Shown here one piece after another: positions 1-64,000 of a DNA stretch of 64,000 nt. The DNA is from Pseudomonadota bacterium (GTDB lineage Bacteria; Desulfobacterota; Desulfobulbia; Desulfobulbales; SURF-16): assembly GCA_018897105.1 (NCBI GenBank), contig JAHILF010000106.1:56357-120356 (forward strand), in the 5' to 3' direction. Under the pieces are notes generated by a model. That model was not told the DNA's origin and ran no database searches. It saw nothing but the letters and a program-made list of their open reading frames with translations. Within the stretch, counting starts at the first letter, position 1, and each line of letters starts with the position of its first letter. The position numbers were made by a program, and so were the translations under genes.

Positions 1-828
1 ATTGTGCTTATTCTGATCGGTGACATTGTCGGGGTGCCGGTGGGGGATCTCTTCCTGGGTGCGGTGTTGCCGGGTTTGGTGCTGGTGCTTCTCTATATCG
101 GCTATATCCTGATTTACGCCCGGCTCAAACCGGCCAGCGCCCCGACCATTGCCTGGGATGACGGGCAGGGATTGATGTGGAGCAGGGTGGCCAAGGCCCT
201 TTTCCCCCCACTGCTTCTCATGGTAGGGGTGCTGGGGTCTATTTTCGCCGGTATTGCCTCCCCCACCGAGGCGGCGGCGGTTGGCGCCGTGGGGGCGACC
301 TGTCTGGCCCTGGTCCATGGCGGATTTTCGCTCAAGATGGTGGATGACGTGGCACGTTCCACCATGCAGCTCACCTCCATGGTCTTTATCGTGCTGGTGG
401 GCGCTGCCGCTTTCGGCCTGGTTTTCAGGGGAACCGGCGGAGACGGGTTGGTGCGCCACGCCCTGGGCACCCTCTCCGCGGGGCTTGGCCCGTGGGCCGT
501 GCTGGCCATCGTCATGCTCTTCATCTTTATCATCGGTTTTTTTCTGGATTTCATCGAGATAACCTTCATCCATGTGCCGGTGCTGGCGCCGGTGATGGTT
601 GATCTGGGCATTGATCCCCTGTGGCTCTGCATCCTGATTGCAGTCAATCTGCAGACGTCTTTTCTTACCCCGCCTTTCGGCTTTTCCCTTTTTTACCTGC
701 GGGCGGTTTCGCCGCCCGGCGTGACAACCGCCCATATTTACCGTGGGATCATTCCCTTTGTTCTGTTGCAACTTGTCGGTCTGCTGCTGGTTTTCTTTTT
801 CCCCGGGATGGTCACTTGCCTGCTGTAA
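1..828 (+). CDS. TRAP transporter large permease subunit (DctM family), C-terminal part; 5' end lies outside the window
   Basis: The reading frame is open from the window edge. The sequence is strongly hydrophobic and multi-TM, with a C-terminal LQTSFLTPPFGFSLFYLR segment typical of TRAP large permeases. A TRAP solute-binding gene lies 0.8 kb downstream. Confidence 0.85.
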   Translation: MVLILIGDIVGVPVGDLFLGAVLPGLVLVLLYIGYILIYARLKPASAPTIAWDDGQGLMWSRVAKALFPPLLLMVGVLGSIFAGIASPTEAAAVGAVGATCLALVHGGFSLKMVDDVARSTMQLTSMVFIVLVGAAAFGLVFRGTGGDGLVRHALGTLSAGLGPWAVLAIVMLFIFIIGFFLDFIEITFIHVPVLAPVMVDLGIDPLWLCILIAVNLQTSFLTPPFGFSLFYLRAVSPPGVTTAHIYRGIIPFVLLQLVGLLLVFFFPGMVTCLL

Positions 829-1091
829 AGAAAGACGCTTTTCCACCCACATCACGTTAAATTCACCCGACAATTCACTTGAAAAGCAGACCTCTATAGT
901 GTAGTTGATACTGAGCGCAGTCCGGTGCTGTGGAGGACGGTTCCGGGCTGCGGAAAATTGAAAAAAGATGGGATGGTCTACCCGGGATGGAGTGGTTGCC
1001 CCGGGTTATCGGAACGAATTGCTGCGCGAGGTGTATGGTTGAAGGCTTGAATTGAGAAAAGTGGCAGGAAGAGGAAACTTTTGATGAGGGA

Positions 1092-1409
1092 ATGGAAATG
1101 ACGAGCAATTTGAACGATAATATGTCAGATGGCAGGCTTGCCGAGCGAATTTCTGCTGAAAAATTTGCCGAAAATTCGCCAATGGCACTGACCATCCGTA
1201 ATGTGCGAATGGAAACCGTTGAGGCTACTCTGTTAAATATCAGCGAAACGGGCATGGCTGTTATCAGCAATCATGAACTTGTCCTCGGACAACTGGTAAG
1301 TATAGCGACAAACTTTAAAAATAAAATTCCTCATAAGGCCGTGGTCATGTGGTCGTGCAAGGATGACAAGGGCTATCGCGCCGGATTAAGGTTTGTCAGC
1401 TCCTTGTGA
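1092..1409 (+). CDS. PilZ domain protein (predicted c-di-GMP receptor)
   Basis: RLAER (RxxxR) lies at nt 1134-1148. NISETG (D/NxSxxG) lies at nt 1236-1253, 30 aa later. The GAGGG Shine-Dalgarno is better spaced for the second ATG at 1098, so the start is 1092 or 1098. Confidence 0.7.
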   Translation: MEMTSNLNDNMSDGRLAERISAEKFAENSPMALTIRNVRMETVEATLLNISETGMAVISNHELVLGQLVSIATNFKNKIPHKAVVMWSCKDDKGYRAGLRFVSSL

Positions 1410-1589
1410 TTGTTCTTTGTAAAATCGTAAGCAGTCCTGCCTGACTTTCCGCCCATCATTATCGGGAAGTTGGGCTTTTTTTTGATCATTACTCAGTTGC
1501 AGCCGGATGATTTCCGGGAGGTCTATAACATTTCTGTGGTGTGGCGGAAACAGGGCAGTTTTTCTGATGCTTAATGGAGCGATGACAGT

Positions 1590-2672
1590 ATGGAACGACG
1601 TGATTTTTTGAAAAAAACTGGTGCGGCTGCCCTTTGCGCCGCCGGCGCGGCAACCCTGAAAACGCCGGCAGCGTGGGCCAAAGGCGAAAGGTTTGTCTGG
1701 AATATGGTGACCACCTGGCCCCCCAGTATGGCGGTTCTCCAGACCGGAGCGCAGCGCTTTGCCGACAGAATCAAAGAGATGAGCGAGGGCCGGCTGCAGA
1801 TCCAGGTCTATGCCGGGGGAGAGCTGGTGCCGCCCATGGGGGTATTTGACGCGGTTTCCGGCGGCACGGTGCAACTCGGCAGCGGGGCTTCCTACTACTG
1901 GGCGGGCAAGGTGCCCGCGGCCCAGTGGTTCACCTCCGTTCCCTTCGGCCTCAACGCCCAGGGCATGAATGCCTGGCTTGGCAGCGGTGGCCTGAAACTG
2001 TGGGAAGAGATCTATGATCCCTATAACCTGGTTCCCCGGCCTTTCGGCAACACCGGCATGCAGATGGGCGGCTGGTTCCGCAAGGAGATCAACTCTGTCG
2101 ACGATTTCAAGGGGCTGAAAATGCGTATCCCCGGTCTGGGGGGCAAGGTGGTGGCCAAGGCCGGCGGCACGGTGGTGCTGCTGCCCGCCGCCGAGATTTT
2201 CACCAGTCTTGAGCGCGGCGTAATCGACGCCACCGAATGGGTGGGGCCGCTGCATGATTTGCGCATGGGCTTCTACAAGGCCGCGCCTTATTACTACTAT
2301 CCCGGCTGGCATGAACCGGGCAGTTGTCTTGAGTTGTTGATCAATAAGCAGGCCTACCTTTCCCTGCCCAAAGATCTGCAGGTGCTGGTCGACTGCGCCG
2401 CCATGGAATGCAATATCTGGACATTGAATGAATTTGAGTCCGGCAACGGGGCGGCGCTGGTGGAGCTGGTGGAAAAACATAAGGTTCAGGTGCGCCGTTT
2501 TCCGGATTCTCTGCTGAGCACCTTAAAAAAGCTGTCCGATGAGACCCTGGAAGAGGAAGCTGCCAAGGAAAAAACATCCCAGCGGGTCCACGGGGCCTTC
2601 ATGAAATTTAAAAAGGAAATCGGCGGCTGGGGAGCGATTTCCGAAAAGGCCTATTACGAACTCATCGCGTGA
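1590..2672 (+). CDS. TRAP transporter substrate-binding protein (DctP-type) with a Tat-like signal peptide
   Basis: The N-terminus MERRDFLKKTGAAALCAAGAATLKTPAAWA looks like a twin-arginine signal. The body resembles TRAP periplasmic solute receptors (WPPS..., YYWAGK, GGWFRKEI). Confidence 0.9.
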   Translation: MERRDFLKKTGAAALCAAGAATLKTPAAWAKGERFVWNMVTTWPPSMAVLQTGAQRFADRIKEMSEGRLQIQVYAGGELVPPMGVFDAVSGGTVQLGSGASYYWAGKVPAAQWFTSVPFGLNAQGMNAWLGSGGLKLWEEIYDPYNLVPRPFGNTGMQMGGWFRKEINSVDDFKGLKMRIPGLGGKVVAKAGGTVVLLPAAEIFTSLERGVIDATEWVGPLHDLRMGFYKAAPYYYYPGWHEPGSCLELLINKQAYLSLPKDLQVLVDCAAMECNIWTLNEFESGNGAALVELVEKHKVQVRRFPDSLLSTLKKLSDETLEEEAAKEKTSQRVHGAFMKFKKEIGGWGAISEKAYYELIA

Positions 2673-2699
2673 TGTTCAGGTAAATGTACCATGATGGAC

Positions 2700-2727
2700 G
2701 TAGGGGCGATTCGCGAACCGCCCCTAC
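2700..2727. repeat. REP-like palindrome GTAGGGGCGATTCGCGAACCGCCCCTAC
   Basis: Arms GTAGGGGCG (2700-2708) and CGCCCCTAC (2719-2727) are perfect reverse complements. The near-palindrome extends to 14 nt per arm with one mismatch. It lies just after the TRAP binding-protein stop and has no T-run. Confidence 0.5.
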
Positions 2728-2805
2728 ACGAACCGGCCGCAAGGTGGTTAATTTTAGTTATTACAAGTTCAACAATCTTTTTTGCTGAAAACAACAGGAG
2801 CCGGC

Positions 2806-5253
2806 ATGGCACAGGAAACTGATCAGAACATCTTTATCATGTTCGACAGGTTGCGGGACAGTCTGAAGCAGATTATCTTCGATCAGGACAAGGCTATAGA
2901 TGAGGTGGTGGATGCCTTCATTCATATGGCTTATAAACCGGTTGATACCACGCCCAAGGTGATTTTTACCTTTCTGGGCCCCGCCTCGGTGGGCAAAAAG
3001 AGCCTTGCCCGCGCCCTGACTTCCCATCTGGAGGAGTATGCGGCTTTCAAGCAGTTTGACATGGAGCAGTTCACCGATCCGGAAAGCGGTGCGCAGCTGC
3101 TCAGCCAGAGGTTGACCTCTGACGGTGCCCAGGAGGGGGAGTTGACCGGTTTTATCAAGGAGCACCCCCAGTCAATCGTTCTTTTTGATTCCATAGAAAA
3201 AGCAGACAATCAACTGCAACTGGGCCTGTATAACCTGCTTACCCGCGGTGAGGAGGAGAACGGCATTGACTGCAGTGGCGTCATCGTGATTTTTACCTCC
3301 AGCCTGGGCTGCGGTTTTTTCAAGGACAGAAAGTACCAGGAGGCCTTCAAGGAAAACAAGCTGCGCGCCCAGGCCCTGGTCATGGACGCCCTTTCCAAGG
3401 AAAGAAAGGCGGTCTACGACACGGTACAGAGCGCCATTGCCCCAAAGTTGCTGGCTGCCATGGCGCGTAATTTCATCATCCTGTTCAATTCCCTGAGCCT
3501 GGATACCCTGGTGCGCATCGGCGGTGAATCATTGAGTGCTCATTCCCGGCAGTTTGCTGACGTCAGCGGCATGAAGGTCGAATATCATGATTTTGACAGG
3601 ATTGCCACCCTGCTGACCCTGTCATTTTCTCCTGATATCAGCGTCAACAGGCTCAAACAGAAACTGCCGGATCTCGTTCTCGGCCGTATAACCGGCTTTG
3701 TCCGTGACCGGAGGAAATATCCCGAGCATATCATCTGCAGGATTTCCAAGCAGGCCGATATTTTTCTGGAGAAAATCTGCCAGGATAAAGAGACATTGCT
3801 GACCAGGCTGTATAAGAAAAATGAAACAGTGGATATCTCCTGGAAAGAGACCCTGCGGGGTCAGAAGCTGACCTGCGCCATCCATAAGGCGGAGCTGAAG
3901 AGGCTGCCGCCGGCCAGTGAATTTTTCCGCGAGTTGCTGCCCATGGTGGAATTTTCCACCATGGGCTTTAAGGATATAGCCGGCAATAAGAGCACCAAGA
4001 GGAATCTCAAACAGATCGTCAAAATTCTTCGAGAGCCCGGACTGCTGAAAAAATTCAGCATCGACATGCCCAAGGGCATGCTGCTCTACGGACCTTCCGG
4101 CGTGGGCAAGACCATGCTGGCCAAGGCCTTTGCCCGGGAGACGGAAAGGCCGTTTGTCTATGTGTCCAGAAGCGACCTGTTTGATCCGGGCTATATCCGC
4201 AATGCCTATGTCAAGGCCAGGGAATTCGCCCCGAGCCTCGTTTTTCTTGACGGCATCGACGTCAAGGGTCTGATTGAAGGGGTCTATACCTCCATGCCGG
4301 ATGATCAGTTGATTCTGGAGCTTGATGTTTTGTCCGGCGACCCCGAGGATTCCGTCTTCACCATTGCCACCGCCCAGAACAAGGCCGATGTCAGCCCCCG
4401 CATCATTGCCCCCAACAGGATTGACATGTTTGTCGAGGTGCCCGAGCTTGATCGGGACGCCAGGCGCTTTTTCATCGAGAAGATTCTGGAAAAACCCAAT
4501 GACGGCAACATCAACGTGGAGAGGGTGATCCGCTATATCTCCGGCATGAGCGGCTACGATCTGCAGCGTATCGGCAAGGAGGCCTCTCTCTATGCCATCC
4601 GCAATGACCTTGACTGCATCACCGAAGATATTCTCATTGAGGAGATCAATATCATCAAGTATGGTTACAAGCTTGAGAAGAAGCGCATCAGAAATCTTGA
4701 ACAGGATCTGAAAATCACCGCCTATCATGAGGCGGGACACGCAGCTCTGTCCCATCTGCTGCTGCCGGACATCAAGATTGAGCAGGTGACCATCGCCCCG
4801 CGGCTGAAATCCATGGGATTCATCTCCTACAGTATGGAGGATTTCCCCGGCAACATCTCCAAGGACGAGGTCTTTGACAACATCTGCGTGCTGCTCGGCG
4901 GGCGCATGGCCAGCATCAGGAAGTTCGGCAGCAAGGGCATTGACACGGGCGCGTCCAACGATCTGGAGGTCGCCACCCACCAGGCCTATGCCGCGGTTGC
5001 CAGTCTGGGTATGGATGAGGAGATCGGCTATGTGCACACCGATACCCTTTCCCAGAATGTCAGCAAACAGATTTATCTTACCAAGGTTGAGGAGCGGGTC
5101 AGCCATTGGATGAAAGAGGCAAGCATCAAGGCCGAGACGCTGATTGAAAAGCACTGGGAAAAGGTGGAGCAGCTGGCTTCCATTCTCATCCGCCAGGAGA
5201 TTGTCGACGGCGCCGAACTGGAAAAGATCATGAAGGGGCTGAAAGAGTCCTAG
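2806..5253 (+). CDS. Soluble two-AAA-module M41 metalloprotease (ClpB-D2-like N-module plus FtsH-like AAA and peptidase), no TM segments seen
   Basis: An AGGAG RBS precedes the ATG at 2806.
- Module 1: GPASVGKK and LFDSIEKA, ClpA/B D2-like but with degenerate Walker A and B.
- Module 2: GPSGVGKT Walker A and VFLDGID Walker B (Gly in place of the catalytic Glu).
- Protease: HEAGHA zinc site at 4726-4740 and a downstream GASNDLEVAT motif, as in FtsH. Confidence 0.85.
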   Translation: MAQETDQNIFIMFDRLRDSLKQIIFDQDKAIDEVVDAFIHMAYKPVDTTPKVIFTFLGPASVGKKSLARALTSHLEEYAAFKQFDMEQFTDPESGAQLLSQRLTSDGAQEGELTGFIKEHPQSIVLFDSIEKADNQLQLGLYNLLTRGEEENGIDCSGVIVIFTSSLGCGFFKDRKYQEAFKENKLRAQALVMDALSKERKAVYDTVQSAIAPKLLAAMARNFIILFNSLSLDTLVRIGGESLSAHSRQFADVSGMKVEYHDFDRIATLLTLSFSPDISVNRLKQKLPDLVLGRITGFVRDRRKYPEHIICRISKQADIFLEKICQDKETLLTRLYKKNETVDISWKETLRGQKLTCAIHKAELKRLPPASEFFRELLPMVEFSTMGFKDIAGNKSTKRNLKQIVKILREPGLLKKFSIDMPKGMLLYGPSGVGKTMLAKAFARETERPFVYVSRSDLFDPGYIRNAYVKAREFAPSLVFLDGIDVKGLIEGVYTSMPDDQLILELDVLSGDPEDSVFTIATAQNKADVSPRIIAPNRIDMFVEVPELDRDARRFFIEKILEKPNDGNINVERVIRYISGMSGYDLQRIGKEASLYAIRNDLDCITEDILIEEINIIKYGYKLEKKRIRNLEQDLKITAYHEAGHAALSHLLLPDIKIEQVTIAPRLKSMGFISYSMEDFPGNISKDEVFDNICVLLGGRMASIRKFGSKGIDTGASNDLEVATHQAYAAVASLGMDEEIGYVHTDTLSQNVSKQIYLTKVEERVSHWMKEASIKAETLIEKHWEKVEQLASILIRQEIVDGAELEKIMKGLKES

Positions 5254-5499
5254 CGGAATTGCCGGCAGGCAGATGTGTCGCCATTTTGCCGACACCATAA
5301 AAATGCAAGTAATTTATTATACTGCTGATATTTATTTCCCTTTACTGGTTATAAAAGGGGAGGTAATATCAAAAAAATATCCTGGGGAGGGAGAAAAAAG
5401 TCCCTTTGCAGCGTTAAAGGAATAGGCAAGCGGTTCATATCCATCCTGTCAGAGATACTGTAACCCTTTATCAACAACCAATAATTGAGGAAGAATTCA

Positions 5500-5763
5500 A
5501 TGAAACTGATGAAGAAGACTGTTGCTTTTGTCCTTATGTCCTTACTGGCCACCGGTATATGCGCCTGTGATCAGAAAAAAGAAAAAGCTGAAGTAACACC
5601 TGCCCCAGCAGTTGAGCACCAGGCCGCACCGGCCATGGAGCAGCAGGCTCCTGCCGCCATAGAACAGGCACCGGCAGAAGAGACACAGCCAATGGATGTT
5701 CCTTCACCCGACAGTGCTGAGCAGCCAGCTCCTGCAACCGAAGAGGCACCCAGCCAGCATTAA
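5500..5763 (+). CDS. Small Pro/Ala/Glu-rich putative lipoprotein
   Basis: A GAGGAAG RBS precedes the ATG at 5500. The signal peptide MKLMKKTVAFVLMSLLATGICAC has lipobox-like Cys residues. The mature part is low complexity with AP(A)xEQ-type repeats. Confidence 0.6.
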   Translation: MKLMKKTVAFVLMSLLATGICACDQKKEKAEVTPAPAVEHQAAPAMEQQAPAAIEQAPAEETQPMDVPSPDSAEQPAPATEEAPSQH

Positions 5764-5856
5764 TTCATGAAGATTACCCGGGGCGGGGCTGTTGCTCTGC
5801 CCTGGGTTTCTCATTGTGCCCCATTGCGGCCGATCAGTTACTCTGCGGCCGGATTC

Positions 5857-6945
5857 TTAAGCCTCATCCTCTTCTTCCGGGCTGTTTTCCTCATCAATCC
5901 GGCGGATGCCGTCCATCAGCAGTTTCATGAATTCGCCGATCTCCGCCGCCTTCATTTCCTGGGGTGAGAGACCTGCGTTGAATTTGAAGCGTCCCCCTTT
6001 TCTTTCGGCAATGATGCGATAAATCGCCTCCTGGTTTTTTTCTCCTGCATAGCTGGCGTTGATGATGCACCCCTCCCTGAAGGAAATGCGGGCCTCTCCA
6101 TCCGGCAGCTCAATGGTCAGTACCCCTGTTTTACCGTTCATGTGAAAGAGCTGGAATAATTCCACCTGGGGCATTTCCGCCAGTGAGCCGCTCATGGCAT
6201 AGGCGACCTCCTGGAGACGGGCGGCATTGCTTTTGGTGAGACGGTCCGAGAGAAGGCGCAGGAAATAGATATAAAGCGAGGGATTCTTGTTCAGCAGATT
6301 TTTCATTTCCTGGCCGGCGATGCAAAGTACTTCTGTGGGGTCAATGGTCCTCACCGTGGCGCAGACCGCCTGAGCGGTGAGTTGGCTCATTTCACCCAGA
6401 ACCTCCCCCCTGCCAAGCACGGCTATACGCTGATCGCCGTCAAGCACAGCCACCTTGCCGGATAAAATAATGACAACATTGCCCGCTTCCTCTCCCTTGC
6501 GGAATATGTCCGATCCCGGGCTGAATTTTTTGTAGGTGAAGCAGGGAAGAATTCTGGCCAGATTTTTTTTCTCAATGACCTGAAAGAGACCGATAGTACC
6601 CAGCCCGTCAACCAGTCTGTGCGGCACATTGATTTCAGTGCCCAGGATCTCGGATAAAGAGGTGGCTGCTTCGTCTTCCGTGGCGATTGTGTTGTAATTC
6701 ATTCGGAACTTGATCAGACCGGAGCAGCCGGAGCAGCTGAAGAGTTTTTCCGGGTCATGCCCGTCTTTATCTTGGGAGAGAAGGGCAAATAACAGCTCGG
6801 TCATCTCCCTGGCCAAGATAAGGCAGACAGGTTTATCCTGCGGAGGGAGCAGGGCTTTGTCCGTCAATTCCAGTTTATCATCCAGTTCATAGAGAGGGCA
6901 TTTTTTATTCTCCACGATCTGGAAGATTGACCTGAAAGAGCTCAT
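5857..6945 (-). CDS. Cyclic-nucleotide-binding domain protein with a C-terminal DUF4388-like domain
   Basis: The central cNMP-binding fold has FRKGEEAGNVVIILSGKV and VLGRGEVLGEMS. The C-terminal segment LFQLFHMNGKTGVLTIE...ISFREGCIINA matches the DUF4388/PatA-N pattern. The N-terminal region carries 4 Cys. Confidence 0.75.
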   Translation of the reverse strand: MSSFRSIFQIVENKKCPLYELDDKLELTDKALLPPQDKPVCLILAREMTELLFALLSQDKDGHDPEKLFSCSGCSGLIKFRMNYNTIATEDEAATSLSEILGTEINVPHRLVDGLGTIGLFQVIEKKNLARILPCFTYKKFSPGSDIFRKGEEAGNVVIILSGKVAVLDGDQRIAVLGRGEVLGEMSQLTAQAVCATVRTIDPTEVLCIAGQEMKNLLNKNPSLYIYFLRLLSDRLTKSNAARLQEVAYAMSGSLAEMPQVELFQLFHMNGKTGVLTIELPDGEARISFREGCIINASYAGEKNQEAIYRIIAERKGGRFKFNAGLSPQEMKAAEIGEFMKLLMDGIRRIDEENSPEEEDEA

Positions 6946-7183
6946 GGTTCATTACCTTTTTCTGTCGTTAGTTGCTCGATGCTTTACTTGGGACCATAAC
7001 CGAAAACGCTGTCCTGTTTTCAGCTGCAGCCATTCAGTTAATTCTTGTTCAAGTCTTTAACTTTAGCTATTCTTAAGAGTAAAGTCGAGCGCATGGTTGT
7101 CAAGAGACAACTGCACTGCCACAAAGCCCCGGCAGCCTACCAGAAAACAACAGATTTTTAATCTTTTTGAGATTTTATCCGCC

Positions 7184-9277
7184 ATGTCCGTATCCAATAG
7201 CCAGCTCGCCAATGAATATGAGGAAATAAAGAGAAGATTTTCCGCCTCTCCTTATATCCGGATAACTGCCACCAGCGGAAATCCGCCGGACAGTTATGAG
7301 ATTACCTATCAGGTCAAGGGAATAAGCCAGGTGACGGCCGGCCGGGCTGTTATTGTTGACAGTCACCGGGTGAGTATTGTTCTCCCCTTTGGTTATCCCC
7401 ATTTTCCGCCGAACTGTAAACCGCTAACCGCAATTTTTCATCCTGATTTTGACCCGGATGCCGTCTGTGTAGGGGATTTCTGGAATTCCTCCCGCTCCCT
7501 GCCCGAACTTATTGTCCATATCGGCAGGTTGATTTCCTATCAAACCTATAGCCGGGAGGATGTCTTCAACCGTGAAGCCCTTGACTGGGCTATGGCCCAT
7601 GGTGATTTGCTGCCGCTTGACCAGGCCGATTTCAGCGTCCAGACGCCGGAGCCACAACAGGAAGTTGTTCTGGCTGACACGCTGCAAGGTCTTATTCCCG
7701 CAGAATTATTGCCGGCAACCGGTGACGCTCAGATGCCACCAGCAATCGCACCTCAAGCAGGGGAAGGGCGGGAAAAAATAAAAGAGAGAAGAGGTAAGGC
7801 TGCTGCTTCTGCCGGAAAAATCACTGGCAGGAAAAACAGGAAACCCTTGATGGTAGCAGTCTGCGTGATTTTGCTGCTTGCTGCTGTTGCCTGCGCCCTG
7901 CTCGTGCTTGAGATGCGCAATTATACAGGGGCGGTGCAGAAGTGGGCTGAAGTGGCTTCCCTGGTCAGTCAAAACCGGTTCGCCGAGGCGGATACCCAGG
8001 TGAAAGATGTCCAGTCCCTGCTGGATAAGATCCGTTTTGTCAAAAAAGGGGAAAAACAGGCATTGCTGCAGGAAGTCAGAAAGCTGGCCGACTCCCAGGA
8101 ATTTAAAGAGGGTCTGCAGGGCAAGATACTGGTGAACGGCCGCTACCTCACGATCCGGCAACAGCAGGATATCAAGGCAGTGAGCGAATTGCTCGCTAAG
8201 GCGCAGTCCCTGGCGGATGCCGGCAAGTGGCAGAATGCTGGAGAGACCTACTCCCTGGCTGCAGAAAAAACAGCCGGCCTTGGCGAGCTTGCTCCCCTGC
8301 CGCTTGACAAGGTCGAGGAGCGAGCGCAAAAGAGCCGTCTGCAGGGACAGATGGAGGAGGGCAATCTGCTCAGGTCCCAGCAGAAGTGGGAGCAGGCGCA
8401 AGGCAATTACCAGGCGGCGATGAAGATCCTGGCCGGCATGCAGAAGGATGAACAGTGGGAGGCCACCAGAAGGGAGATCCAGACCCTCATTACCGAGATG
8501 GCTTTTTCTTCTGCAGTCGAACATGGTAATCAATTCTTTGCCGACAAACAATGGTCCCAGGCGACAGACAGTTACGAGAACGCCTTGAAGATGATCGATG
8601 ATCAGGGTGGAGAAGCGGCCCGGGAAGCAAAGAAAATCGAAGGGCAGCGGGATGTGGCCAGATTCAATTTTTTTTATGAGGCAGGGCTGAAAGATTTCAG
8701 TGACAGCAAGTGGGATGCCGCCATCGCCAACCTGGAGAGAAGTGAGGGACTGCTGGCCGCTGCCAATGCAGCCGGCGGGGTTCGGGAGATCAGCCGGACA
8801 ACCATTAAGAGAAAAATTCTGAGTGCCATGCTCAATCGCGGAGAGGCGGCGGTGGCGGCATATCTGGCAGAGGAGAAATACAGCCAGGCCGTCAAGGTGC
8901 TGCAGGCAAGTATCAACGCCATTGACCACAAGCAGCTTGGAGTTGAGAAAGAATTTGCCGCAGCCAGAAAGTCTGCGGCTGAAAGAATCAGCAGGTATCA
9001 GTATCTGGGGGATATCCAGCAGAAGATTGCCTACCTGCTCAGCAGATATGAAACGATTTTCAAGGATTTTTTCCCCTCAACCGCCCGGTCAAAATTGACG
9101 GATCCGCAAATCACCTTTGTCCGGCAGGAAGGGAACCTTCTCATCTTCAAGATGCAATGTCTGGAAGAGAACAGACGGCAGAAATTTACTCTGGAGATGA
9201 ATTATCAGTACGATAGTAAATCAGGGCAATGGAGTCCCATACTCCATGCCGATGCCGCAGCCAGCGCGACAAAGTAA
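7184..9277 (+). CDS. Membrane-anchored protein with an N-terminal E2/UBC-like domain, one TM helix and C-terminal TPR-like repeats
   Basis: VSIVLPFGYPHFPPNCKPLTAIFHPDFDPDAVCVGDFWNSSRSLPELIVHIGRLI mirrors the E2 core pattern (YP..PP..F.T.I.HPN.....G.IC...W.P...I..VL). The candidate catalytic Cys is at 7466-7468. The TM helix is PLMVAVCVILLLAAVACALLVL. There are five [KQ]W..A...Y..A repeats. The ATG at 7184 is preferred over the TTG at 7097. Confidence 0.7.
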   Translation: MSVSNSQLANEYEEIKRRFSASPYIRITATSGNPPDSYEITYQVKGISQVTAGRAVIVDSHRVSIVLPFGYPHFPPNCKPLTAIFHPDFDPDAVCVGDFWNSSRSLPELIVHIGRLISYQTYSREDVFNREALDWAMAHGDLLPLDQADFSVQTPEPQQEVVLADTLQGLIPAELLPATGDAQMPPAIAPQAGEGREKIKERRGKAAASAGKITGRKNRKPLMVAVCVILLLAAVACALLVLEMRNYTGAVQKWAEVASLVSQNRFAEADTQVKDVQSLLDKIRFVKKGEKQALLQEVRKLADSQEFKEGLQGKILVNGRYLTIRQQQDIKAVSELLAKAQSLADAGKWQNAGETYSLAAEKTAGLGELAPLPLDKVEERAQKSRLQGQMEEGNLLRSQQKWEQAQGNYQAAMKILAGMQKDEQWEATRREIQTLITEMAFSSAVEHGNQFFADKQWSQATDSYENALKMIDDQGGEAAREAKKIEGQRDVARFNFFYEAGLKDFSDSKWDAAIANLERSEGLLAAANAAGGVREISRTTIKRKILSAMLNRGEAAVAAYLAEEKYSQAVKVLQASINAIDHKQLGVEKEFAAARKSAAERISRYQYLGDIQQKIAYLLSRYETIFKDFFPSTARSKLTDPQITFVRQEGNLLIFKMQCLEENRRQKFTLEMNYQYDSKSGQWSPILHADAAASATK

Positions 9278-9338
9278 TGCGCGGCGTGTTTCCCCCTGTT
9301 TTTCTGATCAGTAAAGTGCTGTATTTTTTTACAGCCTG

Positions 9339-10193
9339 TCAACTGTCCGCGCCGATGATCACAATCCTGTCGCGCCCATCATTTTTTGCCTGATAGAGTG
9401 CCTTATCGGCATTTTTGATCAGGGTGTGCTGGTCAGCAGCTGTTGTCTGGCCATGGCTGAATCCTGCCACCCCTATACTCACGGTGATTTTTATGGCAGG
9501 ATGGCAGGATTCTTCATCCTGGGTGGCCATTTCCGCGATGGCAATTTTGTGGCGTAAACGCTCAGCCAGCACAGCCGCGTGCGATGCGGTGGTGTTCGGC
9601 ATGATGATAAGTATCTCTTCCCCGCCGTATCGCGCCACAATGTCAATATCCCGCACGGTTGATAAGATCAACTGGGCGAGGTTCTTTAACACAAGGTCCC
9701 CCGTCTGGTGCCCGCAGGTGTCATTAACAGTTTTAAAGCGGTCAATATCCAGCAGCAGGATGGCTAGGGGCAGATTATATCTTTGCGACCGCAGAAACTC
9801 TTCCTTGAGGCGACGATCCAGATAACGGCGGTTAAAAATACCCATCAGGGAGTCGGAGATGTTTTCCTGCTCCAGGATATTGATCCGCTGCAGATCAATG
9901 ACTGTTTTAAAAGACAGAAAGCAGACCAGCAGTACAAAAACGGCGCCCCCCAGAAACACTCCCGGCACGAGAAGCTCGGAAAGGGAGCTGCAGTTCCTCC
10001 AATTGACAAATGCGTAAGTAATGTAACCGGCGATAAAAAAGAGGATCAGCAAGGTCAGGACATTCCACAGTGAGCGGGCGGACCCCGGGGGAAGCTCCTT
10101 GGTCAGTTTCCAGACCGGGAAGAGGGCGATGGCCAGAATGGCGGTCCCCGAGAACAGCAGTCCGCTCATGAGGTAAAATGTGACATTATCCAT
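9339..10193 (-). CDS. Membrane-bound diguanylate cyclase (GGDEF domain)
   Basis: The N-terminus has about 4 TM helices. The GGDEF domain has RYGGEEILIIM (GGEEF active-site variant) and DIDRFKTVNDTCGHQTGD. Confidence 0.9.
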   Translation of the reverse strand: MDNVTFYLMSGLLFSGTAILAIALFPVWKLTKELPPGSARSLWNVLTLLILFFIAGYITYAFVNWRNCSSLSELLVPGVFLGGAVFVLLVCFLSFKTVIDLQRINILEQENISDSLMGIFNRRYLDRRLKEEFLRSQRYNLPLAILLLDIDRFKTVNDTCGHQTGDLVLKNLAQLILSTVRDIDIVARYGGEEILIIMPNTTASHAAVLAERLRHKIAIAEMATQDEESCHPAIKITVSIGVAGFSHGQTTAADQHTLIKNADKALYQAKNDGRDRIVIIGADS

Positions 10194-10898
10194 TGATCCG
10201 CAGCAATTAATAATTGAGATTTATTTGTGCAGAGCAGTCGCGGTTATCCGGCTGTTACGAGCTTATTAAGGGGGAGGCTTTCCGTTTTTTTGTAAGTTAT
10301 CAATCCGGCAGATCTCCCCGTGGCCCTGTTAGATTTGGTGGTGCAGGAGGTTCACTGTGTCCGCTTCGATCACGTGACGAATGGCTTTTTGCCATTGTAG
10401 CATGGTGCCCGGAAATTATTTTAAAATTTAAGCAAGTAAGCGGAAATGGCAGCAGATTGGCATTTTTTTTGGGTACTCACCTGGCGGCTAAACAAATTAA
10501 CCGCCATTGCCGGCAATTGCCAGATTTTTAATGCGCACCGATTATTTTTTTTAAATGGAGGCTCAGCCATTATTTACAGGCAGGCTTGGGGTGGATAAAT
10601 GAAAATTCAATGAGCGGATGAAGGGGGTACTATGTTGAAATATAACGGTGAAACGGCTCAGTTATTGTAATTTCCTATCAATTCTAATTAGTTAATTATA
10701 TTTGTTGATAATGAATTTTGAAAAATTATATACTGAAAATTAAAATGAATAGAATGCGCTGGCAGCGCTTTTTGGTCAATGTTCCCTGGTTTGCTGATTC
10801 CACGGATTACAAAAAATGATGGGGTTGGCGGTTATTTTCTGGCATTCGGGCTCTGGGTTTAAAGGGACGGATCACACCTACAATGGAGATATTTCATT

Positions 10899-12566
10899 AT
10901 GAATAACATGTCGCTCAGGTTGAAAATTTCGTGCATTATGATTCTCATCGGAGTTGTGACGGCCTTCTTCTTCGCTGTTTTCATGTACCAGCGCAACATC
11001 AATCAAGCGCATGATGATGCCCGGGTTAACGCCGATAATCTGCTGGCAAGAACCGTGGAGATGTTCATGGTGTCCACCACCAGATTTCATGAAGACTTTC
11101 AGCGGACCCAAGGCAATCCTGAAGAAAGGCAAAAGATCCTGGAGGACTGGAACCGGACGATTTTTGCCGTTGATCAGGCTGTTATTCATGACCATGGAGC
11201 GGATAAGCCGCGGGTGCGATTGATTGGCGATAAACAGCTTTTTCAATACGTCCCTCTGGGCGGCGACAACACGAAAATACAGATACCCTTTGAAACGGAA
11301 GCGGGCAGAACCCTGATGAAGGGCGACAGCAAAGTCGAAAAGATAGAGAACGGTTTTCTGCGAGTGGCCATTCCCCTGTGGAGTGACGTGTTTATCGGGT
11401 GTGCCGAATGTCATATTTCCGCGGTTGAAAATGACCAGGCCGATATGAACCGGCATATCCTGCTGGGGACCTTGAACGCCTATGTTCCACTGCAGCAGAT
11501 GGTGGACCAGGCAAAAATTGATTCGGCAGTCAACATTTCGCTGTTTTTGGTTGCGGTATGTATGCTGATCGGCATTGTCTATCTGTTTGTCAGTCGCTCC
11601 GTAGTGAAGCCGGTCGTTGTTGAAATCAACAGCCTCGACGCCAGTGCTGAGCAAGTAAGCTCTTCTTCCAGGCAATTAAATGCAGCCAGCCTTGCCCTGG
11701 CTGAGGGTGCTTCGGAACAGGCGGCATCCATCGAGGAGACATCCGCATCCCTGGAAGAATTGTCCTCCATGACCAGGCGGAATGCGGATAATGCCCACCA
11801 GGCTGACAGTTTAACCCGGGAAGCAAATCAACTGGTGGACAAGGCCAATGATTCCATGGGGAAACTGAGTGATTCCATGGAGGAAATTTCCAAAGCCAGC
11901 GCTGAAACATCTAAAATCATTAAAACCATTGACGAGATAGCGTTCCAGACAAACCTGCTGGCTCTCAACGCAGCGGTGGAGGCTGCCCGGGCCGGGGAGG
12001 CCGGTGCGGGGTTTGCCGTGGTTGCCGACGAGGTGCGCAATCTCGCCCTGCGAGCCGCCAATGCAGCAAGGGATACAGCAGGACTTATCGAGGCGACGGT
12101 AAGTAAGGTGAAAGGCGGAAAAGAGCTGGTCGGAGAAACAAACAGCTCTTTTACCCAGGTATCCACCAGTGTCGGCAAGGTCAGCCAGCTCGTGGCTGAA
12201 ATTGCTTCCGCCTCAGGTGAGCAGGCGAAAGGTATTGATCAGATCAGCTGCGCCGTGACGGAGATGGACAAGGTTATCCAGCAGAATGCGGCAAATGCGG
12301 AGCAATGCGCTGCGACTTCGGAACATATGGAAATGCAGTCCGGCAAGATGAAGGGTGTGGTGCGGCGTTTAATGGGCTTAATCACGGGGGGCAACAGGGG
12401 CAGGGACACGGTTGCCGCGGCCCCTGGACCAAAATTTGTCCCGAAACAATCTGTTGCCCCCCCAGCCCAGGTTACCCAAAAACGGGGAAAGAGCATGTCT
12501 GCCCCCCCCAAACTGGAATTAAAGAAAGATACTTTTGAAAAAGACACTGATTTTGAGGATTTTTAG
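10899..12566 (+). CDS. Methyl-accepting chemotaxis protein with a periplasmic CxxCH (c-type haem) sensor domain
   Basis: Two TM helices flank a roughly 180-aa periplasmic domain containing CAECH (11400-11414). The cytoplasmic part has the MCP signalling hairpin [40 protein letters not shown]. Confidence 0.9.
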
Positions 12567-12578
12567 CAAAGCGAAACC

Positions 12579-12614
12579 CGGCAGTCGGTGACGGCTACCC
12601 ATCACCGACTGCCG
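12579..12614. terminator. Strong hairpin between convergent genes (13-bp perfect stem)
   Basis: CGGCAGTCGGTGA (12579-12591) pairs with TCACCGACTGCCG (12602-12614) around a 10-nt loop. It sits between the MCP stop and the radical SAM stop. There is no clear U-run, so its terminator function is inferred. Confidence 0.55.
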
Positions 12615-12683
12615 CAGCATCTCAAGCAGGGGGAACTCTCTCTTGCTCACCGGCATGGAGCCAGAGCATCCATCCGTCCGTTT

Positions 12684-15023
12684 CTACATGTAGCTGATCT
12701 GCCGATCAAGCAGGTCATCCATTCTCGCCAAATAGATTTCCAGGGGCTGCTGCCTGAGTGAGGCAAGACCTACCCGCAGATCCAGTGCCTGTATATCATG
12801 GGAGAGTGAGGGCGAGCCGACAATTTTTTCCGCCTCGTCATAGCGTTTCATCTTGATCAGGGCCTTGGCGCAATTGGTGGCCGCTTCCGTACTGCTGTCG
12901 GCAATGGTGCTGAGGATCTCATATGCCTTTTCAGGCCAGCTGTCGGCCAGCAGTATCCGGCCCGCATGTTCAAGGGTTGATCCGTTCCGGGGCAAAAGGT
13001 CAAGCAGGGGTTCCGCCTGTTGCCGGAAGCCGAGTCTCAGGTAGAAATTAATCAGGCTGAGGTAGTCGGTCATCTCCTGCATGAGTTTTTGCGGCAGGGA
13101 GTCCTTCAACACCATGTAATACAGGGTTTCATTCTGTTTACGCAGCCCTTCCAGATCATTGAAGCGGTAAATATTCTTCGGCGGGTTATCCAGAAAGCCA
13201 GCCATATTTTCAATGATGACAGGTTCCATCACCTGATGGAGAAAGACCTGGAACATGACGGTCCGACCGGCGAGTTCCCTGTGGCCGTAATCAGCAGGGA
13301 ACCTGACCGGGTACTGGCTCACCCGACCCGCCTTCATGCCCAGCAGCCCGGCCTCGAAATCGGGAAGAAGCCTGCCGCTGCCCAGCTTGGCGTCCTGGTA
13401 GTAGGCCTCGGTGACAGGCACAACCTGACCGTTCAGGATGCCCTTGCAGTCGTAAATTACCCTGCAGCCGGGGGCGGCGATGCCGCGGCGTTTGAAGCGA
13501 AAGCCGGTAAAAGGCCCGGCCAGGAAGTGGTTGACATGCGGATCATGGGGGAATTTTTCCTTGAGCCGGACCATGCACTGACGTGCGGCTTGAAATTCCT
13601 CCAGATACAGATAAATCCGCGCCAGCATGAGCAGGGCCTCGGACCGGCAGGATAGCGCCTCGAAGTTTGCGGTGATGAAGCCCGCCACCTCAAAAAGGTT
13701 GGTGCCTGTGGCAATGTTTTCCTGGAAATCCTGGCGATTCAGGCGCCACAGCATGCTCATCCAGCGGATCTCATCCTCGCTCATGGCGTCGGTGGCGAAA
13801 TCGCGGCATATGCTCTGATAGGCTGGTTTGGTGACGGCCAGCGGCTTGATGCCATGGGCCTCAGGGTCGTCAAGAATGGGGATGCCGAAGAAGAGATGCA
13901 GCTGCTGGGAAATGGAATTGCCGCTGACGCTTACCTTGTTGGCCTTGACAAAATCCAGGGTTTTCTGGGCATGGGAGAACGATTCCCCGGGCAGGCCGAA
14001 GAGGGTGAAGAGCTCGACATTGATGCCGGCTTGCTGGACTTCTCCGATGACTTTGGCGAGTTTTGCCGGATTGAGTCCCTTATTGATTTTGCCCAGCACC
14101 TCGTGGTCCGCTGACTCAAGTCCGAAGGCAACGGTATGCGCCCCTGCTTTTTTCAGTAGATCGAGAAGCTCGTCATCAATGAGATTGTATCTGGTCTGGC
14201 ACCAGAAGGTGATGTGCGGGCATTCGGCAATGATTCTCTGCAGAAGCTCAACGAGCCGCGTGCGGGAAAAGGCGAAGTTGGGATCGGCAAACCAGAAGTC
14301 GCTAATGCCCCTGGCCTGCAGATGTTTGATTTCGGCAATGACCCGGTCAATGGAATGAAACCGCACCTTTTTATTGCTGGCCCGGGTGGTGTAACAGAAG
14401 GTGCAGGGTGATGTGCAGCCACGCGAGGTGAAGAGAGTAACGCGGCTCTTGGCGGCAGTGTCAATGATCCCTTCCAGGTAGGGGGAGGGCAGGAGGTCAA
14501 GATCTTCCGTAACGTCCGCACGAGGAGTGTCAACCGCCTTTCCCTGTTCCAGATAGCAGATGCCCGGTACCTCGGCAAGGGACCTGCCCGTGTCCAGCAC
14601 CCGGCCAAGGGCGGGCAGGACGCTTTCTCCTTCCCCCCGGCAGAGGATGTCCACGTCCTTCATCTGTACCAGGGCCTCGCCGGGCATAAAGGTGATCTGG
14701 GGGCCGCCCAGGATTATCAGGATTTCGGGCCGGAGCTGTTTGGCATGACGAGCCCAGACCAGCACCCTGTTGATATTCTCGTCGTAAACCGAAAAACCGA
14801 GCACATCGGGTTTTTCTGATGCAAGTGTGTGGCGGAAGAGTTTCGGCGGCAGAGGGGTACCCTTGTAATCGCCGAGAATGGTGCCGTTGTAGCCGTATTT
14901 TCTGAGAGTGGCCAGGGCGTATGCCTGGGAGATGGGAATGGTGTCCGGGGAGTCGATGGTGGCCCATTCATTGACATGTATGAAAAGAAAATTTGTCCTG
15001 CCTGTCTGCCTGTTTCGATTCAT
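12684..15023 (-). CDS. B12-binding (class B) radical SAM protein fused to TPR-like and FKBP-type PPIase-like regions
   Basis: The N-terminal region is cobalamin-binding-like. CTSPCTFC (Cx3Cx2C) lies at 14394-14417. An FKBP-like segment at about 13224-13481 reads GCRVIYDCKGILNGQVVP...LGSGRLLPDFEAGLLGMKAGR...FPADYG...VMFQVFLHQV. Helical repeats flank it. Confidence 0.85.
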   Translation of the reverse strand: MNRNRQTGRTNFLFIHVNEWATIDSPDTIPISQAYALATLRKYGYNGTILGDYKGTPLPPKLFRHTLASEKPDVLGFSVYDENINRVLVWARHAKQLRPEILIILGGPQITFMPGEALVQMKDVDILCRGEGESVLPALGRVLDTGRSLAEVPGICYLEQGKAVDTPRADVTEDLDLLPSPYLEGIIDTAAKSRVTLFTSRGCTSPCTFCYTTRASNKKVRFHSIDRVIAEIKHLQARGISDFWFADPNFAFSRTRLVELLQRIIAECPHITFWCQTRYNLIDDELLDLLKKAGAHTVAFGLESADHEVLGKINKGLNPAKLAKVIGEVQQAGINVELFTLFGLPGESFSHAQKTLDFVKANKVSVSGNSISQQLHLFFGIPILDDPEAHGIKPLAVTKPAYQSICRDFATDAMSEDEIRWMSMLWRLNRQDFQENIATGTNLFEVAGFITANFEALSCRSEALLMLARIYLYLEEFQAARQCMVRLKEKFPHDPHVNHFLAGPFTGFRFKRRGIAAPGCRVIYDCKGILNGQVVPVTEAYYQDAKLGSGRLLPDFEAGLLGMKAGRVSQYPVRFPADYGHRELAGRTVMFQVFLHQVMEPVIIENMAGFLDNPPKNIYRFNDLEGLRKQNETLYYMVLKDSLPQKLMQEMTDYLSLINFYLRLGFRQQAEPLLDLLPRNGSTLEHAGRILLADSWPEKAYEILSTIADSSTEAATNCAKALIKMKRYDEAEKIVGSPSLSHDIQALDLRVGLASLRQQPLEIYLARMDDLLDRQISYM

Positions 15024-15534
15024 GACCGTTTTGCTCCTGCTTCATGATGCCTCGATGTGTCGAGTTATTTTTTTTGTGAGGTTGTTTTTCCTTTCGCCCT
15101 GATGAGCAGTATGCTGAGCCGTGCAGTCAGTTGGTAAATTGCTAGAAGAGAGCCATGTGTCACTCCGTGGGAAAAGCGCAGGGAAAGGGTCATGACTCAA
15201 AATTAGTCAGTACCTTATCGCACGAAATTTCAATTGTCAATCGATCCTGTGCATTTAATGCCGTGAAGAGGTTGCCTGCCAAGTTGGTTGTTAGGATGAT
15301 TGATAGATATCAGTCTGAAATTGCATTGTTATTGGAGATCCTCCTTCATGCAGGGCGTTGCAAGCCGGATAGAGTAGTGTATAAAAATAGAGCATGAGCA
15401 AAAAGCACGGAGTCTTGCAGAGTTTTTCGTTTTCCCCTCATTGTCTGGTTGACAAAAACGGTATTTATAGATAAATCAGATTGTGATTTAGGTATTGATA
15501 CCTATCGGTTTGAAAATTTTCTTTTTCTCCGTAT

Positions 15535-16506
15535 ATGACAAAATACAGACCTCTGACCATAATCAGTCATCAGCATTACCTGGAGCATGATACAGGAGGC
15601 CGAGACCATCCGGAATGCCCTGATCGTCTGCGTCTTATAGACAAGCAGCTCAAGGCAAGCCCTCTTTTCCCTTACATCACTGAAAAAATCGCCCTGAAAG
15701 CATCGCGGGAGGATATCCTTGTCTATCATGCGGAGTCCTATCTTTTCCGCCTGGAAGAAACGGCGCTGAAAGGGCAGACCTATATTGACCACCAGGACAA
15801 TCAGATCTGTTTTGAATCCTATGAGGCGATTCTGTTATCGGCCGGGGGCTGTCTGACCGGCATCGATCTGCTGGAAGAAGAGGCCAGCGACCTGGTTTTC
15901 TGTTGCATCCGACCTCCGGGTCACCATGCGGAACGGGCCATGGCCCTCGGTTTCTGTTTTGTCAATAATGCGGTTGTTGCCGCGCGTTACTGGCAGAGGC
16001 GTTACGGCCGGCAGAAAATTGCCGTCATCGACTGGGACGCCCATCACGGCAACGGCATCCAGGATGCCTTTGAAGAGGACCCTGATGTTTTTTACATCAG
16101 CATCCATGAGCATCCCACCTTCAGTTTTCCGGGTACAGGCTATGCCGAGGAAAAAGGACTGGGTCCAGGGGGCGGCACCACCCTCAATATTCCCCTGCCT
16201 CCCGGGGCCGACGACAGCATGTTTCTACGCGCCATGAGTAAATTCGTGGAGCCCGCCCTGGATTTGTTCCGGCCGGAGAGGATTATCGTTTCCGCCGGCT
16301 TTGACGCGCATGTGCTTGATGACATGTCAGGGCTATCCTACAGTACGGAACTTTACGGCGTGATCGGCGAGAGGATGGCGGCCTTGGCCGACAGGTATTG
16401 CCAGGGGAAAATTCTGTCGATACTTGAAGGCGGTTATCACCTTGAAGCCCTGGCCGCCAGCGTTGAACGTTATCTCCTTGGCCTGGCCAAGTATAAGCCG
16501 TTGTAA
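15535..16506 (+). CDS. Histone deacetylase family protein (AcuC/class II HDAC-like)
   Basis: RPPGHHAERAMALGFCFVNN, DWDAHHGNGIQ and EGGY motifs of Zn-dependent deacetylases are present. Confidence 0.9.
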   Translation: MTKYRPLTIISHQHYLEHDTGGRDHPECPDRLRLIDKQLKASPLFPYITEKIALKASREDILVYHAESYLFRLEETALKGQTYIDHQDNQICFESYEAILLSAGGCLTGIDLLEEEASDLVFCCIRPPGHHAERAMALGFCFVNNAVVAARYWQRRYGRQKIAVIDWDAHHGNGIQDAFEEDPDVFYISIHEHPTFSFPGTGYAEEKGLGPGGGTTLNIPLPPGADDSMFLRAMSKFVEPALDLFRPERIIVSAGFDAHVLDDMSGLSYSTELYGVIGERMAALADRYCQGKILSILEGGYHLEALAASVERYLLGLAKYKPL

Positions 16507-16537
16507 AAAGAATAACTGTAACATCGCCATACTGTGA

Positions 16538-16600
16538 ACGGCATAACAGGCCGTAACGAAATGGTTAGAGATGTAATGGTTTTTCAGCAACGGCCCCTAG
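16538..16600 (+). repeat. 63-nt hairpin repeat, copy A (degenerate)
   Basis: ACGGCATAACAGGCCGTAACGAAA...TTTTCAGCAACGGCCCCTAG has the same length and ends as copies B and C. Confidence 0.6.
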
Positions 16601-16640
16601 CCGATATAAAAAAAATAATATCGTCGTCCGGATGTCAGAG

Positions 16641-16703
16641 ACGGCATAAGGGGCCGTACCGAAATGCTCAAAAATGAAGAGATTATTTCGTAACGGCCCC
16701 TAA
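16641..16703 (+). repeat. 63-nt hairpin repeat, copy B
   Basis: ACGGCATAAGGGGCCGTACCGAAA...TTTCGTAACGGCCCCTAA. The arms AGGGGCCGT and ACGGCCCCT are complementary (9 bp), plus CGAAA/TTTCG. Confidence 0.65.
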
Positions 16704-16718
16704 ATAAAGGAGTAGAGA

Positions 16719-17396
16719 ATGTATATAGCACGTCATATGACCTCACCGGCTCTGACGGTGTCACCGGACACGCTGTTGCCGGATGTCCGTGAAATAATGA
16801 ATACCCGTAAGTTCAGGCACCTGCCGGTGGTGGATGAAGAGCAGCGCCTGATCGGCATGATCACCGACCGGGATCTGCGTTCCGCCTACCCCTCCTCTCT
16901 GCTGCCCGAGGACAAAAGGCTCTCGATTTTGGAGAATGTGGCCAAGACCGAAGTCAGGTCTATCATGACCCAGAAGCTCATTGCCATTACCCCGCTTTCC
17001 ACTCTGGATGATGCCCTCTATTTTCTGTCCAAGGAAAAAATAGGCATGCTGCCGGTGGTTGATGATGAGCAGCATGTTATCGGTGTCTTTTCCGTCCAGG
17101 ATCTGATGAAAGCCTACAAGAAGCTCTATGGCATCGGCGAGCGCGGTTCAGCCCTGATTGCCGTGGAAGATGACGGCAATCCGAAACCCTTGACCAGAAT
17201 CGTCCGGGTCCTGGAAGAACGGGAAATCCGTTTCTCGCGGCTGACCAGGGTCCATGGCGAGGAGGGGGAAAAGAAGATCATCTATCTGCGGGTGCATACC
17301 TTCAATATCGGTGCTGTGCATAAGGCGCTGAAAGAGATCGGCATGACCGTAAGGGTTCCCGATCTGCAGGATTTTTTGCCCAAGCCCCATGTCTGA
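16719..17396 (+). CDS. CBS-pair protein with a C-terminal ACT-like domain (AcuB-like)
   Basis: Two CBS motifs are present (HLPVVDEEQRLIGMITDRDL and MLPVVDDEQHVIGVFSVQDL). A regulatory-type C-terminal domain of about 80 aa follows. An AAGGAG RBS is present. Confidence 0.85.
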   Translation: MYIARHMTSPALTVSPDTLLPDVREIMNTRKFRHLPVVDEEQRLIGMITDRDLRSAYPSSLLPEDKRLSILENVAKTEVRSIMTQKLIAITPLSTLDDALYFLSKEKIGMLPVVDDEQHVIGVFSVQDLMKAYKKLYGIGERGSALIAVEDDGNPKPLTRIVRVLEEREIRFSRLTRVHGEEGEKKIIYLRVHTFNIGAVHKALKEIGMTVRVPDLQDFLPKPHV

Positions 17397-17470
17397 TCCG
17401 GCTGTTCTGATATTTTCGATCCTTTGCCGGCAATTGCTGCGGCAACCTTTGGAATAAAGGTGATCACATC

Positions 17471-19348
17471 ATGAATGGAGGAAATGCAGTCCCTGATCCG
17501 GACTGGCAGAACTGTTACCGCGACATGATTGCCAGCCCCAGAAAGGCTGTGTCCCATGTGAAGCATGGGCAGCGGGTGTTTATTGGCACCGGCTGCGGTG
17601 AACCGGTGGAACTGGTCAAGGCTTTGACAGACAGGGCGGGCGAACTGGCGGATGTGGAGATTATCCACCTGATCACCAAAGGTGACGCCCCCTATGCCTG
17701 CAAACGTCTGGCCGATTGTTTTTCCGTCAACAGTTTCTTTATCGGCGCCAATGTGCGCGATCATATTCAGGAAGGGCTGGGTCATTACACCCCCATACTG
17801 CTGTCTGATATTCCCGGGATCTTCAGTTCCGGCCAGATTCCCCTGGATGTTGTCCTGATTCAGGTTAGCCCGCCCGACGTCCGGGGAAAGGTCAGCCTGG
17901 GGGTGTCCGTTGATATCGTCAAGAGCGCGGCGGAAAACGGCTCGCTGGTCATCGCCCAGGTAAATCCCCTGATGCCCAGAACTCTGGGAGACTCGCTGCT
18001 CGATGTCAATGATCTCGACATTCTGGTACCCCTTGCCACCCCTCTTATCGAAAGACAATCCAGCCCGCCGAACGAAGTGACCAGAAAGATAGGCAGCTAT
18101 ATAGCTTCGCTGGTGGAGGATGGCTCCACAGTGGAATTCGGCATCGGCTCCATTCCCCAGGCCCTGGTGGAATTTCTCAAGGACAAGCAGGACCTGGGCA
18201 TCCATACGGAAATGCTGAGCGATGGTATTATTGATCTGATTGAATCAGGCGCAGTTACCGGCAGGAGGAAAACCATGGATGCCGGCAAAATCACCACCAG
18301 CTTCTGCATGGGCACGCAAAGGCTCTATGACTATGTGGACAACAACCCGTTCTTCTGCTTCCGTCCCACCGAATATGTCAATGACCCTTATATCATCGGC
18401 AGGCAGCATAAGATGGTAGCCATTAATATGGCCCTGGAAATTGACCTCACCGGCCAGGTCTGTGCCGACTCCCTGGGCTCGAAGTTCTACTCGGGCATCG
18501 GCGGCCAGGTTGATTTCAACCGTGGTGCTTCGCATTCCAAAGGGGGAAAGGCCATTATCGCCCTGCCGTCCACGGCACAGAATGACACGGTTTCCCGCAT
18601 CGTGACCCGCCTGGCCACCGGCGGCGGGGTCGTCACCTCCCGCGGAGAGGTGCATTATATCATTACCGAATACGGCATCGCCTATCTGCATGGCAAAAGC
18701 GTGCAGGAGCGGTGCCTGGCGCTGATCAGCATCGCCCATCCCCGTTTCCGGGAACAGCTGCTGAAAGAGGCCATTGAGGCAAAATACATCCGTCAGGAAA
18801 TGTCTGATGTGGAAGGCCATTTCATGGTGGCCTCCCAGGAGATAAAGACTTCGGTGCTGCTTGATGACGGAACCCCGATCAATTTCCGCCACGTCCATCC
18901 CACCGATCTGCCGGCCATGCGTGATCTTCTTTACGCCCTTTCCCAGGAAACGATCTATTATCGGTTCATGACGCACTTCAAACGTTTTGCCCTCAGCCAG
19001 ATCAAGAATTTTGTCTACGTGGACCACCGCAAGGATGTGGCCATCGTGGCAACGGTTCCCGAAGCCCATGGGGAGGAAATCATCGCCATTGGCCGCTACT
19101 ATCTTGATGAGCTGACCAACCGGGCCGAGGTGGCCTTTGTGATTCACGATCAGTGGCAGAACCGCCATATCGGCTCGTTTCTGTTCAAGTATCTGGCGGC
19201 ATTGGCCAAGCGCAGCGGCATTGCCGGGTTTACCGCGGAGGTGCTGCTGGAAAACAAACGGATGCAGGCCATATTCAACAATTCCACTTTTAAGGTGGAA
19301 AGTCTGCGAGAAGATGATGTTTACCGGTTTAAAATCGAATTCAATTAG
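17471..19348 (+). CDS. Acetyl-CoA hydrolase/transferase family domain fused to a C-terminal GNAT acetyltransferase
   Basis: The N-terminal 430 aa are CoA-transferase-like (GTGCGEP, HTEMLSDG, GIGGQVDF). The C-terminal GNAT has VIHDQWQNRHIGSFLFKYLAALAKRSG (Q/RxxGxG/A-type acetyl-CoA loop). Confidence 0.85.
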   Translation: MNGGNAVPDPDWQNCYRDMIASPRKAVSHVKHGQRVFIGTGCGEPVELVKALTDRAGELADVEIIHLITKGDAPYACKRLADCFSVNSFFIGANVRDHIQEGLGHYTPILLSDIPGIFSSGQIPLDVVLIQVSPPDVRGKVSLGVSVDIVKSAAENGSLVIAQVNPLMPRTLGDSLLDVNDLDILVPLATPLIERQSSPPNEVTRKIGSYIASLVEDGSTVEFGIGSIPQALVEFLKDKQDLGIHTEMLSDGIIDLIESGAVTGRRKTMDAGKITTSFCMGTQRLYDYVDNNPFFCFRPTEYVNDPYIIGRQHKMVAINMALEIDLTGQVCADSLGSKFYSGIGGQVDFNRGASHSKGGKAIIALPSTAQNDTVSRIVTRLATGGGVVTSRGEVHYIITEYGIAYLHGKSVQERCLALISIAHPRFREQLLKEAIEAKYIRQEMSDVEGHFMVASQEIKTSVLLDDGTPINFRHVHPTDLPAMRDLLYALSQETIYYRFMTHFKRFALSQIKNFVYVDHRKDVAIVATVPEAHGEEIIAIGRYYLDELTNRAEVAFVIHDQWQNRHIGSFLFKYLAALAKRSGIAGFTAEVLLENKRMQAIFNNSTFKVESLREDDVYRFKIEFN

Positions 19349-19505
19349 TCCGTTGCGCCTGAGACCCAAATATATCCCAGCCCACCGCCATTGCCGCCGC
19401 CATGCCTGATTTTTTTTGCAGGCCCTTTCCTCCGGCTTGCTTCTTCAGTGGTAAAGTGTCATGATCAAAACGTAATTCTGTCCAATTCATTAGGTGCGCA
19501 TTGCG

Positions 19506-20975
19506 ATGAAAAATACATCACCGCTGAAAATATTCGTTATATTGACCCTGTTGATCGGCCTGATCGAGCAGGGATTGATGTATTTTCTGAGTATGGAAAT
19601 AGTTTCCCTGCATCCATTTTTTGTGGGCATGCTCGATTCCTTTCTCCTCATCCTGATCCTGTTTCCCTTTCTGTATCTGTTCGGTTACCGGCCTTTTGCC
19701 AAAAACATGGGCAAGCTTTCCCGGGCAAAGGAAAGGGCGGAGGAGGCCCATGACCGCCTCCTGTCAGTGCTGGACAGCATTGATGCCATTATCTACGTTG
19801 CCGATATGCAGACCTACGAGCTGCTTTTTGTCAACCAGTATACCCGGCAGATATTCGGTGACATTACCGGAAAGATTTGCTGGCAGACGCTGCAGGTGGG
19901 CCAGCCCGGTCCGTGCCCTTTCTGCACCAATGACCGACTGGTCAATGCCGCCGGTGCCCCGCAGATGTACAGGTGGGAATTCCAGAATACCGTTAACGGT
20001 CGCTGGTATGATATCCGTGATCGGGCCATCCGCTGGATTGACGGCAGACTGGTGCGCATGGAAATTGCCATGGACATCACCAGCCGGAAAAAATCGGAGG
20101 AGCAGATCAAACAGCAGAATATTTTTATGCACAACGTGCTTGAATCGTTACCCTATCCTTTTTATGTGGTGAACACGGACACGTACGAGATTGAACTGTC
20201 AAACAGCATTGCTCAGCAACTGGGAATCAGCAAGGGGAGAAAATGTTATACGGCAACCCTTGATGCAAAAGTTCCCTGTCATTCGGAACAGCACCAGTGT
20301 CCCTTGAATCTTGTTAAAAAGCTTAGGGAGCCGGTCATCGAGGAGCATGTTCACAAGGATGAAGCAGGCAATGACAAGTACGTGGAAATTCACGGCTACC
20401 CCATTGCTGCTGAAAACGGCAGGATTAGCCGGATGATTGAGTATCAGATCAATATCACGGAGCGGAAAAAAAACGAAGAGGCCCTGCGCCGGATATCCGT
20501 TACCGATGAAATGACCAAACTTTATAACCGGCGCGGATTTCTTATGCTGGCTGAAAAGCAGATCAAGATCGCAGACCGTATGCCGGGCGAGCTTTTTGTA
20601 CTTTATGCAGACTGTGACAAGCTCAAATGGATTAACGATACACTGGGGCATAAGACCGGGGATCAGCTTATCATGGAAACGGCGGAGGTGTTGAAAAACA
20701 CCTTTCGCCAGGCGGATATCATCGGCCGGCTGGGTGGCGATGAATTTGTGGTGGTCATGGTGGATGAATCCGGCAAGGAAAGCGTCAATACGGTCAAAGA
20801 GAGGCTGGCAAGCGCCATCGTGAAGAGAAATGAGTTGCCGGACCGCACCTATGTCCTTTCCATAAGCTACGGGATTGTCTGTTACGATAAGAACAATCCC
20901 TGTTCCATGGAGCAATTGCTCTCAAAAGCGGATCATATCATGTATAAGGTCAAAAAAGAGCAGTGGAGTAAATAG
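19506..20975 (+). CDS. Membrane sensor diguanylate cyclase (TM, two PAS-like domains, GGDEF)
   Basis: The N-terminus has TM helices. Two PAS-like modules end in MEIAMDITSRKKSEE and YQINITERKKNEE. The GGDEF domain has RLGGDEFVVVM. The ATG at 19506 is preferred. Confidence 0.85.
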   Translation: MKNTSPLKIFVILTLLIGLIEQGLMYFLSMEIVSLHPFFVGMLDSFLLILILFPFLYLFGYRPFAKNMGKLSRAKERAEEAHDRLLSVLDSIDAIIYVADMQTYELLFVNQYTRQIFGDITGKICWQTLQVGQPGPCPFCTNDRLVNAAGAPQMYRWEFQNTVNGRWYDIRDRAIRWIDGRLVRMEIAMDITSRKKSEEQIKQQNIFMHNVLESLPYPFYVVNTDTYEIELSNSIAQQLGISKGRKCYTATLDAKVPCHSEQHQCPLNLVKKLREPVIEEHVHKDEAGNDKYVEIHGYPIAAENGRISRMIEYQINITERKKNEEALRRISVTDEMTKLYNRRGFLMLAEKQIKIADRMPGELFVLYADCDKLKWINDTLGHKTGDQLIMETAEVLKNTFRQADIIGRLGGDEFVVVMVDESGKESVNTVKERLASAIVKRNELPDRTYVLSISYGIVCYDKNNPCSMEQLLSKADHIMYKVKKEQWSK

Positions 20976-21385
20976 TCAGTAGTTGATTGATCTCTTTTCA
21001 GCTGATGCAGGCGGTTTGCAATGCCCTTGATCAGTCTTGTGGAAAAGAAAAAAAGTTAGGGGACATTTGCCCCCACGCCACGGACCTGAAGAGTTGCCCT
21101 CGAATTTATCCCTCATCCTGCACGTGCTCAGCATCCTCCCCCCCTGGTTCGGTGCTTTTTTTATCCTGTTTGCGTTGTTGTTTTTGTTCTTTCTTTTTTT
21201 TCTTTAATAGTTCTTTCTGGCGTTTATCAAATGAATAATTGTTTCTTGCCAATGGGATACCTTTCAGTTGAATTTATATCATAGGATGACTTTAATATAA
21301 TAAATGATTGAGACCAGTCAGGGTTGCAATAAGTCGCAGAAGAATTTGTTTTGCCCGTGGCCGAATCAGGAAAGGTGATGGTTCT

Positions 21386-21613
21386 CTAATTTTCGCCTAC
21401 CTGCTCCTCAATCCCCGCATGACACATTGCACATTCCATGTTGTCACTGATACATTTATCAATCAGTCGCCAGTTGCCGTCAAAACTCTGGCCTGCATGC
21501 TTTTTACGGCAGTGTTCACAAACCCATATTTCTTCCGGTTTTCCTTTGCTGCTGATTACAACATATTGAAACATTTTCATCTGTATATTCCAAGTGAAAT
21601 GAAAAAGAAACAA
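21386..21613 (-). CDS. Hypothetical small zinc-ribbon protein
   Basis: Paired CxxC motifs are present (VCEHCRKK ... ECAMCHAG). It lies in an AT-rich spacer. The start is uncertain (possibly the Met at 21580) and the RBS is weak. Confidence 0.35.
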   Translation of the reverse strand: MFLFHFTWNIQMKMFQYVVISSKGKPEEIWVCEHCRKKHAGQSFDGNWRLIDKCISDNMECAMCHAGIEEQVGEN

Positions 21614-21760
21614 GAAGGAGTTCTTTTGTCTTATTTATTGTTTAATGAAATCGGGGGAAAATGATTTCATGCGGATCAGGCTTTATAAAATGTCGATTAC
21701 CGTGTTGTTCCGGTACGGCCGGAGACTTTCTACGGGTAGATAAGGTTTTGACGGTTTTGC

Positions 21761-21791
21761 AAAAAAAAACCCCGCATTGAGCGGGGTTTTT
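21761..21791 (-). terminator. Rho-independent terminator downstream of the cold-shock gene (bidirectional shape)
   Basis: CCCCGC (21770-21775), loop ATTGA, then GCGGGG (21781-21786). It is flanked by an A9 run on one side and a T5 run on the other. Read on the minus strand, a long U-run follows the stem. Confidence 0.75.
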
Positions 21792-21812
21792 GTAATGGTC
21801 AATTACAGAGGC

Positions 21813-22013
21813 TTACTGCTGGATAACATTCTCTGCAGCCGGACCTTTGGGGCCGTCGACAACATTAAATGTTACACGGGCGCCTTCTGTAAGAGATTTG
21901 AATCCCTGGGCCTGGATTGCGGAATGATGAACGAAAACGTCCTTGCCGCCATCCTGCTCAATAAAACCAAAACCCTTAGCATCATTAAACCATTTAACTG
22001 TACCTTCTGCCAT
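21813..22013 (-). CDS. Cold-shock protein, CspA family
   Basis: [33 protein letters not shown] contains the RNP1 (KGFGFI) and RNP2 (VFVHH) motifs. The protein is 66 aa. Confidence 0.95.
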
Positions 22014-22318
22014 TTTGTACTACTCCTTAAAAACAGGGTTCCGCTTGAGAACCACTTTATAAATTGTCCAATTTACCAGCGGGCAAATCGGTTGGCAGCT
22101 TGTTTGTTCAAACAAAAAAAAACGCACTTCCTCTCTGCAAGGATTGTGCGGTTATTTTTTTTAGTATTTTTTATTTACTACAAACATGTACTGCACACTT
22201 TCAAGATACATATTACACAGCCTGACTGCAAAAAGCTATATATTTATTTTGCCCATGCAAATAAGATCGGTTAGCGCAAATTTTAGCCATGGGCCGTCGC
22301 CCTCCTTTGGCCGGCAAT

Positions 22319-24262
22319 TCATGTGGCCCTCTGTTGTATGATGGGCAGCAGAATGGTGAATGCCGTACCTTTCCCCGGACTGCTTTCCACCTCAATCCTG
22401 CCGCCATGTCTTTTAATGATGCCGTAACTGACGGACAACCCGAGGCCAGTACCCTTGACGGCCGGCTTGGTGGAGAAAAAAGGTTCGAATATCCTGTCCA
22501 TATCATCCGGTGCGATGCCGACCCCGGTGTCGGCAATATGAATGGCGATCTGGTCGCGCTGTTTTTCCGTGGTGATCGTAATCCCTCCCCCCTCTGCCGG
22601 CATGGAGGCTCCGGCATTGTTGAGCATGTTCAATATGACCTGTTTGATCTGATCAGCAATGGCCTGAATGGGCGGCAGATCTCCGGCAAAATATTTTTTC
22701 ACCTTGATTTTTTTCTGGCTGAAATCTTTTTTGACCAGCAATAGCATGTCCTCGATTGCTTCATGCACATCAAGGGTCGCCATGAGGCCGGAGGTTGGCC
22801 GGTTGAAACTCTGCAGGTCCTGGGTCAGTTTGGCGACCCGATCACATTCCTTGATGGCCAGATTCACCAATTCTCTGTTCTTTTCAGCCAGCGTCAGCCG
22901 TTTTCTCAGTCCATCGAGCACGTTGCGGATACCGAAAATAGGGTTGTTGAACTCATGGGCGATGGAGGCGGCCAGCTTGCCGATGGCGCTCAGTTTTTCC
23001 GCATGCAGCAGCTGATTATATGTTTTTTCCAGGGCTTCGCTCCGTTCCGCCACTCTTTCTTCCAGTTTGTCATGGGCCTCCTGCAGGTTTTCTTCGGCAT
23101 ATTTCCGTTCGCTAATCTCAATCTGCAGCCGGCGGTTCGTCTCGGTCAGCTCCGCCGTACGTTGTGAAACAGTGGCTTCCAGACTTGTCTTGTGCTGCTG
23201 CAGCTCTTTTTCCACATTTTTACGGATTTCGATTTCCTCAGTCAGAAAATCATGGATTTTTATCAGGCGTTTCTCCATCCGGCTGATGTGAAAATAGAAA
23301 AGAAGAAACAGGATACCGAGCACGGCCATGCAGACAATGACCAGAATAGTTGAGACCTGCTGTTTGTCGACATCGTCGGTGAAATCCTTGATGGCGATTA
23401 TTTCGCCGATTTCCTCTCCGCTCGCTACCTTAAGTGGGCTGAATCCTCCCCGGTATTTTTTATTCCCCTGGGTGATTTTGAAGATGAGATTTTCTTTTTC
23501 CCCATGGGGCATATTAATGTAGTTAGTGATCTCTTGAGGGACAAAGTCCATTGTTCTGCCGATAATGACATGACGGGGCATCTCCTCCCAACGGCCCTGG
23601 CGACCGGATATTTTTAGTCCTTCTTCCCACATTTGCCTGTTCAAATGGCGGATGTTGACCAGAAAGAAGAAATCGTAACCAAGGATTTCCTTCATGGCCG
23701 GGATAATGTATTCAACCTCCCTGCCCAGTTCGATGTAGCCGATCAATTTGTTGTTTACCACCCAGGGGTGGACAACCCGAAGGGTCAATGTGCCGAATGG
23801 CCCGAGCTCGATGCCGTAGGAGACCGCCTCTGCTTCAGCAACCTTTTTCAAAGTGTAGCGGTCAATGAAATCACCATGGCTTGATGGTTTGTGCACCCGC
23901 AGGAAGCAGGTTTTGTCCAGATTATGAAAGTAGAAGTGAGTAATATGATGGCGGTTCTCAATGTTGCGGAAAATGGATTTGGTGTTTGCATAGAGCAGCT
24001 GTCGGTCCTTGTCAAGAAAGGCTTGATAGACCTTGGGGTCGTCCATGACGAAATCAATGAAGGTATTTAAGTGTTCCGCTTCATTGCGCAGCGTGGTTTT
24101 AAAGAGTTGCTGAACGCTGTTTAACTGTTGGTGGACGTTCTGATCAAACTGATAACGCTGCAGCCAGTATGCCCCGGAAATGGAAAAGGCAAGTAGAAAC
24201 AGCAGGGCAAAGGCCAGGGGCAGGAGAATGGCTTTGCGAATGTGAATGGTAGAACTTCTCAT
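22319..24262 (-). CDS. Sensor histidine kinase with a large periplasmic sensor domain
   Basis: Two TM helices flank a periplasmic domain of about 270 aa, followed by a coiled coil. The H-box is SIAHEFNNPI. ATPase boxes are LNNAGASM, DTGVGI and GTGLGLSVS. Confidence 0.9.
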   Translation of the reverse strand: MRSSTIHIRKAILLPLAFALLFLLAFSISGAYWLQRYQFDQNVHQQLNSVQQLFKTTLRNEAEHLNTFIDFVMDDPKVYQAFLDKDRQLLYANTKSIFRNIENRHHITHFYFHNLDKTCFLRVHKPSSHGDFIDRYTLKKVAEAEAVSYGIELGPFGTLTLRVVHPWVVNNKLIGYIELGREVEYIIPAMKEILGYDFFFLVNIRHLNRQMWEEGLKISGRQGRWEEMPRHVIIGRTMDFVPQEITNYINMPHGEKENLIFKITQGNKKYRGGFSPLKVASGEEIGEIIAIKDFTDDVDKQQVSTILVIVCMAVLGILFLLFYFHISRMEKRLIKIHDFLTEEIEIRKNVEKELQQHKTSLEATVSQRTAELTETNRRLQIEISERKYAEENLQEAHDKLEERVAERSEALEKTYNQLLHAEKLSAIGKLAASIAHEFNNPIFGIRNVLDGLRKRLTLAEKNRELVNLAIKECDRVAKLTQDLQSFNRPTSGLMATLDVHEAIEDMLLLVKKDFSQKKIKVKKYFAGDLPPIQAIADQIKQVILNMLNNAGASMPAEGGGITITTEKQRDQIAIHIADTGVGIAPDDMDRIFEPFFSTKPAVKGTGLGLSVSYGIIKRHGGRIEVESSPGKGTAFTILLPIIQQRAT

Positions 24263-24579
24263 AACTTTTATTGTTGTTCCCCAGAGATCTGCTCAGCAAT
24301 ATCGGGCGAACAGTGCTTTGGGCCTGCGGATAATGGGCCCGGCGAAAAAACTGCTGATTTTTTTTTTGGTAATAAAAATGATAGATATTTACCATGTATC
24401 AACAAGAAGGAGTATTTTTTTTAAGTTTTTCCCGAAAATCGGCTAGAGAACGGGGCTCGGATTCTGCAGATGCAGGGCTAGGCAGAAATAAATGATAAGC
24501 CGCCGGAGACTTCTCCTGGATCGGGAGGCTGGACGTTGAAGTAGTTGAAAATAATAACATGGTCATTCGGGAAACTAAA

Positions 24580-24642
24580 ACTGCATAAGGAGCCGTAAAG
24601 GAACGGTCAGAATTGTACAAGTTGTTTCGTAACGGCTCCTAA
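24580..24642 (+). repeat. 63-nt hairpin repeat, copy C
   Basis: ACTGCATAAGGAGCCGTAAAGGAA...TTTCGTAACGGCTCCTAA. The arms AGGAGCCGT and ACGGCTCCT are complementary. Relative to copy B, a G-to-A change in the left arm is matched by a C-to-T change in the right arm. Confidence 0.65.
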
Positions 24643-24684
24643 GCCGCGGTAGGAAAATATCCAGCCGGTTAATTACTGTGGCAA

Positions 24685-25857
24685 TCAGGATTTCTGGGTT
24701 AATCTCTGCTGAACCGCCTCCATCAGTTCGTGGGCTTTTTCGAAATCAGGATAGAGACGGAGGGTTTTTTTTAGATAGGATTCGGCATCATCATATTGTT
24801 TCTGCAGAAAGAGCAGGCTGGAGAGGTTATAGTTGACAACCTTGTGCTGGGGGTCAAGCTTCAGGCAGCTCATATAAAAGTACTTTGCCTTGTCAAAGTC
24901 TTTATTTTTTCTGGAACGCAGACCGAGCTTGTTTAAGAAATGGATTGTTTTTTCGATATTGTCGTCCTGGATTTTCTTGCCGAAGAGGAGATCTGCCTCA
25001 TCAACAAGCCCGGCCTCAATATAACCATCCAGCACCTCCTTGATCTGATCGGCATTGTTCTTGGCGAGTTGCTGGGCCTCATCCAGATGTTGCTGTGCCC
25101 GGTCGATATCACCGGTTCGTGTGCAGGCCCGGGCAAGGCCGATATGGATGTCAAAGGTATCCGGCATGATGTCGGTTACCTTCTGCAGGTAGTAGGCAAG
25201 ATTGACATAGTCCTCGTTGGCTTGGTATATTTCCGCCAGGGCAAGCAGGGCGCTGATAAACTGTTCTTCAATGACCAGAGATTTCTTGAAATTCAGTTCG
25301 GCATTTTTTCCGTTGCCGAGCTGCTGGTAGATCAAGCCGAGATAATAATAGGGCAGGGCGCTGTCGATGCGGGCCTTACTCGCCGCTTCAAAACTCTCCA
25401 GTGCCTTGTCGTATTCCATGTTTAAGAACAAATATTTGCCGTTGCTGATCGCCTTGTCGTATTCGGTAGGGTATCGCCTGTGGGCAACGACCTTTTTCAC
25501 CAGGTCATCCAGTTGGTTGATGTTTGGCGGCTTAATCAGGTAGTAATCCACCTCTGCCTGCACGCTGCGCATGAAATCTCCCCGCTTATCAGCGCCGGTG
25601 ATCATGATAAAGGGAAGGTCATAGAATCGCCTGGTCTGGCGTATGAGGCGAAGAAGTTCGATGCCGTTCATTTCCGGCATCAGGTAATCGCAGAGAACAA
25701 CATCAATATCTCCTTCCTGTATTCTGTCCCAGGCCTTCAGTCCATTGACCGCGGTGGCATAATTATGGTAGCCCAGTTCGATAAGCATGGATTCAAGCAT
25801 TTTACGCATGGACTGGTTGTCTTCAACGATGAGGATATTGCTGGTCTTGTTCTTCAT
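24685..25857 (-). CDS. Response regulator receiver domain fused to TPR repeats
   Basis: The N-terminal REC has ILIVEDNQ, DVVLCDYLMPEMNG and ITG. The C-terminal roughly 250 aa contain multiple TPR-like repeats (YYYLGLIYQQLGN, LAEIYQANEDY). Confidence 0.9.
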   Translation of the reverse strand: MKNKTSNILIVEDNQSMRKMLESMLIELGYHNYATAVNGLKAWDRIQEGDIDVVLCDYLMPEMNGIELLRLIRQTRRFYDLPFIMITGADKRGDFMRSVQAEVDYYLIKPPNINQLDDLVKKVVAHRRYPTEYDKAISNGKYLFLNMEYDKALESFEAASKARIDSALPYYYLGLIYQQLGNGKNAELNFKKSLVIEEQFISALLALAEIYQANEDYVNLAYYLQKVTDIMPDTFDIHIGLARACTRTGDIDRAQQHLDEAQQLAKNNADQIKEVLDGYIEAGLVDEADLLFGKKIQDDNIEKTIHFLNKLGLRSRKNKDFDKAKYFYMSCLKLDPQHKVVNYNLSSLLFLQKQYDDAESYLKKTLRLYPDFEKAHELMEAVQQRLTQKS

Positions 25858-26101
25858 GCCGGATTAGTCCTTCACTGTTTTTTCTGCAATCATCATAACT
25901 AAATATAATGACGATATTGCCCGTGATGCGCAAGAGAAAAAAATCGAGTTTGCGGGCCGACCGGGCGAGAAAATGGCAAATTTACGAGGTGGATATTGCG
26001 TTCCTCTATGGATTAGGCTTATAAATGAAAGCATAAGAAAAATCGTGATTACCTCCTCCCCTTGCCGACTGAATGTTGCCGGCAGACCAGGCCACCGGAA
26101 A

Positions 26102-29005
26102 ATGCCCATTAAAAAAAGATTTCTTGTTATCCCGCTGCTTGTCTTTCTCTCCGCCTATCTTCCTTATCTGCTCTACCGTGAGGTCAAACAGATAACCATT
26201 GATGAGTTTGACGCCCGGCAGATGGTGTACGCCAGACAGGCCGCCAGAAGCATTGAAAATCTCCTGAATCGTTTTTTCAACGAACTTTCCTATATCGCCA
26301 GTATAGACGACATCGTCCGCATGGGGCCGAAAGGTGAGGAGTTGCTGCGGAAATATTACGAAAAGAACCAGCTGGAGATTCTGGCCATTACCAGAGTGGA
26401 CAGCACAGGGCGTATTATTTATACCGAACCATACAACAGTAAAGCCATCGGCGCGGATATTTCCTCCCAGCCCCATGTTGCCCAGATTTTGCTCACCCAT
26501 AAACCGGTGATCAGTGATGTCTTTACCGCAGTCCAGGGACATCGCTGTATTGCCTATCATGTGCCGGTTATAGCGGATGATGCCTATGCCGGCAGTATGG
26601 CCATTCTGATCCCGTTCTCTCGGATGGCGGAAGAATCACTGGAAACGATCAGGACCGGCGAGTCGGGACATATCTTCATGATCGGCAGAGATGGGGTCGT
26701 GCTCTATTCAGACGAACCGTCACAGACAGGAAAAAAGAGTGATGAGATTTACCACCATTCTCCTGCCGCCCTGGCAATGATCAGGCAGATGACGCAAAGC
26801 GCAGAAGGACGGGCGGTATTGACTTTTGCATCGGGAAAAGGAGAGGTCGGTCATGCCGTCTACAGCCCGGTGGAATTCGGCGCAGGGTTCTGGTCCATTG
26901 CCGTGGTCACGCCTGAGCGGGAGGTGCTTGCCACCATGCGGGGCTTCAAGAACAAGTGGTTCCTGCTGCTTGCCGCTTTAGTCTGCGCGACCTTTGTCTC
27001 TTCCTATTATATTTTTCGCTCATGGGTAGCTGCCAAGGAGGAAACCAAAAGAAAAAAGACGGAAGAGGCGCTACGGGACAGTGAAAGAAACTACCGGGCT
27101 CTGGTGGAAAGTGCCAACAGCATTGTCCTCAAATGGGATACCACGGGCATCATCACCTATCTTAATCCCTTCGGCCTGAAATTTTTCGGCTTCACCTTGG
27201 AGGAGATTCTTGGCAGAAACGTCATGGGTACCATTGTCCCCGAGACGGAGAGCACGGGCCGTGATCTCAAGTACATGATTGATGATATTCTGGTCAATCC
27301 GCTGAAATACAAGAATAATTTCAACCAGAATATGAAAAAATCAGGCGAACGGGTATGGATATCATGGACCAATGAGCCCATTGTCGATTCAGGCGGCAAT
27401 TTTATTGAGATCCAGAGTATCGGGAATGACCTGACCGCCCTGAAAAATGCGGAAGAGGCAATCAAGGAGAGCGAGCGGAAATACAAGATGGTGGCTGATG
27501 CCACCTCGGATATCATCTACGAATATCAGGTAGACGAAGCGAGGTTGACCTATGTTTCGCCCAATTGCGGGGATATCCTCGGCTATAACGCCGATGAACT
27601 GCTAGGACAGTCAGAATTTCCTGAGGCCGTTATCTGTCAGGAAGATGCGGAGGCCATTCGGGAAAGGCGGCGGCAGGCCTTGCGAGGCAGTGAGACAAAG
27701 ATGGCCCTGGAGTATGGCGTTATCTGTAAAAACGGCGATAGGAAATTTGTGGTTGACCACAGCACCCTGCAGCGGGATGAGAACGGCAGGGTGGTCAGCA
27801 TGACCGGTTCCATCAAGGATATCTCTAATCAGAAGGAGCTTGAGGAGAAGCTGCGCAGGGCGGAGAAAATGGAGGCCATCGGCACGCTGGCCGGCGGGGT
27901 GGCCCATGATCTCAATAACATTCTTTCAGGGTTGGTCAGTTATCCGGATCTGTTGCTGCTGAGCCTGCCGGACGACAGCCCGATCAGAAAGACGGTCCTT
28001 ATCATTAAAAAATCCGGGGAAAAGGCAGCGGCAATTGTCAATGATCTTCTGACCTTGGCACGGAGGGGCGTTTCGGTGACCGAGGTCATCAACCTCAATG
28101 CCACGATCAGGGAATTTGTGCAATCTCCGGAGTTCCAGAATATGAAGGCCCGGCATGAGCATGTTCGGCTTGAGCTGCAGCTTGATGAAGAGCTGCTGAA
28201 TATCTCAGGCTCCCCGGTGCATCTGACCAAAACCATTATGAATCTGGTGGTGAATGCCTATGAGTCCATGCCCGGCAGCGGAGAAATCCGCATCACCACG
28301 GAGAATCGATATGTGGACAAGCCGGTGCAGGGATATGATGATGTGCAGGAAGGTGATTATGTGATGCTGACCGTCTCGGATACCGGCCATGGCATAACCC
28401 CAGAGGACCGGCAAAGGATTTTTGAACCTTTCTATACAAAAAAAGTCATGGGCCGCAGCGGAACAGGGCTTGGTCTGGCAGTGGTGTGGGGCACGGTGAA
28501 GGATCATCACGGTTATATCGATGTCCGGTCTAGTCATGGAAAGGGTGCGGACTTTATCCTCTATTTTCCCGTATCCCGCGCACTGCTCAAGAGCAAGGTC
28601 GAGAAGCTGTTTGCCGTTGAGGAATACCGGGGGACAGGTGAATCGATTTTAATCGTCGATGATGTGAGCGAGCAGCGGGAACTGGCCACCCAGATGCTGG
28701 CGCAGATGGGCTACCTGGTGGAATCGGCGGCAAGTGGCGATGAAGCGGTTGCCCTGCTGGTCGATAGAGAGTTTGACCTGCTGGTGCTGGATATGATCAT
28801 GGAGCCGGGTATGGACGGTCTTGACACCTATAAGGCGCTGCTGGGCATCAGAGCGCAGCAGAAGGCCATCATCGCCAGCGGCTATTCCGAAACGGACCGG
28901 GTGCATGAGGCGCAACAGCTGGGTGCCGGCCAGTACCTGCGAAAACCCTACACCCTTGAGAAACTGGTCCGTGCGGTGCGGGATGAGCTGCTCCGGTCCG
29001 CGTGA
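26102..29005 (+). CDS. Hybrid sensor histidine kinase (Cache-like periplasmic domain, two PAS, HisKA, HATPase, REC)
   Basis: The ATG at 26102 (MPIKKRFLVIPLL, TM) is preferred. The H-box is GVAHDLNNIL. ATPase boxes are DTGHGI and GTGLGLAVV. The C-terminal REC has ILIVDDV and DLLVLDMIMEPGMDG. Confidence 0.9.
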   Translation: MPIKKRFLVIPLLVFLSAYLPYLLYREVKQITIDEFDARQMVYARQAARSIENLLNRFFNELSYIASIDDIVRMGPKGEELLRKYYEKNQLEILAITRVDSTGRIIYTEPYNSKAIGADISSQPHVAQILLTHKPVISDVFTAVQGHRCIAYHVPVIADDAYAGSMAILIPFSRMAEESLETIRTGESGHIFMIGRDGVVLYSDEPSQTGKKSDEIYHHSPAALAMIRQMTQSAEGRAVLTFASGKGEVGHAVYSPVEFGAGFWSIAVVTPEREVLATMRGFKNKWFLLLAALVCATFVSSYYIFRSWVAAKEETKRKKTEEALRDSERNYRALVESANSIVLKWDTTGIITYLNPFGLKFFGFTLEEILGRNVMGTIVPETESTGRDLKYMIDDILVNPLKYKNNFNQNMKKSGERVWISWTNEPIVDSGGNFIEIQSIGNDLTALKNAEEAIKESERKYKMVADATSDIIYEYQVDEARLTYVSPNCGDILGYNADELLGQSEFPEAVICQEDAEAIRERRRQALRGSETKMALEYGVICKNGDRKFVVDHSTLQRDENGRVVSMTGSIKDISNQKELEEKLRRAEKMEAIGTLAGGVAHDLNNILSGLVSYPDLLLLSLPDDSPIRKTVLIIKKSGEKAAAIVNDLLTLARRGVSVTEVINLNATIREFVQSPEFQNMKARHEHVRLELQLDEELLNISGSPVHLTKTIMNLVVNAYESMPGSGEIRITTENRYVDKPVQGYDDVQEGDYVMLTVSDTGHGITPEDRQRIFEPFYTKKVMGRSGTGLGLAVVWGTVKDHHGYIDVRSSHGKGADFILYFPVSRALLKSKVEKLFAVEEYRGTGESILIVDDVSEQRELATQMLAQMGYLVESAASGDEAVALLVDREFDLLVLDMIMEPGMDGLDTYKALLGIRAQQKAIIASGYSETDRVHEAQQLGAGQYLRKPYTLEKLVRAVRDELLRSA

Positions 29006-29054
29006 AGGAGCTGCGCCAGGGTGTCCGCCATCGCTTTCGGTCAGCGGCGCGTAT

Positions 29055-30323
29055 CTAATTCATCTGCCGGGCCAGCCTTGCACCCTCTTCCTCGTTGACA
29101 AAGCAGAGAAGAATTGCGCCGCTGACAAATAGGCCGATAATGGCCAGCAGGGACAGCCGGGGACTGCCGGTGAACATGCTGACCAAGCCCATGAGCAGCG
29201 GGCCGATTACCGCGGCAAACTTGCCCAGTATGTTATAAAAGCCGAAAAATTCCCCGGATTTACCAGCTGGAATCAACCGCGAATAAAGCGAGCGGCTGAG
29301 CGACTGCACCCCGCCCTGCACCAGGCCGATGGCCACGGCCAGCAGATAAAATTCCTTGACCGTCTGCATGGACATGGCCCACACCGTTACCAGCAGGTAG
29401 ATAGCAATGCCCAGTAGAATAGCCTTTTTGGTGCCCAGCTTCTCCCCCAGTCTGCCGAAGACCAGGGCGGCGGGAAAGCCGACGAACTGGGTGATGAGCA
29501 GCGCCACTATCAGGCTGCTGGAATCAAAGCCCAGGGCCAGGCCGTAATCAACCGCCATGCGGATAATGGTGTCAATCCCGTCGATATAGAGCCAGTAGCC
29601 GGCAAGAAAGATCAGGACCACCCGCAGTTTGCGTATCTCTTTAAATGTTGTGAAAAGTTGTCGGAAGCCGGCGGTTATCATGCCCTGCCGGATCGATGTG
29701 GCTGGCGGGGCGGGTTCCTTGACCCACAACATGATCGGCAGGGAAAAAACCGCCCACCAGATGCCGACGGTGAGAAAGGAGAGGCGCACTGCCTGAGGGG
29801 CGTCGGCCAGGCCGAAGAGGCCGGGCTTGAGCGTCATCATCACATTGACGGCAAAGAGCAGCCCGCCGCCGAGATAGCCCAGGCTAAAACCCAGGGCAGA
29901 CACCCTGTCCGAGGTGGCAGGGGATGACACATTGACCAGCAGCGAGTCGTAGAAGACATTGCCCCCGGAAAAGCCGATGATGCCGAAGATGTAGAAAAGG
30001 GAGGCCATGAGCCAGGCTCCCTGGGCCACGGTGTAGAGGCCGGCGCTCATCACGATGCCGATCATGGCGAAAAAAAACAGGAATTTCTTTTTCGCTCCGG
30101 CCTGATCGGCCATGGCGCCCAGTATGGGGGCGAGAAAGATGACCACCAGGCTGCCGATGGAGTTGGCCAGGCCCAGCCGGAAGGTGCTGGTGGAGACCTC
30201 GACGCCGCTGCACCAGTACTGTTTGAAGAAGATGGGGAAGAATCCGGCCATGATGCTGGTGGCAAAGGCGGAATTGGCCCAGTCGTAGAAGGCCCAGCCA
30301 AGTGTCTCTCGATTTATCTTCAT
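29055..30323 (-). CDS. MFS transporter (UMF1/Atg22-like)
   Basis: The 422-aa protein has about 12 TM helices. The N-terminus GWAFYDWANSAFATSI is typical of the UMF1 subgroup. Confidence 0.85.
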   Translation of the reverse strand: MKINRETLGWAFYDWANSAFATSIMAGFFPIFFKQYWCSGVEVSTSTFRLGLANSIGSLVVIFLAPILGAMADQAGAKKKFLFFFAMIGIVMSAGLYTVAQGAWLMASLFYIFGIIGFSGGNVFYDSLLVNVSSPATSDRVSALGFSLGYLGGGLLFAVNVMMTLKPGLFGLADAPQAVRLSFLTVGIWWAVFSLPIMLWVKEPAPPATSIRQGMITAGFRQLFTTFKEIRKLRVVLIFLAGYWLYIDGIDTIIRMAVDYGLALGFDSSSLIVALLITQFVGFPAALVFGRLGEKLGTKKAILLGIAIYLLVTVWAMSMQTVKEFYLLAVAIGLVQGGVQSLSRSLYSRLIPAGKSGEFFGFYNILGKFAAVIGPLLMGLVSMFTGSPRLSLLAIIGLFVSGAILLCFVNEEEGARLARQMN

Positions 30324-30363
30324 GGATTGCTGATTATGCCGTTGCTGACTTGGCTTGTAAGAA

Positions 30364-31134
30364 TCACTGTTCCAGCGCGTGCAGATGTTGGAGAATCCGT
30401 TCAGGGAAATCCGTCACCAGGCCTTTGGCATGGCGTTGCAGGGCCAGTTCCGCCTCCTGGGCCGTGTTGATTGTATACACCCCGGCAAAGATGCCATGTG
30501 CGGCAATATCAGCTCCAAACTCCGGGGTCAGCTCCTCAAGCGAACAGACAAAGGCCTGGCAGCCGGTGTCCTGCAGCACGAGGGCGGGCAGCCTTTTGTC
30601 CCCCGGGGGCAGCAGGGCGGCGGTATGAAATCCCTGCTTGAGCGCGTTCAGGTACCTCAGCGAGTCATGATGAAAAGAGGAGAACATGGTAAACGGCGTC
30701 ATGGCAGCGCTCGCGGTGGCCGCGGTAATCAGCCTGATGCGTTTCTGCCAATCTTCACCCGCTGTCGGCGGTTTGATCTCCACATTGATGCACGCCTTGC
30801 CCCTGATCAACTGGAAAACGTCATCAAGCAGGGGGATTTTTTCGCCACGGAATCGGTCGGCAAACCAGGAACCGGCATCCAGCTTTTTAAGCTCTTCATA
30901 GGAGAAACTGCAGATCTCGCCATGACCGTTGGTGGTCCGCTCCAGGGTTTCATCGTGGAAGACAACTATCTGATCATCAGTGGTGATCTGCACATCGATC
31001 TCAAGCATCAGGGCTCCGACTTCGAGAGCGAGACCCATGGCGGTCAGGGTGTTTTCCGGCGCCGTACCGGAGGCGCCGCGATGGGCGACGACAAGATGGG
31101 GATGTTCTACGACGAGATCCTGCAGTGATTTCAT
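30364..31134 (-). CDS. Glycerophosphodiester phosphodiesterase family protein
   Basis: VVAHRGASGTAPENTLTAM and LEIDVQIT, HDETLERTT are GDPD motifs. The Met at 31134 is preferred over the longer ORF start at 31194. Confidence 0.85.
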   Translation of the reverse strand: MKSLQDLVVEHPHLVVAHRGASGTAPENTLTAMGLALEVGALMLEIDVQITTDDQIVVFHDETLERTTNGHGEICSFSYEELKKLDAGSWFADRFRGEKIPLLDDVFQLIRGKACINVEIKPPTAGEDWQKRIRLITAATASAAMTPFTMFSSFHHDSLRYLNALKQGFHTAALLPPGDKRLPALVLQDTGCQAFVCSLEELTPEFGADIAAHGIFAGVYTINTAQEAELALQRHAKGLVTDFPERILQHLHALEQ

Positions 31135-31247
31135 GGTGTCGGTTTTTTTGTTTATGAGGTTATGTTTTTTGGGTTGCCCGGGCAGGGCGGGCACAAGGCC
31201 CTCCCCAACCGGGGTACCGGGGGTGCCCTTTTTCCCCGCCTTACTTC

Positions 31248-32075
31248 TTATTTTTCACTTCTCTCTTCTTTGTTCAGAAAATCCTCCAGACCTTTTTTGT
31301 ATCTGACGGCGGAGAGGAGAAAGCCTGCATTGTGGTTGCCGCTGATCTGCAGAAATGTTTTCGGTGCATGGGCTGCGGCAAAGAGCCTGCGGCCTTGACT
31401 GAAGGGGACAATGTCATCATCAGGGCTGTGAATAATGAGCAGCGGGCAGTTGATTTTTTTGACGGCAGCTTCGGCGTTGTATTGAAAGCGGCAGAGCATG
31501 CGGCCCGGGAAAAAGGGATACATGGCAGCGGCCATGTCTTGAGCCGAGGTAAAGGTGGATTCAAGGATGCAGGCCCGGGGCTCTTTCATGCTGCACAAGC
31601 TGGCGGCTATGGCCCCGCCCAGGGAACGACCGAAAACGATGATCTGCGAGTAGCTGATATTTTCCCGGCTGACCAGATAGTCCCAGGCCGCCTCAACATC
31701 CAGGTAGGTGCCTGCTTCAGACGGTGTTCCCTCGCTTTTTCCGTAACCCCGATAATCAAAAATAAAGGTGGAATAGCCCAGCTGGTGGAAGATGTCAATG
31801 GTCTCCAGGCGGTGGGAGATATTGCCGGCATTGCCGTGGCAGAAGAGTATGACTCCCTTGGCCTCGGCTGCCGGGATGAACCAGGCGTCCAGTTTGACAT
31901 TGTCAGCTGTGGCAAAGGTGACAGACCGGTACCTGAGGCCCAGTTTTTCCGGGGTGGAGAAAATGGTGGGGTCCGGAAAATAGATGAAGCGTGACTGGTT
32001 GACGAACAACGTGGCCCCGAAACAGACATAAACAGCGGCAAAAAGAAGCGCCAGCGACAGCAAGGTCTGAAACAT
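31248..32075 (-). CDS. Alpha/beta hydrolase
   Basis: An N-terminal TM helix is followed by HGNAGN. The nucleophile elbow is GRSLGG (GxSxG), and downstream D and H residues are present. Confidence 0.85.
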   Translation of the reverse strand: MFQTLLSLALLFAAVYVCFGATLFVNQSRFIYFPDPTIFSTPEKLGLRYRSVTFATADNVKLDAWFIPAAEAKGVILFCHGNAGNISHRLETIDIFHQLGYSTFIFDYRGYGKSEGTPSEAGTYLDVEAAWDYLVSRENISYSQIIVFGRSLGGAIAASLCSMKEPRACILESTFTSAQDMAAAMYPFFPGRMLCRFQYNAEAAVKKINCPLLIIHSPDDDIVPFSQGRRLFAAAHAPKTFLQISGNHNAGFLLSAVRYKKGLEDFLNKEERSEK

Positions 32076-32089
32076 TTTCTTGTGCTTAC

Positions 32090-33871
32090 CTATCCCCTTG
32101 GCGCGCCACTTTTCAGCTTCTGCTGCCAGTACTCTTTGATGGACTGACCCATGTTGCCCACGCTTGAGTTAACCGCCTTGCGCAGTTCCTCGTCCATGTT
32201 GAGGGGGGTGAACTTGGCGGTGCCAGAAGCAGGTGGGCCTGCTGCGGCGCCGGTTTCCATGTCAACGGCCCGCACCGTGAAAGATACGGTGGTTAAGGTC
32301 TGCGACCTGCCGTAATACTGCAGGGGCATGGAGCCGGTCTGCTGGACCTGGGAGATGAGCACAATATTGGCGGACTGGCTGGGCACCAGCCTTTGGATAT
32401 CATACCAGGAGATGGGCAGGCTGCCCATCTGCATCTTTTCCATGAGCACAGGAATTTCAGCATCAGAGGTGACATGCAGGCCGCTGTTGGTCAGGGCGGC
32501 TTCGATATGGTTCTGCACAAAGGGAGCCAGGGTTTCGTCGCCTGAGACAATGGTCAGCACCACCGGGATGGTGGGCAGCGCGGCCTTTTTCTCCACCTTG
32601 GTCGTCTGCACGGGGGGCGTCCGCACGGGCGGTGTGGCAACAACAGCAGGGGGTGGCGCAAGGGTTGATGACGCCTCTCTCTCCTGTTGGTCAACAGTCG
32701 CTTGTCGGGGGGGTGCCGTTGGGGCTTCCGACGTGGTTGCGGTGGCCGGTCCTGCAGGGAGTTGCTCTGTGCTGCTTTTTTCTTTAACCGTCATTTCCTG
32801 GACCGGGGGCACCAGGGTTTCCTTGGCTGATTTTTCCTGTTTCAACCTGTGCAGCAGGGCATCCACCGTCCACATGGACAACAGAATGGCGATGATGATG
32901 CCGGCAGCCATGGCCAGCACCTTGGTGCGGTTGCCCTTTTCCTTTTCTGCTTCTGCAGGAACGGGTGGGGGTGTAGGAGGCACTGGTAGGGGTCGGGAGG
33001 TCGGGATTCTGCCGGTAACGGGTAGTACAATATGCAGCTGACCCATACAGGAAACAATGGCATCCGTCACCTCGGACGGTGTCTGGAAGCGCTGGTTAAT
33101 ATCCTTGGCCGTCAGTTTGTCGATCAGCTCGCAGACCGGTTTGGGCAGGGACGGATTGACCGTGGCGATGGGCCTGATGGGCTCGGTGATGATTTTTGCC
33201 ACCACGGCCAGGGGTGATTCGCCGGTGACCGGCGGTTCGCCGGACACCATTTTGTAGAGCAGTGCACCCAGGGAATAAATATCGCTACGTATATCCAGTT
33301 TCGCCCCGCTGGCCTGCTCCGGCGAGGAGTATTCCGGGGTTCCCATGTACAGACCGGTCTGGGTGAGTTTGGCGTCGGCATCCTGAAAATAGGCAATGCC
33401 GTAATCAGTGATCTTGATCCTGCCCAGGGAATCGATCATGATATTGGATGGCTTCAGGTCGCGGTGCACCACGCCCTTGGTTGCCGCCTCTTCAAGGGCA
33501 TCGGCGATCTGTAGGGCAATGGGCAGGGCCTCCTCCAGGGAAATGGATTTCTTTTCCTTGAGGATCTGGCCGAGGTCCGTTCCCTTGACATATTCCATGG
33601 CAAAATAGTGAAGCCCGTTTTCCTCCCCATAGGAGAGAATGTTGACAATGTGCGGATGGCTCAGGGCGGCCACAACCTTTGCCTCTCTCTTGAAGCGTTT
33701 AATGAATTCATCATCGCCGGACAGCCTTTCAGAGAGAATTTTCAAGGCAACCATTCTGTTCAGGGAAAGTTCATGGGCCTTGTAGACAACGCCCATGCCG
33801 CCCCTGCCTAATTCCTTTTCCAGCTGGAATCCGCCAATTACGCTCCCGGTTTCAATCTGATTCAGCTTCAT
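32090..33871 (-). CDS. Hanks-type Ser/Thr protein kinase with a TM helix and an extracytoplasmic C-terminal domain
   Basis: GRGGMGVVYKA, VALK, HRDLKPSNIM, DYGIA and SPEQ motifs are present. A Pro-rich linker, the TM helix VLAMAAGIIIAILLSMW and a C-terminal domain of about 180 aa follow. Confidence 0.9.
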   Translation of the reverse strand: MKLNQIETGSVIGGFQLEKELGRGGMGVVYKAHELSLNRMVALKILSERLSGDDEFIKRFKREAKVVAALSHPHIVNILSYGEENGLHYFAMEYVKGTDLGQILKEKKSISLEEALPIALQIADALEEAATKGVVHRDLKPSNIMIDSLGRIKITDYGIAYFQDADAKLTQTGLYMGTPEYSSPEQASGAKLDIRSDIYSLGALLYKMVSGEPPVTGESPLAVVAKIITEPIRPIATVNPSLPKPVCELIDKLTAKDINQRFQTPSEVTDAIVSCMGQLHIVLPVTGRIPTSRPLPVPPTPPPVPAEAEKEKGNRTKVLAMAAGIIIAILLSMWTVDALLHRLKQEKSAKETLVPPVQEMTVKEKSSTEQLPAGPATATTSEAPTAPPRQATVDQQEREASSTLAPPPAVVATPPVRTPPVQTTKVEKKAALPTIPVVLTIVSGDETLAPFVQNHIEAALTNSGLHVTSDAEIPVLMEKMQMGSLPISWYDIQRLVPSQSANIVLISQVQQTGSMPLQYYGRSQTLTTVSFTVRAVDMETGAAAGPPASGTAKFTPLNMDEELRKAVNSSVGNMGQSIKEYWQQKLKSGAPRG

Positions 33872-34060
33872 TTGCCGTTCCCTTGTATGTGAAAAGATAT
33901 CCGCACAACAGCACCAAGTTTGAAAAAAATTATAACAGATTTGATCGTAAAATCCTTTACAAATGAAGCAAATTAATAGAAAAATAAAGCAAAATGTATT
34001 ATTGATTTTGAGGTGTTTTGGGGTGATGTTCTTTTTTTCTTTTATTTATGAGGGGGCCAG

Positions 34061-35083
34061 ATGATGAAATTGCAGCTCAGTTTGGCGATGTGCCTTGTTT
34101 ATTTTGCTTCGATGCTATCGCTTGCCGGTTGTGTAACACCCGGCACCACTGCCACGGTGACGTCCGGACAGGGTGGGCCGGATATTGGTCAGGCCCAGGC
34201 GGAGGCCTATAACGGGCCCAAGGCCAGGATCGCTGTGGCCCGCTTCAAGGATAAGACGGATAAAGGCTGGTGGTCCGGCAGTATTGGTGATGGTATGGCT
34301 GATCAGCTGACCACCGCCCTGTTCAACACCAATCGTTTTATTGTCCTGGAGCGTGCGGCCCTGGAAGATGTCCTGACCGAACAGGACCTGGGAGCCTCGG
34401 GCCGGGTCCGGGCGGATACTGCCGCCGAGATCGGCCAGATCGAGGGCGCTGAATTGATGGTAGTAGCCGCGGTTACGGAATTTCAAGGTGGCACATCCGG
34501 GGCGAGCGGCAGCCTTGGCGGTGGCACTGCAGGGCTTATCGGCGGTCTGTTGGGCGGCTTTCAAAAGTCCCATATGGCCATCGACCTGCGCATCATCGAT
34601 TCGAAAACCTCTCGTGTCCTTGCCGCCACCAGTGTTGAAGGCGAGGCCACTGATGTGAATCTTGGCGGGCTGTTAGGCGGTTACGGCGGTGCAGGTGCGC
34701 TGGTGGGCGGTCTTTCCGGCTGGAAGAACACCCCGACGGAAAAGGCTCTCAGGATCTGCATCCAGAAGGCCGTAGATTTTATCGTCACCAAAACTCCGCA
34801 GACCTATTATCATTACGGGGCGCAGCCGGCTGCCGCTCCCGCCCCTGCTCCGGCAACATCCTACCAGGCTCCGGCCGGTGCATCATCCGGCGAAATGGTT
34901 GTGGTTGTGCCTGAGTCCCTGAATGTCCGTAGCGGGCCCGGAGAAAATTTCTCCGTTGTCTTCTCCGCCAAGGGCGGTGACCGGTTATCCGTTCTGGAGA
35001 AACAGGACAAGTGGCTCAGAGTCAAAGCCCAGGACGGCAGGGAAGGATGGACTGCCGGCTGGCTGACATCACCAGTGCATTAA
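34061..35083 (+). CDS. CsgG-family lipoprotein with a C-terminal SH3b domain
   Basis: The lipobox is LSLAGC. A CsgG-like region reads IAVARFKDKT...GDGMADQLTTALFNTNRFIVLERAALEDVLTEQDLG. The C-terminal segment LNVRSGPGENFSVVF...WLRVKAQDGREGWTAGWL is SH3b-like. Confidence 0.8.
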   Translation: MMKLQLSLAMCLVYFASMLSLAGCVTPGTTATVTSGQGGPDIGQAQAEAYNGPKARIAVARFKDKTDKGWWSGSIGDGMADQLTTALFNTNRFIVLERAALEDVLTEQDLGASGRVRADTAAEIGQIEGAELMVVAAVTEFQGGTSGASGSLGGGTAGLIGGLLGGFQKSHMAIDLRIIDSKTSRVLAATSVEGEATDVNLGGLLGGYGGAGALVGGLSGWKNTPTEKALRICIQKAVDFIVTKTPQTYYHYGAQPAAAPAPAPATSYQAPAGASSGEMVVVVPESLNVRSGPGENFSVVFSAKGGDRLSVLEKQDKWLRVKAQDGREGWTAGWLTSPVH

Positions 35084-35142
35084 ACATAAGCAGCTGCGGG
35101 CCAAGGCCCATGCTTTAAAAAATTGAGGGGACCGGAGGTTGC

Positions 35143-36156
35143 CTACTTCCAGATTCCCTCTATTTTTTCCTTGCAGCCGGGACAGTACCCATCGACCATG
35201 TTGTTCCTTCTGATGCTGAAGCCGAAACGGGTGATCAGTTCCATGCGGCAGGAGGGACAATAGGTGTTCTCACCCCCCTCTCCGGGGACATTTCCCTCAT
35301 AGACAAAGCGCAATCCCTCCTCCCGTCCGATTTCTCTGGCCCTGCGCAGGGTGCTTGCCGGTGTGCGGTCCCGGTCCATCATCTGATAGGTTGGGTAGAA
35401 GGCGGTCACATGCCAGGGTATGGCGGGATCCACGTTTTTCAGGAATCTAGCCACCTCCCGCAACTCCTGGGATGAATCGTTCAGGCCCGGGATGATCAGG
35501 GTTGTCACCTCCACCCAGACACCCAGTTCTCGCATGAGGCGCACATTGTCCAGCACCGGCTGCAGCCTCGCCTTGCATATCTTTTTGTAGAAGCTTTCGG
35601 TAAAGGCCTTGACGTCGATGTTGATGCCGTCCAGCACCGGCGCCAGATGGCGGGTGACATCCGGTGACATGTAACCGTTGCTGACAAAGACATTTTTGAG
35701 GCCCTTCTCGCGGGCCAGCACGCAGCAGTCATAGGCAAATTCATAGAAGATGGTGGGCTCCACGTAGGTATAGCTGATGCTTTGGCATCGCTGTTCCGCA
35801 GCATCCTCGACGACCTCTTCGGGGTTGGCCGGCTGGCCGATGATTGCCCCTCCCTGCATGCGGGGATACTGGGAAATCTGGTAATTCTGGCAGTGCAGGC
35901 AACGGAAGTTGCAGCCCACGGTGGCTATGGAATAGGACGAAGAGCCGGGCAGAAAATGAAACATCGGTTTTTTTTCGATGGGATCAATGTTTTGCGATAC
36001 CAGTCTGCCGTAGACGAGACTGTACAGGGTGCCATTCTGGTTTTCCCTTACGCCGCAGATTCCCCTTCCGCCTTCTTTGATGTGGCAATGGTGATTGCAA
36101 AGATCGCAGATCACCTCATTATGCTCACCAGTGTGAAAAAAAAGGGCCTTCTTCAT
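35143..36156 (-). CDS. AmmeMemoRadiSam-system-type radical SAM enzyme
   Basis: The N-terminal Cys cluster is CDLCNHHCHIKEGGRGICGVR. The radical SAM motif is CNFRCLHCQN (Cx3Cx2C). Overall it resembles the PflA-like AmmeMemoRadiSam family. Confidence 0.8.
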   Translation of the reverse strand: MKKALFFHTGEHNEVICDLCNHHCHIKEGGRGICGVRENQNGTLYSLVYGRLVSQNIDPIEKKPMFHFLPGSSSYSIATVGCNFRCLHCQNYQISQYPRMQGGAIIGQPANPEEVVEDAAEQRCQSISYTYVEPTIFYEFAYDCCVLAREKGLKNVFVSNGYMSPDVTRHLAPVLDGINIDVKAFTESFYKKICKARLQPVLDNVRLMRELGVWVEVTTLIIPGLNDSSQELREVARFLKNVDPAIPWHVTAFYPTYQMMDRDRTPASTLRRAREIGREEGLRFVYEGNVPGEGGENTYCPSCRMELITRFGFSIRRNNMVDGYCPGCKEKIEGIWK

Positions 36157-36166
36157 GGTTGCCTCC

Positions 36167-36637
36167 CTATGGTCTCAGTTTCATTTCCTGCTCCTGGCCG
36201 CGGATTGCCGCTTTGGCAAGCAATGACAGCTCTTCGGAAAGAAGTTCAAGAACGTCGTCAATGGCCAGGATTCCTTCAAGCCCGCCCTCATCGTTTACCA
36301 CCGGCAGGCGCCGGATGCCCTTGGCCCTCATTTTCTGCAGGGTATCCAGGATGCCGTCATGCACCCCGGCTGTTATCAGACTGTGACTCATGATGTCTCC
36401 GGCGCAGGTGGCATCCAGGCTGACCTCACTGGCAATGATCTCCACCACGATGTCACGGTCGGTGATAATGCCGACGGGAATCGTCATTGCACTGCTCCGG
36501 TCAACCACCACCAGATCTCCCACATGGTATTGCCGCATCAGTTTTGCCGCTTCGACTATCGTTGTCTCTCTTTCGGCAACGACAACTTCCCTGTTACAAA
36601 ATTCTCCGACAGTCATAATCCCCTCCCCATTCGTCAT
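36167..36637 (-). CDS. CBS domain pair protein
   Basis: Two CBS motifs are present (HVGDLVVVD...GIITDRDIV and RRLPVVNDEGGLEGILAIDDV). Confidence 0.85.
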   Translation of the reverse strand: MTNGEGIMTVGEFCNREVVVAERETTIVEAAKLMRQYHVGDLVVVDRSSAMTIPVGIITDRDIVVEIIASEVSLDATCAGDIMSHSLITAGVHDGILDTLQKMRAKGIRRLPVVNDEGGLEGILAIDDVLELLSEELSLLAKAAIRGQEQEMKLRP

Positions 36638-36837
36638 TTGTTCCGTTCTTTTTCATTTTTAAAAAATATTATACTCTCATTCTTGCCTTTGGAAAGAGAG
36701 AGTATTTTTATTTTTATTGATCAGAGAATCATGTGACTGCGATGTTTCTCTTTGCTTTTATTTACTCAGGCTTTATTCTCTGTTAAAGTAAGGCATAGAT
36801 TGGAAAAATTCCCACAATCATTAATCTCGAGCCACCA

Positions 36838-38727
36838 ATGAAAATTAAATTTGCTGATTATATTAAGGAACATGTCATTCTGGGGGACGGTGCCTTCGGC
36901 ACCTATCTCTATGAGAAGGGGATTGATTTCGGCAGAAATATCGACCTGCTTAATCTGAAAAATCCCGAGTTGATCTATTCGGTCCACGAGGAATATATCC
37001 GGGCCGGCAGTCAGCTGATTGAAACAAACACTTTCGGGGCCAACAGCTTCAAACTGCAGAAGGCGGGCAAGGAAGAGCAGGTTGCTGAAATCAATCTGGC
37101 CGGAGCCCGTCTAGCTGTCAAGGCTGCCGGCCATGAGGTGTATGTGGCAGGCTCGGTGGGGCCAACGGGGGTGGAGTTCCCCATGATTACCGGTGAGACC
37201 ACCCATGACGATATCAAAGCGTCTTTTGCCGCGCAGATCAGTGGCCTGGTGGAAGGCGGGGTGGATCTGCTGATTCTTGAAACATTCACTCACCTGGAAG
37301 AGATATTGCTGGCCATTGAGACGGCACGGCAGGTGGGCAGCGGTCTGCCCATTGTCGCCCAGATGGTCTATCCCTCCCAGGGCGGAACGGCCCGGGGGAT
37401 CGATGCGCTGACCTGCGCCAAAGCCGCATTGTCGGCCGGGGCGATGGTGGTGGGCACCAACTGCGGCCGGGGGGTCGACGCCATGGCAACGGCCATTGAC
37501 CATCTCCGGCCCCTGGCTGAAGAGCATGTGCCGCTTTCGGCCTTTCCCAATGCCGGACTGCCGGCGGTCATGGGCCATCGCATGGTCTATCCCGCCCAGC
37601 CATCCTATATGGCCAGGCGGGCGGCGGAGATGCTGAAAATGGGGGTGCGTATCATCGGCGGCTGCTGCGGGACCACCCCGGCCCATATCCATGAGTTCAG
37701 GAAAACACTGAAACTTCGGCATAAAAAAGGGCTGAGCTCAGTCACGGTTGCTGCGTCTCCCCAGGAAACCGCTGCGACGCCTGCTGCCATGAAACAGATC
37801 GGGCGGGGAGGCTTCCTGGACAGTTTGCAGCCGGGCAGACTGCCTGTGCTGGTCGAGCTTGACCCGCCCACCCATCTTGAAATTGATAATGTACTGGTCG
37901 GTGCCCGTTCACTTGCCGCAAGCGGGGTGGATGCCGTAACCCTGGGCGAGAATCCCCTGGCCATCCTGCGGGCCGGCAATATTGCCTTGGCCCATCGCAT
38001 CCGCGAGGAGACCGGGATCCAGGTGGTGCTGCATCAGACCTGCCGTGACCAGAATGCCCTCGGCCTGCAGTCCCATATTATGGCCGCCCATATCCTGGGG
38101 ATCGAGGCCATCCTGGCCGTAACCGGAGACTCTGCCAGTTTAACGGATCAGCCCGGCGTCAGCGGTGTTTTTGATGTCAATTCCCTTGGCCTGATCCGCA
38201 TGATCAGCCAGTTCAACCAGGGACTGAACATGGCTGGACGCTCGATCAAATCGCCCACCCGATTTTCCATTGGCGCGGCCTTCAGTTTCAGCCAGGCTAA
38301 CCCGACGCTGCAGATTTCTCGGCTTGAACGCAAAGCAGCCCAGGGAGCCCATTTTGTCATGACCCAGCCCCTCTTTACCAAAGATGAGGTGGAGGCCATG
38401 GTGGAGCAGACCAGCCACCTTAATTTGCTGATTTTTCCTGGGATTTTTCCTTTGATTTCCGCCCGTAACGCCGATTTTCTCCATAACGAGGTGCCCGGCA
38501 TATCCATTCCGGCGGAGATTCGCAAAAAACTGTGGAGTTACGAGGATGTTGCTGACCAGCGCAAGGCGGCCATGGAGTTCACGGAAAAGCTGGTGGCTGA
38601 TCTCGCCCCTTTTGTCGATGGCCTGTATCTGATCAGTCCTTTGAATAAGTGGGAGATTGCTGAAAGATTTGTCAAACAGATCAGACAGGCCGGCTGGCAG
38701 GGAAGCGGCCGGGCAACTGCCCGATGA
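36838..38727 (+). CDS. Bifunctional homocysteine S-methyltransferase domain / methylenetetrahydrofolate reductase fusion
   Basis: The N-terminal Hcy-binding domain has ILGDGAFGTYL, ETNTFGAN and GGCCGTTP. The C-terminal MTHFR fold has VELDPP, VTLGENPLA and AVTGD. Confidence 0.9.
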   Translation: MKIKFADYIKEHVILGDGAFGTYLYEKGIDFGRNIDLLNLKNPELIYSVHEEYIRAGSQLIETNTFGANSFKLQKAGKEEQVAEINLAGARLAVKAAGHEVYVAGSVGPTGVEFPMITGETTHDDIKASFAAQISGLVEGGVDLLILETFTHLEEILLAIETARQVGSGLPIVAQMVYPSQGGTARGIDALTCAKAALSAGAMVVGTNCGRGVDAMATAIDHLRPLAEEHVPLSAFPNAGLPAVMGHRMVYPAQPSYMARRAAEMLKMGVRIIGGCCGTTPAHIHEFRKTLKLRHKKGLSSVTVAASPQETAATPAAMKQIGRGGFLDSLQPGRLPVLVELDPPTHLEIDNVLVGARSLAASGVDAVTLGENPLAILRAGNIALAHRIREETGIQVVLHQTCRDQNALGLQSHIMAAHILGIEAILAVTGDSASLTDQPGVSGVFDVNSLGLIRMISQFNQGLNMAGRSIKSPTRFSIGAAFSFSQANPTLQISRLERKAAQGAHFVMTQPLFTKDEVEAMVEQTSHLNLLIFPGIFPLISARNADFLHNEVPGISIPAEIRKKLWSYEDVADQRKAAMEFTEKLVADLAPFVDGLYLISPLNKWEIAERFVKQIRQAGWQGSGRATAR

Positions 38728-38829
38728 TTGAATCTTCCCGGCTCCTGTCTGAATAACGCGATCCTTTGGGTAGCGGGGCAGACCATGGCCCGCTGCATTT
38801 GCCAGTAAACTTCGCTATTGCCGGCGGAA

Positions 38830-39426
38830 ATGATGCAGAAGAAAAGAATTCTCGTTGTTGATGACGAGAAGATTATTCTGAGAACCCTGAGCTGGGGCCT
38901 GGGGAATCATGGCTATGTAGTGGACACTGCGGAAAGCGGAGGGGAGGGGCTCGCCAAGCTGCAGCATGGTTCCTACAATCTGCTGATCAGCGATCTGCTC
39001 ATGGACGGGATGAGCGGCATCGACCTGCTGAAAGACGCCAGGGAGATCAATCCGGATATGGCGGTCTGCCTGATCACCGGCTACGCGGATCTTACCTCGG
39101 CTATTGATGCCCTGCGCCTGGGGGCGGATGATTATCTGGTGAAACCCTGCGATATGGATGAGCTGTTGCTCCGCGTGCAGAGTGCCCTGAAAAAGGAGGA
39201 GTTGCGCAAGAAGGTCAGATATTTTGAAAATATCCTGCCGGTTTGTGCTGTCTGCAAAAAGATCAGAGATGATGCCGGCAAAGAGCCTGGGGAAGGTGAG
39301 TGGGTCAGCCTGGAACAGTATCTGCGCCGCAAAACCGGGGTGGAAATACGGCACGCATACTGTGTGAAGTGCGCCCGGCAAGTCAAGGATGGCTCTCAAG
39401 TCAGTGGTGAGGAACCTGCTGGATAG
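38830..39426 (+). CDS. Response regulator (REC) with a C-terminal 4-Cys module
   Basis: The REC domain has ILVVDDEK, LLISDLLMDGMSG and YLVKP. The C-terminal segment PVCAVCKKIRDD...EQYLRRKTGVEIRHAYCVKCARQ lies at 39244-39372. The ATG at 38830 is preferred. Confidence 0.85.
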   Translation: MMQKKRILVVDDEKIILRTLSWGLGNHGYVVDTAESGGEGLAKLQHGSYNLLISDLLMDGMSGIDLLKDAREINPDMAVCLITGYADLTSAIDALRLGADDYLVKPCDMDELLLRVQSALKKEELRKKVRYFENILPVCAVCKKIRDDAGKEPGEGEWVSLEQYLRRKTGVEIRHAYCVKCARQVKDGSQVSGEEPAG

Positions 39427-39799
39427 TTGAGATTTTCTCAAGCAGCTGCGTTTTGAGGTTATGGTCGCTCACTATGCTGATCAGCTCGTCAAGCTCTGCG
39501 TTGATCAGTTGCGGCCGCAGGGTTGCCGGATCCGACAGGTGCCGTGCATCTGCAGATTCCAGCATTTCCATGACAAGAATGTCGCCGGCCAGTTCGAAAT
39601 TTTCCTTGTCCAGCAGCAGGACGGCGGCCCAGAGCAGATGGCGGGCCGGCGGATTGATTTTCGTATCCTGGGGCCAGAACAGATAGGGCTGCCTGAGGAT
39701 AGCCATTTTTTTTACCACTGCCGCCCGCAGACGGGCTTTGAGTGGGGCTGCCTCGGGCAAATGGTTCTGCCGCAGGGCATGAATCATGTCGCTGAACAT
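39401..39799 (-). CDS. Hypothetical protein
   Basis: The 132-aa ORF has helical-looking, non-repetitive composition. It is more protein-like than the overlapping plus-strand ORF. No motif was recognised and the RBS is weak. Its 3' end overlaps the convergent response regulator gene by 26 nt. Confidence 0.4.
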   Translation of the reverse strand: MFSDMIHALRQNHLPEAAPLKARLRAAVVKKMAILRQPYLFWPQDTKINPPARHLLWAAVLLLDKENFELAGDILVMEMLESADARHLSDPATLRPQLINAELDELISIVSDHNLKTQLLEKISTIQQVPHH

Positions 39800-39915
39800 T
39801 TTTGCGCAATCGAGAGTTGTTTTATTGGGTTACCTTTTCTTCCCATAAAGGCATAATCAGCTTTTTTGATTTGAGACTTTTCTTTTAATCCATTTATCCC
39901 GCAAGGAGAACAGTA

Positions 39916-40077
39916 ATGAAATCATTTTTTAAAAAAATGGTCGTGATTGGCGCTTTAATTTCCCTAACCATGGCTCTGGTTGCCTGCAGCGAGGAAGGGA
40001 CTGCGGAAAAGGCCGGCAAGGAGGTTGACAAAACCTTTAATTCGGTCAAGGAAAAGGTCCACGAAGCCACCAAGTAA
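39916..40077 (+). CDS. Small lipoprotein (53 aa), below the ORF-track length cut-off
   Basis: An AAGGAGA RBS at 39903-39909 precedes the ATG at 39916. My own translation is MKSFFKKMVVIGALISLTMALVACSEEGTAEKAGKEVDKTFNSVKEKVHEATK, with lipobox LVAC. The TAA stop is at 40075-40077. Confidence 0.55.
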   Translation: MKSFFKKMVVIGALISLTMALVACSEEGTAEKAGKEVDKTFNSVKEKVHEATK

Positions 40078-40183
40078 TCTTTTTCTCAAGAAGCCGGAAT
40101 GCAGGGTTAAGGCGGGAAAATCAGTTGTGTTGCCTTCCGGTTCCTGGTTTCTGGCCCCGGCCCTTCAGGAAACAGGGGCGGCC

Positions 40184-41737
40184 TCACCCGTCGGGTTTGT
40201 TCTTTCTGTTGTCCAGCCCCAGGTAGAAGTTGAGCCAGGAGGAGCTGTTGTTGAGCAGCCAGTTGCGGGGAGGTTCGAAACCATGCCTGTATTTCTCCGG
40301 GTGCCCTGCCGCGGCAAGGCGTTCATAGGTTTTGACATAGATGCAGCGCTTCTTGCCCGGATAGACCTCGCACCAGCCGTCGCGGCTGCCGCCGCAAGGG
40401 CCGTTCAGCATATATTTGGCGCAGCCTGATTGCGGGCAGAGATAGGCAAGTGAGGCGAGCGTGCAGTCGCCGCAGTCCTGGCAGTCGAACATGAGAAATT
40501 TCGTGATGTGTTCAATGGCGTAAAAGGGACGGCTGAACAGAGAATCATGCAGGGCCAGACAACTCTTGCGGCAGGTTTTGTAAAACGGGCTTTGCGGATC
40601 AAACGCCAGGTTGTGGGCCAGGCGTGACACGGTATAGATGGGGCGCAGCTTTTCATATCCCTGTCCGCAGGTCTTGGTTTCTTCCAGGTTCAGCCCGGTT
40701 TTGCGGTCCTTGCGGTAAAGGTAGAATCCCTCCTCCGGCCAGCAACTCAGCTCAATGATGAGATCCTTAACCTGGTGTTGATATTTTTCCATGCTGCTGA
40801 GCATGAAGTCAAAGTCTGTTATGCTCAGGCCAGGGCCGCCGATGTGGGCCCCGTCATAACCCATGTCCTTCAGCACCGCCAGCAGTTTTGCCGCCCTGGT
40901 CAGACGTGCCAGCTTGCCCCTGTCCGCTGAGTTCGCCTCCTGTTGCATCAGGTTGTACAGCGCCTCAGGGATGATGCAGCCGGGAACGCCTCCTCTGTAC
41001 ATGATTTCGACCAGGGGCATGCTGGGGATGAAAACACTGCCGAGCATCGGCACGTTTAGCTGATGCTGCCGCATATAGAGGAGAACCTCATGGAATTTCC
41101 GGGCGTCAAAGCCGAGCTGGGTGATGACATAATCGGCGCCGGCGGCGATTTTGCGGTGCAGTTTATAGTATTGCATGAGCTGCTCCGCCTCGGTCATCTT
41201 AAACGGTGAGACGGCAACCCCCTTGAAAAAAGAGGTGGCAAAACTCGGTTGATTGAGATAGTGCCCCTTGTTCATCAAATTGAGCATGTCCACCACATGG
41301 ACACTGTCCAGATCAAAAACAGGCTTGGGATGCCCCCTGTACCCCCGTTTCGGATAATCCCCGGAGATGACCAGCAGGTTGTGCAGGCTGAGCCGGTCCC
41401 AGCCGAAGATCTGGCTCTCCATCTCGTTGCGGTTTTTATCCTTGCAGGAAAAATGACTGATGACATCAAGACCCATGTCCAGTATCTCAAGTCCCAGCAC
41501 CTCAGGCGACAGAGCGGGATGGCCGCCGGCATTATCGGTGATGCTTACCGCCTGGATCCTGCCGTCAGTGGCCAGATCGCGGGCCAGGCCCAGAGTCCGG
41601 TCAATTTGTCTGTTTCTGCCGCCCCGGCTTGGCACCAGCTCAAAGGTGATGGTGAATTCAGCCTTGGTGCCCACGGACTGCCTGAAGCAGGACAGGGACT
41701 GCGGCGGGGCAGGTTTGTCTTTACTTTCTGGTGTCAT
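40184..41737 (-). CDS. Methylenetetrahydrofolate reductase fused to a Cys-rich MTHFR C-terminal (MetV-like) domain
   Basis: The N-terminal MetF fold has FELVPSRGG, SITDNAGG, VISGDYP and YVITQLGFD. The C-terminal segment FDCQDCGDCTLASLAYLCPQSGCAKYMLNGPCGG is Cys-rich. Confidence 0.85.
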   Translation of the reverse strand: MTPESKDKPAPPQSLSCFRQSVGTKAEFTITFELVPSRGGRNRQIDRTLGLARDLATDGRIQAVSITDNAGGHPALSPEVLGLEILDMGLDVISHFSCKDKNRNEMESQIFGWDRLSLHNLLVISGDYPKRGYRGHPKPVFDLDSVHVVDMLNLMNKGHYLNQPSFATSFFKGVAVSPFKMTEAEQLMQYYKLHRKIAAGADYVITQLGFDARKFHEVLLYMRQHQLNVPMLGSVFIPSMPLVEIMYRGGVPGCIIPEALYNLMQQEANSADRGKLARLTRAAKLLAVLKDMGYDGAHIGGPGLSITDFDFMLSSMEKYQHQVKDLIIELSCWPEEGFYLYRKDRKTGLNLEETKTCGQGYEKLRPIYTVSRLAHNLAFDPQSPFYKTCRKSCLALHDSLFSRPFYAIEHITKFLMFDCQDCGDCTLASLAYLCPQSGCAKYMLNGPCGGSRDGWCEVYPGKKRCIYVKTYERLAAAGHPEKYRHGFEPPRNWLLNNSSSWLNFYLGLDNRKNKPDG

Positions 41738-41817
41738 GCTGGTTAGATGAAGATCTGGTTAATGATTATCGGTTCAAAATAAATGGTTTGACAGATTGCC
41801 TTTACCCCTACAACTCT

Positions 41818-43059
41818 ATGAAATCTCCAATGCTTCTCATCTTTGTTATCTTTGTCCTGATTAAAGGTATAGAAAATATTGTCGCTTTGGTCAACCTGCG
41901 TCATATCCGGCAGTACGGTCACAGGGTGCCGGAGGGCTTTACCGGTTTTGTCGATGACCAGACCCTTGCCCGCATGCAGGACTATACCATTGAGCATGGC
42001 CGCATCGATCTGCTGTCCTCTGCCCTTGATTTTGTCATCACCATTGTCTTTATCTTCGGCGGGGTGTTGAACTGGTATAACTCGTGGCTGACAGGCCAGG
42101 GATGGCCTTTTGTCGTGACAGGGATCTGTTTTTTTCTTTTTCTTTCCTATGGTAGCTTTCTGGTGCAGATCCCCTTTGATCTGTACAACACCTTTGTCAT
42201 TGAGGAAAAATACGGGTTCAACCGGCAGACATTTGCCCTGTGGCTGGCGGATGCCGCCAAGGGGCTGCTGCTCACCACCGTCATCGCCAGTCTCCTGCTG
42301 TGGGTGGCCTTCCTGATTATTGCCGCCGTGCCGAACTACTGGTGGATTCTGCTGTGGCTCTTCATGCTCTTTTTTAAAGTCTTCATGCTCTACATCTCAC
42401 CCTATGTCATCGAGCCGCTGTTTAACAAATTTACTCCTATAGCGGATAAAAGTCTTGAGGAAAAGATTAAGAACTTGTTGGCCAGGGCGGGGCTGTCCGT
42501 TTCGCGGGTCTTTACCATGGATGCCTCCAGGAGAAGCGGCCACGGCAACGCCTATTTCAGCGGCATCGGCCATGTGAAACGGATTGTGCTGTTTGACACC
42601 CTGCTGGAAAAAAGCAGTGAAGAGGAAATCCTGGGGATTCTGGCCCATGAGGCCGGCCACTGGAAGAAAAAGCATATCCTGAAAAGGCTGGTAGTCATGG
42701 AATGCGTATCCTTTGGTGCTCTTTATCTTGCCTGGTGGTTCCTGCAGAGCGATACCCTGGCGGCAATCTTTCACATCAATGAGCCCACTCTTTACGTCAA
42801 GCTGCTGCTGATCGGCTTCTGCGGCGCGCTTGCCGCTTTTCCCGTCAAACCTCTTTTCAGCTTTACCTCCCGGAAGCATGAGTGGGAGGCGGACCGTTTT
42901 GCCGCCGAGCTGACCGAACATCCCCAGGCCCTGGCCCGCGCCCTGGCCAGACTCGGCCGGGACAACCTGGCCAATCTCCATCCCCATCCCTGGTACATCG
43001 CTCTCCATTACAGCCATCCGCCGCTGCCCCAGCGGGTCAGAAAGCTGCTGGCCGGCTGA
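41818..43059 (+). CDS. M48 family metallopeptidase (Ste24/HtpX-like), multi-TM
   Basis: HEAGHWKKKH provides the HExxH motif. Multiple TM helices are present, and EWEADRFA lies downstream. The ATG at 41818 is preferred over the extended ORF start. Confidence 0.85.
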   Translation: MKSPMLLIFVIFVLIKGIENIVALVNLRHIRQYGHRVPEGFTGFVDDQTLARMQDYTIEHGRIDLLSSALDFVITIVFIFGGVLNWYNSWLTGQGWPFVVTGICFFLFLSYGSFLVQIPFDLYNTFVIEEKYGFNRQTFALWLADAAKGLLLTTVIASLLLWVAFLIIAAVPNYWWILLWLFMLFFKVFMLYISPYVIEPLFNKFTPIADKSLEEKIKNLLARAGLSVSRVFTMDASRRSGHGNAYFSGIGHVKRIVLFDTLLEKSSEEEILGILAHEAGHWKKKHILKRLVVMECVSFGALYLAWWFLQSDTLAAIFHINEPTLYVKLLLIGFCGALAAFPVKPLFSFTSRKHEWEADRFAAELTEHPQALARALARLGRDNLANLHPHPWYIALHYSHPPLPQRVRKLLAG

Positions 43060-43087
43060 CATCTGCGGGTGAAAAGGGAGGGAAAAG

Positions 43088-43741
43088 ATGCAATCACCCT
43101 GGCGTGAGCGATCAGCGGTCTTTCATGACCAGGCCGCGGACTATGATAAGTGGTTTGACGACAGTCTGCTGTTTGCTATTGAACTGGCGGCTGTCAGGGA
43201 ACTGCAGACCCCTCTTGCCGACCCGAAAATTGAGGTGGGAGTAGGGCCGGGTCGCTTTGCCCGGGACTTGCAGGTTCCCATCGGGGTCGATCCGGCCCTG
43301 GCGCCGCTGAAGCTTGCCCAGGCACGAAACATCAAGGTGGTCCAGGCCATCGGCGAGCAGTTGCCCTTTGCCGGAGAAAGTGCAGGGAGTGTCTTTATCC
43401 TGTTCACTCTCTGTTTCCTGGTGGAGCCGGTGCAGGTGCTTAGCGAATGTCACCGCATATTGCGGCCGGGTGGTCATCTGGTACTGGGCATGGTGCCGGC
43501 CGCCGGAGCATGGGGCAAGGCCTTGCAGGCCAAAAAGGAGAAGAACCATCCTTTTTACAGACATGCCTCCTTTTATCAGGCCGGGCAGGTGGCCTCCTGG
43601 CTGCAGGAGGCAGGGTTTGCCGTGAAGGAAAGCCGTTCGTCCCTTTTTCAGGAACCGAAGGAACTGCGCGAGATGGAACATTCCCGGCCTGGTCTTGATG
43701 GAAAGGCCGGATTTTGTCTTCTGGTCGGGGAGAAACGATAA
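43088..43741 (+). CDS. Class I SAM-dependent methyltransferase
   Basis: Motif I is EVGVGPGRFA. The post-I and motif II-III region has LRPGGHLVLG. The size is typical of Methyltransf_11-type enzymes. Confidence 0.8.
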   Translation: MQSPWRERSAVFHDQAADYDKWFDDSLLFAIELAAVRELQTPLADPKIEVGVGPGRFARDLQVPIGVDPALAPLKLAQARNIKVVQAIGEQLPFAGESAGSVFILFTLCFLVEPVQVLSECHRILRPGGHLVLGMVPAAGAWGKALQAKKEKNHPFYRHASFYQAGQVASWLQEAGFAVKESRSSLFQEPKELREMEHSRPGLDGKAGFCLLVGEKR

Positions 43742-43806
43742 AATAGCAGACAAACAGAGAGGGTAAACCGGTCGATTGCGGCACCGGTTGAGCAGGCCGG
43801 TAATTG

Positions 43807-44124
43807 TTATTCTCTGTCCACCCAGTTCTGTCTTTCCTTGAAGAACTCGTAGGCAAAAAATGCTGTGCCGGTGACGATAAGCGCTGAAGCCAGCAGGGCA
43901 GGTATCCAGTTGCTCGACCCCGTCTGTGGCAATGTCATATCTGGCAGGTCACGTTTGCAGTAACGGCATACCAACGCGTTGCTGTAGATTTTCTCTTTGC
44001 AATATGGACAGGTTTGCATGTTCATGTTTTTCAACATATCTTGCTGATTATAGATTGTCAAGTCACTGTTGCCGCAGCTTTCTAATTCATGATAACAGTC
44101 CGGTGTTGCCTGGGAATTTTTCAT
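43807..44124 (-). CDS. Zinc-ribbon membrane protein, hypothetical
   Basis: An AAGGAG RBS is present. CPYCKEKI...CRYCKR is a zinc ribbon, followed by the TM helix WIPALLASALIVTGTAFFAY. It lies 20 nt downstream of the glucosaminidase gene on the same strand. Confidence 0.55.
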   Translation of the reverse strand: MKNSQATPDCYHELESCGNSDLTIYNQQDMLKNMNMQTCPYCKEKIYSNALVCRYCKRDLPDMTLPQTGSSNWIPALLASALIVTGTAFFAYEFFKERQNWVDRE

Positions 44125-44143
44125 TTCTCTCCTTGCTGATTTA

Positions 44144-45127
44144 TCAGTCTTTCATCAGGACGACAGGTCGTCCCTGGGATAATTTTGCCCTGTCGAAAAT
44201 GGTCAGTTTGTTATGGCCGATGATGCCCTGCAGGGTTTCCACATATTCCTGTCTCTTTTCCGAGTAAAATTCCAGGGTAGATAACAAACTGTAGACATCC
44301 AGATCCTCTTTTTGCTCCAGGCGCTGCTCCGCCCTGGCCAGACGGAAATTTCTGTATGCCGTATGGGTGTTGATGTTCATGGCATAGGCCTTGATGGAAT
44401 CAAGCAGGGTCGGGAAGTCGGCAATGCGGTAATCCCCTCTGTCTTCCCGTTGATTTTCCGGCATCATGCCTTCTCCCCCCCAACACCACTGGCCGAAGAG
44501 CGCATTGCCTTCCGTGGCAAAGCGTGAGGTGGCATAACCGCTTTCATAGGCCATCTGGCCCAGGGCTATGGAGACGGGAATGGTGTCAACCCGCAGGAAG
44601 ATCTTTTTAAAAAATTCATCAGTGAGGTCCACCGGCCCGTCTTCCTTCACGACCTTGTAACGCCAGGCAAGATTCTCCAGCCAGGCAAGATCCTCATCGT
44701 CCGGCTGATTCCCTTCCCTGTACTGCTCCTCCAGAACCTGCAGGTATTTTCTTTCCGCGCTGATCTGTTCATTGACTCGGAGCACCAGGGGCAGCATGGT
44801 GCGGTAGAAAAGGCTCTTTTTGCTGGCAACGGGCTGGTCGTCCTCCAAGCTGCTGTAGATGGTGTCCATGTAAATCCGGGGCACTTCAAAGTTGGCGTTT
44901 TCGATTCCGCACCTGGTATAGCCGATGGACTCGTAGTAGTCCCATATCTGCCCTGCCGATTCCAGGGTCAGTTTCTCCGGTTCCTCTTCAGGAACCTCCC
45001 ACGGCCGGTGGGTGATGGGTTGATGCAGGTAAAGATAGCATGCCAGGCTGACAAGAATGACTGCTCCGAGAACCGCCGCGGTGATCAGTGTTTTTTTCAT
45101 AACTTTGGCCTTCTTTCCATGTGACAT
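44144..45127 (-). CDS. Glucosaminidase domain protein (Bax/FlgJ-C-like muramidase family)
   Basis: An N-terminal TM/signal segment is present. ALGQMAYESGYATSRFATEGNALFGQWCW is typical of mannosyl-glycoprotein endo-beta-N-acetylglucosaminidase domains. Confidence 0.8.
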   Translation of the reverse strand: MSHGKKAKVMKKTLITAAVLGAVILVSLACYLYLHQPITHRPWEVPEEEPEKLTLESAGQIWDYYESIGYTRCGIENANFEVPRIYMDTIYSSLEDDQPVASKKSLFYRTMLPLVLRVNEQISAERKYLQVLEEQYREGNQPDDEDLAWLENLAWRYKVVKEDGPVDLTDEFFKKIFLRVDTIPVSIALGQMAYESGYATSRFATEGNALFGQWCWGGEGMMPENQREDRGDYRIADFPTLLDSIKAYAMNINTHTAYRNFRLARAEQRLEQKEDLDVYSLLSTLEFYSEKRQEYVETLQGIIGHNKLTIFDRAKLSQGRPVVLMKD

Positions 45128-45337
45128 CTTTATGATAGACTGAAATTCAGCAAGAAGTGGGCCAGCACGGTGAAATAGCCATTATCAACCGGACGATGAA
45201 AAAGAAATATACTAAATTGTACCCGTATTTGCCGGGCAAGACAAGTAAATCGATGGCATGGGGCAGGCGCGGGGGAGGGATTTGCTGGCAGAATGAACAC
45301 CAGAAAGAAGTGAATCGCAGATAAAAAATTTAGTAAG

Positions 45338-45841
45338 TTATAGGCCTTTTCCCCAAAACTTGATTCTTTTTTGGCATTCTCCAGTCGGAAGCCTTGAGTT
45401 GAGCTCCATGAGTTGAATCAGTTTTCCCCTTGCTTCTTTTTCTGAAATCAGGCCAGTGGCAATAATTTCATCCAGTACCCAGAGAATACCGTGCACGACA
45501 ATATTGTTTTGTTCGGCAGTTCGGCGCAAAGCGGCGTCCCCGGTGAGCAGGGTTGCGGATATTTTCCTTGAGAGATACAAACATGAACAGTCTGCAATGG
45601 AGAGAAAGGGATTTTCAACTTCAAGGAGTTGAATCTGCAACAGTTCCTCAAACGAAAATCCCTGTTTGGCCAAGAGTCCTTTTTCAAGAAAGGGAAAGAG
45701 GACCGCAGCGTTTCCTTCCAGGATTTCAGCGAACGCCATGTCTGTCACCTGAAAATCGTATTCCAAATGAAAAAAGGTATCAAGCAGATCGATTTTCAGG
45801 AGATCAATCAGGATATTTGCGTCGTTGACCAGGAAAATCAT
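45338..45841 (-). CDS. PIN-like (DUF3368/COG2405-type) nuclease-fold protein, putative toxin
   Basis: Acidic PIN positions are present (LVNDANILIDL, SIADCS, LLTGDAALR). The C-terminal VHGILWVLDEIIATGLIS helix resembles DUF3368. The start overlaps the upstream gene stop by 4 nt. Confidence 0.65.
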   Translation of the reverse strand: MIFLVNDANILIDLLKIDLLDTFFHLEYDFQVTDMAFAEILEGNAAVLFPFLEKGLLAKQGFSFEELLQIQLLEVENPFLSIADCSCLYLSRKISATLLTGDAALRRTAEQNNIVVHGILWVLDEIIATGLISEKEARGKLIQLMELNSRLPTGECQKRIKFWGKGL

Positions 45842-46899
45842 GAAACGATGTGGGCCTCCTGTTCAAAATCGGCAAGCGATAGATTGAGAAGTTCCGCGGC
45901 CTTGCTGTAACTGATAATCTGCTCGGCCGCGGCATGGAGCACGAGCTGCTTGAAACGATTGGACTTTTCCATGCCTGAGTATTTTCCCGGCTCTTCCTTC
46001 TGCCATCCATGCTTGCTGACATAAATCCGGAACATTTTAAAGGTATGCTCTGAAATGAGGCCAAGGGTGAGAGCCCGGGCCATAATGGCCTGCATGGAAA
46101 TGCCATAAATTCCTTTGATCTTTTTTAGTTCCCATTCGGTAACTTTCTCCCGTTTTCCCCCGAACTCTTCCCGAATAATCTTTTCCGGCAGGAGAAGAGC
46201 ACCGGCAAAAGCGTGGCATAATTTCTCATGTTTGTCTGCTTTGCAGTTGGAAAAATCCAGCAGGAGATGGGCCAGTTCATGGGCGAGGGTGAATCGTTTG
46301 CGCACGCAATCCCCCTCCTTGAAGACAGCGATTACCGGTACCGGAATATCAGTACCTACCGTATAACCGGAAAGACCGACAAAATCAGCGCTTGCTTCCA
46401 CCTCTAGAACCTTGAATCCTTTGTCCTCAAGAAGCTCGGTAAGTTGCTGGATTGGCGCTTCGCCTAGGTTCCAGTTTTGCCGAATTTCTGCTGCTGCCTG
46501 TTCAATATCCGCATGGCTGTTTATTTTCCGTTTGGAAATAGGATTGCTTGAGTTGTGAGAAAGTTTGAGGATATCCTCAAGTTCAAGATACTTCTGCAGG
46601 AAATCCAGAGCCTGATATCTGATGCGGTTCTCTTCCTTGCTGCTGAGTTTCGATTTCTTCCGGAAGGAAAGTCCGGTGATTTTAAGTTTTGAAGATCGGA
46701 AAAAATAATCTACCTTAACATCAAGCGCTTTTGCCAGGGCAAGAAGGACTTCGCTGCTCGGTTTAATCTGTCCTTTCTCATACTTGCCGATTGCCTGCTT
46801 GCTTATCAGCGAGCCAGTTGACCGGGCAAGCTGTTCCATGCTCACCCCTGCCATCTTCCGGGCCGATCGTAATCTTTGGCCAAAATCAGTAATCATCAT
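45838..46899 (-). CDS. XRE-family HTH fused to an ImmA/IrrE (COG2856) metallopeptidase domain
   Basis: The N-terminal HTH is RLRSARKMAGVSMEQLARSTGSLISKQAIGKYEKG. The HExxH motif is in FTLAHELAHLLL. A GAGGGAGG RBS precedes the ATG at 46899, which is preferred over the TTG at 46923. Confidence 0.85.
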   Translation of the reverse strand: MMITDFGQRLRSARKMAGVSMEQLARSTGSLISKQAIGKYEKGQIKPSSEVLLALAKALDVKVDYFFRSSKLKITGLSFRKKSKLSSKEENRIRYQALDFLQKYLELEDILKLSHNSSNPISKRKINSHADIEQAAAEIRQNWNLGEAPIQQLTELLEDKGFKVLEVEASADFVGLSGYTVGTDIPVPVIAVFKEGDCVRKRFTLAHELAHLLLDFSNCKADKHEKLCHAFAGALLLPEKIIREEFGGKREKVTEWELKKIKGIYGISMQAIMARALTLGLISEHTFKMFRIYVSKHGWQKEEPGKYSGMEKSNRFKQLVLHAAAEQIISYSKAAELLNLSLADFEQEAHIVS

Positions 46900-46914
46900 G
46901 GTGCCTCCCTCTCT

Positions 46915-46952
46915 AGTTGACAAATATCATTTTTTCTTGCTGTTTGTCAACT
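46915..46952 (-). promoter_or_regulatory. Promoter with a perfect 10-bp inverted repeat (putative XRE operator) upstream of the XRE-ImmA gene
   Basis: AGTTGACAAA (46915-46924) and TTTGTCAACT (46943-46952) are perfect reverse complements. Read on the minus strand the region is TTGACA, then 16 nt, then GATATT. One repeat arm covers the -35 and the other lies just downstream of the -10. Confidence 0.55.
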
Positions 46953-47114
46953 ACAAGGAGGCGAGGCGTAGTTTTTATGAAAGCAGGGAATTAACCCGAG
47001 AGCTCTATTAAAATAGAGTCAAGAGAGTATTTTTTTAATGATCACATTTCGTTATCCCTTATTATCTTGGGTGGTATAGATAAGTTGTCCCTTCGAAAGT
47101 TTTCAGCATCACGG

Positions 47115-50100
47115 TTATTCTTCATATTGCTCACGTTCACGGCGAGACCTTTCAATGTTTTGCTCCGCATGTTTCTTGAGATATTCGTATAAACGATAAG
47201 CAGGTGAAAACCGTGGAATTTCCTTGAGCGCTTTCTCCGCGTCTTCTTTCATCTTGATGTCCTGAGGAAATGGCTCTCCTGATTTTCCTGATCGTAGGCC
47301 TGAAATTGCTGATCCAATCAATGCGCTAACAACATCATCGAGCCGTTCTTTGCTTTGTTGTTGGGCCTTTCCCAAAAATCGGATAATGAACGGACGATGT
47401 TCAAGGACAACATTGGGGGATGCTTTTTTAAGTATCTGCGAGATGACTTGCAAATCTCCAGGGGTGGCCATATCTATCCAATTCTGAAGAAAGCCAATCA
47501 ATTCGTTGTCAAAAGGCTGAAACATGGCATCAAAAAGCTCGGCAGCACGATGCTGAAACAGGTTGTCTTCTGTGGATGATTTCATCCATTGGGCTACCTG
47601 CCGGAGGAGTGGACCGAATTCCTGTGACTCGCGGAAACGTAAAGGGACATGACAATACGGGCCGTAATTGCATGGACGATAGTGCCAATCTTGAGTTTTT
47701 GCCGCGTGTTCTACTCGCTTCATGAAGAATGCAGCAGTGCGCTTTGTATGATATTTTGAAGTTTTGGAAAGAAAAGTCTCGATCCAATATTTATTGAGTT
47801 TTGGTAACAGCATCAGCTTGGTAAGGAAATAGTCAATGTCATCTTCGGTGAGCATCCTAAAAGGGATCATCTTGTCACCGTAAAAGAACATGAATACATC
47901 CTCTGCAATATTGCCTGACATCCCGATATCAACATATTTGAGCAGCTCAATTGCAAGCCTTAGGTCATTTTTTGCAACTATTCGTATTGCTTGAACGGCA
48001 CGCTTGGAAACCCATTCATCTTTTGATGCTAAGACTGTCTTTAGAAGAGAGAGGTCTTTTTCACCATTGCGCATTTGGGTTGGGTTCAGTCCGCTGTAAG
48101 CACCACCTACTGCAGCATGGAGAGCTGGGTTGTTCGTGTCAAGGAAACGAGCGGCTATATCCAGGGCTTTTACATGGTTCTCGATGAGAAGTTCTGTGAG
48201 GGCTATGTCCGCAAATTGTATTGTTTTTGAGGCAGGATTACTAAGCGCATTATTGACGGTGGCATCGGCAAAAGATAAGGATGATTGGGTAAGGTAACCA
48301 TATAGAATGTAAGCGGATATGCTTCCTGCTGCAAAATTGAGTTCGATATGGGTAAGTATTGACTCTATGAAAGTGCGTAGTTGCTCTCCCTCTGGGTAGG
48401 CGGCAAGAAGATCGTTTGCAAGCGTACTAATATGCGTATCCCATTCTCTATTGTCAAGCTTTATGTCACCGCTCTCATGTAGATTGATCCATCCATCGAT
48501 CAGGGCCAGTGTGGTGCGGAATTCAAGGGAATCAGGCAGTGATTTGATGATTCGCTTGGCTATCGGCGTAGTAGTATCGTTATCTGCATTGTTTGCATGC
48601 CATGATACTGAATGGGCGATTTCAATCTGTACAAGAGAGTCAAGAGTCTCGGTCTGCATCACTTTTTCTATGCCCTTGAGAGTCTTGACGTAAGCCTTTT
48701 CCCAGTCTTCATGATGCTTTTTGTCCCCCGATCTGGAGTAGTACCGGACTCCATCAGCCAGAAATCGGGCTGCCAGGACAGCAATCCTCGTTTTGGGAGA
48801 GGAAAGGAGCTTAAGTGCAGCTTTGATGACTTTTTCTTTCAGAGGTGCAATAAAAGAATAGTCAACGGGAAACCAGCTAATCGTAAAATTTATCCCATGC
48901 GATTCCGTAAAATCCCCTTCGGTTTTAAGGATACTCTTCAGTATGTCAAAAGGGGTATAGAGGTGGTTCCACGAAGCATCGTCTTTAATGAGATTGAGGG
49001 CAAATTCAACCACCACCTCGTTATATCCAAAAGGCTTGTTCCTTTCTGCAGCGCACATTTCGGCAAGGACGCGGATTGCATGCCCAGGATGCTGACTCAG
49101 TTCTCTGTGGTCATCCTTCCCTATCTCCCAAAGTAATTCGCAGACACCGTGCAGATGCTCGAAATTGTAAGCTATGTGTTTGAGGATGTTTGGCAACTCG
49201 GCAAGGTAGCGACCTTCTCGCAAAAGTTGCTCGACAAAGGACAGCGCCTTCGCAGGTTGGTAGTAGGCAACGGAGGTTACTGCATCTATGTGCGGGTCGG
49301 AATATTGGTAAGATGGCTTCAGTCTTTTCCATATACCATCCAGCAATTTGCTGTTGCTCGGACATCCATTTGTCCTGCGCCAATCAAGTTTTCCGAGATT
49401 AAGCAGAATATTTTTAACATGAGCTTCACCTGCTTTATCGAAGACTGCCTCCGCATATCCGGTTGACGTGTCATTATGTCCAATGCATGCTTTCTCGATG
49501 ATAAAATCGGCAAGCAAATCAGGTGATAACCTGAAATTACCGCCGCGCTTGAAGAGTACCCCGGCATTGGCAAGCAGAAGGATTAAGCGGTTTACTTCAT
49601 GGGTGGGAATTCCTTCCACTTGCTCCATAATGGCGGCAATAGCTTTGTCCTCAGGGTGAAAGGGCTGGATGAGGGCGAGGACCTTAAGTAATTTTTCGAT
49701 TTGCCCATCATCTCCTTTGCTCCCTATGTTCCCGGTAATAATGTTTTGGAATTTTCCGAAAATGGTTGCGCGAAATAATTCTTCATTTTTTGCAAATTCC
49801 AGATGGTTAATTTTTTCCTTTGCAACAATCTGTGCTCCGATCACAGTCGCAAGAGGACAATCGAGGGTAAGGCGAGCAATATCTTTAGCCGCGATTTCTG
49901 GTCCGTTCATCTCCCCAAGCACGAGTGAGGCAAGTTCTGTTGCCTGTTTAATGGTAAACGGGTTGAGTTCTATTTCCGCAATGTGTTCACCGCAAAGTGA
50001 AAAACAGCTGGCTTGTGCCTTTATGTAGTCGAGACCGTATGGGCGGAAGGCGAGTAGAAGCTTCGCCTTGTTTGAGGATGTCGCTGCATATTGAAAGAGA

Positions 50101-51143
50101 AGTTGAAGGTTGCTCTCATCATGTGCGTCATCAACGACAAGAACCTTTTCCCTTTTCCCTAGGTCTTCCAGGCTTTTTTCTGTGATTTCCTTACGAGGAG
50201 AAAGAAAGCGGACCAACACTGAATTATGCGCAATCTGATATGTTTCAATCGCCTCCTTGAGAACACGCGATTTCCCTGAACCACCTGCGCCCACGAGAAG
50301 AATAGCCCGTTTTTTGGGGTCCGAGAGAGCTGCAACCGTGTCTTGGGTCTCATGGGATCTCCCGATGAGCTTCCATTTATGGTTGAATGCGCTCCTTTCA
50401 TCCATAAATGGCTCAAAGAAATCTTTTGTGGTTTGCCATGGGCCTGCTTCCATCTCACCCAGCAAGGCAAGGCGCTGCCCCGGAAAGAAAATATCAACGA
50501 GTTTTACCTGATCATCATTAGAAAGATTCTGCCTGATTTCTCGCGAAATGTCTTCTTTGTCCCAAATATCCCATGTCGGGTGCTTTCGAATTGCATCACG
50601 GGATTGCGGGCTTGCGACACGAGAGATGAGTAGGAATTTTTTATCCGCTTCTTTAGTATGTTTTGCAACGGCAGTATGGACATCTTTAGGCCCGAATTGC
50701 TGTACTCGCTTACATTGGAAAGAATATGTTGTTTTGTCGGGGAAGGTTACATCAACATCGAGTCCCTCTTGCGTATGTCCTGAATCACCAGCGCGGTGTA
50801 CATTGGCTAAAGGATGTAGCTTAGCCAAAAAATGATGGCAAAAACGCTCAAAGCTGTCCGGCTTGAGGGCGTCAACAGGGAATGGTTGATCGAAGGGTGT
50901 TACGATCATTTTAGGCAAGTAGCCAGCAGCAGCCATAAGTTCATAAGAGTCGGCTTTTAAGGCAGCTGCAATGAGGGGTATTTGCTTATCTCGTGGGCGA
51001 GAAAGTCCCGATTCCCATCGACTCACCGTCTGTTGAGTGGTTTTGATTAGCTTGGCAAGTTCTGACTGTTGAGAAAATCCTGCTTCCTGACGAAGTTTGG
51101 CGAACAGGGTTCCGAAATCTTTATATCGGGCTTCGTGATCCAT
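47115..51143 (-). CDS. Large STAND-type P-loop NTPase: XRE-HTH, Mrr-like restriction-endonuclease-fold domain, NTPase and about 950 aa of helical repeats (Avs-like architecture)
   Basis: - HTH: LRQEAGFSQQSELAKLIKTTQQTVSRWESG.
- Mrr_cat-like region: FERFCHHFL...GDSGHTQEGLDVDVTF...YSFQCKRVQQFGPKDV.
- Walker A: LLVGAGGSGKS (about 50268-50291).
- Walker B: VLVVDDAHD (about 50118-50144).
- The remainder is long and alpha-helical.
- A consensus promoter lies inside the extended ORF, so the ATG at 51143 is the likely start. Confidence 0.85.
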   Translation of the reverse strand: MDHEARYKDFGTLFAKLRQEAGFSQQSELAKLIKTTQQTVSRWESGLSRPRDKQIPLIAAALKADSYELMAAAGYLPKMIVTPFDQPFPVDALKPDSFERFCHHFLAKLHPLANVHRAGDSGHTQEGLDVDVTFPDKTTYSFQCKRVQQFGPKDVHTAVAKHTKEADKKFLLISRVASPQSRDAIRKHPTWDIWDKEDISREIRQNLSNDDQVKLVDIFFPGQRLALLGEMEAGPWQTTKDFFEPFMDERSAFNHKWKLIGRSHETQDTVAALSDPKKRAILLVGAGGSGKSRVLKEAIETYQIAHNSVLVRFLSPRKEITEKSLEDLGKREKVLVVDDAHDESNLQLLFQYAATSSNKAKLLLAFRPYGLDYIKAQASCFSLCGEHIAEIELNPFTIKQATELASLVLGEMNGPEIAAKDIARLTLDCPLATVIGAQIVAKEKINHLEFAKNEELFRATIFGKFQNIITGNIGSKGDDGQIEKLLKVLALIQPFHPEDKAIAAIMEQVEGIPTHEVNRLILLLANAGVLFKRGGNFRLSPDLLADFIIEKACIGHNDTSTGYAEAVFDKAGEAHVKNILLNLGKLDWRRTNGCPSNSKLLDGIWKRLKPSYQYSDPHIDAVTSVAYYQPAKALSFVEQLLREGRYLAELPNILKHIAYNFEHLHGVCELLWEIGKDDHRELSQHPGHAIRVLAEMCAAERNKPFGYNEVVVEFALNLIKDDASWNHLYTPFDILKSILKTEGDFTESHGINFTISWFPVDYSFIAPLKEKVIKAALKLLSSPKTRIAVLAARFLADGVRYYSRSGDKKHHEDWEKAYVKTLKGIEKVMQTETLDSLVQIEIAHSVSWHANNADNDTTTPIAKRIIKSLPDSLEFRTTLALIDGWINLHESGDIKLDNREWDTHISTLANDLLAAYPEGEQLRTFIESILTHIELNFAAGSISAYILYGYLTQSSLSFADATVNNALSNPASKTIQFADIALTELLIENHVKALDIAARFLDTNNPALHAAVGGAYSGLNPTQMRNGEKDLSLLKTVLASKDEWVSKRAVQAIRIVAKNDLRLAIELLKYVDIGMSGNIAEDVFMFFYGDKMIPFRMLTEDDIDYFLTKLMLLPKLNKYWIETFLSKTSKYHTKRTAAFFMKRVEHAAKTQDWHYRPCNYGPYCHVPLRFRESQEFGPLLRQVAQWMKSSTEDNLFQHRAAELFDAMFQPFDNELIGFLQNWIDMATPGDLQVISQILKKASPNVVLEHRPFIIRFLGKAQQQSKERLDDVVSALIGSAISGLRSGKSGEPFPQDIKMKEDAEKALKEIPRFSPAYRLYEYLKKHAEQNIERSRREREQYEE

Positions 51144-51170
51144 ACACATTATCCTTGTAGTTAAAGTTGA

Positions 51171-51203
51171 ACACATTTTATGTGTATTACGTTTTGTTGT
51201 CAA
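51171..51203 (-). promoter_or_regulatory. Sigma70-type promoter of the STAND gene with an overlapping palindrome
   Basis: Read on the minus strand: TTGACA (51198-51203), a 17-nt spacer, then TAAAAT (51175-51180). An AAGGA RBS lies 8 nt before the ATG at 51143. The palindrome ACACAT-TTT-ATGTGT (51171-51185) overlaps the -10. A further ACACAT lies at 51144-51149. Confidence 0.6.
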
Positions 51204-51453
51204 GTATTTTTTCTCGATTAGGGTGTTACTTCGGCGATTGCTGGCTGAAAACGTCTTTTAAGGATGGCAACAAGTAGTAATTTGTAATTGATCTCTATCT
51301 AAGTCGATTCTTCTCAGCGTCCTTTCCGGTTGTCAGCCACAGGCTGATCTGTTATAGGGGAAAAATTATTTTCAGCTGTCCGGTGTTGTGCCGGAACATT
51401 TCTTACATCTCATATCCTTAAATAAAGCTGTCAACTCCACTACTTTTCAGCCT

Positions 51454-52503
51454 GTGCATATTCTTATTATCAAAACAAGCGCCATCGGCGACGTCATCCA
51501 CACCCTGCCGGCTCTCCACAGTCTGCGGCGTCATTATCCCCAGGCCCATATCACCTGGGTGGTCGAAGAGGCGGCGGCTGACATTATAGCCGGTCATCCG
51601 GAGCTTGACCGGGTGCTTATTTCCAAAAGGAAACGCTGGGTGCAGACCATGAAGAGCGGGCCGAACCGGCTGCAGGCCTGGCAAGAGCTGCGAGCCTTTC
51701 TCCGGGAGCTGCGCGACACCCGCTATGATCTGCTCATCGATTTCCAGGGTCTGCTGAAAAGCGGCATGCTGGTTGCCGCCAGCCGCGCCAAACGCAAGGT
51801 GGGGTTCGGCCGCGGCATGGAGCATGCCGAATGCAGCTATATTTTTTTAAATGAAAGGGTGCCGGCGGTGGACATGAACATCCATGCCGTAGAGCGGGAA
51901 CTCATGCTGCTTGAGGGCATCGGTATTAAGACCGATGAGGTTGTCTTTAATCTGCCGCTCAGCGACGAGAACTTCCGGCAGGTCGAGTCACTGCTCCGCT
52001 CCAGGGGTATAGCCGACCCGTCCAGGATTATCCCGATCAATCCGGTGGCCACCTGGCCGACCAAACTGTGGGATAACGCCGGTTTTGCCCGGGTTGCAGA
52101 CTGGCTTGCCAATCAGGGCCGGTCGGTGGTTTTCACCGGCGGCAAAGGGGACCGACCGGTCATTGACGATATCATAGCCCGCATGCAGCAACCGGCCGTA
52201 AGTCTCGCCGGCGAGACCACCCTGAAGACCCTGGCTGCCCTGTACCGCCTGGCCCCGCTGGTGGTCTCCACCGATACCGGTCCCATGCACCTTGCCGCGG
52301 CCGTGGGCACCCCGGTGGTGGCTGTTTTCGGCTCCACCGCCCCCTGGCGCACCGGTCCCTATGGCGAGCGGCACAAGGTGGTTCGCCTGGACCTGCCGTG
52401 CAGTCCCTGTTTGAAAAGGGAATGTGACCACAGGCGCTGCATGAATGATCTGGCCCCGGAGCAGGTGATCAGTGCGGTAGAAGGTCTACTTGCAGGCAGT
52501 TGA
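51454..52503 (+). CDS. Glycosyltransferase family 9 (LPS heptosyltransferase-like)
   Basis: ILIIKTSAIGDVIHTLPAL, GGKGD and TDTGPMHLAAAVGTPVVAVFG are GT9 signatures. The likely GTG start at 51454 gives the usual N-terminus. The ORF track extends it to 51388. Confidence 0.85.
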   Translation: MHILIIKTSAIGDVIHTLPALHSLRRHYPQAHITWVVEEAAADIIAGHPELDRVLISKRKRWVQTMKSGPNRLQAWQELRAFLRELRDTRYDLLIDFQGLLKSGMLVAASRAKRKVGFGRGMEHAECSYIFLNERVPAVDMNIHAVERELMLLEGIGIKTDEVVFNLPLSDENFRQVESLLRSRGIADPSRIIPINPVATWPTKLWDNAGFARVADWLANQGRSVVFTGGKGDRPVIDDIIARMQQPAVSLAGETTLKTLAALYRLAPLVVSTDTGPMHLAAAVGTPVVAVFGSTAPWRTGPYGERHKVVRLDLPCSPCLKRECDHRRCMNDLAPEQVISAVEGLLAGS

Positions 52504-52770
52504 AATCAGCAGACCCAGGGATTTTCAATTGCCCCTTAAGATATACTTGCGAACAATCCCTTTTTTCTTATCCGTATTACTACCTATTTCCCTTGACTTC
52601 TTTTTGATTGCGGTTATTTAATATAAAGGATGCGTCATTTTGCCGCACCGGTTTTCCCGTGACGTTTTACGGTTTTTAGCATTCATATTAATTTCCCTGT
52701 CGGAACTGATGTGAAATCTCCGGGGGATTGATTTCATGTATCTGTAACGGCTGAGGGTTTAAATCGAATT

Positions 52771-55143
52771 ATGACAGTTCTGCCAAGACCTGAGAGCCGT
52801 TTCCCTCCGTCGCCGGTTTCGGATGAAACGGGGGTTGAGCTGAAGATCCAGGGCGTGGTGCAGGGGGTCGGTTTTCGGCCTTTTGTCCATCGCCTGGCGT
52901 CCCGCTTCGGCTACTCCGGCACGGTGGTTAACAGCGCCGAAGGGGTGGTGATCAGGCTGGCGCCGCCTCTGGCCCATCTGGACAGCTTCCTGCAATGTCT
53001 GCAAGAGGAAGTGCCGCCTCTTGCCGGCATCACCTCGCTTGAGCAGACGAACATCGATGTTTTTCCCAGTGAACCCGGCTTTGTCATCCTCGAAAGTGAA
53101 CGGTCAGGTGCGGCGAGCACCATGATCCCGCCTGACGCCGCGGTCTGTGATGACTGTCTGGCTGAGCTGTTCAGCAAAAATGACCGCCGCTATCTCTATC
53201 CGTTCATCAACTGCACCAACTGCGGGCCGCGCTTCACCATTGTCGAGTCGATTCCCTATGACCGGCCGAACACGTCGATGAAGGTTTTTCCCATGTGTCC
53301 GGACTGCAGCGGGGAGTACCATGATCCGGGTAATCGCAGATTCCATGCCCAGCCCAATGCCTGCTGGCAGTGCGGACCACGCCTGAGCTGGCATGACGCT
53401 GACGGCCGTCGTCTGCAATGTGAAGATCCTCTGCAGGAGGCCGGCCGCGCCCTGGCCCAGGGTAAGGTCGTGGCTATGCGCGGACTCGGCGGTTTTCATC
53501 TCAGCGTTGATGCGGGTAGTGATACGGCGGTGCAAAGGCTGCGGCACAGGAAAAGAAGACCCAGCAAGCCCCTGGCGGTTATGGTGGGGGACGTGCAGGC
53601 GGCGATGAAAATCTGCAGCATATCCTTGCCGGAAAAGGAGTCGTTGCGTTCCTGGCAGCGGCCCATCGTGCTGCTGGCGAAAAGAGATGACAGCAGCCTG
53701 GCCCCATCAGTTGCGCCTGGCATTCTCCATCTCGGCCTGATGCTGCCCTACACCCCTTTTCATCATCTGCTTTTTCGGGTGGCGGAGACGCCGCCTGCGC
53801 TGGTAATGACCAGCGGCAACAGAAGTGATGAGCCGATCTGCACGGCAAACGAGGAGGCAATTGACAAACTGGCCGGCATCGCAGATTTTTTTCTGCTCCA
53901 TAACCGTGATATCGTCACCCGGGCGGATGATTCGGTGGTCAGGGTCATCGCGGGCAAAGCTCGGCCTCTGCGCCGCTCTCGCGGCTATGTGCCCCGCTCC
54001 GTGGCGCTTCAACAGGATCTGCCGGCAGTACTTGCCTGCGGCGCGGAATTGAAGAACACCTTCTGCATGACCCGGGGCAGGACGGCCTACCTGAGTCAGC
54101 ACATCGGGGATCTCTCCACAATGGAAACCCTGGAATTTTTTGAAGAGAGTGTTCGGCATATGCAGCAGGTGCTGGAGTTTGAGGCCGAGGCCGTTGCCTG
54201 TGATCTGCATCCTGATTACCTGAGCACCCGTTTTGCCGAAAGCCTGGGCCGCTCCCTGTACCGGGTGCAGCATCATCATGCCCATGCCGCGGCGGTGATG
54301 GCTGAGCACGGCCTTGATGAAGATACGTTTGCCGTGATTCTTGACGGCACGGGCTTCGGCCCGGACGGCACGGTCTGGGGCGGGGAGATTCTGCTGGCGG
54401 GATTTTCCTCTTTTGAACGGCTGGCCAGCCTGGAACAGATGATGCTCCCCGGCGGTGATGCCGCGGCCCGGGAACCCTGGCGTATGGCCATGGCTGCCCT
54501 GTGGGCGGCTTATGGCGAAGAGGGATTGGTCGGCAGAGATCACCTGGTCCCGGCCCTGGCAAAAATAGATGCTGCCAAAAAAGAGACCCTGGAGCAGATG
54601 ATGTCCCGCAGGGTCAACACTCCCCTGACCTCAAGCTGCGGCAGGCTCTTTGATGCCATGGCAGGGCTGCTTGATCTCTGTCTGGTTTCCGGCTATGAAG
54701 GCCATGCCGCCATGGAGCTTGAGGCAACGGCCTGGCGGGCGGTACGGGACGACTGGATGCATGTTGGGGCAGGGGAAATATACTTTCCCGTGGAGATCAG
54801 AAAAGTACAGGGCCGCCTGGTGATCGGCACCAGGTCGCTGATCCGGTCGGTGGTCGACTGCCTGGCCGGCTCCGCTGACCCGGGAGAGATTGCCCTTGCC
54901 TTTCATCGCTGGCTTGCCCTGTCCGTAACCGCCGTGATCAAGGAACTGGCCGCAAAACGCGGCCGGAAAAAGGTGGTGCTCGGCGGCGGCTGCATGCAGA
55001 ATGGTCTGCTGCTTGGCGGGCTGAGCAAAGATCTCCAGGCCGCAGGATTTCAGGTCTATTCCGCCGAGAAAGTGCCGGCCAACGATGGCGGGCTTGCCCT
55101 GGGGCAGGCGGTTATTGCCGGGATGAACTATGTAAAGAGTTGA
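52771..55143 (+). CDS. hypF: Carbamoyltransferase HypF ([NiFe]-hydrogenase maturation)
   Basis: The N-terminus is acylphosphatase-like (GVVQGVGFRPFV). Two zinc-finger pairs are present (CDDCLAEL...CTNCGPRF and CPDCSGEY...CWQCGPRL). YrdC-like and Kae1-like domains follow. Confidence 0.95.
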   Translation: MTVLPRPESRFPPSPVSDETGVELKIQGVVQGVGFRPFVHRLASRFGYSGTVVNSAEGVVIRLAPPLAHLDSFLQCLQEEVPPLAGITSLEQTNIDVFPSEPGFVILESERSGAASTMIPPDAAVCDDCLAELFSKNDRRYLYPFINCTNCGPRFTIVESIPYDRPNTSMKVFPMCPDCSGEYHDPGNRRFHAQPNACWQCGPRLSWHDADGRRLQCEDPLQEAGRALAQGKVVAMRGLGGFHLSVDAGSDTAVQRLRHRKRRPSKPLAVMVGDVQAAMKICSISLPEKESLRSWQRPIVLLAKRDDSSLAPSVAPGILHLGLMLPYTPFHHLLFRVAETPPALVMTSGNRSDEPICTANEEAIDKLAGIADFFLLHNRDIVTRADDSVVRVIAGKARPLRRSRGYVPRSVALQQDLPAVLACGAELKNTFCMTRGRTAYLSQHIGDLSTMETLEFFEESVRHMQQVLEFEAEAVACDLHPDYLSTRFAESLGRSLYRVQHHHAHAAAVMAEHGLDEDTFAVILDGTGFGPDGTVWGGEILLAGFSSFERLASLEQMMLPGGDAAAREPWRMAMAALWAAYGEEGLVGRDHLVPALAKIDAAKKETLEQMMSRRVNTPLTSSCGRLFDAMAGLLDLCLVSGYEGHAAMELEATAWRAVRDDWMHVGAGEIYFPVEIRKVQGRLVIGTRSLIRSVVDCLAGSADPGEIALAFHRWLALSVTAVIKELAAKRGRKKVVLGGGCMQNGLLLGGLSKDLQAAGFQVYSAEKVPANDGGLALGQAVIAGMNYVKS

Positions 55144-55257
55144 CTTCAAGCACAGACATCTCGTAGCATCTAACAGGAAATTGTTGTTTTTTTTCTGTTT
55201 GTGACTTCGAGATATCCGTGATTTTTGCTAAAATCAAAAAAATAGTGAGGATGAGCA

Positions 55258-55530
55258 ATGTGTCTGGCAGTGCCCATGCGTGTAATCGCCGTAAAAGGAG
55301 TGGAAAATGACTTCACCACCCAGCAGCTCGGGGTTGTTGAAGCCCAGGGTATTGAAAAAGAAGTGCGACTGGATCTGGTTGACCATTGGCCGGAAATAGG
55401 AGATTATCTTATTATTCATGCCGGCTTTGCCATCCATACCCTGGATGCCGCAGAGGCGGAAACCAATCTGCGGCTCCTGCGGGAATTGGCTGACAACATG
55501 CAGGCCGCAGCCGGAGAGGAAAAACGGTAG
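55258..55530 (+). CDS. hypC: Hydrogenase assembly chaperone HypC/HupF family
   Basis: The MCLAVPMRV N-terminus has the essential Cys2. The protein is 90 aa and sits between hypF and hypD. Confidence 0.9.
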   Translation: MCLAVPMRVIAVKGVENDFTTQQLGVVEAQGIEKEVRLDLVDHWPEIGDYLIIHAGFAIHTLDAAEAETNLRLLRELADNMQAAAGEEKR

Positions 55531-55532
55531 AT

Positions 55533-56618
55533 ATGAAATATGTCTCAGAGTACAGGGATAAAAAATTTATCGACCCGCTGGTTGATGAATTGCGGAGGAC
55601 CATTGACCGCCCCCTGCGCATCATGGAGGTATGCGGTACCCACACCATGGCGATTTTTCGGCATGGTCTGCGTTCGCTCATGCCGGAGGGGCTGGAGCTG
55701 ATCTCCGGCCCGGGCTGCCCGGTCTGTGTCACCTCCAGCGCCCAAATTGATGGATTTATCGATGTGGCCAGTCGGGACGGAGTGCGGGTGGCGATCTTCG
55801 GCGATCTTTACCGGGTACCTGGTTCCCATGGCTCTCTGGCCAGGGCGCAATCCCAGGGTGCCCAGGTGGAGGTGGTTTATTCGCCCATAGATGCCCTGAC
55901 GCTTGCCGAAAAAAATCCGCAGCAGATGACGGTGTTTCTGTCTGTCGGTTTCGAGACCACCATTCCGCTGGTTGCCGCCACAATTCTTGAGGCCGAGCGT
56001 CGGCAGGTGGATAATTTTACCGTTTTTTCCACCCACAAGATCATGCCGCCGGCACTTTCGGCCCTGCTCGGCGATCCTGAACTCCGCCTGGACGGGCTGC
56101 TCTGCCCCGGCCATGTAAGCACCATCATCGGCGCGGCTGCCTATGAACCGCTGGCCGCAAATTACCATCTGTCCTGCGTGGTGGCTGGCTTTGAGCCGGT
56201 TGATGTGCTCCAGGCGCTTATCATCCTGGCACGGCAGGCAAGGGAAGGAAGGGCTGAGGTGGAAAACGCCTACGGCCGGGCGGTTGACTGGCAGGGCAAT
56301 CTGCGGGCCCAGAAGCTGATGCATGATGTTTTCGAACCGGTTGACTGCCAATGGCGGGGGCTGGGCACTATACCGGCCAGCGGCATGGCGATCCGGGAGA
56401 AATTTTCCCGCTTTGATGCGGAAAAAAGGTTTGATATCAGGCTTACGGAAACACCGGAACCGAAAGGATGCCTGTGCGGCCTTATCCTCAAGGGCAGGAA
56501 AAATCCGGCCGACTGCCCGCTCTTTGGCGGCCGGTGTACGCCGCTGAATCCGGTGGGTCCCTGTATGGTATCAAGTGAAGGAACCTGTGCCGCTCATTAT
56601 CGCTATGGCCGGACTTGA
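55533..56618 (+). CDS. hypD: Hydrogenase formation protein HypD
   Basis: MKYVSEYRD, CGTHTMAI, GPGCPVCV and C-terminal Cys-rich motifs of HypD are present. Confidence 0.95.
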   Translation: MKYVSEYRDKKFIDPLVDELRRTIDRPLRIMEVCGTHTMAIFRHGLRSLMPEGLELISGPGCPVCVTSSAQIDGFIDVASRDGVRVAIFGDLYRVPGSHGSLARAQSQGAQVEVVYSPIDALTLAEKNPQQMTVFLSVGFETTIPLVAATILEAERRQVDNFTVFSTHKIMPPALSALLGDPELRLDGLLCPGHVSTIIGAAAYEPLAANYHLSCVVAGFEPVDVLQALIILARQAREGRAEVENAYGRAVDWQGNLRAQKLMHDVFEPVDCQWRGLGTIPASGMAIREKFSRFDAEKRFDIRLTETPEPKGCLCGLILKGRKNPADCPLFGGRCTPLNPVGPCMVSSEGTCAAHYRYGRT

Positions 56619-56653
56619 GAAAGAAAGCGACAGATAAAGGACCAGCTATTCAC

Positions 56654-57670
56654 ATGAAAATGACGGAAACGATTCTGCTTGATCACGGCAGCGGCGGCCG
56701 TGCCAGCCAAGAGCTGATCAAAAATATTTTTCTTCCCCAGCTTACCAATCCGGTGCTCGCCTGCCTGGAAGACAGTGCCATTGTCGACACTCCGGCAGGG
56801 CAACTTGCCTTTACCACGGACAGTTATGTGGTTGATCCTATTTTTTTCCCGGGCGGCGATATCGGTGAGCTGGCCATCAACGGCACGATCAATGATCTGG
56901 CCATGCGGGGCGCTAAACCCATTTGTCTCAGTCTTGGGCTGATCCTGGAAGAGGGCTTTGCCCTGGATGATCTCAAGCGGGTCATCCTCTCCATCCAGGG
57001 GGCCTGCCGCAAAGCGGACGTGCCGGTGGTGACGGGTGATACCAAGGTGGTGCCAAAGGGCAAGGGTGACAAGATCTTTATCAATACCTCGGGCATCGGG
57101 CTTGTTGACCCCGGTATCCAGATTTCCGGCAAAAATGCCCGGCCGGGGGATGCGATTATCCTCTCCGGCAGTATGGGTGATCACGGCATAACCATCCTGT
57201 CTCAGCGGGCCGGCATCTCGCTGCAGGGAAATCTGCGCAGTGACACCATGGCCCTGCATCGGCTCGTGCAGCAGATGCTTGCTGCGGCCCCGGGTGCGGT
57301 GCATACCCTGCGGGACCCGACCAGGGGCGGGGTGGCCACCTCGCTTAATGAAATCGCCGAGGCAGCCCAGGTGGCCATTGAGCTTGATGAGACTGCAATT
57401 CCTGTAAAACCCGAGGTTGCCGCCGCCTGCGAGATCCTCGGCATGGATCCCCTCTATCTGGCCAATGAGGGCAAATGCCTGGCCCTGGTGGCACCGGAGC
57501 ATGCCGGTCGGTTGCTTGAGCTGATGCGTTCTCTGCCCGAAGGGGCTGACGCGGCTGTTATCGGCCGGGTGAGCGAAGGCCCTGCGGGCAGAGTGCTGCT
57601 GAAAACAGCGGCCGGCGGCACACGTATCGTGTCCTCTCTGACCGGCGAGCCTCTGCCGAGAATCTGCTGA
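56654..57670 (+). CDS. hypE: Hydrogenase expression/formation protein HypE
   Basis: It has an AIR-synthase-like fold (LDHGSGG, DDLAMRGA). The sequence ends in the diagnostic PRIC. The ATG at 56654 is preferred. Confidence 0.95.
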   Translation: MKMTETILLDHGSGGRASQELIKNIFLPQLTNPVLACLEDSAIVDTPAGQLAFTTDSYVVDPIFFPGGDIGELAINGTINDLAMRGAKPICLSLGLILEEGFALDDLKRVILSIQGACRKADVPVVTGDTKVVPKGKGDKIFINTSGIGLVDPGIQISGKNARPGDAIILSGSMGDHGITILSQRAGISLQGNLRSDTMALHRLVQQMLAAAPGAVHTLRDPTRGGVATSLNEIAEAAQVAIELDETAIPVKPEVAAACEILGMDPLYLANEGKCLALVAPEHAGRLLELMRSLPEGADAAVIGRVSEGPAGRVLLKTAAGGTRIVSSLTGEPLPRIC

Positions 57671-57801
57671 GCCGGGCAGTTGTTTCTTTACACCACGGAG
57701 CACACAGAGGACTCAGAGAAAATGATTTTTAATCACAGTCAGTTATCTCTGTGAGCTCTGTGCACTTTGTGGTTAATTTTCAGTTTTCGAGACCATCATT
57801 G

Positions 57802-57887
57802 ATGTCAAATCATAGAAAAAAATCGGCGTGCTCGGCATCGGCAACCTGCTGCTCGGCGATGAGGGTTTTGGCGTGCATATGATCCGC
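57802..57887 (+). pseudogene. Remnant of a hydrogenase maturation endopeptidase gene (HybD/HyaD family), frameshifted and 3'-truncated
   Basis: The frame starting at 57816 reads KKIGVLGIGNLLLGDEGFGVHMIR, matching the conserved protease N-terminus. That frame has a TAG just upstream. The only nearby ATG (57802, MSNHRKK) is in another frame across an A7 run. Similarity ends after about 24 aa, and the frame runs into hypA. Confidence 0.55.
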
Positions 57888-57951
57888 ATTGTTGTCCGGC
57901 CGGGTGGCAGAGGTGGCGGGAATGATACTACGCTGGAGGAGGAGGGGGGCC

Positions 57952-58299
57952 ATGCACGAAATATCGCTGGTTCAGGGGCTGCTTAAGCAGCTTGCCGAAC
58001 TTGCCGGAGAACACCAGTGCAAGGCGATCAGCAAGGTGAGGGTTGAGATCGGACCTCTTTCCGGCATTGTCATCGATTCCTTTCAGTTCGGTTTTGATGT
58101 GCTGTCCGCTGAGCAGGATTTGACCAGAGATGCCCTGCTTGAAATCGTTACCCCGCCCATCCAGTACAAGTGCTGTTACTGCGGCCATGTCTCCCTGAGT
58201 TCTGAAGGGGTACCGGATAGCTGTCCGGAGTGCAGTCATACCCTACTTGTACCTGAGGGGGGGGACGGTCTTATTCTCATGCAGGTTGAAATGGTCTGA
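57952..58299 (+). CDS. hypA: Hydrogenase nickel incorporation protein HypA
   Basis: It has the MHE N-terminus (MHEISLVQGLL). The zinc site is CCYCGH...CPECS. The size is about 115 aa. Confidence 0.9.
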   Translation: MHEISLVQGLLKQLAELAGEHQCKAISKVRVEIGPLSGIVIDSFQFGFDVLSAEQDLTRDALLEIVTPPIQYKCCYCGHVSLSSEGVPDSCPECSHTLLVPEGGDGLILMQVEMV

Positions 58300-58340
58300 T
58301 AAAAGATTTATACTTTTTTAAAAAATATGAGGACGGAATA

Positions 58341-59039
58341 ATGTGTGAAGATTGTGGATGTGCGAGCCCGAGTCATAATCATAAGGTAGTTGATGTCAAT
58401 CAGAGCCTGCTTGCTGCCAACGACGCCCTGGCGGAAAAGAACAGAGAGCATATTGAAGAACTGGGGGCCGTGGCGATTAATCTGATCAGCAGCCCGGGTT
58501 CCGGGAAAACAACCCTGCTTGAGAAAACCATTGAGCGGCTGGGCAAGGAGCTGCGCATCGGGGTCATTGAGGGCGATATTGAAACGGAAAGGGATGCCGA
58601 ACGCATTCGCGCCAAAGGCGTGCCGGTGGTACAGCTCACCACGGGCGGTGCCTGCCACCTTGATGCCGCCCTGGTTCATAAGGGCATTCACGCCCTGGAA
58701 CACCAGCTTGATGACAAAAAACTCGATCTGCTCTTTATTGAAAATGTCGGCAATCTTGTCTGCCCGGCCACCTTTTACCTGGGTGAGCATCAGCGGGTGG
58801 TGATGATCTCCGTGCCGGAGGGGCCGGATAAACCGGCCAAATATCCGAGGGCCTTTATCGGCTCCGATGTTTTTATGATCAGCAAGACAGACCTGCTGCC
58901 CTATTTTGATTTTCCGTCGGAGATGGCGATCAAAGATGCGCTGCTGCTCAATCCGAAGCTCAAGGTCATGTCTGTTTCCGCCACGACCGGGGATGGCTTT
59001 GACAGTTGGCTGGCGTATCTGCGTTCCCTTTGTCGATGA
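58341..59039 (+). CDS. hypB: Hydrogenase nickel incorporation GTPase HypB
   Basis: The N-terminal metal site is MCEDCGC. The P-loop is SSPGSGKTTLLE. ENVGNLVCP and ISKTDL motifs are present. Confidence 0.95.
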   Translation: MCEDCGCASPSHNHKVVDVNQSLLAANDALAEKNREHIEELGAVAINLISSPGSGKTTLLEKTIERLGKELRIGVIEGDIETERDAERIRAKGVPVVQLTTGGACHLDAALVHKGIHALEHQLDDKKLDLLFIENVGNLVCPATFYLGEHQRVVMISVPEGPDKPAKYPRAFIGSDVFMISKTDLLPYFDFPSEMAIKDALLLNPKLKVMSVSATTGDGFDSWLAYLRSLCR

Positions 59040-59728
59040 TATTTGGTTTAACCGACTCCCTTATCTTTCCCCCGCCTTATCTTGCCAGGGAGGACGGCCT
59101 GCTGGCCATCGGCGGAGATCTTTCCGTGGAAAGGCTCCTTCTTGCCTATGGCCAGGGCATTTTCCCCTGGTACACCGAGGAAGATCCCATTCTCTGGTGG
59201 GCGCCTGACCCGCGTCTGGTGCTTGAACCGAAAAATTTTCATCTCGCCAAACGGCTTGCCCGGATTATCCGGCAGGACCGCTTCCGCGTCACCTTTGATA
59301 CCTGTTTTGCGCAGCTCATCAGAGCATGCTCATTACCTCGGGCGGGCAAAGAGCGGGGTACCTGGCTGGTCCCTGAGATGATTGAGGCATACATCCGTCT
59401 GCATGAGGCGGGTTATGCCCACTCCGTGGAATGCTGGGAGGGGGAAACCCTGGCCGGCGGTCTTTACGGCGTGGCCATCGGCAGGGTGTTTTTCGGCGAG
59501 TCCATGTTCTCCCGGGTCGCGAACTCCTCCAAGGTCGCCCTGGCCCATCTGGTCAATCTGCTGCAACAATGGGAATTTGCTCTGATTGACTGCCAGATGA
59601 CCACCTCCCATCTGATGAGCCTCGGGGCCCGGGAAATGCCTGGTTACGAATTTTACAGCCGCCTGGAAAAGCATATTCTGCTGTCGGGCCATGAAGGCCC
59701 GTGGACAGAGGCTTTAATAAAAAAATAG
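59036..59728 (+). CDS. aat: Leucyl/phenylalanyl-tRNA--protein transferase
   Basis: LLAIGGDLSVERLLLAYGQGIFPWY, WWAPDPR and GESMFS motifs are present. The ATG at 59036 overlaps the hypB stop (ATGA). Confidence 0.9.
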   Translation: MIFGLTDSLIFPPPYLAREDGLLAIGGDLSVERLLLAYGQGIFPWYTEEDPILWWAPDPRLVLEPKNFHLAKRLARIIRQDRFRVTFDTCFAQLIRACSLPRAGKERGTWLVPEMIEAYIRLHEAGYAHSVECWEGETLAGGLYGVAIGRVFFGESMFSRVANSSKVALAHLVNLLQQWEFALIDCQMTTSHLMSLGAREMPGYEFYSRLEKHILLSGHEGPWTEALIKK

Positions 59729-59815
59729 CAGCACCTTGACTCCCTTCAGGCAATATTTACCTTTTAATTAGGAGGAGGCGTTAGTAAAAATAACTGACGA
59801 AAAGGGGGTGTTAGC

Positions 59816-60274
59816 ATGTTCGATCTTATTCCATCACGAGGGCGGAAAGTTGAGGTGCCGGATGTTTTCGGGGAAATGGAGGATATGTTCCAGAGAATGT
59901 GGAAGGGGTCAATGCTTCATGACCTGATGCTTGAATCTGAACGAAACTGGGCGCCTCGCCTTGATGTAAGTGAAACGGATACGGCGATTGAAGTAATTGC
60001 CGATCTTCCCGGTCTGGAGAAAAAGGATATCGACATTTCCCTGGAAAACAGCGTTCTGGTCATCAAGGGTGAACGGAAGGAAGAGCATAAGGAAACTGAT
60101 AAGCATGTCCATAGAATGGAGCGGCGGTATGGTTCTTTTTACCGGGCTTTACGGCTTCCTACCGAGGTGAAGAGTGATAAGATTGAGGCCTCCTTCAAAA
60201 ACGGTGAGTTGAAAATCACTCTGCCTAAATCCGAGGAAGCGAAAAAGAATATCACCCGCATTGAAGTCCATTAG
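59816..60274 (+). CDS. Hsp20/alpha-crystallin family small heat-shock protein
   Basis: The alpha-crystallin domain has WAPRLDVSETDTAIEVIADLPGLEKKDIDISLENSVLVIKGERK...GSFYRALRLP...ASFKNGELKITLPK. Confidence 0.9.
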   Translation: MFDLIPSRGRKVEVPDVFGEMEDMFQRMWKGSMLHDLMLESERNWAPRLDVSETDTAIEVIADLPGLEKKDIDISLENSVLVIKGERKEEHKETDKHVHRMERRYGSFYRALRLPTEVKSDKIEASFKNGELKITLPKSEEAKKNITRIEVH

Positions 60275-60292
60275 CAAGATAGTTTCCTTATA

Positions 60293-60326
60293 AAGAAGCC
60301 CGCAGCAATGCGGGCTTCTTTTATTG
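60293..60326 (+). terminator. Rho-independent terminator after hsp20
   Basis: AAGAAGCCCGCA, loop GCAA, then TGCGGGCTTCTT, followed by TTTATT. Confidence 0.75.
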
Positions 60327-60535
60327 CTTGACAAAAATGTCTTTCCTGGAGATTAATGAAAGAGTTATTCCTTATTGGGTGGTATTGTCTAGCATGATTG
60401 CACGAAGTCCCCAAGAGAAAGTGCATAGAGAGAACATTCCCCAACGCCCAGATTTTATGAGTGTATGGCCAAACTCGCCATGCTTCTTTCCTGTCCCCTT
60501 CGTGATAAAAGTCTGACAAACTGACATGCGATTCT

Positions 60536-62170
60536 ATGGCATACGAAGAATGTCCCGGTAAACATGCTGATACACCCGACTTGCAGCAGGAACGCGAGAA
60601 ACTTGAACAGCGTATCAGGGAACTGTCCGGTCAGGTAGCCACGCTGACCCACCATCTTGATCGGGAGATTGCAGCCCGCAAGGAGCTTGAAGAGGCGATT
60701 GCCGAGAGGGATAAAAAATTCCGCATTGTCACCGATTTCTCCTGGGACTGGGAATACTGGTTGGCCCCTGACGGCAAGTTTCTGCATATCTCACCGTCAT
60801 GTGAGCGGATAACCGGCTACAGTCCGTTAGATTTCTATAATAATCAAGATCTTTTTCTGTCACTAATCCATCCGAACGACCGGCAGCGCCTTGACGCCCA
60901 CCTCAAGGAAGAGATGCATGAAGCCGCGGAATTCCATTTTGATTTCCGCATTCTGTCCAGAAGCGGGGAAGAACGCTGGATTGCCCACAGCTGCCAACCG
61001 GTATTCAATGAACAGGGGCATCCCCTCGGTCGGCGGGCGAATAACCGCGATATCACCCGGCGAAAACGAGCTCAGGCAGCCTTGCAGGAAAGGGAAAAAT
61101 TTTTCCGCATGGTGCTTGACGCCACCTCCAACGGGGTCTGGGACCGCAACCTGCATACCGGTGAGGTCTATTACGGTGAAAACTGGGCAAAGATGCTGGG
61201 GTATACGCTCGAGGAGTTGCGGGACAGGCAGATAACCTGGGAGCAGCTGCTGCACCCTGATGACAAACCCGCTGCCCTGGCTGCGGTGTTCAATCATCTG
61301 CAGGGGATCACCTCCAGATATGTGGCGGAATTCCGTATGCGGAACAGATCAGGTGGCTGGCAATGGGTACTTGCCCGGGGCAAGGTGGTGGAATGGGATG
61401 AGAAAGGCCGGCCGCTGCGTTTTGTCGGCACCCATTACGATATTTCCGATCGCAAGAAGATTGAGAATGAGTTGCAGGAAAGTTCAAAAAAAATCAAGGA
61501 GTTTGCCTACTCTGTTGTCCATGATCTGAAAAATCCGGCTATTTCCATTCATGGCCTGGTCAGGCTGCTGCACAGTAAATGCGGGCATCTGTTGGATGAT
61601 AAAGGGAAAAAATTCTGTGCCCAGATCCTCAGTTCGTCTGAAGAGATTGCCGCTCTTGTTGACAAGATCAATGTTTTCATTTCAGCCCAGGAAGTGCCCC
61701 TTGTTCTGCAGCAGGTCTCTTTGCCGGAGACGCTGAAGATCATCAGAGAGGGATTTTCTCTGCAGCTTGAGCTGCGCTCCATCAAGTGGCATGAACCGGA
61801 AAACATGCCGGAGATAACCGCGGACCGTTTGTCATTGTTGCGGGTTTTGCGTAATCTGGTCGATAATGCCCTGAAGTACGGCGGCGAGAAGCTGACTGAG
61901 ATTGAAATCGGCTATGAGGATTCGGGGGACTTTCATGTTCTTTCCGTGCGGGATGACGGCGTAGGTCTGGGCAACAGCGAATCGGACGGTCTTTTTTCCA
62001 TGTTCATGCGGAAAAAGACCTCCCTGGGCATTGAAGGCGCCGGCCTGGGCCTGGCCATTGTCAAAGAGGTCGCCGCCCAGCATAAAGGCCAGGTGTGGAT
62101 CGAGCATAATCCCAAACAAGGCATTACCTTTTACGTCTCGTTTTCCAAGTCGCTGGAGGATGCCGGCTGA
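60536..62170 (+). CDS. Cytoplasmic PAS-domain sensor histidine kinase
   Basis: A coiled-coil N-terminus is followed by two PAS/PAC modules (NNRDITRRKRAQ and HYDISDRKKIENE). The H-box is VVHDLKNPA. ATPase boxes are LVDNALKYG, DDGVGL and GAGLGLAIV. Confidence 0.9.
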   Translation: MAYEECPGKHADTPDLQQEREKLEQRIRELSGQVATLTHHLDREIAARKELEEAIAERDKKFRIVTDFSWDWEYWLAPDGKFLHISPSCERITGYSPLDFYNNQDLFLSLIHPNDRQRLDAHLKEEMHEAAEFHFDFRILSRSGEERWIAHSCQPVFNEQGHPLGRRANNRDITRRKRAQAALQEREKFFRMVLDATSNGVWDRNLHTGEVYYGENWAKMLGYTLEELRDRQITWEQLLHPDDKPAALAAVFNHLQGITSRYVAEFRMRNRSGGWQWVLARGKVVEWDEKGRPLRFVGTHYDISDRKKIENELQESSKKIKEFAYSVVHDLKNPAISIHGLVRLLHSKCGHLLDDKGKKFCAQILSSSEEIAALVDKINVFISAQEVPLVLQQVSLPETLKIIREGFSLQLELRSIKWHEPENMPEITADRLSLLRVLRNLVDNALKYGGEKLTEIEIGYEDSGDFHVLSVRDDGVGLGNSESDGLFSMFMRKKTSLGIEGAGLGLAIVKEVAAQHKGQVWIEHNPKQGITFYVSFSKSLEDAG

Positions 62171-62335
62171 GCAGCCGACATTGCCCCGTTCTCCAAAGAC
62201 GAATACCTTTGCATGATCAGCAATTTTCATCCATAATGCGACAGTCCGTGAATGGTCATGACCGAAGGGACCGGCATCATCATAGAACCGAGTAATTTTT
62301 TTCCCCGCAAAGAATCATTATAGAGGAGTATTGGT

Positions 62336-63154
62336 ATGGCAGATTGGTTTGGATCGGTTCAGGAGCTTATTGCGATATCCGGCATCAATATGCTGGCCGC
62401 GCTGGCAATCTTTATGGTTGGAAAATGGGGCGCAAGATTTTTCCAGCATCTGTCTGAAAAACTCATGACCAGAAGCAAGGTGGAACCCACCCTGGTGAAG
62501 TTTGCCGGCAATCTGATTTATTTTGCCCTCTTGACCTTTGTCATTCTTGCCGCCTTGGGCCAGATAGGCATCCAAACCACTTCATTCATTGCCGTGATCG
62601 GCGCCGCAGGCTTAGCCGTCGGCCTTGCCCTACAGGGTTCTTTGTCCAATTTTGCCGCAGGCGTGCTTCTCATCCTGTTCCGTCCCTTTAAAAAAGGCGA
62701 TTATATTGAGTCAGCCGGTACGGCAGGGACCGTTGAGGAGATTCAGATATTCACCACCATGCTTGTCACCCCTGATAATAAATTGATCATTGTGCCGAAT
62801 TCAAAAGTCATTGGCGATAATATTGTCAACATCTCCGCCAAACCGACCAGAAGGGTGGATTTCGTCTTCGGGGTCGGCTATACGGATGACATCGACAAGG
62901 TAAAGACAGTGATCCTGCAGGTGCTGGCGGAAGACCAGCGGGTTCTCCAGGATCCGGAAGTATTTGTCGGAGTTCTTGCCCTGGCTGACAGCAGCGTTAA
63001 TTTTGCCGTGCGGGCCTGGGTGAATGCAGCTGACTACTGGGCAGTGTTTTTCGACACCAATGAAAAGATGAAAAAACGCTTTGATAGCGAAGGGATCAGC
63101 ATTCCCTTTCCCCAGCGGGATATTCATCTTTTTGCTGAAAAAGAAACTGCATAA
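62336..63154 (+). CDS. Small-conductance mechanosensitive channel (MscS family)
   Basis: Three N-terminal TM helices are present. The pore helix and beta-domain pattern reads GAAGLAVGLALQGSLSNFAAGVLLILFRPFKKGDYIE, followed by PNSKVIGDNIVN. Confidence 0.9.
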   Translation: MADWFGSVQELIAISGINMLAALAIFMVGKWGARFFQHLSEKLMTRSKVEPTLVKFAGNLIYFALLTFVILAALGQIGIQTTSFIAVIGAAGLAVGLALQGSLSNFAAGVLLILFRPFKKGDYIESAGTAGTVEEIQIFTTMLVTPDNKLIIVPNSKVIGDNIVNISAKPTRRVDFVFGVGYTDDIDKVKTVILQVLAEDQRVLQDPEVFVGVLALADSSVNFAVRAWVNAADYWAVFFDTNEKMKKRFDSEGISIPFPQRDIHLFAEKETA

Positions 63155-63186
63155 CAGGTTGTGGAAAAAGGAAGCGAGTATCCTAA

Positions 63187-63329
63187 GGGTATAAAACTCT
63201 GCTGAGCCAAAGGTTTATGCCCTTCAGGTATAAACTGAGACGACTCGAAGCAAAGAGTCGAGAACCGCGGATAAGCCGGCCCGCCGGGCGAGAGTTGCCC
63301 TGCGATGAGTAAAAAACGCAGTTTATACC
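63187..63329. other. Nested inverted-repeat region (candidate structured RNA or repeated protein-binding palindromes)
   Basis: - Hairpin 1: GGGTATAAAAC (63187-63197) with GTTTATGCCC (63213-63222).
- Hairpin 2: GGTATAAACTG (63227-63237) with CAGTTTATACC (63319-63329), a perfect 11 bp.
- Hairpin 2 encloses the inner stems CGACTC/GAGTCG (63241-63260) and CTGCG/CGCAG. Confidence 0.35.
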
Positions 63330-63562
63330 GAGTAAATGAGCATTTCGAAGCGAATTTTGCTATAGTATCACCAAGTGCAATAATTTTTCAACAGCCAGTT
63401 AAGCCGGCAACGCCATTTATTTGCCGCTGTCGGCGATCATTTTGCTTAAAATGGCCCGCTGTCAGTCTTGAAAGCCGGCCTTTTTTGTGCCGTGGTATCT
63501 GCCGCAATGAAAATCAAATAATAAAGTTTGCCAGTTGAGTCGGAACGTAAAGGAGACATCTT

Positions 63563-64000
63563 TTGACAATTAACAAGGAATTAACAGCCGGGGATGATAT
63601 CGATTCCCGCTGTCTGAAGTGTAAGCAAGTCACCAACCATACCATCGCGGCCATGGTGGGAAGCAAGGTGGCCAAGGTACAGTGCAATGTCTGCCGGGCG
63701 GTGCATAATTATCGTCCGGTGCAGGTTGAAAAAAAGACCACCCTGCGGCGAAGTGGAGAAAAAAGCGGGCAGCCCGTTAAAACACCTCGAATATCCAAGG
63801 AGTTAAAGGCTGAAAATAATTTCCTGGAATTGCTCGGAGGCAGAGATCCGATTGCGGCTGTGCGCTATGCCATGACCAAAAGTTTTGCAGAGGATGATCT
63901 CGTTAATCATCCTTTTTTCGGGATAGGGCTGGTAACCAGGGTGATTCCCCCCAACAAGATCGATGTGGTTTTCAAAGAGGGAAGCAAGATTCTCATCTGT
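63563..64000 (+). CDS. Zinc-ribbon protein, 3' end outside the window (C-terminal part DUF3553/Tudor-like)
   Basis: An AAGGAG RBS at 63550-63555 lies 7 nt before the TTG at 63563. The frame is open to the window end (146 codons, my own translation). CLKCKQ...CNVCRA is a zinc ribbon. HPFFGIGLVTRVIPPNKIDVVFKEGSKIL resembles the DUF3553 pattern. It is absent from the ORF track because it has no stop. Confidence 0.6.
   Translation, partial: MTINKELTAGDDIDSRCLKCKQVTNHTIAAMVGSKVAKVQCNVCRAVHNYRPVQVEKKTTLRRSGEKSGQPVKTPRISKELKAENNFLELLGGRDPIAAVRYAMTKSFAEDDLVNHPFFGIGLVTRVIPPNKIDVVFKEGSKILIC

Follow-up and report, generated by a model that had tools for sequence, protein, structure and literature searches.

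A small, horizontally exchanged islet between two core genes of a Desulfobulbales bacterium: an NLR-like STAND gene and a putative toxin-antitoxin pair, most likely for phage defence or addiction

How does a short, AT-rich run of three genes come to lie between a cell-wall gene and a lipopolysaccharide gene, and what might such genes do there? The question is raised by a 64,000-nucleotide stretch of a Desulfobulbales genome (the window; GCA_018897105.1, contig JAHILF010000106.1), in which a first-pass annotation had read three minus-strand genes at 45338-51203 as a horizontally acquired defence or accessory islet. That reading is supported, having survived both the test of composition and the comparison with relatives: the segment is a real, horizontally exchanged defence or toxin-antitoxin (TA) islet, with a probable anti-phage function, and a fairly ordinary one among bacterial defence islets. 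More specifically, with a probability of roughly 0.7, the variable segment delimited in Table 1 is a horizontally exchanged accessory islet of two self-contained modules that most likely serve phage defence or addiction.

The borders of the islet are set by homology, which in relatives ends at position 45263 on the left and restarts at 51322 on the right. Against the closest relative (L001, 88-97% identity), blastn aligns the blocks 43800-45263 and 51322-52594. Between these borders G+C falls to 45.4%, versus 53.0% elsewhere in the window, the lowest value among 1,159 sliding windows of equal length (non-overlapping windows of that length: mean 52.9%, sd 2.65, minimum 46.5%). The GC3 values of the three genes, 0.476, 0.523 and 0.439, deviate likewise (z = -3.1, -2.3 and -3.8 relative to the 38 other ORFs of the window, 0.646 +/- 0.054), and no segment of the window exceeds its dinucleotide signature distance of 60, which one other approximately equals. 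The AT-richness that the first-pass annotation had proposed from four single-line counts (26/60, 25/60, 40/60 and 29/60, each exact on recounting) is therefore borne out by the G+C scan, GC3 and dinucleotide signature. Its failure to see an integrase, tRNA or att repeats also stands: the window holds no tRNA and no Rfam family, no direct or inverted repeats above chance-level 12-25-mers flank the islet, and no integrase or transposase fragments or terminal repeats were found at it.

The two flanking genes are transcribed divergently, and the insertion falls between their promoter regions. The region upstream of the glucosaminidase gene (45101-45263) is kept in L001, and that upstream of the heptosyltransferase gene (51322-51453) in L001, L004, L082 and L171. 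The three islet genes are missing from this position in three of these relatives. In L171 (core proteins 77-91% identical) the site is empty, at about 330 bp, the alignment running up to about 45255 and then from 51322; in L004 it is likewise empty, with an intergenic gap of 314 bp; and L001 carries between the same conserved flanks another cargo of 5.1 kb, encoding a UvrD-like helicase-ankyrin protein, a PDC-S31-like protein and HigBA. The same three genes recur at the same junction in L082, where an islet of 47% G+C sits in a flank of 62-68% G+C, with GC3 of 0.48-0.56 versus 0.77-0.85 in the flanks. The site, whose states are documented in five related genomes, acts like a variable hotspot whose cargo differs between genomes, and its exchange would most economically proceed by recombination within the conserved flanks.

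Table 1. Features of the islet and its flanks, by position in the window
Feature	Positions	Strand	Basis
Variable segment (islet proper), 6058 bp, 45.4% G+C	45264..51321	.	homology breaks, composition
Left flank: Bax-like glucosaminidase, core gene	44144..45100	-	Pfam Glucosaminidase, NCBIfam 'protein bax', synteny
PIN-like (COG2405/DUF3368) putative toxin, 167 aa	45338..45841	-	weak DUF3368 match
RmrA-like putative antitoxin/regulator, 353 aa: XRE HTH and ImmA/IrrE M78 Zn-peptidase, HELAH motif	45838..46899	-	Pfam, PADLOC
rmrA-PIN operon promoter and candidate operator	46914..46953	-	inverted repeat search, promoter scan
STAND (NLR-like) single gene, 1342 aa: HTH, Mrr-like nuclease, STAND NTPase, alpha-solenoid	47115..51143	-	Pfam, homologues, predicted structure
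HEAT/ARM-like C-terminal alpha-solenoid, aa 600-1342, putative sensor	47118..49346	-	model
STAND NTPase module and winged-helix/helical lid, aa ~258-600	49344..50372	-	Pfam nSTAND_NTPase5, AAA_16
Mrr-like PD-(D/E)xK nuclease domain, aa ~95-195	50559..50861	-	Pfam Mrr_cat, invariant columns, alpha/beta core in model
XRE/Cro-C1 type HTH domain, aa 8-73	50925..51122	-	Pfam HTH_3; five helices in model
Possible operator O2, degenerate half-palindromic	51144..51158	-	read from sequence
STAND promoter and candidate operator O1	51171..51203	-	promoter scan, palindrome conservation
Right flank: LPS heptosyltransferase (GT9), core gene	51454..52503	+	Pfam Glyco_transf_9 9e-53, TIGR02193

Domain searches confirm the PIN-like, XRE-ImmA and STAND gene calls, and Pfam HTH_3 places an XRE HTH, as proposed, in two of the three products, the RmrA-like and STAND proteins. 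The open reading frames lie where they had been put, and two starts, both over-extended, are revised. The mechanical STAND frame (47115-51203, 1362 aa; HTH_3 2e-9, a weak Mrr_cat, nSTAND_NTPase5/AAA_16) opens at TTG 51203, which belongs to the -35 hexamer of the promoter; the start is ATG 51143, giving a protein of 1342 aa identical to GenBank MCG2749952.1. The mechanical rmrA-like frame similarly extends to TTG 46923 (361 aa), and its start is ATG 46899 (353 aa, as in the source assembly).

The STAND promoter, TTGACA (51203-51198)-17-TAAAAT (51180-51175), scores 11/12 in the scan, and its -10 hexamer is overlapped by a perfect palindrome, ACACATAAAATGTGT (ACACA-N5-TGTGT, 51171-51185), with no second match in the window. 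The ACACA-N5-TGTGT palindrome is kept in L082 and is present at 18 of 31 family loci, versus 0.37% of control windows. A possible second operator, ACAAGGATAATGTGT, covers the ribosome-binding site directly 5' of the ATG, and in several homologous loci a second palindrome site lies 27-28 nt downstream of the first. The HTH profile of the protein matches the 434 and P22 C2 repressors, and the recurrence of the promoter palindrome suggests that the STAND gene may be autorepressed.

The remainder of the STAND protein is built from a putative nuclease, an NTPase and a long helical domain. Mrr_cat scores 19.2 bits on the nuclease domain, just under the 21-bit Pfam cut-off; about one in four homologues has a precomputed PF04471 match, and a set of 40 homologues of 48-78% identity shows no variation at E99, D129 and Q143-C-K145. 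The score of nSTAND_NTPase5, 33.2 bits, is also just under the curated Pfam cut-off, and the Walker A (G285-x-GGSGKS) and Walker B (D338-D339) motifs are invariant among the homologues. In Foldseek searches the protein matches Apaf-1 (3e-7), Avs4 bound to portal (8dgf), Avs5, SAMD9 and plant and animal NLRs. The solenoid, modelled as almost entirely helical with a pLDDT of 87, matches FANCI, SF3B1, CAND1 and importins in Foldseek, and none of the solved Avs sensors; its 1111 representative relatives are nearly all of about 1330-1390 aa and carry the domain at about 600-1340. PADLOC returned no Avs or other defence model for the STAND protein, matching only its HTH and P-loop.

More than 550 homologues, conserved over their full length, are patchily distributed (Methylomonas, Bradyrhizobium, Syntrophales) and occur also on plasmids or megaplasmids of Ralstonia, Rhizobium and Xanthobacter; none were found in phage genomes. 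The nearest have a G+C content 9-14 points under that of their own flanks. Known defence genes (CBASS, AbiD, Shedu, DrmD, Avs1b) lie near some of them, but most neighbours are housekeeping genes, and the association of the family with defence islands is therefore only partial.

The second unit is a pair in which the PIN-like gene overlaps the upstream rmrA-like gene by 4 bp. The RmrA-like protein is matched by Pfam HTH_3 (8e-16) and Peptidase_M78 (7e-11), by 14 PADLOC RmrA models (best 4.6e-50) and, over its full length, by the NCBIfam spr1629-family antitoxin model (1e-40). PF11848 is precomputed for the PIN-like protein and more than 100 homologues, some of which also carry PF01850 PIN; D7, E39 and D84 are invariant among the homologues and D102 is present in at least 90%. 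The best PDB profile matches of the PIN-like protein, the PIN structure 1o4w and VapC6, are both weak, PADLOC returned no RmrT model and only PDC-S70, weakly, and the subfamily is largely confined to Desulfobulbaceae/Thermodesulfobacteriota. An inverted repeat, GTTGACA-N22-TGTCAAC, surrounds the promoter TTGACA-16-GATATT and occurs with the same spacing upstream of rmrA in L082, L164, L166 and L167. Judged by sequence, the RmrA-like and PIN-like genes form a pair of a previously predicted toxin-antitoxin type. The ImmA/Rosmer node has been tied to PIN-like toxins, and RosmerTA has been validated as an anti-phage system (PMC10440598; bioRxiv 10.1101/2022.05.11.491447).

Both the STAND gene and the rmrA-PIN pair have their own sigma70-like promoter, and a gap of 215 bp separates them; the islet is two independent modules and not one three-gene unit. 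In the NLR-like, Avs-like module, the C-terminal solenoid would bind an invader-derived ligand and thereby allow the STAND module to oligomerise in an NTP-dependent manner, which would in turn switch on the Mrr-like nuclease, leading to DNA cutting and abortive infection; the N-terminal HTH would hold expression low by binding the ACACA-N5-TGTGT operators over its own -10 hexamer and ribosome-binding site. In the TA or Rosmer-like module, the toxin would be the PIN-like nuclease; the HTH-M78 protein would counteract it as antitoxin and, at the GTTGACA-N22-TGTCAAC repeat, act as repressor of the operon.

A combination of HTH, STAND module and repeats is also an architecture of transcription regulators, and the 1342-aa protein might follow the logic of MalT or AfsR, its HTH serving as the output and its Mrr-like fold being degenerate or DNA-binding. 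Such a role would suit the N-terminal HTH with its conserved candidate operator, the many homologues among housekeeping genes and their source annotation as XRE-family regulators, as well as the lack of a match to PADLOC Avs models; non-defence STAND clades are, moreover, common (PMC13581612). It is nonetheless unlikely. The candidate operator is found at the promoter of the STAND gene itself, with no conserved target operon nearby; the PD-(D/E)xK residues are invariant in the 40 homologues; architecture and fold parallel Avs4 (Mrr nuclease, STAND module, helical sensor); and the gene moves horizontally and is richer in A+T than the genomes of its hosts. It is highly improbable that all three genes form one system, in which the M78 protease would cleave the STAND protein's HTH, as in ImmA/ImmR, to release or activate the nuclease-STAND portion, with the PIN-like protein as second effector. 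About 50 full-length STAND loci in unrelated contexts have no RmrA or PIN neighbour, L082 being the sole exception, and RmrA-PIN pairs with the 4-bp overlap occur without STAND in three other genomes (Desulfosediminicola, Desulfolithobacter and a Desulfobulbaceae MAG). The spacing, separate promoters and unlike palindromes of the units count against it too, even though the genes are adjacent and in the same orientation in both the window and L082, XRE-type HTH domains occur in both the RmrA-like and STAND proteins, and cleavage of HTH repressors is known for proteases of the ImmA type (PMC10440598).

The origin of the islet admits other readings as well. It might be an ancestral segment of the clade, lost in L171 and L004 and replaced in L001, with its low G+C intrinsic to the genes. 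The more distant L082 shares it together with its heptosyltransferase-side junction, and the 77% identity of the STAND proteins of the window and L082 is close to that of core genes (68-79%). However, the closer relatives would have had to lose or replace it independently at least three times, RmrA is 91% identical between window and L082 where flanking core proteins reach only 68-77%, and the STAND family is patchy across phyla. The islet has, furthermore, about 45-47% G+C in both hosts despite flanks of 53-60% and 62-68%; similar composition in hosts with unlike flanks indicates that no amelioration has taken place. We therefore hold ancestral presence in the clade to be distinctly unlikely. 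The missing mobility genes and repeats, which would favour ancestry, weigh against a decayed remnant of a larger element (prophage, ICE or transposon) from which such genes were deleted. TA modules commonly stabilise mobile elements, and the RmrA-PIN pairs without STAND adjoin transposases, an integrase, PcfJ, an Mrr-like gene and an AAA_21/DUF4435 gene; but here neither integrase or transposase fragments nor terminal repeats nor a tRNA mark the islet, its non-coding DNA totals less than 400 bp, its borders fall exactly at the conserved promoter regions on either side, and the STAND protein is without match in phage genomes, all of which renders a remnant very unlikely. Horizontal exchange of two self-contained modules is the reading carried forward here.

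The islet resembles defence islands and integration hotspots set between conserved core genes in that its flanks enclose different defence or TA cargos in some genomes and nothing in others, and in its deviant composition, and differs from them in its very small size (6 kb), in lacking an integrase or tRNA, and in being documented in five related genomes only. Its STAND protein shares with Avs4, the second-best Foldseek match (8dgf; 5.5e-7, 616 aligned columns), a layout of effector nuclease, STAND NTPase and large helical sensor, conserved Walker A/B and PD-(D/E)xK motifs, and a single-gene, horizontally mobile organisation. Unlike the Avs proteins, it has no sequence-profile match to the PADLOC Avs models, its NTPase is Pfam nSTAND_NTPase5, its putative sensor looks like a generic HEAT/ARM solenoid and not like any solved Avs sensor, and it carries an extra XRE HTH before the nuclease together with a conserved candidate operator at its own promoter. 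The second module parallels RosmerTA in joining an HTH to an ImmA/IrrE Zn-peptidase, in its 14 RmrA models and in its two-gene operon with a small partner; that partner is, however, a predicted PIN-like nuclease (COG2405/DUF3368) without RmrT match, whereas validated RmrT toxins include a membrane-depolarising protein (PMC10440598). The full-length match to the spr1629 antitoxin of spr1629/spr1630 scores 139.6, far under the equivalog cut-off of 335, and the RmrA-like protein is thus a relative and no orthologue. The module also parallels the 'three-component' TA systems that Matelska et al. (2017; PMC5499597) predicted from HTH-DUF955 (COG2856) and PIN-like (COG2405/DUF4411) genes: its pairing is exactly theirs, with a fused HTH-M78 gene directly followed, on the same strand, by a COG2405/DUF3368 PIN-like gene.

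Three minus-strand ORFs occupy 45338-51203, exactly where the first-pass annotation had placed them, within a segment (45264-51321; 6,058 bp) bounded by the genes for a Bax-like glucosaminidase (44144-45100) and a heptosyltransferase (51454-52503). That annotation had called the segment AT-richer from four 60-base G+C spot counts, which recount to identical values, and G+C, GC3, and dinucleotide signature all deviate across the islet. Its G+C content is 45.4% vs. 53.0% in the remainder of the window, the lowest among 1159 sliding windows of equal length, and its dinucleotide signature distance is the window maximum. The GC3 values of the three genes are 0.476, 0.523, and 0.439, compared to 0.646 ± 0.054 for the 38 other ORFs (z-scores of −3.1, −2.3, and −3.8). 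The mechanically called starts of the two larger ORFs, TTG 51203 for the STAND gene and TTG 46923 for rmrA, which encodes the HTH-M78 protein, sit within the promoter hexamers of their own genes; the true starts are ATG 51143 and ATG 46899, respectively.

Features of the islet and its candidate regulatory sequences (window positions)
Feature	Position	Strand	Basis or remark
PIN-like ORF, 167 aa	45338-45841	-	Pfam, weak DUF3368/PIN-like match
XRE HTH + Peptidase_M78 ORF	45838-46923	-	Pfam; PADLOC RmrA; NCBIfam spr1629-family
Inverted repeat GTTGACA-N22-TGTCAAC	46914-46953	-	Spans the rmrA-PIN promoter, with its -35 and -10 hexamers
ORF with XRE HTH, weak Mrr_cat, and nSTAND_NTPase5/AAA_16, then ~750 unannotated residues	47115-51203	-	Pfam
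Perfect palindrome ACACATAAAATGTGT, candidate operator	51171-51185	-	Shares bases with the -10 hexamer upstream of the STAND gene

In agreement with the first-pass annotation, which had seen no integrase, tRNA, or att repeats, our searches recovered no integrase or transposase domain in any window ORF, no tRNA or tmRNA across the window, and no Rfam family at the gathering threshold within 44000-52600. Direct and inverted repeats at the islet borders are limited to chance-level 12-25-mers, with no pair spanning both junctions. A second zone of lower G+C lies at approximately 20100-26000 (46.5% over 6 kb, with 1-kb bins down to 42%) and encodes a PAS-GGDEF protein, an unannotated 165-aa ORF (GC3 0.51), a dCache histidine kinase, and a response-regulator-TPR protein. 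It was set aside as a candidate islet, as these are ordinary signaling genes with no mobility or defense signal seen.

Mapping of the window proteins onto related loci yields five informative states of the glucosaminidase-heptosyltransferase junction. At locus L001, whose core proteins are 88-97% identical to those of the window, the flanks are conserved to 45263 and from 51322, and the site holds 5.1 kb of unrelated genes encoding a UvrD-like helicase with ankyrin repeats, a PDC-S31-like protein, and HigB/HigA. Synteny is kept in L171 (core proteins 77-91% identical), where a non-homologous spacer of ~330 bp takes the place of the islet, and the gap between the two genes in L004 (66-79%) measures 314 bp, an empty site. 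Three further loci (L005, L006, and L008) have no glucosaminidase gene, and a small zinc-ribbon ORF directly precedes that of the heptosyltransferase. Finally, L082 (heptosyltransferase 77%, HypF 68%) has the same trio (STAND 77%, RmrA 91%, PIN 80%), and its alignment runs unbroken from the heptosyltransferase-side junction to the STAND start. Loci L002 and L003 were rejected as empty-site comparisons because the region upstream of the heptosyltransferase gene is rearranged there. The junction is a variable site with alternative cargo, and the trio is not at this position in all relatives, as L171 and L004 are empty and L001 carries other cargo.

Several neighboring features were observed along the way. 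The L001 cargo is itself compositionally mosaic, combining a 1029-aa UvrD-like SF1 helicase-ankyrin fusion of 60% G+C with a 284-aa PDC-S31-like protein of 42% G+C (L001:4842-9934). In two other related loci (L169:1311-6550 and L170:2142-6395), a Kup potassium transporter gene lies beyond the glucosaminidase gene and is followed by variable genes, including one for a 1331-aa protein without Pfam match beside an AAA_14/DUF4143 ATPase, an ankyrin protein, and Unstab_antitox; this may be another variable defense-like patch. On the opposite side, the heptosyltransferase and hypF genes are adjacent in the window (interval 52503-52771), L001, and L171, and are separated by 3.7-4.6 kb in several of L082, L002, L003, L005, L006, and L008; the L082 interval (L082:2959-6470) carries the small and large subunits of a NiFe hydrogenase and cytochrome b.

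The first-pass interpretation of the segment as a horizontally acquired accessory or defense islet is, in our judgment, correct, if of an ordinary kind. In L082, GC3 is 0.48-0.56 in the islet vs. 0.77-0.85 in the flanks; the islet thus has much the same composition in both hosts, although the hosts themselves differ. The nearest STAND homologs elsewhere likewise lie 9-14 G+C points below their own flanks. That the islet was ancestral and has been repeatedly lost among relatives is disfavored by its composition and its absence from closer relatives, and the notion of a decayed mobile element is countered by the lack of remnants. With no integrase, tRNA, or repeats found, the exchange is most simply explained by homologous recombination between conserved flanks, which we infer to be how the islet moved. 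A further alternative, that the three genes constitute one integrated system, is disfavored because the co-occurrence data do not support it: none of ~50 full-length STAND homologs from metagenomes (25-63% identity) has an RmrA-like or PIN-like neighbor, and the HTH-M78/PIN pair, with the same 4-bp overlap, occurs without a STAND gene in Desulfosediminicola flagellatus, Desulfolithobacter dissulfuricans, and a Desulfobulbaceae MAG. These STAND-free pairs adjoin transposases, an integrase, PcfJ, a Mrr-like gene, and an AAA_21/DUF4435 gene. Within the window, 215 bp separate the STAND gene from the pair, and a sigma70-like promoter precedes each. The islet is two independent modules, not one three-gene unit.

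The first module encodes a 1342-aa NLR-like STAND protein, for which MCG2749952.1 (JAKLQG010000174.1, in the "Proteobacteria" MAG GCA_022013535.1) is an exact match; the nearest relatives are Desulfobulbaceae/Desulfobulbia MAGs. More than 550 homologs are alike over its full ~1340-aa length, and a query with the C-terminal 743 residues returns 1111 representative clusters, nearly all of 1330-1390 aa and with the domain at an equivalent position; this uniformity of length and domain position indicates an architecture that is fixed, not shuffled. Across 40 homologs of 48-78% identity, E99, D129, and Q143-C-K145 of the Mrr-type PD-(D/E)xK motif are invariant, as are Walker A residues G288/G290/K291 and Walker B residues D338/D339. 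The nSTAND_NTPase5 model (PF25199) scores 33.2 bits on the STAND protein vs. a curated cut-off of 34 and is among the precomputed matches of nearly all 120 homologs, this protein included; Mrr_cat (PF04471) scores 19.2 bits vs. a cut-off of 21 and is precomputed in about one quarter of homologs.

Structural models extend this picture. The AlphaFold model of residues 1-660 (pLDDT 81) retrieves Apaf-1 (3e-7) and Avs4 with a phage portal (8dgf; 5.5e-7 over 616 columns) in Foldseek, together with Avs5, SAMD9, and plant and animal NLRs. The model of residues 600-1342 (pLDDT 87) is a HEAT-like alpha-solenoid that resembles FANCI, SF3B1, CAND1, and importins, with no solved Avs sensor among its structural matches. 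As sequence matches in the PDB are limited to the HTH (434 and P22 C2 repressors) and the P-loop, the family is without a solved relative. Taken together, Pfam, the models, and Foldseek predict a tripartite Avs-like layout of N-terminal effector, central STAND NTPase, and C-terminal repeat sensor. Within the solenoid, a loop of the form W-x-YRPCN-x-GPY-x-HVPLRFRES (aa 1150-1173; ~47630-47700) is near-invariant in the 40 homologs but has low model confidence; binding of a ligand or metal, or oligomerization, may take place there.

The STAND promoter reads TTGACA-17-TAAAAT, with TTG 51203 forming part of the -35 hexamer. The palindrome that overlaps its -10 hexamer was surveyed in 51144-51203 and in the upstream regions of the STAND genes in related loci L082-L131. 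Among 31 non-redundant family loci, 18 carry ACACA-N5-TGTGT, with up to one mismatch, between -110 and +10 relative to the start; of 120-nt control windows taken from these loci, only 0.37% do. A second copy is often positioned 27-28 nt downstream, over the ribosome-binding site. The single match in the 64-kb window was set aside as evidence by itself, as 54 of 100 shuffles also contain at least one; the weight of the palindrome derives instead from its conserved position across family loci. Given that the family has no conserved neighbors, the most economical reading is that the XRE HTH represses its own promoter, and ACACA-N5-TGTGT is probably the operator for this autorepression.

Homologs of the STAND protein are found in Methylomonas, Bradyrhizobium, and Syntrophales, and on plasmids or megaplasmids of Ralstonia, Rhizobium, and Xanthobacter; none was found in phage genomes. 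The 112 neighbors at 32 homologous loci, a raw tally with no background rate, include some CBASS, AbiD, Shedu, DrmD, Avs1b, and PDC candidates and many housekeeping genes. PADLOC assigns the protein to no Avs or other defense system, its hits being confined to the HTH and P-loop. The HTH-Mrr-STAND-solenoid layout is absent from the nSTAND passages in PMC8195603 and PMC7159879, and literature searches returned only unrelated papers for nSTAND5 and nothing relevant for autoregulation of an HTH, Mrr, and STAND combination.

The best-supported account, based on conserved motifs and predicted folds, is that of an Avs-like single-gene sensor, in which ligand binding by the solenoid would drive NTP-dependent oligomerization and activation of the Mrr nuclease, while the protein's own HTH would hold the sensor at a low level. 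A transcription regulator of the MalT/AfsR type is a less probable alternative, given the HTH and the candidate operator. Within the 64 kb, however, that operator is present only at the gene's own promoter, and the family has no conserved neighbor gene; predicted regulation so confined weakens the case for a regulator, as does the invariant nuclease motif. The sensor account can be tentatively carried further, to an overall reading to which we assign a probability of about three in ten: HTH-Mrr-STAND-solenoid proteins, with ~1100 representative clusters of uniform ~1340-aa architecture, would be a widespread and uncharacterized group of single-gene NLR-like immune sensors that carry their own repressor domain. 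At rest, the N-terminal XRE HTH would sit on ACACA-N5-TGTGT operators over the promoter and ribosome-binding site; upon triggering, oligomerization would both activate the Mrr nuclease and strip the HTH from its operator, such that built-in positive feedback raises the sensor level during infection. The ligand would belong to a new class, recognized by a HEAT-like solenoid unlike those of solved Avs sensors.

The second module comprises rmrA and the PIN-like gene, which lies directly downstream on the same strand and overlaps it by 4 bp, an arrangement kept in L082 and in three further related loci (L164, L166, and L167). The HTH-M78 protein matches 14 RmrA models, with PADLOC RmrA at 4.6e-50 over residues 16-354, and contains Pfam HTH_3 and Peptidase_M78 with a HELAH zinc motif. 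The NCBIfam spr1629-family antitoxin model also hits it, at 1e-40, below that model's cut-off. Among 32 homologs of the PIN-like protein, D7, E39, and D84 never vary and D102 is present in at least 90%; the protein's best PDB profile matches are PIN domains, though weak. PADLOC RmrT models do not match it, and the matches are confined to PDC-S70 (9.5e-5) and DUF3368/PIN-like. The best-supported account of the pair is a putative, independent toxin-antitoxin module. The inverted repeat around the rmrA promoter recurs with identical spacing in all five loci (window, L082, L164, L166, and L167), which suggests autoregulation of rmrA-PIN; the repeat could be an operator, or merely inherited promoter sequence.

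The islet, from an uncultured sulfate-reducer lineage, represents a routine case of small defense or toxin-antitoxin cargo turnover between core genes with no visible mobility gene, and only the STAND family and its candidate operator merit further work. Of greater use is the clear account obtained of this family, with its fixed layout of HTH, Mrr, NTPase, and HEAT-like sensor, invariant catalytic motifs, and conserved promoter palindrome, which opens the questions of what keeps bacterial NLR-like sensors quiet and which signals they detect. In addition, a Desulfobulbaceae-centered subfamily joins the predicted HTH-M78/PIN toxin-antitoxin class.

Compared with known systems, the STAND protein resembles Avs4 (8dgf) in the modeled fold of its residues 1-660, yet by sequence it matches no PADLOC Avs/AVAST model at E ≤ 0.01, in a comparison that covers Avs1-5, next to which stand the newer Avs7-21 and the 589 clades into which a 2026 survey sorts STAND proteins (Lee et al.; PMC13581612). 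The second module resembles RosmerTA, as defined by Millman et al. (bioRxiv 10.1101/2022.05.11.491447), in its antitoxin-side gene, an RmrA-matching HTH and Zn-peptidase fusion. Ernits et al. (2023; PMC10440598) linked the ImmA/Rosmer node to PIN-like partners and validated one RosmerTA system as anti-phage. The PIN-like partner in the islet, however, matches no RmrT model, hence our term Rosmer-like for the pair, which we do not count among Rosmer systems. Its gene pairing and order, as well as the conserved acidic active-site residues of the PIN domain, are those of the predicted three-component toxin-antitoxin system of Matelska et al. (2017; PMC5499597), in which a fused HTH-DUF955 gene lies upstream of a COG2405/DUF3368 gene.
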